This document shows, piece after piece, positions 1 through 64,000 of a stretch of DNA of 64,000 nt. A program made the position numbers and the translations under genes. Under the pieces are notes generated by a model. The model saw only the letters and a program-made list of their open reading frames with translations. It did not search any database and was not told where the DNA came from. Positions within the stretch are counted from its first letter, which is position 1; every line of letters starts with the position of its first letter. This stretch comes from Paragordius varius (lineage: Eukaryota; Animalia; Nematomorpha), in assembly GCA_964247055.1 (NCBI GenBank), contig OZ176054.1, positions 5,146,001 through 5,210,000 of the forward strand, written 5' to 3'.

Positions 1-3000
1 AGCTAAATTCTTTCCTACTTAAAACATAAAATATTTAGATTTGTAAGATTTTTCATGTAAACACTGAATAAACAGCCATCTTTAATTTGTTGCTAAAACG
101 AATAAAGGGCTCATTTTTTGAATCCTTGCCCCCTATTTTCTAATTTATATGTAATATAAGTCAGTCTATGATTTAAAATCTGCTATTTTTTCACTTAGTG
201 TAGCCAACATCTAATGAAATCTATCCATCCATCACTTTATGTAATATTGCGTATTTAGATCAGAACATATTCATTCAATCGGAGAAATTGATTAAGCATA
301 AATCATAAAGGAGCACAGTTACTGTTTTAAGCCATTCCAATTTTATTTCTCGCTATACAGTTATAATGATAAATATAATCCAATAATATTGGAATTGGTT
401 TTTTTTTGGAAAGCAAAGTATCATTACCATTCTTTATAGTACTTATGAAAGAAAGATTAATATTAGTATTTCGTATGTAATTTATTTTTATAAGAAAGTT
501 AATATCATTACATCCTAAATTAAATTTGAACACGAAAACGTGCGGTCAATTTTCCCAAAAAATCAATCCATTAAAATTTCATCTTATTAATATTGCCAAA
601 ATTGATTTTTGATTTCTAATCTTAACTCTAGTAGTATAATAATTTTTGAAAATGGATGGCATTATAACTTTTGCTTAAAAGTAATAATATGGACCTAATT
701 CACATTCTAATCCAATTCACCCATCAAGCAATCTTAATCAATATCACAACTTTAGTCTTTGTTTCATAGCTTATCGATTTGGGAAAAAAGTAATTTTCTT
801 AAAATTTATATAGTAATAAAACTTTTGATGATTGTTTTAACAAAAAATATTAAATATATTATTATTCTGACAAGATAATTTAATTTATATATTTCAGACT
901 GTCAGTTATTTGTTTCCAATTATTCTTAAAGTCAAACATACAAACTGGAGAAATAAAATTTTGATATAATAAAACCAATCATTAATTAAATTCGGTATTA
1001 TTAATAGTTAATATTTTTAAGTGATTGGAAAAAATATTTTTCTTTGATATACACATACACGTATATAAATTTTGAAGATTTTTAATCCCATAAATTGAAT
1101 TTGAAGTGTTGGTTATTTTATCGCAAAAAACTAAACTTTTGAATTTAGCGCATTACTCTAGCTAGCAAAACACAAAAGCATTACAAAAAAATTGTTACTT
1201 TTAATCAAACAAATTGATTTGGTTGATTGAGAGTGCAATCAATGAAAACTTCAAAAACAAATAAACGAACAAAGAAACATTTTTTTGGTTCTTTATATAT
1301 CGAGAAAGGCAAGAGAAAAACGATTAAGTCCTTTAACTTTCGATGTGAAATTACATACAAATACATAATTAAAACTTCTAGTCATGTCTACATATAAAAA
1401 GCTAATTACTATGAAGTATTGTAAAAGTGATGATTATCATTGCAAAAATCGGTACTTAAGATATGCAGAAATATAAAATTTTGCGCTGGTCGCAAAAATT
1501 ATATAATTGCAAAAAAATGAAATTTTTAATCAATTTTCGCTTTGTTCTTTAGTGCACATTTAATTTAACATTTTTTCTCAAAAAAAAATAATCAGGCTAT
1601 ATCGTAAATTAGAGAGACATGGTTAATGAAATACTAAATTATATATACCGAATAATTTATGTTTGGTTTTATCACTCATCAATACAATAGTAGTATACTA
1701 TATGCGAAAAAAGTTCCACTTTTTATTTTTTAATTAACATATCAAAGACAATGTTGGAAAAAATAAAACGGCGAACTTCCGTTTAAGATATAATGAAACC
1801 GCGTCTTTAGAGACCCATAAATATGTCCTTCTGTTACCAAAAAAATGTTAGTATTATTTTTCTAATTAACACAAGTATGTTATATTTTTTTTCATATAAA
1901 AAAACTTTAGATTCAATACCCTCTCGAAATATTACTTATTATACTACTTTAAAAGTTTATCTTTTGGATTTTCTTACCTGATATCAAATTTATAAAAATG
2001 CTGATGAACCAATATGTCGAATAAAGCATTAAATTACCACTTTATATGACAAAAATTTTAAAAAAAATGAAGGCATAAGGACAAGATTAGAATTACCATA
2101 TAATTTCCCATTTTTTTAATGTTGTTAAAAATATACCTGTAAATTTTTTTTACTTCAATCAAAAGCGATACATGGTTAATGAGTTGTTACATATTGATTC
2201 AACTTGTAATTATTACATTGTACGTTTTAAAGTGGCATTAATATATAAACCATATTCAAAAGTAAAAACAACTCTTTTTTGAAAATATATATAATATCAA
2301 TGCCAAAAACATTCAGCTAAATAAGTCAAATGAATACAAAAAAAATTCATCTGTTAAAAAAATTTATAACTTTATATATATGCATAATGCAATATTTAAA
2401 GGCCTATCATCCATTTTTATATGTAAGGCATTTTTAATTAATCTAATATTTATCTGAACTTTAGTGTTTAATTAATATTCAGCAGCATAGAATATATATT
2501 ATGGTATCCACTTTATATTCTCCATATTATATAAATAAATATTATATAAGATCGATTAAAAAAAAATATATATATATATATATATTCTTTGATAAAACTC
2601 AAAGACTCATAGATATCGTATAGGGGACAGACCTTATCATTTAATCAACAGGCAGGCAATTGAACTACCTCAAATATAAATATATATGTATATAAATATA
2701 TATTTATTTGGCTGAAAAATTTGGTAAAAACTATTAGATATATATAGATTTCTCACTATAAATGTAAGGGGATGGATGATATTAGAGATAGATATAGAAT
2801 AAATTAAAACGGGGAGAAATGGTCAATATTCGCGTGACAAAAACAAATAGATTTTTGATATCTTAACCAAAAAAGATCTTACATAAAATATAAGATAATA
2901 TATTTTACATAATGTTACGTTATATTTTAGTGTTTTAGGTATTTAAAATTTTTAAAAGCTATTAGCCATATAAAATGGTCGAAATTAATAAAACAATAGA

Positions 3001-4099
3001 TAGGGAAAAAGCAAATTTTATCGGTTCCAAATTGTATTTAAACAGATGGGTTTTTCTATGCAATAAAATAATTGTTGACAATAGAAATGCATTTAAAAAA
3101 ACTTTTCATAAAATAAACATGTTGCCGCTTAAATATTTAAAAAAAACGCAATTCGTTGCATTATCGATTTTAGCCCTCCAAAACTAATAAGTATTAATAA
3201 ATGTACAAAGGCTTAAATCTTTTTTTGCACATATTATTTAAAATGCAAGGGAAGGGATGTGTGACAAACATTTTCCAGAACTTATTCAGTTTTTGTGGTT
3301 CAAGGAAAGATCTTACTGCTAAAAAATTTAAAATATAAAAAATGATCTTTTCCAGATATTTTAACAAACAACTAACACTCATACCCATTGCTTACTTTAA
3401 GACAAGAGACAAAATTTTATTGATTTTTTTGATGCCCTCTGTAGCACACACATTACAATATTGATGAAATGAAGATGATATACTTGGTATACAGAACAGG
3501 CGATAAAATAATTGGACTCTAAAGCTTTTTTATTTTTTAGTTTTTTTTATCAATTTAAATTGGTTAATTATCATAAATTATTTTTTTGTTTTTTTTACAT
3601 AGTAAAGAACAGACAACAAAGAAACCCTAATATATAAATCCGATAAGTGGTTTGTTTTTCAAATTTTTTGTTTTTGCGTATAAAAAAGTTTTTCCATAAG
3701 ATATGTATATATTTGTTAATCAAACAATTAGTTAGCAGTCCTATTGACTTTGAACATGTTAATTCAGGATTAATAATATTATATATTTGAAAAGCTAATT
3801 ATACTATTCATTTATAACATTACAGATTTTGGAAAAATATTTATTAACTTTAACTACAGGTGTACATTTACTAATTTATGTGTATATCTATATATCAAGG
3901 ATGACAGGTATAGTATTTCAAAAGTTAGTTGTTTGATTTTATCATTTTTTGCAAAATAGTATTTTGAAAACTTAATAACTCCAATGATAATAACAAACAA
4001 ATTGAGGTATATAATATAAAAATAAAACGGCCAATATAAGTAAATTGTCTTTTAAGGTAAAGTAAGAAGATTATAATTTTGTTTGACATTTACCAAGGG

Positions 4100-4120
4100 C
4101 TCTCTCTCTCTCTCTCTCTC
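4100..4120. repeat. (CT)n microsatellite, about 10 units
   Basis: ctctctctctctctctctctc read directly. Confidence 0.9.
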
Positions 4121-5026
4121 TTATGGTAATTAAGTTATATGATTTTGTTTTAAAAAAGATTTTAGGGTTGTATAAAAATATTTTAGATGAATAATTAGCT
4201 CATCAAACTTGAAAAAATATTTAAAAATTTTAACTTTTGTAACATCAACATATCTGATTGTAAATTAAAACATCAAAGATGATATTCTTATGGCATACCA
4301 TTGATGTTAAAAATGATCTCTATATCTACAATTTGTTTTCTTACATTTATGTAACATTCCCAAGAAATTTATTTTTACTTTTATACATGTTTAAACAAAC
4401 TGTCAACTTCACAGAAAATGCCGACCGAACAATGTTAATAAACATATAATGTATAAAACATAAATTGATTTTATCTTTTAACTTTTGATGATTTTCTTAA
4501 CACAATATATATTGTAATCAAATTTGTGATAAAACATGACTTATGGTGTAATGTTGTTGTCAGACAAAGTTTACCTATTTTAATTTTATATAGATAATAG
4601 TAAATTTTTAAAAATAGTTTTCAAAAAATGGTGAAGTTCACTTTTTAGATTTGAAATTTCGCTGTTTATAATAAATTCAACAGGATATAAATTTTTAAAA
4701 TAAGCACAATTTTTCCAACATCTTATTTACCTATCTACTAGCTACTTAAATGACTTTTCACTTTATTGATTCCGTAACAAAAGTTTTATTGTTTAAAAAA
4801 ACTTTTATGCTATTATACAGAAAAACTCTTTATAGTATAACGTTTTTTTAACAATATCCATATTAATTTCCTACCTGGCTTCTTCAATCCATTTACATGA
4901 TATATAAATATTATTGTATATTTCAATAGGAGCAGAGATAATATATGTATATATGTGATGTCATTTCCCCCTATCTCTATGTGGTGATGCAAAAAAGATT
5001 TTTACCAGAATATTTATAAATGCAAA

Positions 5027-5097
5027 TATATATATATATATATATAAGGATGTGAATATATATATATATATATATATATTTATGTATAAGGATGTGA
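5027..5097. repeat. Duplicated (TA)n-taaggatgtga unit
   Basis: Two (TA)n runs, each followed by taaggatgtga (about 5045 and 5086). Confidence 0.7.
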
Positions 5098-6278
5098 CCC
5101 TATGATCCCCTTTACTCTACAAAACAAATATATGAATTAAATATAATGGTAATGAATTAATTAAAAAAGAAATAATATTTACCTGTAAAATTCATAACAC
5201 ATTTTAGTGTGGTAGAGATAATAAAATTTATAAATATTTAATGGTATTTCTATCTATCTTTTGATTCGCGCGCCATAATCGCATTTTTTCGATCACATCA
5301 ATTTGCATGCACATGGCACAATATGTGTAAAAATATTTTTTCAAAATTATTGTATAAAATTTAAATTTTATTCATATATCATATTCCGAACAAAGTTATC
5401 ATAAAAGGTATATTTGCATTTTGACTATTTTTAATTCCACACTCACACTTGACATTATGTATGTTTTTTAGTTTATAATATTTTGTACAATTTTTTTAAA
5501 AATGGCGTTTAGTTATTTTGAATAGTAAACTATTGTTTTATATGTGAAACTAAATCACATTATATAGTAAGTACACATATATATAATTGAAAATCTGTGA
5601 CAACGACATTTATAATTTTAATAAAAATAATATAATATTAATTTTTTTGGTGTTTAAAATATGACATATTGTGTTATACCAACCAGAGACAGAGATTAGA
5701 TTAATTTACCCGGTTAATATTAAATGCTAACAAATTGATATATAAAACATGATTGAATTACGAAAAAATTTCATTTTAAAATATGAGATCTCTATATCTA
5801 TTTATCTAAACTTATTTCCCATTTTCAAGTGTACGTTTTTATTCTACTACTTATCTGTATACTTATACTTATTAGTAATACCTCTTTTCTATTTTAATCC
5901 TTATAATACCTGTTTAGAAGAAAAAGAATTTCATAGGATGATTAACATAACAATTATATTTTTCTAAAAAAGTTCAGAAAAAGTTTATAAATTACAAAAA
6001 ATATATAATAACATATATACATATACCACGCGTTGTTTAAAATTGAATTTTTATGTTTCTATTAGCAAAACATATTACTGGTATATCAAATTTCGTTTTT
6101 TTTCACCTAACTATTTATACAACAAATCAATTTACCATCTAATACAGTTTATTTTTCATTTCGCTTTAGAAATCGTTTCGCCTAAAAGTTTGCATCGCAT
6201 CGCAACGCATCCCATACATATAACGTTTTCATTTGAATGATTTCCTGAGACTTTTTGTATTCTGCGGAAAAGAAAATC

Positions 6279-9200
6279 ATGATTTACATTTTAAGTACTA
6301 TTCTAATTATTTGCCTTACCTCAAATTCAATTCAACACCCTCCCCAAAATAAATGGGCCGGAATAAATTTTGGAGAAGTGCTTAAATTTGAAGGTGGTAT
6401 CAATCACATTATATTGGATTACTACAGAGGCCAACCTTTCTTGTACGTTGCCGGCTGTGATACTTTATCCGTTATTCAAACTCATGGCGGTCCTATGAGA
6501 ATCGTTGCAATGTTAAATACAAGTCGCGAGATGTTATGTAAGAATTCTTTGGGCCACCAAAACCAAATCTCTCCTAGTACATCACTTGATTGTAGGACAA
6601 AGGGCAAACATTCAGATACCACTTGTAGTAATGAGAATAAAATTTTTCTTTTGGATAGAACGAATCGACACTTGGTTATGTGTGGAACGTACGAAGGCTA
6701 TTGCCAATCCATTTCAGTCAAATATCAACAGGCTTTACCAGCTTCTTCGGCAATCAATCCAACAGTTTGGCTAAACATAGAAAAATATTCTTCCATACCT
6801 GTAACTCCATATTATCCCACATCTCTGATAGCAATGCTAATTGAACGTGAAAATACTTACGAAGGTGAGGATATGATTGAAAGTGGACAAAGTTATATGT
6901 ATGTGGGAGAAACATATTTTGGAACGGATCCCGAAGTTGCCTGGTCAGATTTTTATTCGTCTGCTCTGAGTGTTCGTGACATCCCTCAATCAGGTACCAA
7001 CGATGTTTCTAACGGATTTAAACTTAGCGTAGATGCACTTAGTGGACAAAGTAAATTACAAGTCCTAAAAGATTATAGCCCTGTATTTAAGGTTCATTTC
7101 CAATATGCTTTTCAAACGGAACAACACGCTTTCTTTGCCACGGTTCAACCAATAAAATTACTTTCAGATTGGATGTATAATTCCGCCGGAAATATGGAGG
7201 AGATAGAAAAATCATTGAAATATCATACAATCCTTGCACGAGCTTGTTTGAATGACAAAGAACTTCAGAGCTACGTTGAGACACCGCTCGTGTGCCAAAA
7301 CAGTAAAACGAAAGAACAATATCCCATATTACGAACGGCATATTACGCAGCAAATTCGAGAGTTAGTCCATATTACGGCACTGATATGTTCCAAACAAAT
7401 TATCATGAAGAGGAGAATAAACATTTAATCGCTATTTTTATGAAATCTGAATTTATTCTCAGAGATGTAAAAAATGAAAATATTCCCTTAAACTCATCCG
7501 ATTATGCGATTTGCGTTTATCCATTCCATTTAATCCAAAAAATTATAAATCAAAACGTTCAAGATTGTCATAGCGGTGTACTGGCACAAAGAGGTCTGCA
7601 ACAATACACACCTGGAAATCCAAAATGCACTAAAACGGTATGGTTTTTAATTTTTATTATCTTATCATAAATGCTTATCCCATTTAAAAATATTTTATTA
7701 CAATCTTTTCATAATATATTATCAATAACCTGGTCAATTTTTATCCTACTTTTATAAAAATACTGATGATAGATGCAGATAGCCAACTAAAAAATTTGCT
7801 GTTTTCTTGTTTAACAAGTCAATACAAAAGTTATCTTAGCATTGTTTAAGAAGTTTGAATAATATAAATAAATAATGTGTGTGAGAAATTTGTGTTTACA
7901 TGCTTGCATAATTTCTCTAACATCTTCTTGACAAAAAATCTGATATTCCTACCTCCACCTCAATGCTATTTCTTATTAAAGCGGACAATCGAAATTAATC
8001 ATGCATATATTAAAAAAATGTTATATTAAATCATTAAATTGTTATCTCTAAACAAATTATAGATTACCTATTGTAATAACATATAAAACTATTGAAACGG
8101 TTAATAACGTTTTAATATGGTTCAATTAAAACGTTACATGTACTCTACATTGTTGCAAGTTTTTTTTTACCAAAATAGTACTGTTACTTGTACATCTTAA
8201 AGATATTTCAGGAAATATATTATCTAAATAGGATAGCTAATACCATATTCTTTCTTCTCTATAATATATGTAATGTAATCCCTTGTACATTTTTATGGTC
8301 TGACATACACTAAGTCTATCCGTTCATATTTCTGTTTTTTGTTTTTGGTAGAAGGAATGAACTTTTAAGCCCGTATTAGCTTAGTGTAATTATATCTGAT
8401 TTTACCTAACCAAATATTTTATAAAAAAATTTGGAATATCTCTACAATAGACTGAATCAAAAAATTGGCTATTTCTATTAACAAATATGTAAAGATAAAA
8501 TAATGTAAATATATTAGTCAAAATTTTAACATTTGAGTTGTGAAAAGTTAACATATAAATAAATTAATTTATAAAATATTTCGGTCGCTCCAGCGTAAAT
8601 TTTATAGTTTTAAAATAAAAAGCCATTAAGAGAGAAGTCAGTGGTCCTCTTACCATATTAACCACAGTCAAAATATGACTTATGCATTTTGTAATGTTAT
8701 TTATTACATTTCAACGTCATCATATGCATAATTTATAAATTTTATTATTTTTTTATTATTGTTGTAACGGTCATTTCTAACACAAAATATTATAAATAGA
8801 TAGATAGTATTAAAACAATATAAATTGTATTTATAATTTTTGTGGTTGGCTAATTTTAGAATTTAAGCGCCTATATATTTACATATATTTATATAGCTAT
8901 TACGCAGAATACTAGTCGTTAACAATTTTTATGGCATTATATATACATCACATATATAAATGGTTGACAATTTATATAATATATATATTCATTTTTATTA
9001 TGATTTTGAAAAAATAATAAATTATAATTAAAGAAAAATAATAAAATGAAAACACCAGTTTAATATCAACTATAAAGCGACAAAACAAAAAGCACACAGT
9101 TGCAAGCCAGTATAATGATAATTTATCTGATAGCTTGCTTTTTGCTTAATAATATATACATATTTTAATAATCAATCTATTGCATACCATATTTTTTTTG

Positions 9201-12200
9201 TTTAAAACTGATAATTTGCAATTTGATTAATATGTTTTTTTTAATATTTATTTATCCTCTTTGGTTAAATTTGTACATGAAATTGGAATAAAACAACTCT
9301 AAATAAATAATATTGAAACGGTACTTGGAAGTATGATGACATTGTTTTAACATTAGTAAAAATATAGAATATTGGTTTTCAGTTCTAGGGAGGTATCTTA
9401 GGCCAGAAATAATTTAAAGTTAAAAAATAAAAAATATATTATCGTATTGGGAATTGTCTTTTTTTATTGTTGTACATCTTGCAACATATTGGATACCTAT
9501 GGTTATTACACTTAATGTAATTATCCTCAATTTTTGTTGATAAATATAACTATAAATTTTAAAATTAAGTCCAATTACATAGGCTGTATTGAACGAATTT
9601 AGAAATTGCTTGGGAGGAAAACGTTTATTTTCATTAATATTCCCAAATTTATATTACATCTTTATATTAATACATAGGGTATTCGAGAAGACAATAATTT
9701 TTGTGCCACGATTAAACCCAACCCAAGGATTGAAGGGAAAACACCTATTGTAGCTAATGCGGTTTATGAAAAGACCAATCCTTCATACATCATAAATGGT
9801 ATGAATGTTGGAAATTCTGCTGGCCGTACAATCATATTTGCCGCCACATCGATTGGTACAATTGAAAAGGTAGGATATCTTTGCTATAATAAGAATAATT
9901 AAAAGTTGAAAAAAGTTTTTCTTTAAGATTTTGCCAAAAATTACTGGTATATATTTTTGTCAAAATTTGCACTAGATTGTGATTGAAAACGGGATTGGAC
10001 AACCTTTGGGGAGCCTATTGGTAGATGGTGAACAACCTACATTGAAAAAAGATGTGTTATTAGATGCTTCCCAATCCTATTTGTATACCATGTCAAATAG
10101 AAAAGTATGTTTGTTTTCCGAATATTATCTTGTTTTAAATATATATTTTTACTCTTATTTAAATTATTTTTTGAAAATTTATTAAATTTGCAAAACAAAC
10201 AAAGATCAATGCTAGATTAAAACAGAAACAAAAAAAATGTGACGACATAAAAAAGAGAACCAACCACAAACCATCTTTTATCATCATTAACACAATTTTA
10301 TTATTACATATTAACAAATATATATTGAATGATGATTTATTAGATTTACAAGGTTAAAGTTGCGCAATGTGCCAATTTGACGTCGTGTATGACCTGTCTC
10401 TCCGCTGATCCCTATTGTGGATGGTGTACACAGGAAAATAAGTATTATTCCTATATTATCAAAATTTAAAATTAGAATTTATCAACTTGATTTTAATACC
10501 GCTTTTTTGTCTTTGCAATTCAAGATGTACACTAAGATCGGAATGTCAAAGATCCAATACACTAAGTAAATGGTTACCATATCGATCGAGTCAATGTACG
10601 TATATTAACAGTATACGACCCACGAAAGCTGGATTAACCCAAAATTTAAGGGTATATTAACACTTAAAACTAAAATTGGCTTTCAAAAAATATATGAACA
10701 TATGTTCTCGTAAATTATTTATATTAAAAATAATTATTTATTTTTTTGGTTAGGTGGATATTAACATATCAAATCTACCGGGACCAATAACTCAAACTTC
10801 CAAATATTTTTGTGTTTTCGGATCTCCTTCTTCGGACAAATATATTCGAGCCATACCCACGTTATTCGGTTTAAACTGCCAATTACCCGAATTCAGTGAT
10901 CGACCAATCATTGATGGATCCGGTACTACTTTTATTCATGATATATAAATTATTTTTTAATACAAAATTTATCATACAACAATTTTATTATACACATAGG
11001 TTTTGAAACGGTGGATCTACACATCGTTATGCAAAGTGATAGAGGTGTTAAACAGTTTTTGACAAAACACAATTTCACATTTTACGATTGCTCTCAACAT
11101 AAAACTTGTAGGGAATGTACAAACCCTGATTGGGATTGTCTTTGGAGTCACACTGACAATAAATGTAGTCATCCCGAAGAAGCTGTCACGCAATTCCTAA
11201 AGGTAACCTGCAAAAAAATTAATTTGAAATATCATAATTTATTAAGATTAATAGCTTAAAACACTCATATCAATATAAATAATTAGGGAACAGTGAATAA
11301 CCGTGAAAAATGCCCACGCCTTGATTACGATTTTCAACCAAACATTTTGATTCCCCACAAAGTTGCAACAGAGATTAGTATAAAAGCTATCAATATACCA
11401 ACGCATGAAAGAAGCGGTTTGCAAAATAAATACACCTGCCTTATAGCTTATGGCAACACTACGAAAACTGTAATGGCCCATGTTGATTTCTCCCAAAACC
11501 TTATAACGTGTCAAGCCAATAAAGTACATAATTGATTTAAACGAAACTTTTAAACGGAAGAAAATACAGTAAAAATTGTAATTAGTAAACATAAAACATA
11601 ATGAAAAAAAAATTTAAGAAAACCATTCCGTTTTCATCCTTATTTTTTTCCTACAGAGAATAATTAAATACAATTATAATATATATCATTGATAGTGTTA
11701 CCAATTTACATCCCTATTTCATACTTTCCATTTCAAAACAATGAATTATATTTATATGAATGAAGTTTAAAAAGGTACTGCAGTCTTTTGAAGAAAAAAA
11801 ATTTCCCATATGTTTAGTACGAGTATGAAGGAAAAATAGCGCATATGAAGGGACAACTAACCGTATTTTGGAACGATGTAGTTTACATTGATTCCACTCC
11901 TATAATCCTTTACAAGTGTTCGAGTTTGGCAGATGATTGTACACTCTGTGCAAATTTGGATCCCATCTACAGTTGCGATTGGTGTCCTATGAATCCGTTT
12001 GTCTCTGTGTGTCGGCACTCACATCAATGTTCTTTGATGACAAAACTGCATGGTGGTCAAGACCCCCTTAGTAAGACATTTGGATCTAAATTTCATCATG
12101 ATTATGATAATAATCAAATGAACCGAGCAAACAATGTACGAAAAGGGAAAAATGTTGACCTATTGATTGATCCAAACAGGTCTGTTCAGTCCACTTGCCC

Positions 12201-15200
12201 TAGTCCAAGAATATTATCGGTTTGCCATTTTCTTCTTGATAAGTTTAATGGAATTTCATCAATTTGTATTTTCAATGTATTAGAGTCAATAAGTTATATT
12301 TTTGTGTCCAGATTACGCCAAAATTCGGGCCAAAAGAAGGTGGTACCGTTATCACTATAAAGGGCCATGATTTAGTCCAAAATGTTAGGAATGAATTTGA
12401 AATTTATATCGGGCAAAGTCCTTGTATGATTGAAAATGTGGAATTATCCAAACAGTAAGTTTTTTATTAAATTCATTTATTATAACATTTGAAAAGAGAA
12501 CATATATGCCATATTCAGATTTTTTATTTGGTTTTTAAAAACAATATTTACACTTATCAAACATTAATGAATTATATTTCTAATAAATTGTTAGAGAACT
12601 TAATTTATATTAAAAAAATGTTGCCATTCATTACCCTTTTATCTTAACAATTTTTCTGCAGAATTACATGTAAGACAACGTACAGTACTCAAACGGGCGC
12701 TTTACCCATCACTATAAAAAGTTGGTATTTCGGTCGCATTGTTTCAAACTATACGATTCATCAAAATTTATTTTCATTCTTGGTATATATTTTATTTTTT
12801 AATTGAATAAATTTATTTGAACCTAACTCTCCTAAAAATTATTATACTCTTAAAATTTTTTTGTAACATTAATCCTTAATAAATGTATAATAATAGCACA
12901 CCGAAGTAAACGGCATTTATCCAGTGAAGGGACCTATGTCAGGAGGCACTATCATACAAATCAAAGGGAAAAATTTAAACATTGGACTGCGAAGAAAAAT
13001 TTTTTTGGATTACATTCCATGCCAAATTTTAGATGAGTAAGTGCGCTAAATTAGTTTGAATAAACCCGTTTTTGACATATTTTTAATTTTTTAATATTTT
13101 ATAGAAATGTTCAAGGGTCAAATACAAACATACCATTTAAAAACGGTTCCGTTACCATATTTCCACGAGATAATTTGCGTTGTGTAACGCAATCTGTTAC
13201 ATCTGCCCCCTTTTATATTCGCAACCTTAAAGTTGAGTTGGATGGATTTGAAACATCGATACCCATAAACTATAGTTATATGCCTGATCCTATAATTGAA
13301 AGCATATCCCCCTTAAATACTTATCAAAGGTTGGTAGTTGCAAATTTTAGTAAATGAATAATTATTGATTCTAATAAAGAGACTATTTGTTAAGTAATTA
13401 TTATTTAATAATTGTTTTAGTGGAGGCACTCAAATAAAAATCCATGGATCCTCTTTCGACATCGTACAAGATGTGTATATATTCGTAAAAATAGTGCTTC
13501 CAGACAGTGAACTTATATCTAAACAGGTAAGATCTACTCTAGTTTAGTAAATCAATCGATTTTTTGAGTGTTCAAATTTTTATCTTTAATGATTTTTTTG
13601 CTTTAGGGATGTGAAATTAAAAATTCGACGTTCATGATGTGTTTGTCCCCATCGATACCATTCGAGTTGGGGAATCAAAGCATTTCTATACCCTATGGCA
13701 TTTACATGGATAATATTGATACTTTTATGGTATATTTTTCAATTACTAAACTAATTCGGTTGATCATTTATTTATGCAAACCTGTTTTTTTGCATAAATT
13801 GTAGCCATGGTCTTAGAATATAGATGCGGTTTTTCATTAACTCTACTTTTAATAATACCTTTAAGATATTTTTTTGTTTCAATAATCCTAATCCAAAAAT
13901 AATGTAAGATTTTATCCATATGCTATGTGTGCATTTAATAAAAATTAAATTTCCAGAATCTGACACACCGATTGTGGGCTAAGGAAGACCATATGATATA
14001 TCATCCGGATCCTAAGATATTCCCCTTCGCAGAACATAATCACGAAAAAGTTTACAATGGAGATCCACTCATAATTGAGGGCTTAAACATGAAATGGTTG
14101 AATGACTTGAAAATTTATGTGGCAGGTAATGAATGTTTTATAACGGTCATCTCGAATTCCCATGTTTTATGTAATCCACCCAGTCTTACCCAACTTGACA
14201 ACGGTCTTCAACTCATTCCGAACGAAATAAAACGTTCACCCAGTTCTCCCGCCCACTCCAACAATGACAAAATAAATGTTTTCCCTGTAGAGGTAATACA
14301 GCAATACAATTGACTGCAATTAATTTTTCTTAAATAGCTAAAAATTTCGCAATATATTTTATCTTCCGTTTTTCCATATCGATACAGGTTTTGGTTTTGG
14401 GTCAAAGATTAAACATTGGTTGGTTAAGGTATGAAGATTCGAATAATGTGTCCTACCTATTACATACTACTCCCATATCCCCCAAACATTATTCCAAAAC
14501 GACGTTTATCCTCCTAGCCATAAGTGGAGCCATTTTTGTTTTCATTAGTTTTCTCATCACGTTCATCTGCATACAAAAGAGCAGATTGGTTGAACGCGAA
14601 TTCAAACGTATGCAAATACAAATGGAAACGTTGGAGAGTAATGTCCGATCTGAATGTAAAATAGGTAAGTTTAACTAACACCCATGTTTTATTAAAGTCT
14701 ATTTGCTGTTTAATAAGTATCAGGGGTGTCCAAAACGCGGCCAGCGAAAATTTTGGTAAAAATTAAACAAATGCGAAATTTTATAATTTGCTCCATTTTG
14801 AACAATTTTTTTTGAAGAAGTCTTTCTAATTAAAAACGAATTAAAAATATTGGAGAAATGAATATTATTTCGTATTTACATTTTTTACAGTCATATTTTT
14901 TGCGTTCGATCGGATTTTTTTAGTCAAAAATTCGGGTAGCGAAGCCATTTGTTTTGGATACCGCCAGGTTTTTATGTTGCTCAATGTTTATTTTGGTTAT
15001 AAACGCCTTTGAATTGGTGAATTGAGCTAAAAGAGCAAATATGTTTTTTTTCTCTATTAACCACATAAAAACCCATACCCAAATGATGTGATTTTTCCCT
15101 AATCATTTAATAATAGCGTTCGCTGAACTCCAAACCGATATAAATGATATGGAAAATGATTTTTGTCAAACCGGCATTCCATACGTTGACCAAAAAGTCT

Positions 15201-18200
15201 ATATAAGCAAAATGTTTTTCCCGCACTTGGAGTTGTGTTATTCAACAATGTATTTCCACACTCCTCAATATTTGACAGAGGTAACTTATCGAAAATATGA
15301 GATCTTTATGATTTAAGGACTTTTTATATAAAAACATAATTATATAATAATTGTGTAGAAACATCAAAATCCATATTCTACATGCGCAAGTTTGTTGGAT
15401 ACCCTATCAAATACCATGCAAAGGCCCTTTAACAAACCACTTCTCCACGCTGAAGCTAATGAAAACGTTATAAACACGCATTCGACTTTAACTAAAAACA
15501 ATACTAAGCTACTGATAGATCTTAGCTCTTCTTCCATAGGATCCTCTTCGAATCAATCCAATCATTGCCAACAAAATAAAAATCAACCCAATATGATGGA
15601 AGCGCTTATTAATGATAATAATGGTAAATCACCCCTTCCTCCCCTTATCAATGACCCGTTTACCATGATTAATAGAAGTCAACCAAACTATCAAACAATA
15701 AATCATTATGGGTTAAACGATGAAACCAATACATTAAATAGTCAACCGTATGCAAGTAATCACGTAAATTATGGAATCCATAAATTTGAATGCCTTCTGC
15801 TCGACAAAACATTTTTGCTTTGTATGGTTCAGGCGCTTGAAAATCAGCCCAGTTTTACCGTCAAACACAAATCTTATTTTGCTTCTCTCCTTAGCGTTGC
15901 ATTACTCAATCACATGGAGTATATGGCGGAAGTGGTTTTAATTCTGCTAGATAAACTCATCAATTCACATTTCGTTCAACGGAATGTCACACCTCACATA
16001 TGTTTACGACAAACCGAGTCTATTGCTGAAAAAATGCTATCAAACCTTTTAGCTATCGTCATGTATCCTTATGTCAAAGTAATTGACTGAAATTTAATTA
16101 TCCATAAATATTTATTGTTTGACGAAAATTTTAAACATTAAATGTTATAATCTTTAGAAACATACCGGAACATCGCTATTTTACCTTTTCAAAGCACTAA
16201 AGTTTCAAATAGGTAAAGGACCTATTGATGCAGTTACCCATGAGGCCAGATATGCCTTATCAGATGATTATCTTTTAGCCGATAAAGTGGATTATAAAAT
16301 TTTGGTAAGGGTATAGTTTTATTTTTGATTACAATTTTAATCCCGCAAAATATGCTATGGCATAATGAATAATCGTTGTTCTATTTTCAAAATTTATAGT
16401 CAGTAAATGTCATATATTACGAAATTGGCACATCCAATCCACAAAACATAATATGTAAAATCAATGATTGCGACACAATTAATCAAGTCAAAGAAAAAAT
16501 CTTAGATACCATCTACAAAAATATGCCATACAGTTTCAGACCATCAAAGAACTTGTTTGAAATTGGTAATTTGTCTAATCAAAATTTTAATTTCAAGATG
16601 CATATTAATCCTCATTAATCAATAAGTTCAATAACTTTTTTTTTCATTTAGTTTGGAGTCATGGACGTTATGGACCCATAATTCTTGAAGATGAGGACTC
16701 TACGTCGGAAATTACAGAGGCTGGATCGACCGGAAAATTGCTTCGTTTAAACACTATAAAACATTACCGTATAAATGAAGGGACAACCCTATATTTCAGA
16801 CCTATTATTCATGATGTCCATCATAATTATGAAACGATAAAGAGTAAAAGATATATGACAACAAATCCACCCAATACCAATTTTTTGTATGATGATGGAT
16901 TGGCATCAATATTAAGTTCTAGCGTAATGCCTCCTGAAATAGAGTTTATACAAAGGGCACAACTGCAACATATCAATTCAAGGAGAACAATGGATAAACA
17001 TGCGATTATGGATTATACGCCTGAAAGTGGACGAAAAAATATGTTTGGTAATATGAATAGTCCGGGGACTAATAAATTATTCTCGAGTCTTAAAAAGCAT
17101 GTTCAGTATCCTTCATTCAAAAAGAAGGTATTATATGGTGGCCACAATGTTGCGGATGAATCATTACAATTTAATCAACAAAGCATGAATCGGAACAAGA
17201 GTAAAAAATCTCAATTTTTCACTTCACTTGACCCAGAAAAGATTATGAAATGGCATTTGGTATATTTTTTAAATTTATATATAAAACGTAAAAAACTCCC
17301 TTGGAGTAATACATTTTGTTAATTTTTATCTATTATATGAATGATATCTAATTTTGGTGTTTTTATTATTAAAGGTATATCCCAAGGGCGGAGAACCAAA
17401 TAAATCCTGGGATTGTCCAAAGATTATTGCTGAAGTTTTTCTCACTAGACTTTTGTCAACTAAGGTAACAATATAATTTATATGTTTTAAAAAATATTTC
17501 AATATAAATTATTTAAATTTACATTAAAATATAATGTATGCAGGGAACTGTACAAAAATTTGTGGATGATTTGTTTACATCCGTATTTAGCCTTGAAAAC
17601 GATTTACCTCCATTTGTTAAATATCTCTTTGATTTTTTGGATAATCAAGCACACCAATATTTTCCTAATGATCCTAACCTATCCCATACTTGGAAAAATA
17701 ATTGGTATATTATTGAAAAATTGTCGTTTTAAAACGTATTTTTTCCCCTAAAAATTACATTGTTTAAATGGCTAATTTGGATAAAAAATATTCATTTATA
17801 GTCTACCGCTAAGGTTTTGGATTAATGTCATAAAAAATCCTGATTTCATTTTTGATGTTTGGAAAACGCCTACAATTGATTCATCCCTTTCGGTAATTGC
17901 TCAAACGTTCATGGATTCTTGTTCTTTGTCTGAGCACAAACTTGGAAAGGTATGCTACATTCAATAAAATTTCACTTTTTTAGAAAAACACAAATTTTTT
18001 GCATTTTCATAATTTATACAATTTGTATATGTTTGATCATATAGGATTCACCATCCAACAAATTGCTGTATGCCAAAGATATTCCCAATTATAAAAAAAT
18101 GCTAGTGAGATTTTACGACGATCTCCAAAATTTACCCAAAGTTAGCGATCTCAGACTCAAAGAATCCCTAAAAGAGAATGAGGTTATATTCATATATACC

Positions 18201-19268
18201 ATTTACACTTCAAATTCACTCATGAACAATTCAGATTCACCCTCGAACAATTCGAATTCACTCTAAAATAAATTATGTTTCTTAAGATTAAAAATTGCTA
18301 TATTTTTTGTTAAAAAATATAATTTTGTTTAAAATTAAAATAATACTGGAAAAATAATAAACTAAGCCATAAAGATATAGGAGTATTATTAGCCTGAAAA
18401 AACATGATTTATTGGGGTGAATTTGACAAGGGTGAATTAGAATTGTTGATATACCATAAAAATATTTTCTTTAATTAGTGTACAATGATAATTACTAACA
18501 TATGAATAACACTCTTTATATGATATCAAATAGAACTTTGCCAACAGCGACGTAAATAAACCATTGGTTTACAATCACATAATGTCATATATGCTAAAGT
18601 ATCGTACAGAAATTGTGGAATATCTCGATTCCAACCAGGCCAGTTCATCGAAAAATCTCCCCCATTCTTTCTACACATGCTGTGAAATGTTTGGTAACCC
18701 AAATCCATCAAATCAAATGGATTGTTTGTATGGAGAAGCAGTTAATAAAAATGCATCTAAAAACAGTAAGCTACACATAAAAAATGAGTTTACGGAAGAG
18801 GATTCCATAAAACTTTTACCCAATGTTGTCAATTCAATCCTTCCTACACCCATGATATATCAACCTTATCATATGGTGGAAAGCAATAATAATAATTTAC
18901 CAGTCAACAATAATGATAATGTGCCTGGTAATTTGTTGTATGATACCATCGAAAAATTTAGTTACATCATGACTAATCGGGGTTATACTCTTTTACCCTC
19001 AATAAATGCCAATAGCAATGCTAGTAATGCTATATCTAATAATACCACGCATTTTAAAAATGATTCTTACAATCATTTACCCGCTTTATATCGTGGTAAC
19101 GGAGAAGTTAATCAACAACCATATGGGTTAACTGGAGACTTAACCACAAAAAGAGTACGAGAGTTACAGCAATATAGACAAAATCCTCAGTTTATGAGGA
19201 TGAATAATACTGATAACAAACAATTTATACATGTTTCAACTTATCCGCCTAGACCTGAGATTTTTTAA
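6279..19268 (+). CDS. PlexB: Plexin, invertebrate Plexin-B-like (Sema-PSI-IPT ectodomain, TM helix, split RasGAP-like domain with RBD); 27 exons
   Basis: Hand-spliced with GT-AG and consistent phases: 6279-7637, 9678-9869, 9976-10104, 10344-10441, 10525-10651, 10754-10922, 11000-11202, 11287-11523, 11818-12219, 12312-12454, 12662-12782, 12897-13036, 13105-13329, 13421-13526, 13607-13729, 13957-14292, 14388-14664, 15117-15280, 15359-16078, 16158-16304, 16400-16565, 16652-17259, 17375-17464, 17544-17704, 17802-17949, 18045-18182, 18534-19268. Signal peptide [17 protein letters not shown]; PSI motif [14 protein letters not shown]; IPT starts such as [16 protein letters not shown] and [10 protein letters not shown]; [25 protein letters not shown]; plexin cytoplasmic motifs [101 protein letters not shown]. 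As I recall the family, the juxtamembrane [23 protein letters not shown] resembles insect PlexB more than PlexA. Confidence 0.95.
14721..14967. mobile_element. hAT (Charlie-like) MITE relic in plexin intron 17
   Basis: Starts CAGGGGTGTCCAA, the same terminus as 26224 and 56207. Only a degenerate right end (ttggataccgccagg) is visible near 14953-14967. Confidence 0.45.
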
Positions 19269-19617
19269 TTTTTACTGTTATAAAAATATTTGGCATTTAT
19301 TAAGCGCTATATCATATATATATATATATAGGTAATGACATTTACACATGGCATTTATTTATTACTGTATTTAGTATTAATTATTAAATTAAAGTGCAAT
19401 ATAAATTTTATAATTTTCAAATACATACATGTATGAATATGTGATATCGACTAATTCCAAAAATCCCAATTTACAGATTTTAAATTTATTTAGCAATTTT
19501 TCTTGATAATACCTACGAAATATAAATTCTATCCTACCAATAAATGATTTATTTTTTGAAATTAAACTGAATCTTTACAACTTTTGTATATCATATCGCC
19601 CAATATTTATATATATA

Positions 19618-20164
19618 CTAGCGTAAATTTCGTGCTGCTATGCAGCCCAAGGAAGTCTTTCGGACTTCTGGGGGGCTATTTGAAAAAAGGGACAAATTAT
19701 TTAATAGCTATGATATCAGTGGAATTTTAAACGGTGCATTCATACTAATATATTGTTTACTTGGGCGAAAAATAGATTCAAAAAATTATTTTTGTGGACT
19801 TAATTTTTTTGAAAAAAAATGGCATTTTACGGAGGGAGCGGGTAAAAAGAGGGCCTAAATTAAAAAAGCGAGCCGACTATGTTCGGCGAAATCGAAAATA
19901 AGTAAAGGGAAATCATATTGGAAATCGAATGGTCCAACACGTTTTCCGGAATTGTCTCAAAGACCCGATTTTTTGGATTTTTTTAAAAAACTCGTTTTTT
20001 ACACGGGGTGGGCCCGAACTGGGGGCTTAATTAAAAAGGGGGGAAGCTATGTCGAGGCATTCATTAATGATTATATTTTTTCGACATTTGGATTTGGATG
20101 GGTCTACCGGTTCTCCGGATACAGATCATAAAGCCAGCATTTTCCATTTTTATAAATATATAGA
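19618..20164 (-). mobile_element. Non-autonomous Helitron, copy 1 (547 bp, no internal tandem expansion)
   Basis: On the minus strand it begins A|TCTATATATTTATAAAAATGG and ends with two hairpins plus ATTTACGCTAG|T, i.e. TC...CTAG termini in an A/T target with no TSD. The body is homologous to the repeat unit at 35040-35540. Confidence 0.85.
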
Positions 20165-20214
20165 TTTTAAAATTTAATTTTAGCGGTAAAACATGAATTA
20201 TAAAAATTAGTGCT

Positions 20215-20500
20215 GTTTAGTCATTAAATTGATTTTTATGAAACCCTAAGCGCTATACTTTAAATTTACGGTTAAACCTAGTGTTAATTTTTATTTTAAA
20301 ATTTTCAGTTTATTTACAATAAATGTCAAATAAATTTAATTTAAATTCGTATAAACGACTGCATTCATACCTAAATTCAAAGTTGAATATATATGTACGA
20401 AATTATGTGAAAACCCCAAGTCAAATAGTTGTGTCGTACTGATAATGCTAACAAGTAGGAAACTAGTCTGCGATTTCTATTGACGATGGGATACAGATAT
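20215..20500 (-). mobile_element. Partial relative of the long-TIR MITE at 54765-55193
   Basis: The reverse complement contains aatagaaatcgcagactagtttcctacttgttagcattatcagtacgac and aaataaactgaaaatt...agtatagcgcttagggtttcataaaaatcaatttaat, which match the interior of the 54.8-55.1 kb element. Confidence 0.7.
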
Positions 20501-21632
20501 CATTTAGTATTTTCACAATTAATTTTCATATATTTTTCAGTTTAATTTTGCTTTACACCATTGTTTTACGGATTTTAAAATGTAAGGCGTTCAAAAAGTT
20601 GTAACTCAAAAAAACAAATGGGTGGTAGACATATTATATCAAGCCTCATTAATTATTCAATAAAGGGGGTGTTTATTTAAAATTTAAATCTACACTTCAC
20701 CCTACGGTAGAAACGCAAAAAATTTATCAGAAAAGGTCGACTTAATTCTATTATTATCTATTTGTATTTAATAATGTTATGCCCACACAATATAATGATA
20801 CGTTTTCTTACTAACTCCTGAGTTTGCAATTGGTTACAACAGCTTTTCATTATAAAAACGTGGAGGCCTATTAAAGTTTTTGGCTGTTCATAAATTATTC
20901 TGCGTAGGTATAGCATAAACGAAAACTTTACCATTGGATAATTTTGGCAGTCGTATAAAACCCTTTCTACGATAGAGGTATTAAGAACCAAAAATTCCAT
21001 ATTTAAAAGGATGTATTAAAATTTACACTGTTATCTTTGAGAAAACTTTTCAAAACCGTGAGCATATGGTGGAAAATTTTTATCATTTATAAATGCTCCG
21101 ATTTTAGTCACTACACCTTAGTTAATCCTCATCTCCCGAGAATATAGGGGTTTAAAAATCCTAATAACTGTTTTTGTTAATTTCTGGTGCCCCAACCAAA
21201 CAAAAAATATTTTAGTTTATTACGAATGCAACGAGCATAAGCAGACCTTTTTTTTAAAATAGACCATAATAGACAGGTTCTTCCCCATACATTTAAAATA
21301 TTTACCATAAATAAAATTTTGTAAAGATATGTCAAAATTATGAGACTATAATCAATTATGGTTTTGGAATCCAAGCATAAAAGCAAAATGATCCTAGCAT
21401 TTCGATTAGTCGTTGGGTAGATTTCCACACTCTCTCGATCGGCCACCATATATAAATTAAGTGGCTTTGAAGCTCGCCTAAGTTATGGGACTATATGCCT
21501 TCAATTTGATAACTTTTCCGTTTAAATACAAATTTTTTTAGCAAGTGTCATTTTGGTTAGCCGCTGATAGGACCCCTACTATATAAAATACGCCACCAAA
21601 CATAAATTCGTCTTGATTGTGAACTATTAATA

Positions 21633-24619
21633 CCAGGTGTACTCATAAGTTATTACTGGTTTAGGTAAGAGAAGACTTCAGTGGCGTACCGATCATTTGC
21701 GGCGCCCGGGGCATAAAACTCTTATGGCGCCCCCCTCCCTTTTTGGAAGCCAATGAAACAATTTCATTAAAAAATACAAACGTTGCAACCTAAACATAGA
21801 TAAGACAGCACAGTCATATCCATTTTAAATCTATAAAATATATATACACTAATTTATTTATATTCAAATACATACATGTAGATATTCTAATAAATTCTAT
21901 AATACGAAAATTATATATATAATAATACCCTTAGATATCATTGGGATCTACAATTTGATAACTGAATATTATCCATATTTAGATTTTCTAAAATTACCTT
22001 TTCAATTGACATTGCATTTTGTTGAATAATTGAAATAAACCCAAAAAGGATTTTTTGTGACAACACTTTCTTTTTCTCATAAATAAACACATACTTGACA
22101 ACGTGAGAAATTTTCTCTCAGTGAGATATATCTGGCGTTGAATCAAATATAAGTCCATAATATTTACTTTTTTTGTGCCATCGATCAATTTAGCTTTAAC
22201 TCTTGAAGTTAAAAGGTGTATAAACTTGTTTTGAATTTTGGATGAAACATAGGATAAAGTGTTAGGAGATTCAATGTTTCTCATGTGTTCTCCCATTATT
22301 AGGTCAAACTAAAACTGACCTACAAGTTTTAGTAAAGATAAGAGGTTTCCAGGTTTTGCTGCTGAGTCATCTAGATACATTAAACTTTTCAACATGTCCT
22401 CGAAAAGGGAGATTTTGGGTGATTAAAATATTTCGCCATCGATCCTCTTCCGATTGTATGTGAGCCTCTCTAACAGAAATTCCTGTTTTATTTATCAATC
22501 TTCTTTCTGCCTCTTTGCAAGTATTAAATGCTTTCCGATCATTGAGGCTATTTTCAGGATGGATTAATTTATCTTTTTTCCCCCCATTTATTAAAAGATG
22601 ATGATGAGGAATAGATAAATAAAAAATTTGGCAACAAAAACAATACGCAGATCTGTTCTTTGGTGAATATAAAAGCCAAGACCTCTCATCTTCAAATCCT
22701 TCTTTTTCACCACTTGTATTGAAAAACCAAGATTGGGACATTAAACGATGATTTTTTGTTTCAAAGAGAGTGCATTTATTTTATCCTTGAGATCCACGAA
22801 TAAACATTTCTGTGCGAAGTTGATTAGATATTACGGGAACTTTATTATTACTAAATTCAAAAAAGGCGACCTATAGGTATAGCCCTTGGAATTAATGGTA
22901 TATTTGTGGTTTTCTCTCTATCAATAACTAGGGTTTCAGGTGTTAAGTATTATTAAAAGGTACCGTTATTTGTGAGGCATTCATTTTTTCAATGTTATGG
23001 TCAGATATTTTTGGTAAATATGCATTTTATTTGCTTTATTCTCTTCCTATATTTTTCGTTTTTTATTTGTGTAACCGTTGAGTTGAGGCATTAATATCTG
23101 AGAAAATGAAAGTTATAAAAAATAGAATGCTATATTGATTATAAAAACCAACCTTGTTAGAGATGGAATGATCTTGGGGATTTAGATAAATAAAAATTGG
23201 GTTTTGAAATTAAATATGATTAAAATAAAAATGTAATTATAAATTATAAGAATAAGAGATAAGGTTTTGAACAGAGAGAAGTTAAAATAATTTAATTATA
23301 GGCAATAAAAGAATAAAAATATGTGCGTGATAAAAAAACGTTTTTTAAGCGAAAAAATAAGTTTCCACATGTTGAAGGGAATAACAGTTGTTTTTTTATA
23401 ATGTTTGCTCTTAATCTCATTTATATAATTTTTATATTATTTTAGGGATTATTGCTTAAATTGCTGAAAAATCTTACTTGAAAGTTGTTATTATTTTTGC
23501 ATAATTTAGATTTAATTAAAAAAAATCATTTTGGCGCCCCTAAATAACGGCGTCCGGGGCATGATGCACCCCCTTGCGTCCCCTCGGTACGCCACTGGGA
23601 GACATCAGCACAAATATCGCAGACGAAAACGATACATTCCTGTTGCTTAATTTAGAATAAATAACGAACTCAAGAAGTTTAGTTCGCCAAAAACAAGTTT
23701 ATTAAAATCGGCACTTAAGAGCATCTTTGACATGCATTGCCATCAAAAGAATAAGGCTGTGAAGGTTATTTGCCGGCGGAAACATCTGAACATGCTCTAT
23801 CATTAATACATATGAAACATGGTTTTAAAATATTGAAAGTTGATATTTCATGTGAAAGAGGGTGGGCGCCTACCACACACAACTATGAGGACGCTAAAAG
23901 GAAAGAGTTATGGGATGAGGATCAACTCAAACTCTGCGGCAATTGACAGAAACACAAAAAACAATCGCTATCTCCGAGCAATGGGAAAATAAATCCGATT
24001 ATTGGTTTCAAACAATTATGAACGTAAAATCGAAAATCTCAAAGTCACTTGTAAAATCTGTTTAAACATCACGAAAGAAATCATTCTTGCATCCAAATGC
24101 GACGGTTGATAAAAAATGGCTTATTTTGTAGTGATTTTTACCTTGCCACCGGTACATTAATATGCATCGCTTCGGTCTGGTGAGACCAGAGCCATATTGT
24201 TTAATATAAACTTTTGCAGCCGGGTCTGACCGTTTTACACAGAGCTCACACCAACAAATGAAAACATGCATTATTCGAAACGATCGGGAAGGGCCAGAAA
24301 ACCGATTTGAGACTTGACAATATTCCATAATAAAACCAGTAAAAAAATTTTAATATCGATTTGGTGGGGAATACTTTTGAATTAACTGAATCCAGATTTG
24401 GCACCATCTATCTAATACAACTTTGTGTCAAAAATAATTTCGAAGGCGTGAAAATGGCTTGAATGTTTTTCCGCAAAAGACATGTAGTTTTTCTTGCAGG
24501 GCTTTTACATATTACCCCAGAGATGAGCGTTTGTAGAAGCCGATAAACAATATTTTATTTAAATTAATTTCCTTTAAAAATTTATACCAAAAACAGGTAA
24601 AAATATATGATTATGCCTA
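21633..24619 (+). mobile_element. Decayed Mos1-like mariner, interrupted by a hAT insertion at 21679-23597
   Basis: Left end TA|CCAGGTGTACTCATAAGTTATTACTGGTTT is Mos1-like; a degenerate right TIR lies at about 24590-24619. Broken transposase motifs occur in order between 23715 and 24560: EHL*HAL..., ETWF, DSTQTLRQL, GK..., KSFLHPNATVDKKWL (equivalent to SFLHRIVTGDEKWI), LDN, PDLAPS, NFEGVK.WL..KDM*FFLQG..LPQR..YF. Confidence 0.8.
21679..23597 (-). mobile_element. Internally deleted hAT transposon with ZMYM1-like transposase pseudogene (TTF zinc finger + DUF4371-type region)
   Basis: Perfect 14-bp TIRs CAGTGGCGTACCGA / TCGGTACGCCACTG; degenerate 8-bp TSD gaagactt / ggagacat (6/8); subterminal GGCGCCC motifs at both ends. 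Minus-strand ORF fragments 22367-22741 (RSWLLYSPKNRSAYCFCCQIF, RWRNIL..QNLPFRGH) and 21994-22296 (YVSSKIQNKFIHLL). Confidence 0.9.
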
Positions 24620-25113
24620 TATCAGAATTTCATGACTAACGAGTAATTAAAATAATTAAATCAGCATTTTCACTAATAGCTATAAAACTCTTAAATTTAG
24701 CGGACTTTATGCTAAATAATTGTTTTGGTCGAATATATTATATACATTTAAAAGGCTAAACAATGTCATAATATTATTTTTGACAGAGCTCTGGAAATTA
24801 AAATCTGTGAAACCCGTCGAGATAGGCTATGAATATAAAAATATATAAAAGAGGATATCGGGAAATTTAATATATCCCCAGTATCAGAATCATTTATCAG
24901 TATTTTAATTATATTTGTTCGCCATAAAATAAAAATAAAACTAATTTGTGGCAAATATATGTCACGAAATATTTTTTTATAATATTTTAATGCTCTCACT
25001 AAGTATGCTTTAAGATACATAATTACGTTCGATCAAAATTTTGTTGAAATATGATTTTAAGCAAAGGATGCCATTAAAATAAGGGTTTTGATGTAATAAT
25101 AGATTATAATTTA

Positions 25114-25390
25114 CTAGCTGTATTCATACGTTCTTACCGGTTTAACGAAGAACTTCAGCAAAAAGTACGCGGACGATTGTTTTAATACACACCCCATTTT
25201 GTTAATGTAAAATTAAACCACAAACACCATATTCACCGAAAACTAGGGTCATACTTATATTATTCAGTATTGTCGAATTTTATGCCTGCAAAACAAATGT
25301 GACACGCATTGCCATCAGAAGAAAAGTCTGTTGAAAGTTATCGTTTTTTAGTAGAAACATATGGGGAACACGCTCTATCGGCATCAATGA
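25114..25390 (+). mobile_element. Mariner 5' fragment, same family as 21633
   Basis: TA|CTAGCTGTATTCATACGTTCTTACCGGTTT matches the 21633 left TIR at 24 of 30 positions. It is followed by SNFMPAKQM*HAL..EKSVESYRFLVETYGEHALSAS, a Mos1-like N-terminus. Confidence 0.75.
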
Positions 25391-26223
25391 GGTACACTCT
25401 CGCAGATCAGAACCAATATTTTTTAGTACGTTGGAAAATGGCTCTAAAATGTTCTGCATAAGAGAATGAATTTTTATGGCACTGTATTCTAAACTTTGAA
25501 ATAAAATAATTGATTGATTTCCTCTCATACATTTTTTTACTAAATAATTGAAACGCATATGAACACACCTGGTAATCATCAATCCCGTCTTTTTGCATTT
25601 TTTAAAAACCAACTCCTCTAGACAGGTCTCGAAAATGGGTAACCTTTGGGAAAAATGACTGTTCTTTTGCGCTTTTTTATATATGTTACCAAAATTTATT
25701 TAGGATAATGTGTGCTTATTTGCGATTATTTAAAGGAAATCATAGTTTACATAATTCTTTTTGAACCCATAATCCCCAGAATTAAAAATAAATGAGATTC
25801 GTGACATATTCTACCAGAATTCACGCATTTCATCTGGATATTTTATGGCAGTTATAATTATATTTATTTATTGAGAAAAACTTCCATTAAAAAGCAAGAA
25901 AATTGTTTAATACAATCGTTTGCGCAAAACGCACGGTGTTTTTATTGAGCTGGCTAAAATTGATTTCTAATTTTCATCTTTTAGAAGGTCGTGGTTTGGT
26001 TTCAGTTTTAAGTTAAAAAAGCGAAATGGGTCTGAGGCTTGGAAATATGTTTTGTTGCTTAATTCATCCATGATAATAATGTTAAATCGAATTCTCTTGA
26101 TGATAGTGGAATATTGTTTACAACGACTAAAAATGGTTGCAAAGTTAAAAGTTTACCGGTTTCGCATAAATTATATTCCGTAGATAATCTGAAAAAAATA
26201 ATAGATAGCTAATATATTTATAG

Positions 26224-26490
26224 CAGGGGTGTCCAACACAAATGGCTTCGAGGGCAAATTCGGCTTAAAAAATTCGGGGGGCCGCTTTTAAAATTTTGGG
26301 CATTCATAAATAATTTATAAGATTTCAAACATAAGATTGCAAAATGCCAACGCAATATTACATTTTTTTCTGTTCTTAAGAATTGGAGGGACTTATTTAG
26401 AAATTTTTTAATTATCACTTTCTTTAATATTTTATGAGCATATTTTGCAAAAATTTTCAAATTTTTCGCGGGCTGCACATAAAGGCTGGG
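26224..26490. mobile_element. hAT (Charlie-like) MITE left end
   Basis: CAGGGGTGTCCAACACAAATGGCTT is shared exactly with 56207-56231. No clear right TIR. Confidence 0.55.
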
Positions 26491-27312
26491 CTTCTATAGC
26501 ACAGTGTACGATAATTACTTTGCTAATGCAGAAAATATGGATGTATTTATCTGACATCCAATAGATATCGCAGAAATTCATATATTTGAGGTGAGTACAG
26601 GTAATTTAAAGTTTTTATATTTATTGCTATAATTGAAGATATCGAACAGAATGTTGCCTTCATTTGGTTTTTTTGAGCGATAATTTATTATTTTTTCAAA
26701 TAATTGAAAATTTTTCGTTTGTTATTAAATAATTCAAATTTGGAATATAACTCTATTGTGTTGTTTTCTATCAAAGTGAAAGTCGTTGTCGATTTAAAGC
26801 TTTTCGTAGGTAAAACATTGTGTTAACACATTTCATGCGTATAGCGATTCGGGGGAACATAAAAATTAAAAATATGATCCCATTACTAGTTATTGATCTA
26901 GTTTATTATTATTTTTGTTTTCGGTTATTGTTTTTTTCTACGATTTATTTTAATTTTTCTTGATTCACTGCAATTTAAGCATTTTTCAAAATTATATCCA
27001 ACAATAAAGTCCCCTCATTTGGGGTAATATACCTCAATCGTAATTTTAAATCTAGATATATATATGAAAATCTCAAAAGTTGACAAATAGAATAAAATTT
27101 AGGAGCAAAAAGGCTAAGTAAAAGGCGGTCACAAGAATGGTGCCAGTAGCAAGTTTATTTAAATTTTATAACGATAGAAATATTTGATTTAAATTAACCA
27201 AAATAATCATAAATTTTACAATCAAAATATAATTTACTGTAACGATATAAAGTAAAATTATAAATGTGTGATAACCAATATTGCACGACAAAATTCGATG
27301 AATTAAACTAAT

Positions 27313-28623
27313 TTAGTTTAATTTTTTCAACTCCGAAGTCCATACTTGTTGAGGCCAACCGGTTCGAGTCTTAAAACGAACTTTTGCGGACTTTTCTGAA
27401 GCATACTTCATGGGAAAGTTTGACATTGATTGGTTATTATTATTGATTGACATCATTTCCCTCTTTTATTATATATATAAAAAGTATATTTTGAGGGATT
27501 ATTTTACTAAAGCATTAATTATTATATAATAATAATTGGTACAGATGGTACCGAATGGAATGAAACAAGAAATGCAAAGTTCACATGTAAAATTAGTAAA
27601 AACAGATAAATTTTATTTAATTGACAAGATGATAGAACATAACTCAAGAAGATAAAAAGAAAATACCGCCAATTCCTCATCTTTACGCTTTCTTTCTTCT
27701 CGATTCAATCTTCGGTTCGTTAAGTCAGCTTTAAAATACTTTCTAAACGAATCATCAGAATAATTAGGGGAGTCTTTATTTGGTTCAATAAAAGTATTTT
27801 CATAATTTTGATTGGTGATAACTATTGGTATGGATAATAAATCCATCAAATAAGCAATGTAACTTGTGGCAAGTTTCAACGTTTTAATCTTAGATAGTTT
27901 GGTGTCAGCAGGCACATTCGGGATCCGATCTCTGAGATCAGAAAATGCGCTATTTATGCTTTGAGTTCGTCGCCTTTCTTTCTTATTTGCTGATACTCTC
28001 CGTTTAACAACATACACTACGGGTGTAGAAACTGTTGTATTATTATTATTATCATTATTATAGGGATAGTTTAGAGTAGGTGTCGAGTAAGTGGGAATCT
28101 CAGAATGCGGCATATTTATCCCAGCATTCTCGCTGTTTAAAAGGCAATAAGTTATTTTTTTGGATTCGAGTTTATCATAACGGGAATCGGATTCAATATT
28201 ATTACAGCAATAATAATCGATTAAATAATTGCCATTCAAATTTTCACCGTTAAAGCTATTATTTATAGGGGTTACATCATTGTATTCGATATTATTCCAT
28301 AAACTATTTTGATTGTTGCATGCGAAATTTACAGTAGAATATTGCTGGCCAATTTCATTTGGTAATTTCATGGATTTCGGTTCTCCTTCCAGAAAAGATT
28401 CATTATAAATTATTTTTTTCTGTGATGGTATTATTAGGTCATTTTGATGTTTGAATGATAAATCATAATAGGATTCAGTCGAAAGTGTGGTTTCAAGATT
28501 AAACAGACCATTGATAGCTATTCTCTCCTCTGTTAAAGGGTTTTTATTTCTTTGACTCTGGGAAAGGTAACAGGTATACTCATTGTCGATACTACTATAA
28601 TAATTATGTTTGACATAAGACAT
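27313..28623 (-). CDS. Hand: Hand (heart and neural crest derivatives expressed) bHLH transcription factor; 2 exons
   Basis: Exon 1 is 28623-27667. It starts at ATG MSYVKH (the track ORF starts at an upstream TTG) and contains the b[60 protein letters not shown], then [13 protein letters not shown], with GT at 27666. Exon 2, about 27462-27313, is missing from the ORF track and encodes the Hand C-terminal signature [19 protein letters not shown]. The exon 2 acceptor (aag at 27463-27465) is the least certain boundary. Confidence 0.95.
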
Positions 28624-28731
28624 ATGAACAATTTGATGGAAAAGGGAATTAGGCAAATGAAAATATTAACTTTTTTTATAAATATAAAAAAATATCTGTC
28701 TGAAAATATGAAATAGTTATGTTAAACAGAC

Positions 28732-28845
28732 AGATAACTGTTTATATACACTAACATATATATAAATTGTTTAAATCAAAATTAGGATAAATGTAAATTT
28801 ATTATTAGATATTCTGTGTGATTGGCGGAGATAATTAAATGATAA
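28732..28845 (-). promoter_or_regulatory. Candidate Hand core promoter (TATA + CCAAT, with GATA sites)
   Basis: On the Hand strand: TATATAAA at 28748-28741, about 120 bp upstream of the ATG, and GCCAATC at 28826-28820. WGATAA occurs at 28732, 28829 and 28840. The AT-rich background makes chance matches likely. Confidence 0.35.
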
Positions 28846-29639
28846 AACATATAAATATTCTTTTGATTAGGTAATATTCACTTATGCATGTATCTACCTC
28901 TATCCGTATGTGAAAATCATAACTATAATTTATATTATTACTATATGTCATTTTAAATAAAAACCGAGGATTAAATTATATATATATATATAATATAATA
29001 CGTATATATATAAATTAGATAATGTAGTTTTATCATCAGGTTTAAATTTGGGAAACCGATAAAACACTGGCAGCTAGAACTATTACCTTTCTCTAATTTC
29101 CAGATATAATTATCCTATCATCTCTCAATAAGGTGATGTAAAACAGATGCAAGCAATAATATTTTCTGTAAATGATTTTAATGCGAATTTACATGACACC
29201 AAAAATTATATATAGCGTAGTATTTACTTGATAGTCTTACAAAAAACCATTCATTTAAAATGAGAAAACAAAAATTTAATTTTAAACAATGATCAAAGGT
29301 GTGAAAACATTTGAATGTGTCCATTCAATCGGAAAAAGTGTAAGATGTATTGCTAGAATTAGTGCTTAAAATAGCTGTAATTGACGCTTTCGTATTATAT
29401 TTTATATTTCAAAATTTACTGAAATTAAATGGGCCATTAAAATTAAAGCATCATACTGTCTCATATCTTTCAATTTATAGGACTGATTCTCATCACAAGT
29501 GATATTTTTAACAATTTTATAGCCAAATAATTTTTCAAGTATTAATTATATTTTTTGTGACAATAAAATCCATAAAAGATGCCGACCGATTTCTGTATTG
29601 CTACACTTTTGTATAAAATAGCGTGGTATGCAACTAACT

Positions 29640-30480
29640 GTATAAATTTATCAAGACTGGAACAAATAACTTTATAAGTGACATATTCTTTTATATATTT
29701 CGCACATCTCTTAGATCGTATATGGATATGCCATAAAAACTGAATGTTCATTAAGGCAAACAATCCGTTTTTCTTTCAAACATCTTCGAAATTATTAAAG
29801 TGCTCCTCGGTATGAAGTTGTATAGGTCTAATGACGCCAGGTCTGGAGAAAACGGTGCAGAATTCTTATAATTTCAAGTATTTCACTGGATGAGAAAAAT
29901 CACTTAGCCCTGTCTCCCATTCCCGTCATTTTTCAATTCTTTCAATTACTCACTTGTTGGCGTTGTTGTGTATTAATGGTTTCATTGGGACCCAAAAAAG
30001 TTTATAATACGCAACGCTCTGGCCTTTCAAGACACAGAGTATTATCTTCTTGTCGAAGCGATTTAGCCTTGGTGTTAATGGCTGAGCAAGTTAAACAGAA
30101 AGCCACTTCCGATCATCCGTCCCAACTTGATGCAAAAATGATTTCCCTTGGCGTTAAAGCAGGATTTGAATAACTTTGCGATCTCTGATTCGACCATCTA
30201 CAAATTGTGTGGGTCCCACATTTACCGAATTTTATATACTGATTGTTTTTATGTGATACATATAAAGCCTCTAGTTGTCGAGTGTGAGTTGGGTCATCCA
30301 ATTCTTCTCACACTTTAGCGAAGTTGTGTGGTCTACCAGAGTGGCATTAGTCCAAACCTGAAATCACAACTTACCAGTTTCACATGTTTTAATGAGCATT
30401 TTCACCATATGTTTCTATCATCGAACCTTTTTCTTCAGGTGAAATATAATGTTCTTTAAAAAAAATTGACATGATCACCG
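29640..30480 (-). mobile_element. Decayed mariner transposase, third relic
   Basis: Minus-strand fragments in order: ETYGENA, SGRP-like, EELDDPTHTRQLEALYVS, DKKIILCV...YYKL..PNETINTQ, SPDLASLD. Many stops and frameshifts; TIRs not identified. Confidence 0.7.
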
Positions 30481-33400
30481 TATGATAAAAATAAATTATT
30501 ACCTTTTGACGGATTAAATAATGTATGATTTTAATTTAATAAATTTGAACGAAATGGGGTTTGTATCAAATTAATTGTCCGCCTTTTCGCTGATGTCTCC
30601 TCTTAGTAAACTAAGTAATCCTCGTAGTTAAAAATATATTTCCCATGTATTATAATATAACTGGTTTGACATTAAGTAATTACATTTCATAAGTAGTTGG
30701 AACGGGGGGCTAGTGCACCTGACGTCATAGTTGAAGGGGTGCCGGATTTTAATAAATTTTAATTTTATTTAAAAAAAAATAGGTATTTAACAGTTATAAT
30801 TTTAAATATACATAAAAAATCACCCATTTATTAGTAATCATGATCACGGTTTGAATTTTTTTTTTAAAATGCAGGGGGTGGCATGGAGGGGGCGCCATAT
30901 TCATACACCGGGTGTCAGAAATGCAAGCTACGCCTCTGGCGAAGTTATTGTAACATTAGTTTATGTACTATGCTGAGAAAATTTCAGCTAATATCTGATA
31001 TATATCGAAATACTTAATATGCTTTTCGTTTTGAGTTACGTAAAATTATTAGTTATTATTCTGCTCCAATCACAAAATCAGGGACAGGCATCAGATCAAA
31101 ATATCTTCTTGATATTATAATGTATATAAAATATTATTTTTTATAAATTTTCTAGTTTTAAATTGTTTTAACCCGTAAAATGGGGTCTTATTTAAAAAAA
31201 ATCAAAAAGAGAATTTGCGTATATTTGAGCGAATAGATTAACGTCCAAAATTATATCATATAGGAATATGCATGCTGGAGACGATAAATTGTATAAAACA
31301 TTATCGGTTTATAATTCGTTGAAGTTCGATCACCTCAGAATTGGGATTGATATATGTGTTGGTATTAAAACTTAAATAAAACAAATAGTGTTTCGATCAA
31401 AACTAACCAATTAAGCCGAATTATATTTTGATGTGATAGGAATAGGCATTTTTTATTATATTGTCTCCATGCTCAAAGTTAAAAGTAAAGGATGCATTTT
31501 AGAAAAAAGTTTATTTTGATGTCATTTTGGATATATTTTAATCATCGCGCAAATTTTTAAGTGATTTTTTAAAAGTTAAAATACACATTTTTTATAATTT
31601 TTGAATTTAATACGAAATAAGTTTATCCAATTTAGGGAATAAATTTAACATAACCAAATAACTCTCATATCATATTGATTTTGGCGATTCAGCATGTACT
31701 GTTCCGAATTTCGGCTATATTGGTATTTAAATTTTGAAATTTTTGTGTTCCAGCACAATATTTTTTGAAAAATATAAGGACCATTTAGTATATATTTTTT
31801 GGTCCTAAAGAGACAATTAAGATTGAAACTGTCGTGTCTCTGTAAGTAGATTATGAAATCTTAAAAATCTGACATCTTCTGACGGGAATCATAAAAATTT
31901 TAAATATCTAATTTAAGTGAACTTTCAACTTCTTAACAAAAATATCATTTATAACATTGTAAATTCTTTGTTAAATTTTTGATGTGCTGTAAACTTACAT
32001 ATTAAGAGTAGCATACAAAAATATAATTTATAGTCGGACAGGCTATGAAAGAATGGTCAAAGAAATCCTCTAATTTTGAGGAAGATAAGGCAACGTATTG
32101 GTAAAGTTCGATTTCGTTCTTTTTTGCCACGATGGGTATTTTGATATTCAATGGCCCACTGATTTAAATTTGCAATTATGAAAATCAAAAATGATTTATT
32201 ATTTGGAAAAAATGTTAATTTATTTTATATGACTATGATTTTACATTAATTTTTAATTTAATTTATTGTAATTTTTCATGTGCAACGAATCCAATAAATG
32301 AACGATGTATTCATAATAATTGTAATAATAATTATTTTACAATTTTTTTGCCATCCAGACTTTTAGTGTTTTATTTTGTCCACCAATAAAAAAAAATAAA
32401 TTATAATTAAAACTACTTTACAAAAGGTAAATCACCTTAGCCTCAACATTTCACCTCTTTCTAAAACCCAAAAATCAAAAAGCTATTAAAACACTTATAA
32501 CTTTTGTAAAGTGTGTGTTGTGTTAGAGTAGAGAGTAAAATTAATTATCGTTCGTTTCGTCCAAAATGCTTTTTTCTTGTGTGTGTGACATTAAAATAGA
32601 TGCTAATGTTATTTAAATTAAATAAAAACGAATATTTACTTTTATCTTTTGGATCCACTTATTTAATAATGGTAATATAAAATAGGTAAAACAATTTGTT
32701 TGATGCATTCTTATTCCTCTTAGCTAATAAATTTCACTATAAACATAACTGATGATTTTACCCTTAACTCCTACTATGGAACTCATCAATCTTCTCCCCT
32801 CCATTATTTCTATCATTCATTTATATATATATATATATATATGTAAATGACTTTTTTATTTTTATGTATTGCATAAAATTAATTTATAATTAACAGGTAG
32901 AGATAGGTAGTTAGGTATATATTGCGGAGAGTATAACTGTAAAAAGCCCCCATTTTTATCTAGTTTATAAATATTGTACTTAATAATGTGGAATATAGAA
33001 ATATGTAAATGGAAAAAATAATGACTAAAAAGAATTATTTACCCAAAAATATGATGTTAGACAGTTTGTTTCATGGCGTTTTCTTTTATCTTTTTTTCCA
33101 GTGGTCTTAAAGCTCAATCAAAACTCATAAATATTATTTATGCAGTATTTATTACAATTAGGAATTATGTATGATACATATCATTTAACAAAAAGATAAA
33201 ATATCTTTGGTATCAAAGTTTAATTTTCTCTAATTTTAACGATAAAATCTATAGTATATAAAGCTTCCTTTAACATTGCAACCTATTTTATTTGTTAAAC
33301 CTTATTTGATCATTCCCCTAATAAGACGCCACAGCTAATTTGTTTTTATATGCCGCATTATTTAACTCAACTATGCTGAATAGATATAAAGGATATACTC

Positions 33401-33859
33401 ACAAATTGGACACCCAATAATTAATCAATGTATTGGGTCTGACCGATTTTAAAAATGCATTGCACCGAGAATTTTTTATCAATTGCATCCTATGAACCTC
33501 CATTTTTTGGTTTGATTGCAAATATTTAACATATGTGTTAAGACTGCTTGTGACTATGATTGATTGTATTCTGTCAGGCCTATTTAACCCGTCAAAACCA
33601 ACTATACTTTGATGTGGAATAAAACATTAAATCATACCATAAAAACACTCTTTAAAAAGGGCGGCATACATTTTAAACTAGCTTTTTTACATATATTTTA
33701 TTGTCTTATATTGCTAAAAATAAATAGAGATGTAAATGGGTCATCATCAATTATATATTTAAAATTTATATAGGAGTCCAAGATTATAAAAGTATGAATA
33801 TCTTTAGGTTTTATCGTTTCATCTGCATCTATTACTTATAAAAGATAACAGAAAGTTTG

Positions 33860-34750
33860 ACGAGGAAATTATAGTGACAAATGGTGGGTTTTATTAGCCT
33901 ACCTTTGCGACATTACTTATAAACTTTTTTAATACGTCGCCAAGGAAGCAAAATAATAACCCAATTTGCTAATGGATTATCTTTAAAAAATTAATAATAT
34001 AAATTAGATTTTATAAATTAAACACTCCTATATTTTCCAACACTTAAAACGATTCATGAAGAAAATATGGAATTTACCGCGGAGATTCATTAAATAATAG
34101 ATCTAACATTTTTATCTAATGAGATATAATTCAAATTTCAAAAATTGAGTTATATTAAAAATTGCTAAAAACTTGTTGAAAATCCATGGCACATGGATAT
34201 ATTCAATATTAAACAACTTGAGCATTTTAGTTTTGATCAGGCGCATATCATTGAAGACTTCGTAGGTTTTAAAACTTATAATATGGATATTTAAAAAGAA
34301 TTGTAGAGAAGAAAGATATGTATTGGCAAGATGTGCCAAATAAATATGAAAATATAAAAAAATGTGCTCAAGTTATTCTAACTCTTTTTCCCTCAACTTA
34401 TACGTGTGAGACGTCATATTCAAAAATGAAGTGTGTCAAGAATACATACAGAAAGTGCTTAACCGATGATCATATGGACGACGTATTAAGATTGGCCTGT
34501 CATGAGGTGAAACCAAATTTAAAAAATATTGGTTAATATCGAAATAAAAATTTATCAAAATATTTTAAACTAAATGGTAAACCAGTTTTTAGCTGGATTT
34601 ACATGGGATCTGCAATTCATTGTGCTGATTTAGAGTATAAATATGTGCATATGTGTTAAATAGTTATGGAATATTGCCATTATAAGGTTCAAGGCCCTCG
34701 AACAAAAAATATATTTTATTTGGCCCGACAAATTTTTTTGGTGCCACTGT
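33860..34750 (+). mobile_element. hAT (Charlie/Buster, GTF2IRD2-like) transposase 3' relic
   Basis: DKWWVLLAYLCDITYKL...QGSKII near 33880. The hAT dimerisation domain at 34318-34536 reads YWQDVPNKYENIKKCAQVILTLFPSTYTCETSYSKMKCVKNTYRKCLTDDHMDDVLRLA. A degenerate Charlie-like right end follows (ggccctcgaac...tttggcccg). Confidence 0.8.
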
Positions 34751-35006
34751 TTTATGTGATTCAAAACAATTTTTAAGTTTTTTGTTTTTAAAAAATTACC
34801 ATCTCACCAATAATTTATTACCTTTAGGAGGCTTATAATTTCAAAGACAAAAACAGAGTTTAAGGTAATTTTGATATTTTTAACGGATATTAATTAATTT
34901 ACAGTGATAACTGTGCATTTTAATATCCAGTAGGTAAAATAATTTTGATAATAATTTTAAAAAAAACAAAAGCTTTTTTTTAAATGTTATACTAATTTGA
35001 CCTTAA

Positions 35007-36628
35007 TCTATATATTTATAAAAATGGAAAATGCTGGCTTTGTGATCTGGTACAGGAAAACCGGTAGACCCATTCAAATCCAAACTTCGAAAAAATATAA
35101 TCATTAATGAATGCCCCGACAGTAGCTTCGCCCTTTTTTTGAAATAGGTCCCCAGTTCGGGCCCACCCCGTATGAAAAACGGGTTTTTTTGAAAACAGAA
35201 GTCCACAAAAATCGTGTCTTGAGACACTGGAGAACGTGTTGGATCATTCAATTTCAAATATAATTTTTGTTTACTTATTTTCGATTGCGCCGAACATAGT
35301 CGAGTCACTTTTTTGATTTAGGCCCTCTTTTTACCCGCTACCCCCGTAAAATGCCATTTTTTTTTTCAAAAAACAAAGTCCACAAAAATAATTTTTTAAA
35401 TCTATTTTTCGCCCTAGGTATGAGACCGTAAAAATTCAATATGGATTCCACGATTCCCTGCTAAAAGGCATTAGTCAGGCGTTTCTTTGATGATAGCTGC
35501 TGGGTAAAGAGCTACCCGCTAAAAACTGATTCCTCATGTAACTTTGTGATCTGTTTCCGGAAAACTGGTGAACCCATTCAAATCCAAACATGAAAAAAAT
35601 TTAATCATTAATGAATGCCCCGACAATAGCTTCGCCCTTTTTTGGAATTAGGTCCCCAGTTCGGGCCTACCCCGTGTGAAAAATGGGTTAAGTCAATTTT
35701 TTGGAGAACGTGTTGGACCATTCAATTTCAAATATAATTTTTGTTTACTTATTTTCGATGCCGAACATAGTCGAGTCACTTTTTTGATTTAGGCCCTCTT
35801 TTTACCCGCTACCACCGTAAAATGCCATTTTTTTCAAAAGTCCACAAAAATAATTTTTAAATCTATTTTTCGCCCTAGGTATGAGACCGTAAAAATTCAA
35901 TATGGATTCCACGTATTCCCTATTAAAAGGCAAAAATTTTAGTCAGGCGTTTCTTTGATGATAGCTGCTGGGTAAGGAGCTACCCGCTAAAAACTGATTT
36001 CTCATGTAACTTTGTGATCTGTTTCCGGAAAACCGGTAGACCCATTCAAATCCAAACTTCGAAAAAATATAATCATTAATGAATGCCCCGACAGTAGCTT
36101 CGCCCTTTTTTTGAAATAGGTCCCCAGTTCGGGCCCACCCCGTATGAAAAACGGGTTTTTTTGAAAACAGAAGTCCACAAAAATCGTGTCTTGAGACACT
36201 GGAGAACGTGTTGGATCATTCAATTTCAAATATAATTTTTGTTTACTTATTTTCGATTGCGCCGAACATAGTCGAGTCACTTTTTTGATTTAGGCCCTCT
36301 TTTTACCCGCTACCACCGTAAAATGCCATTTTTTTCAAAAGTCCACAAAAATAATTTTTAAATCTATTTTTCGCCCTAGGTATGAGACCGTAAAAATTCA
36401 ATATGGATTCCACGTATTCCCTGTTAAAAGGCAAAAATTTTAGTCAGGCGTTTCTTTGATGATAGCTGCTGGGTAAGGAGCTACCCGCTAAAAACTGATT
36501 TCTCATGTAACTTTGTGATCTGTTTCCGGAAAACCGGTAGACCCATTCAAATCCAAACTTCGAACCCCCCCTCCCCAGAAGTCCGAAGGACTTCCTCGGG
36601 CTGCGTAGCAGCACGAGATTTACGATAG
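35007..36628 (+). mobile_element. Non-autonomous Helitron, copy 2 (1622 bp), carrying three ~470-500-bp tandem units plus a partial fourth
   Basis: 5' end A|TCTATATATTTATAAAAATGG. 3' end GAAGTCCGAAGGACTTC-CTCGGGCTGCGTAGCAGCACGAG-ATTTACGATAG|T (CTAG mutated to ATAG). Units start at the ctttgtgatctg motif at about 35039, 35542, 36010 and 36511. Confidence 0.85.
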
Positions 36629-37393
36629 TAATTATATAAAAATAATTTATACGATTTTCAGTTATTATATAAGTACATATATTGCATATGATACAATTTT
36701 GGCCATTTTCAGGTCATATGATTTGATATTTTGAGAAACATTTTTAGGTAAGAACAAATTTTTAGAATGTGGTATAAGATCGTAAATGCAAATTTTGTAA
36801 CAATCGTAGGTTTAATTTATGAAAAATCATTCAAAATTTAAAATGTTTCCTTCTAACCCCTTGATTAATTCAGATTTTTAATTAATACATCAAGGCTATA
36901 TATACTACAAATTAAATAAAAATTGGATCTACGATCTGACTCTTGATTTGGCACATAGTGTAAATTAATCTTACAGTGTTATAGAATTAAAGCCAATATC
37001 TAACGATTATGCATATAATATTTATTTAATTAAATAGAGTGTGGAAATTGTCTGACATCACATAAGTTGCATGTTTTCGTACGTTAAATACTCATATAAT
37101 AAACATGTATTGATTACGTTTTGTCAAATGTGGATTTCAAAATTGATTGTTTCCAATACATACGGAGAGGATATTATGTAAAGCTGGAATTAAGCATCGG
37201 CCCAAAATAAAGTATTACTTAAACATGAGTGTTCGTCCCATTTATGTCCAATTTGTTTGGTACGATTATTGATTCATCAGAAAAACAATTATAAGGGGAT
37301 AAAATTTAATATTTGTAGATACATATATAATGAATTTATGCATAAATAATGACTCTATTGTTCGATCATTAATAGGTAAATGTCAGATATTTT

Positions 37394-40300
37394 TCATTTT
37401 ATAAAATTAACATTTGTTTTGCAATCAAAAAGTTCGTCCTGTTCGTCCGCGGGTGTTAGTTTAAAATTTAAACTTTTGATAAATTCCTTACAAGTGTGTA
37501 TGTCAGGAAATGCTAATTCACTCACCAAAAAAGATAAATCTATTTTGGATTGTTTATATCTATAATGAATGTATAATATTAATAAACATATATAATCAGT
37601 TCCAAAAAAATCATAAAAATAAATGTATATCATTATTATCCGGCCAATCTGTATGATTACACATATAAAATACCGACACATAAAAAGCAACTGTTTAATA
37701 ACATTCTTTCACATCCGATGTATAAATAATTTCGCGCTTGAAATTCTAATACAGGCTATACAAAGAATTAAACCCCTCTTACTTTTTTACCTGTTCGCGT
37801 TTATGAATTTTCCATTCAATCAAAATAATTAAAAAATGATAAAAATTCTAAAATAGATAGCACAATTGTTTAAACTTACGCTTTTATAATCTTTTCAAGT
37901 GCAAGTTTACGTTCCCGGACAATAAACCAATCTATTAAATATGCTGACATACGGAGCGCACCTTTAGAATATAAATTAAAAAATTTGTGATAATTTCCCT
38001 GGCTCCAAGCGCAATACAAATGAACTACAAATTTTATCATTGGATGATTTTTTATGGCGATATCTAGGTTCCCAAGAGTATTGTTCAAATCTAATATTTA
38101 ATAATGTTGGCTTTATTTAAGATAAATTAATATAATTATCAAAAATAAATGATTTTTACCTAATATACCTATCTTTGATTTTAAAGTTTTTAGTTAAAAC
38201 ATTACAAAAATTTTATTTTGAGACCTAAGGATATTAAGAGAAAATTTTTATATAATGGTGCGAATTATATAAATATTTCATATCAATCAACTCGGGGCAA
38301 GCGAGTGTTAATAACTTAATAAATAGGGAGAGATATAGAATTTATAAATATTAAAGGAACGGGTTATTTTGGGGATTGTATATGAATAAAACGATTCCAG
38401 CAGTAAACATATATTGCGCAGATATGATAAAATAGTTGACATAATAATTAACAACTTATGTATTATTTTACCAATATTCAGTCATTACAATTTTAGTACT
38501 CTTTAAAAAAATTTATTTACAAAACATTCACTCAAATCAAATAAATAGCAAGCAATGTTAAAAGTATATACCATTTGAACTATTGGTAAACATATGGTAT
38601 ATGATGTAATATGCAATAAATTCCTCCTTAAACTTGGAGGGTTGGCCTTCGTCATAAAGGGCCTGAAGTTGTGTTTGACACTGATTAAACTCTTCACGAT
38701 CGGCCATTTCCAATGCAATCCTACAATGAGTTTCATATACCGCAACAGTCAAACTATCCCGTATGTTTTGAACCTGCGTACGAATGTGAATCATTTATAT
38801 AGGGTCAAATATTTTAATTAATTTTACCAGTTAAGAAAATAGATTATAAAAGCCTAAACATTAACTTATGTATTTTATATTAAGTATAAAGGCTTAATTT
38901 GTAATACCATCAAATCTTGGCGGATGGATTTCAATTGTTCACATGCATAATGGTAATTGTGTTCGGTGCACCATTTATTTTGAACATGAAGTAAAGATTT
39001 ATATAATATTACTGCTGGTCTTATGATTTCTGGATCCGGAGCCTAAAATCATAAAATATATATTTATTTTAAATATCGCTTATAAAACAAATAAAATAAG
39101 CATAATCTCACTGAAGTCAAACGGAGATAAGGTCTTTCAATGTTTGTTGAAGTACCAATCACATGTATCTTGGTCCAATCTATAGATGAGTCTAATGAAT
39201 CCTCTTGAAGCTAAAATATTGATATATTTATATTATATATGTAATGTTGGGAAATTGTATATTTGGATTAACATGTGTTAAACGCCAATACTTATTTATA
39301 CCAATAATATCATTCAATCATTAATTATAATCAATTTAATCAAAATAAAGTTACGAAAAAATAATATGCAATAAACATAAAGGGTGGATAAATTTTGCGT
39401 AAATAATATACTCCCATTACTCCAAATTTGGAAAGGAAAGGGTCATCAACATTCTTGCGTGCAATTAACTCTTGTTCTTCATTTAGCTTAAACCTGTTTG
39501 AACGCTTTTCAAGCAATTCCTTATTTGAGGATATTTGACCTTGCAATTTACTGTACAAATAAAAATGAATATAATGAATTAATTAATTATTTGATTCAAA
39601 AAAATGATTAAAAAATTACAATGCTTCCCGGGAAGTTAAACCATCTTTTCGGGCTAAATATATATATTCAAAAATTATTATATTTCAATATAATTAAATC
39701 TTTAAAGGTTAGTAATAAAAAGTAAATTTTGTGAAAACCTTCGGCTAAATTGTTGGTTAGAGTTGATATTAATGTGGATGATAATGATTCCGTGTTGATC
39801 TCCAGTCCCAATCTTATATAAATTAAATAAATAAATTATTTGCGATCTAAAATTAAATTTCATAAGTAGACCATTTTTGAATGTCATTATATAATAATAT
39901 AATATTTATCAATAACAATTAGCTTATTTATAACATTTAAAAGAAAAAAAACTTAAAGTAGAAATTTTTCAAATAAGCCTAGAGCAGATTGTATAATCAA
40001 TATATTAATTATTTTACTTGTTTATCTTTTGAAGTTTGCGATTTTTCTTGGGGAAATTTGGCTTTTTATCAATATTTCCAGGGGGAGTTCCATTCGAATA
40101 ATCCCACCTATAAGCTTTACCTATAATAATTAATTAAAATTATATTTCATTTTAAGAAAAAAATAAATATGTTTTAGGGTGAAACCTTTGTGATGAGGTG
40201 ATGCTAAGTGATTTCTTCGTTTATTGTTAATAACAGGACTTCGGCTATTGGATCGGGAAATCGATTTAGAAGCGGCAGACCCTGAACGACTATAATTACA

Positions 40301-40959
40301 AATATTTTTTAAGAGATTCGCATCAAGGTAGTTTTAAGTAATTAAATGGAAAAAAATGTTTCGAATAAAATTTCATATCAAAATTTTTTACTTAGAATAA
40401 GTAGACGATGCACTAAAGGATGAACCGGATCGAGATATAGATTGTTTAACGTTGGGGCTTGGTGAGTGTCGATGAGCGTTTCTTTTATTATGAGGTCTAT
40501 TGACAATTAAAAAAGGAAATATTGAATTATTTTATTAATCATAATTAAAAAACATTAGAATATTTTCATCTTCATATTATAAACTATATAAAAATTTTAC
40601 AAATAAAAAGTAGCGTAACCCAATATAAACAGTGTTGCTAAACTAAATACGGGTTTGAGTAAATAAAATACATAAAATTTTAATAAATTAATGAAGTACC
40701 GATCAAAGCTCTTTCGATGACCTTTTCCATCCTTTCTATCGTAATCTGTCCTATGTTTATCACGATACCTGTCTGGTCCACGGGGCGGTAAATATAAATT
40801 CTTTTTTAATTTCGCCTTTTCATTCATTTCATCTTCATCGTCAGCTGTAAAAGCTCTATTAAATCGAGCTTTGTATTCAGGCAAATGTTTCCCGGCTCGG
40901 GTGTACCTACCTCCAAATTGACCCGGTCCTGGAAACTGTTTACCAATGCTAAATGAACG

Positions 40960-41014
<55 letters not shown>

Positions 41015-41700
41015 TTAATATTGTAATAAATTTAACATTGATAACATACGGATTCTTTGATGGTATTGGTTCCTTACTCCAATCTTTTGTCCACACAGTT
41101 CCGTCTTGAAATGCTTTGGCTATGATCTCTTTAACTTTATTTAATAGATCTGTATCTTTTAATGTGGTTAGGCATTTGTTGACATATGCTCTTAAAGAAG
41201 GGGGGTAATTATTCACATCATTTCTGAATATAAAATATATATTGTAACGTTATTGTCATATATAGGAGATAAATTATTTATATAATCCTTACCTTTGCCT
41301 AACATCATTTAAAGTGGTTTGAAATTTAACTGAAGCTTTTAACATATTAATATTGAACTTGGAGATGCTTGAACCATAATCATTGGAATCAGCATCTAAA
41401 AAATAACCATTTTTATACTTGTCTCTTGAATGGTAGAAACTTGTGGCAAGCCTTTCGTATCAGTGTATAAAGATAAGGGTTTAGTATCTCCAGCTGTGGT
41501 CGCAAAGGGCGTCTAAATATTATAAAACATATTACCATTCCAAAGGCACCTGGATACATCATCATTGGAAACATAATTGGTGGAGCGGTAGCAACGCCTT
41601 CTGTATAATTAAAACTCTGCTTAGGAGGTTTCTTTTCTTCCTTGCTCTTCATCGCTTCCAAAGCTTTCATAGCCGCTTCCCATTCTGGTTTATTTTCCAT
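37394..41700 (-). CDS. LENG8: LENG8/THP3-like protein (SAC3/GANP/THP3 domain), about 16 exons
   Basis: N-terminal [13 protein letters not shown] (cf. LENG8 ENPEWEKARQAL); [27 protein letters not shown]; RS-rich linker; [25 protein letters not shown]; [16 protein letters not shown]; [29 protein letters not shown]; [10 protein letters not shown]; [13 protein letters not shown]; ELAF. Exons: 41700-41536, [41512-41419], 41395-41293, 41223-41050, 40948-40700, 40496-40392, 40289-40186, 40120-40018, 39812-39739, 39653-39620, 39550-39412 (or 39421), 39210-39112, 39042-38908, 38773-38572, 38090-37880, 37559-37394. The bracketed exon is model-dependent (see findings). Confidence 0.92.
40963..41012. repeat. 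(AT)25 microsatellite making up half of a 101-nt LENG8 intron
   Basis: A 50-nt perfect AT run inside intron 40949-41049, 14 nt from the acceptor. Confidence 0.9.
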
Positions 41701-42972
41701 TTTAGGTATTCAGACGATTATTTGTCACAAACTATCCAATCAAAATATTCAATATGCTAAAATATTATGGAAAAAATTAAAATAAAAACCTATTTTTAAA
41801 ATAATAATTGAGCTAAAATTAAAATATTTATATTTAAAAACAAAATTTTGAATTATAAGAAAGAGTTTTTCAAAAAAATCTGAGATAAAAAAATGTTACA
41901 TTATCGCTTTATATAGAAAAAGTATTCAATATCTTTACAAATTTTTATACCATTTCCACCTAGCATCGATGCAGTAATACCTTCATTTTTATTTTTTAAA
42001 AATTAAATTTACATGAGCATTGAACTTTTTTATCTTGTAATTTAGCATGATTAATGTGGGCTCCATAAATAAGCGACTTTTGGAACCTATGCATTAAATT
42101 TTACTAATACACCATACACACAGTGCGCTTAAAAAGCATCCTGAAGAAATATGCACTGATACCTAAATGAGTCAAGAGTTTATGTTTTGGTATTGGTTGT
42201 ATAAATAAATATTTAAGCTTAAGAGGTAATGGTTTCATATATAAAAATGGCAATTTTGTAAAAATAATTTTTGGCCAAATCTAATATATAAAATTCTTTC
42301 TGTAAACGATAGAATAAAGTTTGTATTTTGAGATATTGTCCCAAATAGTGTCAAGTTTTTGTCTTAAGCTAGTTTATTAGCACTTTACTATTTCACTTTC
42401 CTGCCCTAGTCTTTTTGGGGTAGATAGATCTCAATTTGGTACAGAAACCATAGCTTAATTAAAACTAAATTATCAAAAATTCTCTTTTTGAAAAAAGCTT
42501 ATTACAGATTTGTGACTTCTCGTGTCTAATATTGGAACAACTCCAAAACAGGGCCTAAATAACCTTTCTCAATTTGCTAAGCTTAACTTACAAGTCAAGT
42601 GCAACTTTCTATCACATCACTCTTTATTTAAAGATCGATATGCGCAAATTTTGCCATTTTCTGATATGAACTTGTTGTTGTAGCTAAGATCGGGTTTGAT
42701 TTGTCGCTTTGTAAGTGTAGTTACGCCAGCTTGTACGGTGAGGTGTGATGGATACCACATATTGCATTACGCATATTATATCTGCTACGTTGTTTTGAGC
42801 CTTCTTTTGCCCGACATAAACTGATACTAGTTTTTTGGCTCTAGTGATGTGGCCAAATTAAGAGATTTTCATTTAAAGTCAGTTATTAATTTTATCTTCC
42901 TAATGTATCAGTACCAGTTTTCCTGAAAAATTGCTACAGATATGGAGCAGTTACCTCAATTAAATAACTTGA

Positions 42973-45050
42973 CACTTCGATTCAAATTGGGGTATTTAAA
43001 TATAATTGGTATTCTTAAAAAACTAACGAATAGAATAGCCCTAATTTAAATTTATGCTTCTAGCCATAAATATTATATAATTTAACCAAAAAAATCTAAA
43101 TAAAATATAGTTTTGAAAAGAAAATTTATCTCGGATTGATTGGCGCCAGAATTATTTTTGATTTTTTTTACAGAATACATATTTTTTAAGTGAATAATCA
43201 AACTTCCTGTAAAGGTATCATTTAAAATTTTCCGTTACAAAGCATTTATTTTTTTGTAATGGAAGAATTTTATAGTTTTGATATTAGCAAAGATTATTCG
43301 AGCGATAATGTGGAGAGTGACTCCTCATCTTCGGAGTCAGGTATAAAATTTATTTAAATTTCAATATAATCGAAAATCTAGCTTATTCAAAATTAATTGT
43401 TTGGATTAAACACTTAAATTCTATTAAATCAAGCAATCCACATAATCCGTTTTATCCCCGGGTTCAATCAGAAAACTGGATTAATTTGAATATAGAGGAA
43501 TTTGATGCCTTTTAGGTATATTATCCATATACAAATTTAGGTATCTTGATTATGGGCGTTTTGGATGAAATCAGTAAAAAAAGTTGCCTAAATCCGCAAG
43601 AAAAACAAAAAATCTTAACAAAATCATCCTTTTCGGCTTTTATGTAGGGAATTTAGGAACGCAATAATAATAATGTGCCAAAAAGTATGTATTAATATAT
43701 TATATAAGGTGCTATTTGCGTCCAAGATCTGTTGACAAAAAACCGTTATATTTTGCCAAGTATGCCATAATCCGGTGTGCAAAAACCACAGAAAAACAAT
43801 CATTTATTGCTAATTTTTATTATTGACTTTTTTGTTTTTATAAAACGTTAATTCATGAGCTAAGTTTATCTCTAATTGGTGTTGAACGAGATCCTCTTGA
43901 TTGTTTGCAATATAATGCCAATAAATATTACATATTTTGAGAATAACATATAACAATTATTATAACCAATTTTGACAAATCTGATTATCATAACAGGCCA
44001 ATCTAACGTCATACCTCTATGTGTTTTAAAATAATTTTTAATACGCCTTGATGTAAGTTGAGACAAAACAACAAGGGTAACTTCAGCACTTTTGAATCGA
44101 ATTTCAAAGAGATGCGTATGATAATCAAAACCAAATAAATTTTAAGGAAAGGTTTAAAATTGAGAAAAATTGCAATATTTAAACAATCACAAAAAAATAA
44201 TTTAATAATTCATGGCATTTAAATAGAGATGCCCGGGCCGCGGTTTGAGTTTCACTAATCTATAATCGATTTACTTCTAGAAAGCAAAAAGCAAGTTTTT
44301 ATTTATTTTGAAAGATGAACAAAGAATAAGTAAATATACATAATTATATAAAGCATTAAATATTAACGATCTTGTTCGGTAGAATTATTCTGAGAGATCA
44401 AGATTTTAATAAATTTGTTGACCAATTGATAAAACCATATATATGATTCTGATTCTTTCATGTTTTAACACTTGGATACAACACACTCATTTTAGTCCTT
44501 CGATTCAAATTGGGGTAGTTGGATACCCCAGGACTATTCATAATCAAATACTTTTAAAAGTATGGAAGGAATCGAAACAATGACAAAATTTTGCACTTAT
44601 ATAACATTAATAAACCGAAATATATAAAAAAATTTATTTAAAAATACTTGATATTACTTATTTCGAGCTAAAACCGAAAGGTAAAAATTTCGTCAACGTG
44701 ACATGTGTCAAATTTTAAATTTAAAAAATGATATAAAATAAACCGCTTTTTCTATTTCTTTAAATGTTAGATGTAATTTATATAAATAAATAGCTTTAGT
44801 TTTATTCTTAAAATTAAATGAAGACGATATTTTGCAAAAATTTTGTAAAATAAAAATGGCGTCGAAGTAGTTTGAGATGGAACTTTTTTTTAAAAACAAA
44901 ATTTCATTAAGATTTTTTGGCATATTTATATAATATTTATCAGGATAGAAGCATAAATTTAAATTGGGACCGTTTCCTTTAGTAGTTTTTTAAAAATTTT
45001 AATTTAAATTTAGTCTGGGGTATTTAGATACCCCAATTTGAATCGAAGTG
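42973..45050 (+). mobile_element. Internally deleted piggyBac-like element
   Basis: TIRs CACTTCGATTCAAATTGGGGTA / TACCCCAATTTGAATCGAAGTG, flanked by TTGA and TTAA (a decayed TTAA target). On the + strand there is an acidic N-terminal relic (SDNVESDSSSSES, about 43300) and a frameshifted piggyBac Cys-rich C-terminal domain RCYL.PRSVDKK...CQVCHNPVCKNH (43708-43810). An extra TIR copy sits at about 44495. Confidence 0.75.
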
Positions 45051-47599
45051 TTAATACTATTGTGTAGTAAACCTAAATATAAAATTTACTTCAGGAGTTA
45101 TGTGGAATGTTTTCAATTAAGCAAATCTATTTACAAAATTTATAAGATTACTTTTATTTTGTTTCTCGAGCTACAATAACTGTCCAATTATATAAGGATT
45201 TCAAATATATGTCTTTATAAGCCTATAAATTAAAAAAATTTTAAATATGTTTTCATTCTGTTATGGCGATGCCCAATATAAATAATAGATATTTGTAATT
45301 CGATTGTCTGAAGCATGTATAGACTTGAATTAAAATGGAAATTTCCTGTTTTAGTTATTTAGGGATTAATAAATATAAATTAAGGGATATAACTTTACAA
45401 CAATAGGTACTTAGTAAATTATTTGCTTTTCAAAAGCCTGGAAATAGGACTCTAATACAGCAGATTTCAATATTTACAAATGTCCAACTGTTTATAAGGC
45501 ATGTTTTCAAGCAATCCGGTTTTACTCCCACCAAATTAATAAGCCACCTGATGAAATATATTAATTCTATTAAAAAATGCATCAGGATTATCATGGTGGT
45601 CCTTACGAGTGATTTAAGAAAGTTATTTAGACTTTTGTGGTAGGTGCTCCATACCAGAAAATGAAAATAATTTGGGCACATTTTTTAAAAAAAAATTAAG
45701 TAAAAGCTAAATGCTTCATTCCAAAAAATTTCACTACAATATATGAAATTTCATATAAAAAGCAAAATATATTTTTCGTGAAAGCTGAATGCTTCGTCTC
45801 AAAAAATATCACTAAAATTTATCATACACTACAAATAAAAAGTAAAATAATATAATAAAATTTTAATTTTTAGACCTGGGCTCCGAATGTTGTATAATTT
45901 TTCGCCCTTTTAAAATTTGATTTCTAAAAATGAACGCCAAAACAAGATGCAAAAAAATTTTTAATACATGATATATATGATGCTAAAAAAATATTTTTTA
46001 AAAAATGACTTGGCCCAAAAATTTATTATTTAATAGCAAAATAATTTGCTATTTTTAAATATAAAAAAAACAACGTAAAACACCTTTCTCTATAAGTATT
46101 CTAAGTTCAGTTTACCTCAGAAATATAAAGTTTTATTTCAAATTTGGAATATTTGTAAAAAACAATTTATATTTAACATTAGTTTAAAAAAACTAATATT
46201 TTTATCAAAATTCTGACGCAGTAAAGTTTATGATCGACTTATATAAAAAAAAGTGTTTTTACAATATTTCAAAGCGTTTTATACCGTTTCCATTTGCTTC
46301 AAATTAGCAACCTTACGGAAATTTCAGGAATATTTAATAAACTATGCAATTTCTAAAATTATTTATTTTTAATGCTATAATCTATCTATAATGTATTAGA
46401 ATTCTTTTAGCAAAATTTCGTTTATTTTAAGAGAAGTAGCCTATGTAAGAAAGGCCAAAAAAATTTGGAATGTTGGAACCCATATCTAGAAAATGAACAT
46501 TTATGAATAGTGTTTTGTCTTTTATAGTAGTTTATGATTTATTTTGACCATATTTTTTGGAATGAAGTTAGCTTTCACACAAAAATATTTATTTGATAAA
46601 ATATGAAATTTTGCCATTATCTGATATGGAATATCACAAAACTGAAAATAATATTCTTAAATCATTCATAAGGGCCGAAATCAAAAGCACCATGATAATC
46701 CTGAAACATATTTATCAGAATATATATATTATCAGCATATTTTTAACACCCCTTCCCGATTTTGGACGCAGTGTAATCTATATATATTCTATTAGCTATT
46801 ATAAAATCCAAAAAGATGAAGATTATTACAATTTCTCATTTTCTATTTTTTGCAAATTAAAAGGCCTAAGAAAGCTTATTTCTATTGATTCAATACTTTA
46901 AATAATTTTTAAGATATTGTACTGGGTATACAACCTACGAAAGTCAAAAATGTCAAAAATATGTTTTATGAAAAATGCATACCTTATTAAAAAAATTTTA
47001 CAGTATAATGATGAACCCTATTTTATCGTATTTCAGTGGATTGTTAAAAACAAAAACACTTTAAGATATATAATAACAATTATTGTATTATTAACACAAA
47101 ATCAAAGCGGTTAAAACAATATTAACGAGATAAATATATAGCAAATAATAATCAGGTGCTTGTGGTTTTGGAGCTTGAGAGTATAGAAAGTTATTTGCAC
47201 TTTTTACTTGCTGGATATCGATAAATCCCAAAATGCGCACTTTATGTTTAATAAAAAGTTTGTATAAAATCTAGCTGTATTCGAATGAATATCATTAAAA
47301 TATATGTATGATACTCTATATTTGAAATGGAATTAATGTTCTTATATTATGGGTTGCTCCAAAAGTTTCTAAATTTTTGCCCCCTTTGGGTTAGTTTTCT
47401 TAAAATAACGCAAAAATGCCTAGATTTTGCCATAATTTTATAGTATTTGTAGATTATGAACAATTTTAAAAAAAGCTTACTTTGTTCAATTAAATTTTTA
47501 GCTTTATTTATTAATGCGGACTTCATATTATGAGGTATGATATAGAAACGTAATAAAAAACCCTTATATATATTCCGATGATGCTATATTTCTTTATAA

Positions 47600-48674
47600 T
47601 ATATATATTTATAAAAATGGAAAATGCTGGCTTTGTGTGGTACAGGAAAACCGGTAGACCCATTCAAATCCAAACTTCGAAAAAAAATAATCATTAATGA
47701 ACGCCCTGACAATAGCTTCGCCCTTTTTTTTGAAATAGGCCAACAGTTCGGGCCCACCCCGTGTGAAAAACGGGTTTTTTTATTTTAAAAAATCCACAAA
47801 AATCGTGTCTTGACAATTTTGTGGAGAACGTGTTGGTCCATTCTATTTCAAATATGATTTTTGTTTACTTATTTTCGATTGTGCCGAACATAGTCGAGTC
47901 ACTTTTTTGATTTAGGCCCTCTTTTTACCCACTCCCCCCGTAAAATGCCATTTTTCAAAAAACAAAGTCCACAAAAATAATTTTTTAAATCTATTTTTCG
48001 CCCTAGGTATGAGACCGTAAAAATTCCATATGGATTCCACGTATTCCCTGTAGGCAAAAATTTTAGTCAGGCGTTTCTTTGATGATAGCTGCTGGGTAAG
48101 GAGCTACCCGCTAAAAACTGATTCCTCATGTAACTTTGTGATCTGTTTCTGGAAAATCGGTGAACCCAATCAAATCCAAATATCGAAAAAATATAATCAT
48201 TAATGAATGCCCCGACAATAGCTTCGCCCTTTTTTGGAATTAGGTCCCCAGTTCGGGCCTACCCCTTGCGAAAAATGGGTTAAGTCTATTTTTTGGAGAA
48301 CGTGTTGGACCATTCAATTTCAAATATGATTTTTGTTTACTTATTTTTGATCGCGCTTAACATAGTCGACTCTTTTTTTTGATTTAGGTCCTCTTTTTAC
48401 CCGCTACCCCCGTAAAATGCCATTTTTTTTCAAAAAAAACAAAGTCCACAAAAATATTTTTTTGATTGTATTTTTTTGCTCAAGGTATGAGACTGTAAAA
48501 ATTCGAGAAGGATTTTTCGTATTGCCTGTTAAAAGGCAAAAATTTTAGTCAAGCGTTTCTTTGATGATAGCTGCTGAGTAAGGAGCTACCCGCTAAAAAC
48601 TGATTCCTCATGTAACTTTGTGATCTGGTATACCGGAAAACCGGTAGACCCATTCAAACCAAACTTCGAAACCC
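47600..48674 (+). mobile_element. Non-autonomous Helitron, copy 3: two tandem units plus a partial, truncated before the 3' hairpins
   Basis: 5' end TATATATATTTATAAAAATGGAAAATGCTGGCTTTGTG (TC mutated to TA). A-type unit from about 47630, B-type unit from about 48131, partial unit from about 48612. It ends at aaacttcgaaaccc, exactly where copy 2 enters its terminal hairpins. Confidence 0.8.
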
Positions 48675-50367
48675 TACATTCGTTTTCAATTATATGTTTG
48701 TTAAATATAAATTATGTTTTAACAAAATTTTACTTAAAAAAGCATCCCTTTATTGTTTTTATAATTTCTACCATGCTTTAATACTATAAAATTGCTCTAA
48801 ATTAAATTTAAAATATCCATTTTTTCGGAATATCTTTGATGGCAAAATTTGGATTTAATCAAAAATTTATGTCGCAATCTCACTTTTCGCCTTTGTTTTA
48901 GAACTTGCCTTCGTAGGTCCAAAAATTTGAGACTTTCTGAGATTACAATTATTAAAAGTTTTTTTTTATTAAGTTGATGATTTAGTATGTTAGTACTAAC
49001 CTTTACAAATATTAAACCAAATGTGCGAAAATTTTATCGTTTTTGCTATGGTGCAGTTACCATAAAAATGGTTACTATATTACTCATACGACTCAACGAA
49101 AAATACTGATACATTTATCCCAGATTATTATATTTCATCATAATTGTTTTCATAGTTTGTGATTCAATGACGCTATACATTCTACCCAGATATTTGGACG
49201 GGTGTTCGTCTTTAAATGTCACTAAATTTTTTACATAAAAAACATTTTATATTTAATTGATAAGAAAAACAAATTCTTTATTCCTAAATTTTGAGGTGAT
49301 GAACTGTTCAAAGAATGTATTTAAATTAGCTTACACGATTTTATACCAATTTTACCATGCTATAAAATATCATAAAATATGGTTCTTCTGAATTTTGCTT
49401 AAGATTAAATCTATTAACAAAGATGCATTTTTCAAAAATAGTTTTTTGGTATCATCTACACATTAAAAATTCTTAACGGATTTTTTGTGGTTTAATCTTA
49501 TGGAAGAAGCAAAGAAACATGAACCTATATCTAAAAATAAAATTTATTTTTTAATATAGTATATTTTGTGTATTGTTAATTTAATTTAGCATAATGCACG
49601 CACATGCGATTTTTTGATATAGAGTGATAACAAAAGTGTATTTTCTTATATTACCTCTTAAGGCTGTCAAAAGCACCATGAGAGTCTTGATACATTAGAA
49701 TATATTATCAAGATATATATGATACATCTCAAATTTGTCCACGTGTTTTTAATGATTTTTGAAAAATGAAATTAAAAATATAATATAAATAATTTGTAAT
49801 CGCAAAGTTAATCAAATTTTTAATCAATCCGTTCGCAATCAAACTCCACATTTTCAATCACACTCATTTTACCAATCATAATCAACACTTTTTTATTCAA
49901 ACTAACATTTATATAAAAACTAAACTTTTGTTTAACAAAAATAGATATAATCTTTAAAATACTTCGATGCCATTTTATTTTATAACATTTTTAAAAAAAT
50001 CGTGTTTATTTGATTTTAAGGCTAAATTATGTTTACTTTTTTATTTATATCACAAGTAAACATTAATAAGCAGAAAAAGTGGTATATTTTGCATTATTTT
50101 TATATTTATTAACTAATGCACACATTTATGGTGGCTTTATTTTTACCTTCAAAAATCATTGTTATACATATCATCTCTTTTTTTTCTCTACTCCTTGGTG
50201 CCTAATTATTTTATTTTTTGCTAGCCTAGCCATAATTTCTTTATATTCTTTTATGATTGCTAGACAGAGTGAAATATTAATATTTATAATTTATCCAAAT
50301 TAACAACATTTATAAAGATTACTCTTTAATTTTATTTATTATTCTAGATATTTATTTTTTTTGTAAA

Positions 50368-53218
50368 GAGGGTAAGTGAGAGGAATGGCAAACCACCCTC
50401 GTTTATTACTGCCAAAAAATAGTTTTACTATATGAACTTAACGCGACTTTTCAAAGTTGGATGCTGGAACGTACGTTCCTTAACAGAAACCAAACAGGTG
50501 ATAATTGAAAAGGAAATGGAAAGATTGAACTTAGATATACTGGGTCTAACGGAAACCAATCAAAAAGGTAGCGCGAAAGTACAAAACGAAAATTATACAT
50601 TGTTAAGATCGGGAAGAGATGACCAGAAATCAGAAGGCGTTGCAGTATTAATAAAAAACAAATTAAATAAAAGTCTCATTAGTTATACACCATATACACC
50701 CAGAATCATGAGTATAAGGCTGAATGCCAAGCCTCTTAAATTTACATACATAGTAGTCTATGCTCCTACGTCAAACGCTCCCAAAGAAGACATAGAGGAT
50801 TTTTATGCAACGTTGCAAATAGATTTGGATGAAACGAAGAAAGGAGATATGATTATCATAGGAGGGGATTGGAACAGCAAAGTTGGTAGAGGTAGAGTAG
50901 ATCAAATAGTTGGCCCATATGGATTGGGAGAACGAAACGAGGCCGGGGAAGCACTGATCAATTTTTGTCAAGAAAATGAGATGATGATAACCAACACAAT
51001 AGGAGGTACACATGGACCTCTCCATGTGGTAAATATAAGAACTAAATTGATTACATAATATACTCAAAAATGGAAAAGCTCTATAATCGCCAAAACAAGC
51101 AAAAGCAGCGATTGCTCTAGCGATAATGAGCTTCTAGTAATCAAAATCAAACTTAAAATAATTAAAAATAAGGTTAAACAGATATACAGATATGACACTC
51201 GGAACATTCCAAATAGTTATAGAACAGAAACAAAAGATAGATTAGAAAGATTGGACAGTGAATGTAGCTCAGAACAATTATGGGGAACGATAAAAAATGT
51301 TGTTAATGAAGTGGCAAAAGAAAAAATGCAGAGAGTAAAGAGGAAAGATAACAAATGGATATCAGAGAAGAGTTTAGAGATAGCAGAAAAGAGGAGAAAA
51401 GCTAAATAAAGAGGTGGTAATAAAATGGTAAAATTATATAACAAAGATTCTTAACGACAAACAAGGAAGGATTACGAAGATTTTCTTAATAAACAATGTC
51501 TGGAAGTGGAATTAAATAACAAAAAGGGATTAATGCAACCAATGTTCCAGAAACTGAAGCAAATGACTCATAAACCTTTTATATCATCCCAAAAGATTAA
51601 AAAAAGAATGGCACCATATTGTGCAAACAAACAGAAGTACAAGATGGAAGGAATATACCCGAAAACTCTATCAGGCTCCTCAAACAAAAGTGTTGCAATT
51701 AAAAGAAGAAGAACGTGATCCAGATATACTAAGAGAGGAGGTTGTATTAGCCTTAAAACAAATTCCTAACAACAAAGCGATGGGATTAGACAATATCCCA
51801 ATAGAGTTCATAAAAGCTATTCCTTTAGAAACGTTACACAAGTTATGTCAAAAGGTGTGGGAAACATGTGAGTGGCCAAACGACTGGACATCATCTGTAT
51901 ATCTCCCAATATACAAAAAAGGAGATGTACTACAGTGCGAGAACTATCGGAACATATCTCTTATTAGCCACGCTAGTAAGGTCTTACTAAAAGTAATACA
52001 AAACAGGATGCACAGTATCATATAGACAGAAATACCAGAAAATCAAGCCGGATTTATGAAGGGAAAAAGCACAAGAGACCATATGTCAAACATGAGAAGG
52101 ATAATGGAAACATCAAAAGAGTTCCAGAAAGAATTATACATGTGTTTTATTGATTACAGACAAGCCTTCGATTCAATTAACTCTGACTCCTTGTGGGAAA
52201 CATTAAAGTTAGTAGGGGTATCGTCTCACTTAATAAGATTGATTAGCTCTCTCTATGTAAAACAAAGAGCGATTATTAGAACATCAGCGGGGGACACAGA
52301 CGAAATACCTATCTTGAAAGGATTCACAAGGGTGTTGCTTATCCCCTTATCTGTTCAATATGTGCACAGAAATTATAATAGTTGGATGGTAAAAATATTG
52401 GAGTAAGAATAGGAGGGAGAACAATCAATAATTTAAGGTTTGCAGACGATACCACTCTTATAGCTGAAAGTGCAAATGATTTGAAGGAATTGATTGAAGT
52501 GATTCGAAAGGAAAGTTTGAGTTATGGTCTTAAGCTTAATCCTAACAAAACCTAAATATTATGTACAGGAAAAGAGCCTACAATTATTATAGAAGGAGTA
52601 GAAATAGAAATAGTTAAACAGTTAACGTTTTTGGGCGCAATAATTTCAGAGGATGGGACTTCAACTCCTGACATCAGAAAGAGAATAGGATTGGGTAGAG
52701 AAGCGATGACCAAATTAATAAAGATTTGGAAAAACAAAAGCATAGGAGTTGAAACCAAAAAAAGATTACTCTACTGTTTCGTTCTACCGGTCACCACATA
52801 TGGATGTGAGAGTTGGACTCTCAGAAAAAGGGTCAAAGAAAGGCTCATGGCTTTTGAAAGGAGCTGCTGGCGTAGGATGCTAGGATACACCTGGAAGGAT
52901 AAAATTAAGAATGGAAATCTAACTTCAGAAATAAAACCTAAAACAAACATCCTGGAGATAATTCTAAAAAGAAAGTTAACATATTTTGGTCATGTCATGC
53001 GATCGAATTCTCTGGAGAAAGATACAATGTTTGGGAAGGTAGAAGGGCAAAGGAAACGAGGCCGACCACCGATGAGGTGGTTGGATACGATAAAAGAAGA
53101 GACCAAAATGACATTGAAAGAGCTCAATATAGCGGTTAAAGATAGAAAAAAATGGAAAAAAATAGTTAAAACTATATCCAAAAAGTCGTTTGCGACTTAG
53201 GAAAAACCAACCAACCAA
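50368..53218 (+). mobile_element. Near-full-length decayed RTE-clade LINE (APE endonuclease + reverse transcriptase pseudogene)
   Basis: Endonuclease FKVGCWNVRSL..DILGLTET..YAPT..GGDWNSKVG (50432-51058). RT motifs WPNDW..PIYKKGD..CENYRNISLISHASKVLLK, DYRQAFDS and FADDTTLIAES (about 52440). C-terminus GKVEGQRKRGRPPMRWLDTI is typical of RTE. (CCAA)3 tail at 53207-53218. Multiple stops and frameshifts. Confidence 0.92.
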
Positions 53219-54075
53219 TACCTCTGAACAAGGAAAACTATGTATTGAATTATTATTTTATTTTTTGGTTATTAATGTTGAAATATTTTATATAAAACTA
53301 ACCATATCCAACGACCCCAATTTGAATCGAAGGACAATGAATGTTTTGTATCCGAGTGATAATTTATTTTTTCTTAATTTTAGTCAATTCAAAATTTGGT
53401 TTGTTTAGAACGCCTTTTTAACGGAAAATTCACCATATATATATTCAATAACAAACTCCAATGTTTAGTATTAATGCCTATTAAAAGTAAAATATTTTAA
53501 AACTATTTTTAAATGCAGTGTCAGTTAATTCTTAAGTGTTAATTTTGAAAGATAACTCATTACGATTGAAAAGTGTAGAGTTTGGTTGTAAAATGTTATG
53601 ACTGAAAAATTGTTAAGTTTTGTTGAATATGTTTAATTGAAAAAAAATGTTACTGCTATTTCCCAATTATTCAATTATTTGCAGTAAAATATATGATTGT
53701 TTTATTAAATTTTTTAAATCTTGGACAAATATTTGATATTATGCAATGCTATAAAATAACAGTTTTTAGTAAACTTATAATAATTTGATATAAATAAATT
53801 TGGTAAATACAATTTTTATAACAGGTATTAACAAGTACAATGGATAGTTTTTCAATGTTTGTATGAACCTCCAAAACAAAAAAAATACGGATGAACTTTA
53901 GTAATCACTATCAATATATATATATATATATATAAGTACCAAATATTTTATTTATTATTTGTTATTATTGTAAAATGTTAGCTTTTACCTATTTCATCAT
54001 CTTCCTTACATCCTCCATACATTCATTATCTTACAAAGGTTAAACCATATATTTTGATTGATCAATATCGTAAAA

Positions 54076-54097
54076 CCCCCCCCCCCCCCCCCCCCCC
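54076..54097. repeat. C22 homopolymer (G22 on the minus strand)
   Basis: 22 consecutive C counted in the sequence. Confidence 0.9.
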
Positions 54098-54764
54098 AAA
54101 AATGTTCTTTACATTAGCAATCAAAATATGTTATTAGTTATCCCCAATATTTTATTGCAGGTCATGTATAAGCAGGGCTTAAAATCGTTAAATAGTAGTA
54201 CATTTGCGTAAATATTTTTTCTATTGTAATACTGTATGCATTTTAATGGTTGCTTATTTCCACTATAGTTGGGAATTTGTTAAGTGGTATATGAAAAGAA
54301 AGGAAAAATTGTTTATTCAACATTTTGTTGTTTTTTCCATAGACTACTGTGTTGCGAATTGCCCAACTACAGTTCAAAATAAGCAATCATTTAAATGTTT
54401 ACTGTAATTATTTTATCTCTCTAAGTGTGTGGTAAAAGGGCATAAGCTCCAATACAATCAATAAAAAACAAATTTTTTAGGGATATGCACTTAAGGCTGT
54501 TTTGATTAACATGAAAAAATGTATACATCAATAGATTTAAATACCTGTATGGAAGATAGGGTTTTTAAAAAGAATATGTATTCTGCCAAGGACTGGGTTC
54601 GGATTTCTACATTAACTGTTAACCTAAAATGTTTTTGCAATAAATAATATGTAATATATTGGTTATTATTGATCTATATTGATGAGGAAGTCGAAGATTT
54701 TATTTATTGTTAAGCTTTATTTAAAATCGTAATGGTAAATAACGGATTGGTTATGTTTTTTAAT

Positions 54765-55193
54765 AACAGTTGTTAAAATCCGTAAGATAACGATAAAGGA
54801 AAATTAAATAGAATTAAATGAAAGTATAAATAGAAATTATAAACGATATGTGAAACCCCCTAATAGTAATCGCAGACTAGTTTCGTGCTTGTTAGCACCA
54901 TCAGTACGACCTATGAATTTAAATTTAATTTAATGGAATTTATGAAAATTAAACTTAAAATTTGAAAATAAACTGAAAATTTGAAAATAAACTGAAAATT
55001 AACTATAGGGGTGAGCCTAGATTTGGAGTATAGCTACTTAGGGATTTTATAGAAATCAATTTAATAAAAACTAGTCTGCGATTACTATTGACGAAGGGTT
55101 TCACATATCGTTTATAATTTCTATCTATACTTTCATTTAATTCTATTTAATTTTCCTTTATCGTTCGTTATCTTACGGATTTTAACAACTGTT
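54765..55193. mobile_element. MITE/foldback element with ~125-bp terminal inverted repeats
   Basis: The left arm aacagttgttaaaatccgtaagataacgataaagg...gtgaaacccc..aatagtaatcgcagactagttt (54765-54893) is the near-perfect reverse complement of 55068-55193. The interior carries a tandem duplication of aaaatttgaaaataaactg. Confidence 0.85.
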
Positions 55194-56206
55194 TATAAAT
55201 CATTTGCTTTACATGAAAACAATGTAAACGATATTTTTCTTTCAAATCCCATAAATTTTAAAATTAATGTCGGGTAAACTCAATTGTATAGCATTAACAT
55301 CTATAGATATTACAGCACAATGAACATGAATATTGGTTTATGGTTTATTGTTTTTTTTACTTAAATTTCAGCAATTATGGGATTCCCAAAAATATTTTAA
55401 ATTTGAATTAAATTATAATTAATATTTTTTATTTATTACTGATTATATTATTATTTATTTACAATTCATGATCTTTTGATTTTTTTGTCCGCGAGCACAT
55501 ATAGGGTAATTTTATATCTCAGAGCTCAATTTCGTAATTACACTACTGTAAAGCTATATTATTTAAATATATCTTATTAAGCATTGTTCTCCCGTACGTA
55601 AAAAACTGATACATTTTAGAGTGTAACTTCTAGGGTCCAAAATTGGGACAGCTCCAAAACACAATTGAAATAAACAGCTAATTTTAAAATCAATAAATAT
55701 CAAGGTTTTGCTGGTAAAATGTAACTAAAAGCTTATATTATTTATATACATTTTCTAACCATAAAATACATACATTTATTTGCTCATTGTGTTAGCATTT
55801 AAAAATTAAAGGAAGAATTTTTTTTAACGCCTCTATAAAAGAAATATTTTAAAATCGGCCTAATACCTCAGATACTTTTTGTGATATTCGAATTTAAAAT
55901 CGATCGCAAATAGCGCTAATAAATTCAGTAACAAAACAAAAAGTCCTAAATTTCATTACCTTGCATAAACAATTATACCATTATTGATTTAAGATCATAA
56001 CTTAATTTAAATCTCTTTTAAGGATGTCATGTTGCCTTCGCTTCCCTAAAAAATATTTTAAATTTCTCTTAAAATGGCTAAAAATATATTGTTTAAAAAT
56101 CATAAAATTATATATAGTATTTTATTATAAAGCCTTCTGATAGGTCTTTAGGCTGTAACTTTTTAATATGACGTCCATAGATATCTCTGTAAATGAGAAT
56201 CTAATT

Positions 56207-56280
56207 CAGGGGTGTCCAACACAAATGGCTTGAAGAGCCATATTTTCGACTTCAAAAATCCGAAGAGCCACATTTGAATT
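56207..56280. mobile_element. hAT (Charlie-like) MITE left end
   Basis: The first 25 bp are identical to 26224-26248. Confidence 0.5.
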
Positions 56281-56554
56281 CATATATATCAAGACATAAG
56301 TATCAAATAAATTTATTATATAAAATATAAGATATGTTAATTTTCATATAAATAACAAAATAACTCGTAAAAATATTATAATATTGCTAAATTTGCTGTT
56401 AAATTGTAATAAGTGTAAAAAAATTGATGTAATGCATGGACAAATTTAACAATTTTTTAAATATATCTGCCATTGATGAAAGCTTAAATAAAGAATATAA
56501 ATTCTGTTCGAGGATTTATGAATTTTACAGAAGACAACTTAAACACCCCATTTA

Positions 56555-56842
56555 AATTCCTGCTGAACCAAAAGCTTGTTTGTAAACGATAAAACACATG
56601 AATTCTTTCTGGAACTCTCTAGATGTTTCCATTATTCCTCTCATGTTGAATATATGGTCTCTACTTTTTCCTTTCATAAATCGCGGCTGATTTTCTCTTT
56701 CTGACTGTATAATACCCAGCATGTTTTGTATTTTTAGCATGACCCTACTAGTGTGGCCAATAAAAGAAGCTATGTTTCGGTAGTTTTCGCACTGGAGTAC
56801 ATCACCTTTTATATTGGGAAATATCAGTCCTTTGGCCACTCA
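56555..56842 (-). mobile_element. RTE LINE RT fragment, same family as 50368-53218
   Basis: The minus strand encodes KGDVLQCENYRNI..GHTSRVMLK...FMKGKSRDHIFNMRGIMETSREFQKE..CFIVYKQAF, homologous to about 51880-52180. Confidence 0.88.
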
Positions 56843-57021
56843 CATGTTTCCTACACTTTTTGGCATAACTTCTGTAATGTTTTCTACAGCAATGGCTTTT
56901 ACGAACTCTATTGGGATATTTTTTATCCCATGGCTATGTTCTTAGCAATTTTTTTAAGTGGTATTAAATAGAATTTGGAACATTGATAAACTTAAAATTT
57001 TTGAATTGTTTCTATGTTTAG

Positions 57022-60000
57022 ATCTACTAACAAAGTATTCAAATGAAATGACGAACATAAATAGTCAAATCGCACGAAGTACATTTGCAAACTCCAAACG
57101 CACAGATCGAGCAGAAATGGGAAAATTTCAAAAATTGCTGTTTCAACGGCTAACAATGCTAGAAAAATTTGTTCAAATGGGCAAAAATTATCAACATGCG
57201 CATAAATTTATGAATTACACAGAAAGAAAAATATTTAGTTTACTCATGAAAGAATTGGAATACCCCTTGTTCAAAAACATATCGTTTAGGTAAGAAACCA
57301 AAAGAATTGGTAATTTTATTTATAATTTGCTGAAATATATAAAAAAATATGGTAAATCCTAAAAATTTCAGTATAAAAATTTGTTTCCAATAATATTCAT
57401 TTAATATCAATGGATATTTATTTTTAACAAACATTAAATAATATTAAATAACGAATTTTCTGCCTAGTCTTTTTAGTGAATTTAATATCGACAGAGTTTA
57501 GAAGAAATTTAATAAACATATCATTATCATAATCCCCAAAAAATAAAATTAATTGTAAAACAAATTTCCATAACTGGTAAATTCTACCAAAAAATATTCA
57601 TTTATCATACAATAAAAACGCTTCACTTTAATGGATAAAATTTAAATGATGATAAAAAAGTTAATTCATACTGTTATTATCTAAAATTTAAAAATGGCAT
57701 TTTGTACATTGCAAAGTTGTAGAGCCGTTTCGTTAAATTAAAATCTTAGAATAAATTAGTGCAAACGGAAATCTACAACTCACTTTATTGTTTTCAATCA
57801 TATATCAATTGATTTAAATTAGACGAAAATTAATATTGATTTAATATTGGGCTTGATAAATACTAGAGTAAATTTTAGGAACATCAGAGGATTGGATTTA
57901 TAAAATATTATTAAATTATATTAGGACTTTCAAGGGTCATAGCGTCCAACTTTTTCGAAATTACATTGGTGTAAAGATAAATGATTCTAAATTGAGCCCT
58001 ACTCCTATAACTATACAACCTTCGACAGAAATGAAATATTTCCTGAATACTTTTAACATTTTGACCACTAACAATAATGGAAAAAATAATATTGAAAACA
58101 ATTTATATCATGCATACATCAATAAGATGCGAACAAAAAGAGTATCGGAAAAAGCCCCGATTTTATTGGACCAAACTTACAAAATGTTACAATCTTACAA
58201 AGAGTGTTGTTTAGCCAAGAGTATATTTATCATTAATAATAATATAAATTGATAATAATAAAACAATAAAAATCATAAGGCAACGCTAAAATTTAACTAA
58301 TCATTAAAAAATTATAAAAATAACTAATAATGTCATGAAATAAAAAAATTGTTGCTTTTGCTTGAAAAAATGTTGTCTTTGGTTGAAAAAATGCGTTTGT
58401 TTAAAAAATGTTGTCTTTGTTAAAAAAATGTTGTGTTTGCTTGAAAAAATGTTGCGTTTGATTGAAAAAATGTGTTTGGTTGAAAAATATAAAATGGTAT
58501 GTATTGTAAATTGAAATCATCTTTCCCATAAATAAATCATTTCTATAGACTGCGGAATATCATCAATTGGATATAGAGCAAATAATTGAATTGTTATGGG
58601 ACATTTATTATAAAAAATAATCCAGGTAAAATATGCATAAAAATAAAATTATCAACACCTTAATGTTAATTTCATCTGACTGGGTTAAATTTACACATAT
58701 ATCTATTAATACTTAACGGAAAATCTTTATTTTTGTATTTGATAAATATAATGTATACAACAACCTATTTATAAAACTTATTTCAACAATTTTTTATCAA
58801 AGCTTTAATTTGTACGAGGGATGATTCAACTTAGTTTTATAACCGATTATTATGTATATTTGTCTTATGTATTAAGGAAGAACAGTTATTTCGTGGGAAA
58901 AATATTAAAATGAATCCAAAGTTAAGGATTTATAAAAATGTTAGGTTTTTTTAAAGTAAGCTTTCCGAAATATAAAATTAAATGTGGGAAAAACGCGCCC
59001 ACACCTATTAAATCGTCATTAATATAAATTAATGACAAATTGTTAGAAAAACCGCAATAATTCATAAATTAATTTTTATGAATTTGTTTAAAAAAGTCAA
59101 AATAGCCATTTCGATGCATAAACGGTTTCTAGACTTCTGGATGTTGTTATAGAATTTAAAATTTCCTTGATCCAATGACTTAATATTTTTATTATATGTG
59201 AAAATTAAACAAAAATTTGCAAAGAATAAACCCTAAAATATTAACACAAATTATATGTATTAAATATTTTTTAGATGATGAAACGCAATCCTCGAATTAT
59301 TTGGCAACTTTAAAGCACAAATTATCCGAAGTTCAAAAATTTAAACAAAAAATTCTAACAAATACCAAAAAAATATTAAATTATACTAGGGCGGAGAACG
59401 TTCCAATATACCTTACAAGTAATTTATAGTAATTTAGGAGATAATACTAATAAATATATATATTATATATAAGCGGGACAATTTATTTCATAACCTATGA
59501 ATTAAAAATTTTGTTTTATATTTCACGATTTAAATTAGGATCTGTATGGGGGGATGATTGGACCGGTATTATACCCTATAATGTAAACTATGGCGAGCTT
59601 GTGGATAAGCAAATTTCGACAAAAAAATGGAACACAAGGACATTAATGGAAAAAGCTGACAAATATTTAATTTCTATCGGTTTTCCGCCCTTACCACAAT
59701 CATTCTGGGACGCATCGAATATCGAAACGTTTGAAAAGTGTAATTTACAAATCAAAGACAATTTGGCCTTCAATTTCCTACATGGTGAAGTTAGGTATTG
59801 ATACGCAGACAAAACGTAAAAATAAAGGCAAATATTTTTTTCTAAAAGACAACCAACCATCTTTTTAAATATAAATCAATGTTTAAAAATTAAAAATATG
59901 AAGAGTATTAGATCAGTAAGATAATCATATTTTACAATTGTAATTAAATAATTTATATGGGATAAATTAAGTTTTAAAAAAGTATGGTTGTCTTTTAAAA

Positions 60001-61906
60001 AAAAATATTTGTATTTATATTTTTACGTTTTGTTCGTATAATTTTAATTCTTACTGTAAATATATATATTATATATTGACGTTGCGAACCTTTTATTATT
60101 ATACTCTTTTTACCGATTTCAAATTATAATATCTTGTATTTTTAATCGGAGCTAACCCGCTGTTGGTGAGAGTTGGTAGCAAAGTTTTGCTTTCAATTGT
60201 TAACGGTTAACACTAAATTTGCATTTGCGAGGAACAATCTCTTTGATGTTCCAATCTTTTAAAAATCCTCCCTAACTAATATTCCAAAGTTGCCCGTCCA
60301 GAACAATGATATCAAAGATGATAAAAAACATAAAAAAAGAAAAATTTCTCCATTTATTTTTTCGTTATTTATTCTTAAATTTATTCATTCATATAGAAAC
60401 AAATGTATTAAAAATATGTCCCATATAGATATTATTAATATGAAAAGTTATAACAAAATAAGTTGGACTAAGCTTTCAATTGTGTCCATCCTATTATTTT
60501 GTACATAAATCAGTGGTTGATGAAGTCTACTCATTTATCACAAATATAAAAACTACCAAAACAAATTTGACTTTTTTAAGCTTCGCCTTCCCCTGCTTTT
60601 ATAGTTTATGAGTATTTAAAAAAATAGTCTTGTTTTCAATTATCCATATCCAATTATTTGCTTTAGAATCAACTTTTGTAATGATCCAACAATTGATTCC
60701 TGGTTTGATATATACCATCATCTGGGCCATATACATTACTTTTTGGCTACGAAAAATTTGACGTATCCATTGTGTAAATCGGCTCACCCGATGATAGAGG
60801 AAGCGGTGGGAAATATGTTGGCACTTTCAGCCCTACACCCTAAAAATTTGTATGATATGGGCCTGTTCAACACATATAAAGGTAAAAAATATTATATTTA
60901 ATAACAAATTACAAATTTTATTAATTTCTGATACATAGTCGTAATGGGAAGAATAAAATATGATACAAAAGCTAGAGCGATATTGGTCATTTTGGAGTTA
61001 ATGGCTAAAAGGGTTTCAAAGTTACATTAAATTTTTGTTAACATGTTATTAGGTGCTATACTGGTTTGCTGGCTATTTTGCAAGTCTGTTTTGATTATCA
61101 TGCATACATTTACGATACTCCAAATTGTCATAGCCATCATCAGCTTTTTATTTACATTTTATTCTTTTAAATCTCCTGGTGAGATGCCTTTATGTTTGTA
61201 ACAATATAATTATTGGGTGACTAAATAATTTTTACAATTCAAAATTAATTTGATAATATTCAACGCGTATAATATTATAGATAAATATGAAGCATACTAT
61301 GCACATTATTTGGCTATGAGAGACATCCCCAAAATCATGTATTTATTAAACTTGATGGAATGGAGACACAATGTAACACATGACAATGTAACTGTTGAAG
61401 GTATGCAAAAGCATTGGGAGCAATTAATGCTCCATTCCTTAAATCTTGAAATAAATGTTCCGGATAGAGTTATTGGGCATGACGAACACTCTTCCATATA
61501 CTTGGAGAAGGCAGAAAGTGCGAATAATGAAATGAATGGTTATTTTGACTTGGGTCGTAATTACTATATAGTAAGAAATGCAAACATAGAAAATCATTTG
61601 TTACCAATTTTGCTAAAGTATCAAATGTTAGCGGCCAATTGTGACAAAAAATCATATCTTAAATCATGTTATAACATTCAGGAGATCAATGGATCACATA
61701 TAAGGTTTATGATAAAAATATGAGTGTAAAAAATATAATTATAAATAATTTATTTTCATTGTAATTTTTATAATCCATTTTTTATATACAGGAGAGTATT
61801 GCAATTAGGCAAACGCATTGGATTACATCAAGCACTAAAAATGCTGACGGGATCAAGCGATATAGATTTTAGCACCATTTTATCATACCTTGATAGAGAT
61901 GATTGA
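57022..61906 (+). CDS. Angiotensin-converting-enzyme-like (peptidase M2 family) protein, predicted catalytically inactive; 5' end uncertain
   Basis: Well-supported exons: 59275-59419 (NVPIYL), 59540-59798 (SVWGDDW..KADKYLISIGFPPLPQSFWDAS..AFNF..VR), 60667-60881 (absent from the ORF track: INFCNDPTIDSWFDIYHHLGHIHYFL..AHPMIEEAVGNMLALSALHPKNLYDMGL), 61281-61704 (LAMRDIPKI..EWR..HW..YFD..LKYQM..C) and 61792-61906 (VLQLGK..ALKMLTG..IDFSTILSYL). These are collinear with the ACE core (LGDMW, FFTSL..PMP..FW, HHEMGH, GFHEAIG, ALS). Likely upstream exons are 57022-57289, 57925 to about 58222, 58549-58625 and possibly 56890-56960; these are less certain. Confidence 0.85.
58342..58487. repeat. ~20-22-bp minisatellite (aaaaaatgttgYStttgNttg), about 7 copies, in an ACE-like intron
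   Basis: Repeated aaaaaatgttg..tttg.ttg units read directly. Confidence 0.8.
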
Positions 61907-61947
61907 TTTATGATATGAGTTGTTACAAATTTTATATATAATTATCA

Positions 61948-63539
61948 TTAATTATTGGTTTTGGCAGCTCGAAATTCTGTCATAATTTGTACCGGTATCA
62001 AATTTTGTATCATATTTATACCATTTTCATCCTGTAAATAAGCAAATAAAATTCATGTACTGCTTTGCAATAAATGAATGATAAAATTGCGAAATGAATA
62101 ATTGAAAAATATGATAAATACATATTCCTGAGGAATATGGTGGCAAATTAAAATAAAATTTGATTTTGATTCTAAATATATTATATTTAAGTTTTATTTG
62201 GCCTCAAAATATAAGACGTAGTTAATTTTATCAATTAGACAATTGATACGTGCATCTACTAACTTTTAGTTTATAAAATTCAAAACGGTTAAAAATAATA
62301 TGCGCAATATAATTATTTATATAACAGTTCAAATAAAAACTCAATTCATAACATTCTTATTAATTGCTGTGAAAAGTATTATTACCTAATAGAATTATGG
62401 ACCATTTAATTGATTACTAAAGAAAAAAATGTAAATGTATGAAGCATGTAAGGTTTATTTTTTGCTTAATGCTTAATTTAAGGCAGAAAACAAAAAATAT
62501 ATACTTTATGTCCTTTTATCCATTACCAACTTAAAAACATATGCTTAATATATATGTGATACATTGATAAAAAATTATGACAAATAAAATACAAATATTA
62601 AAATTTATATGCGTAATGTTTTGAAAGGAGAAATCGATTAGACAAATTTTATAAATAAAAATATATGGTTATTTTATAGTTATATTACCGTGGTAAGATT
62701 AATGATTGAGTGATCTATAAATTCTCTCAAATGGGTACGCAAACCGGTTTCGTTACTGACTAAAAATTCTTCTCGGCATAGCATTAAGAAATCGTTAAAA
62801 ACAACTGAATTCTTTGGGGCTAACAAAAAGTATCAATAGAATCGTTAATAAATGATATTGCAATTATACTAGCTAAAAAACATGCTTAAATACGCGCTAT
62901 GTTTCTTATATACATGTATATAAAGTCCGCATTAACAAACAGGTAAAATGGTTAACAATTATTAATTTTGGTTAAATTAATTTTTAATAGTACATATAAT
63001 TTAAAAAAACATTTAGGACACGAAAAATGTCCCGAAAATGATCCATTGTTTTTTTGGTAATAATGGGTAAAAACAATTTTGCAAATCTTAAAGAGAGTCT
63101 TAAAAAATGTACGCTAAATCTTGTGTCTTATTATTAAAAATTTAAGTGGCCAAAGTTTAAACATATATACCTGTGGTGTCATCCGGATGTTCTAGCACCG
63201 CTTTTTGTTGCATAACATCTATAAACATGTCAAATATTTTTTTGGAATTTGCCGTTAAACTAGCATATATACGTTCAAGTGAAAGTAATTGTAACATAAA
63301 ATCATCCGTTTTTCCTTCCAAACTTGACGGGATCGAAGATAAGGAATCCGTAGCTAAAAAGAGTTGAGATAAAACATGATTGTTATTGATGTTAAAGTAT
63401 CGTTCAAGCGTTTGATTAACGTCAGTAGATTCATTTGCAATGCATATCAATTCATCTTGTTTAACAAATGGTATAAAGGTGGGCGTATGATGAAAAACCC
63501 AATTCCATTTATCCCATGAACAATCAAGTTCGTCCCACA
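61948..63539 (-). CDS. ORC2: Origin recognition complex subunit 2, last three exons (5' part outside the window or unresolved)
   Basis: Exon 63539-63171 (WDELDCSWDKWNWVFHHTPTFIPF...SLTANSKKIFDMFI), exon 62819-62689 (VFNDFLMLCREEFLVSNETGLRTHLREFIDHSII, matching the ORC2 motif CRE.FLV.S...LR..L.EF.DH) and exon 62031-61948 (DENGINMIQNLIP...*). Phases are consistent. Confidence 0.88.
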
Positions 63540-64000
63540 CTAGTGTATTTATATATATATATATATATATGATAGCCAAAAAAATTTAATCACAACTAGT
63601 TTAGTAAAAATTTTAACCAGATTAATTATATGTGAGCCTTGATAAAAAGATCGCCCCTATAAATTAGGGTAGAAAATAGTAAAAAATCAAAGTCAAAAAT
63701 ATCTTAAAAACAAGCACAGAAACAGCATAATAGCGGATTTTAGCAATTGTTAACAGCTGATTTAAGTATTGCATTCTTCCAGTATATATGCGATAGCGAT
63801 AGAAAAGATTGTTTTAATACTGAATACAAATCCTGTCTACATGACCTCTAATACAAATTAGGGTATTTTACCAAAAATTGTATAAAACTATATCATAAAT
63901 ACACACTTATTAAACATTGCACCAAATAAAAAAATATTTAAATAAGTATTTTTTTCACAGATAAAACCGACCGCAAAATTTGAAAAAGTTAAATAATAAT

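Follow-up and report, generated by a model that had tools for sequence, protein, structure and literature searches.

The window analysed here, a stretch of 64,000 nucleotides from the horsehair worm Paragordius varius, contains a predicted ACE-like gene whose product is probably an inactive relative of the M2 peptidases: catalysis would have been lost before the lineages of Gordionus and of the window gene separated, the ACE fold would have been kept, and the protein would act by binding.

The gene comprises seven exons between positions 57048 and 61906 of the plus strand, which join to 1692 nt in frame (563 codons, ending with TGA). All introns follow the GT-AG rule, 12 of the 12 splice sites being canonical, and the intron phases are consistent. 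The coding frame is free of stop codons in each exon; the other two frames hold 3–15 stops. Within the AT-rich window (about 23–34% G+C) the G+C content is 0.29–0.38 in the exons and 0.13–0.26 in the introns, and at the stop codon density of the introns 563 open codons would arise by chance with a probability of about 1e-21. Judged from its sequence the predicted seven-exon gene is intact. Its exons are given below, together with their similarity to the closest relative of the protein, P0012 (CAK9300244.1), an unnamed protein product of 561 aa from Gordionus sp. m RMFG-2023 (Nematomorpha).

57048..57289, plus strand: exon 1, with the ATG at 57048 and the donor GTAAGA at 57290; matches residues 1–80 of P0012 residue for residue (20 of 80 identical).
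57925..58220, plus strand: exon 2, coding for the very diverged N-terminal lid region; the AG and GT sites and the phase fit, and the end ..SYKECCLAK matches ..SYGYCCIKQ of P0012.
59275..59418, plus strand: exon 3, ending with ..NVPIYLT (..IPAHLLG in ACE); splice sites and phase 1 as in the Gordionus gene.
59539..59794, plus strand: exon 4, 256 nt; Peptidase_M2 match with 41.4 bits (E 9.6e-11); length and phase as in exon 4 of the Gordionus gene.
60667..60881, plus strand: exon 5, zinc-site helices; Pfam match with 54.2 bits; 34 of 63 residues identical to P0012, the best-conserved exon.
61281..61704, plus strand: exon 6, 140 stop-free codons; two Cys kept (61637–61669); tblastn match with P0012 (E 3e-15).
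61792..61906, plus strand: exon 7, with the TGA at 61904–61906; weak Pfam match at profile positions 528–561; 12 of 31 residues identical to P0012.

When the gene was searched one exon at a time, Pfam recognised exons 4, 5 and, weakly, 7, and none of exons 1, 2, 3, and 6. For exon 2 neither a Pfam nor a PDB match was found, and the same holds for exon 6 with Pfam and with PDB sequences. Exon 6 is recognisable only via the Gordionus orthologue, as ordinary ACEs barely detect it in tblastn; with P0012 as the query, tblastn also detects exons 4 and 7 in the window. The word search for exon 6 returned nothing, and that for P0012 returned only P0012 and no other indexed relative of the subfamily.

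The junction between exons 1 and 2 is uncertain. For the strong donor at 57290 the one compatible acceptor is at 57923-24, and this acceptor, which is in frame with the donor, skips ..EDWIYKILLNYI.., a stretch resembling the start of exon 2 of the orthologue. An alternative acceptor AG is situated at 57877-78, and the sequence behind it resembles the start of the Gordionus exon 2. Intron 1 has phase 2 in the window gene versus phase 1 in Gordionus. Going by the sequence, exon 2 may start either at 57925 or behind the acceptor at 57877-78.

The hydropathy maximum of exon 1 is 1.24, and by simple hydropathy only, with a further 5' exon being possible, a signal-peptide-like hydrophobic stretch was not found in this exon. 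A conserved upstream exon encoding a signal peptide was found neither for the window gene nor for the Gordionus orthologue, and a signal-peptide-like N-terminus is absent in both (57048–57289 in the window; 10001–10232 of the Gordionus locus L001). The apparent lack of a signal peptide would be odd for a protein of the ACE fold in which the disulfide cysteines are kept.

P0012 was identified by an exhaustive search of 1.84 billion representative sequences with exon 5, which yielded 146 hits. It is the best single-domain and full-length match of the exon (51% identical in the search); compared with the window protein the identity is about 35% overall and 54% in exon 5 (34 of 63). P0012 matches Peptidase_M2 (PF01401) with 241 bits over the profile positions 22–573. 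Its gene likewise consists of seven exons, introns 2–6 have the phases 1, 1, 2, 1, and 2 as in the window, and exon 4 has 256 nt in both genes. At the Gordionus locus, ORC2 is situated downstream of the ACE-like gene on the opposite strand, and the arrangement in the window is the same:

62680..63585, minus strand: last exons of ORC2 (62680–62826 and 63160–63585), with WHD_ORC2 (E 4.9e-15) and RecA-like_ORC2 (E 3.2e-5); synteny anchor.

Because both the seven-exon layout and the ORC2 neighbour are the same, we regard the window gene and the gene of P0012 as positional orthologues on the strength of sequence and gene order. The ACE-like gene and ORC2 lie tail to tail in the window. From the ACE-like stop codon to the last recognised coding exon of ORC2 there are about 770 bp (61906–62680); therefore the 3' ends of the two genes must be near each other or overlap.

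When the relatives were searched for HHXXH, a His at the position of the Glu was not found among the 146 exon 5 hits. Two proteins, P0088 and P0117, had appeared as HHMGH proteins owing to a gap artefact; both read a normal HHEMGH.

Several other features were recognised in the window. A non-LTR retrotransposon with Exo_endo_phos (E 1.3e-11) and RVT_1 pieces, which are spread over several broken frames, occupies 50423–53197 on the plus strand, 4 kb upstream of the ACE-like gene. An inverted reverse-transcriptase fragment of like kind (56555–56839, minus strand) precedes the start codon of the ACE-like gene by about 200 bp. From 6249 to 19265 the plus strand carries a large multi-exon plexin gene, with Plexin_cytopl (E 7.6e-30) at 15359–16087. 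Its first large exon (6249–7667, 473 residues) has no Pfam match at E 0.001, which is why the Sema domain may be very diverged. The long open exon at 27616–28665 (minus strand) encodes a bHLH domain (HLH, E 3.5e-18), whose basic-helix wording, compared by eye, resembles that of Hand-type factors. Exons of the SAC3/GANP family are present at 37397–39582 (minus strand), with a weak Pfam match (E 8.8e-5) at 37879–38097.

The preliminary description had claimed that an exon missed by the ORF track encodes HHLGH in place of HEXXH. The motif is indeed present in the predicted exon 5, for which codons, splice sites, and the Pfam and PDB alignments agree. The coding frame starts at 60668 within a stretch that is open from 60620 to 60898 (plus strand), and the splice sites flanking the exon are an AG acceptor (60665-66) and a GT donor (60882-83). 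The stop-free piece of 71 residues encoded by it, INFCNDPTIDSWFDIYHHLGHIHYF...PMIEEAVGN...NTYK, matches Peptidase_M2 with 54.2 bits (E 1.4e-14; cut-off 23 bits). Together with the 41.4 bits of exon 4, this bears out the assignment to the M2 family. In phmmer alignments with PDB chains the piece aligns without gaps to the N and the C domain of human ACE, pairing HHLGH with HHEMGH and EEAVG with HEAIG. By index count on chain 1o86_A the residues of the zinc site can be numbered as follows:

60716..60730, plus strand: HHLGH (CAT CAT CTG GGC CAT; HEMGH in human ACE), comprising H383, E384 replaced by His (CAT, 60719–60721), and H387; identical in a contig of run X5.
60797..60814, plus strand: EEAVGN, the second Glu being the third zinc ligand (equivalent of E411, 60800–60802); Asn replaces D415.

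EEAVG is situated 24 residues past the last His of HHLGH. That the third zinc ligand is retained in IEEAVG, as had been proposed, agrees with the gapless alignment, which puts the Glu at E411. The ligand positions H383, H387, and E411 are present in the window gene and invariant in an alignment of 25 proteins (P0012 and 24 ACE homologues); for the EEAVGN segment the invariant residues are E350 and G353 of P0012. Seven of the eight residues invariant in this alignment are kept in the window protein, including the triad; the sole exception is a Phe-to-Ile exchange before EEAVG.

The CAT codon at 60719–60721, for which GAA or GAG would have been the canonical reading, stands. A contig of run X5, which derives from a separate study, shows no difference over 60707–60929, and contigs of runs X2 and X7, from other organisms, show 1 and 2 differences, respectively, in 200–280 nt over the motif, at positions outside those listed. 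Run X2 represents a close relative with a divergence of roughly 1–3%. Over 583 nt of intron 4 its contigs differ from the window by 20 substitutions, and over the 281 nt of 60573–60853, which cover most of exon 5, by a single one. In exons 1 and 2 there are at least eight differences among those listed, five of them non-synonymous and three synonymous. Among the X2 differences listed, this hints at the zinc-site exon as the most constrained part of the gene and at a weakly constrained N-terminal part.

Introns 2 and 4 contain very high-copy repeats (in 58201–58600 and 59801–60200), for which the summed contig depth in X2 is 1e5–1e6 versus a few hundred nearby. Many joints of opposite strands were found in X2 contigs around 59927–59999. 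These repeats look like palindromic MITE-like elements.

The remaining residues of the active site were mapped by an alignment of P0012 with human ACE and by pairwise alignments of the exons with P0012; D415 was mapped directly on human ACE. A MAFFT alignment in which each of the seven exons was entered as a fragment alongside full-length ACEs misplaced the diverged exons and was discarded in favour of the pairwise alignments. The segment of ACE that contains the substrate-binding and transition-state residues is replaced as the preliminary description had it:

61556..61597, plus strand: RNYYIVRNANIENH, in which the equivalents of K511, H513, Y520, R522, and Y523 are N, Y, I, N, and H.

In P0012 the same five positions read N, F, I, K, and Y. 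The two orthologues are alike in the degenerate segment from K511 to Y520, and they differ in that P0012 has a Tyr at Y523, a Glu at D415 (Asn in the window protein), and the motif HQIGH (Gln codon CAA) instead of HHLGH (CAT). In exon 4 the equivalent of C352 (KC, 59736–59741) is followed by an Asn in place of H353, as aligned by hand with the conserved Cys as anchor. The window protein retains the cysteines that form two disulfides in ACE (KC...INFC and NC...SC). Both orthologues therefore keep the zinc triad (equivalents of H383, H387, and E411) and the disulfide cysteines of the fold, and both are without the general-base Glu (E384 in the HEXXH of ACE) and without the residues for the substrate carboxylate and the transition state.

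From this comparison the active site is broadly dismantled, with the metal ligands and the core retained, and not inactivated at a single residue. The ACE-like protein of the window is very probably not a peptidase. The earlier proposal of a pseudo-peptidase holds as far as the exchange of Glu for His and the intact triad are concerned; seven further equivalents of pocket residues are replaced. The suggestion that the His represents a different route to inactivation has to be dropped: the pocket is dismantled at many positions (equivalents of H353, D415, K511, H513, Y520, R522, and Y523), and exon 6 is very diverged as well.

The fold was predicted for the Gordionus orthologue. P0012 was modelled by AlphaFold with an alignment of 25 sequences, giving a pLDDT of 76.9 and a pTM of 0.79; residues 168–555 are confident and residues 69–167 are not. 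Foldseek comparison of the model with ACE, ACE2, and Drosophila AnCE gave TM values of 0.72–0.79. The predicted structure of P0012 is the two-lobed, all-helical ACE fold.

A quick maximum likelihood tree was calculated from 26 single-domain homologues. The end branch of P0012 has a length of 5.19 changes per site as compared with a median of 1.08. P0012 pairs with P0044 (SH-aLRT 89, to be read with a long-branch warning), a Gordionus protein annotated as ACE-like in which HELGH, HESIGD, and KFH are still present. This pairing and the long branch are consistent with a gene duplication in the phylum, after which catalysis was lost and evolution accelerated. Because the Gordionus orthologue reads HQIGH, the Glu was probably lost before the Gordionus and window lineages split. 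The codons GAA (Glu), CAA (Gln), and CAT (His) form a series of single base changes; the order E to Q to H would be inferred by parsimony from two tips and one orthologue.

Taken together, the most probable history would start with the duplication of an active ACE-like gene, of which a paralogue with HELGH remains in Gordionus. One copy would have lost catalysis before the two genera diverged, and would afterwards have evolved about five times faster. At the site of the general base the sequence would have drifted from Glu (GAA) via Gln (CAA, kept in Gordionus) to His (CAT, in the window gene). The two-lobed ACE fold would have been preserved, a structural zinc may be part of it, and the protein would act by binding and not by cleaving peptides.

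The closest known counterpart is mammalian ACE3, which reads HQMGH, has intact ligands and a replaced D415, and is taken as inactive (PMC1925091). Like the window protein, ACE3 of mouse, rat, cow, and dog is an M2 homologue that has lost only the general-base Glu of HEXXH and retains the two His and the Glu ligand further downstream; the equivalent of D415 is changed, and the wording EEAVG is common to both. The ACE3-like proteins P0009 and P0031 are among the best matches of exon 5. Unlike the window protein, ACE3 has Gln and not His at the site, its pocket is largely preserved, and it retains a signal peptide and, in most cases, a membrane anchor. The tree places the ACE3-like P0009 with the canonical ACEs, whereas P0012 groups with the Gordionus paralogue P0044, again with the long-branch caveat. 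Since ACE3 is placed with the canonical ACEs and the horsehair-worm lineage apart from them, the loss of the Glu appears to be independent of ACE3; with the same caveat, common descent with the ACE3 group is not supported by the tree.

The exact HHLGH of the window protein is found in ADAM29, and ADAM7 reads HQLGH; both are metzincin pseudopeptidases (PMC11266112). These are M12 metzincins with a His as third ligand and a Met-turn, and unlike the M2 proteins considered here they share no homology with the window protein beyond the motif helix. Non-peptidase homologues of ACE do exist among invertebrates, as the preliminary description had stated, namely Drosophila Ance-2, -3, -4, and -5 and C. 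elegans ACN-1 (PMC1325048). Like the window protein, they are invertebrate members of the ACE family without essential active-site residues, and C. elegans belongs to the sister phylum of Nematomorpha. However, ACN-1 is described as being without the metallopeptidase active site, and in Ance-3 a Gln stands in place of the third ligand; the window protein, by contrast, keeps all three ligands. Among nematodes the only match found was a weak one, to the Trichuris protein P0082, with 28% identity in exon 5 and a degenerate motif. In the literature we found no paper tying Nematomorpha to ACE biology and none describing HHXXH in an ACE.

We considered four alternatives to an inactive binding protein. 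First, the new His could be a selected fourth zinc ligand, a His3Glu arrangement closing the metal site so that the catalytic zinc becomes purely structural. In favour of this, both orthologues preserve the triad of H, H, and E along with the flanking G, I, and Y despite fast evolution, exon 5 is the best-conserved exon in comparison with both Gordionus and run X2, and from gluzincin geometry the residue just after the first ligand should be near the metal in the HEXXH helix. Against this role, the Gordionus orthologue has a Gln at the site, so that the His is not conserved, and none of the 146 relatives has a His there. Furthermore, an Asn occupies the position of D415, the residue by which the first His ligand is oriented in ACE (PMC1925091). 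We therefore consider a selected fourth ligand unlikely. An extended form of this reading, in which the zinc site would be the one selection-guarded part of a dismantled ACE and the His would complete a four-ligand centre in a possibly non-secreted protein, is quite unlikely. If true, it would mean that horsehair worms have a binding or sensing function that depends on the metal, is specific to them, and is new among M2 proteins.

Second, the gene could be an unprocessed, decaying pseudogene whose open frame is a remnant and whose protein is not made. The extreme divergence of exons 1–3 and 6, the ratio of non-synonymous to synonymous changes of 5:3 in exons 1 and 2 among the X2 differences listed, the retrotransposon fragment at 56555–56839 (minus strand), and the signal peptide that is not seen would be in line with decay. 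Nevertheless, 563 codons are open at the chance level given above, the twelve splice sites are all canonical, the G+C content of the exons is clearly higher than that of the introns, and the orthologue in another genus, at about 35% identity, is also intact with the same phases of introns 2–6. In view of the open frame, the splice sites, and the intact orthologue we rejected this very doubtful reading.

Third, the protein could still be an active hydrolase, neo-functionalised for a new substrate, with the His as general base. In line with this, the metal triad is intact, and a His can serve as general base in some other zinc hydrolases. But every residue for the substrate C-terminus and the transition state is replaced, and the replacements are not the same in the two orthologues. 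Moreover, the Gln of the Gordionus protein cannot act as a base, and an exchange of Glu for Gln abolishes activity in ACE and in thimet oligopeptidase (PMC1925091), which makes a remaining hydrolase highly improbable. Fourth, an assembly or sequencing error with a true codon GAA or GAG is negligible as an explanation, as CAT is two bases away from either codon and the contigs of X5, X2, and X7 agree with the window to the extent described above.

An inactive M2 relative that binds rather than cleaves thus remains the probable reading of the gene. A link to the biology of parasitism would be speculative, and a secreted effector would fit poorly with a protein that apparently has no signal peptide. 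Inactive relatives of ACE are already known, and the horsehair-worm gene adds one more: an independent, phylum-specific case of an ACE pseudo-enzyme from Nematomorpha, which does not open a new mechanism. The pair of HQIGH in Gordionus and HHLGH in the window gene can be regarded as a small natural experiment in which the Glu is gone, the site drifts, and the metal ligands stay; ADAM7, ADAM29, and ACE3 show the same pattern.
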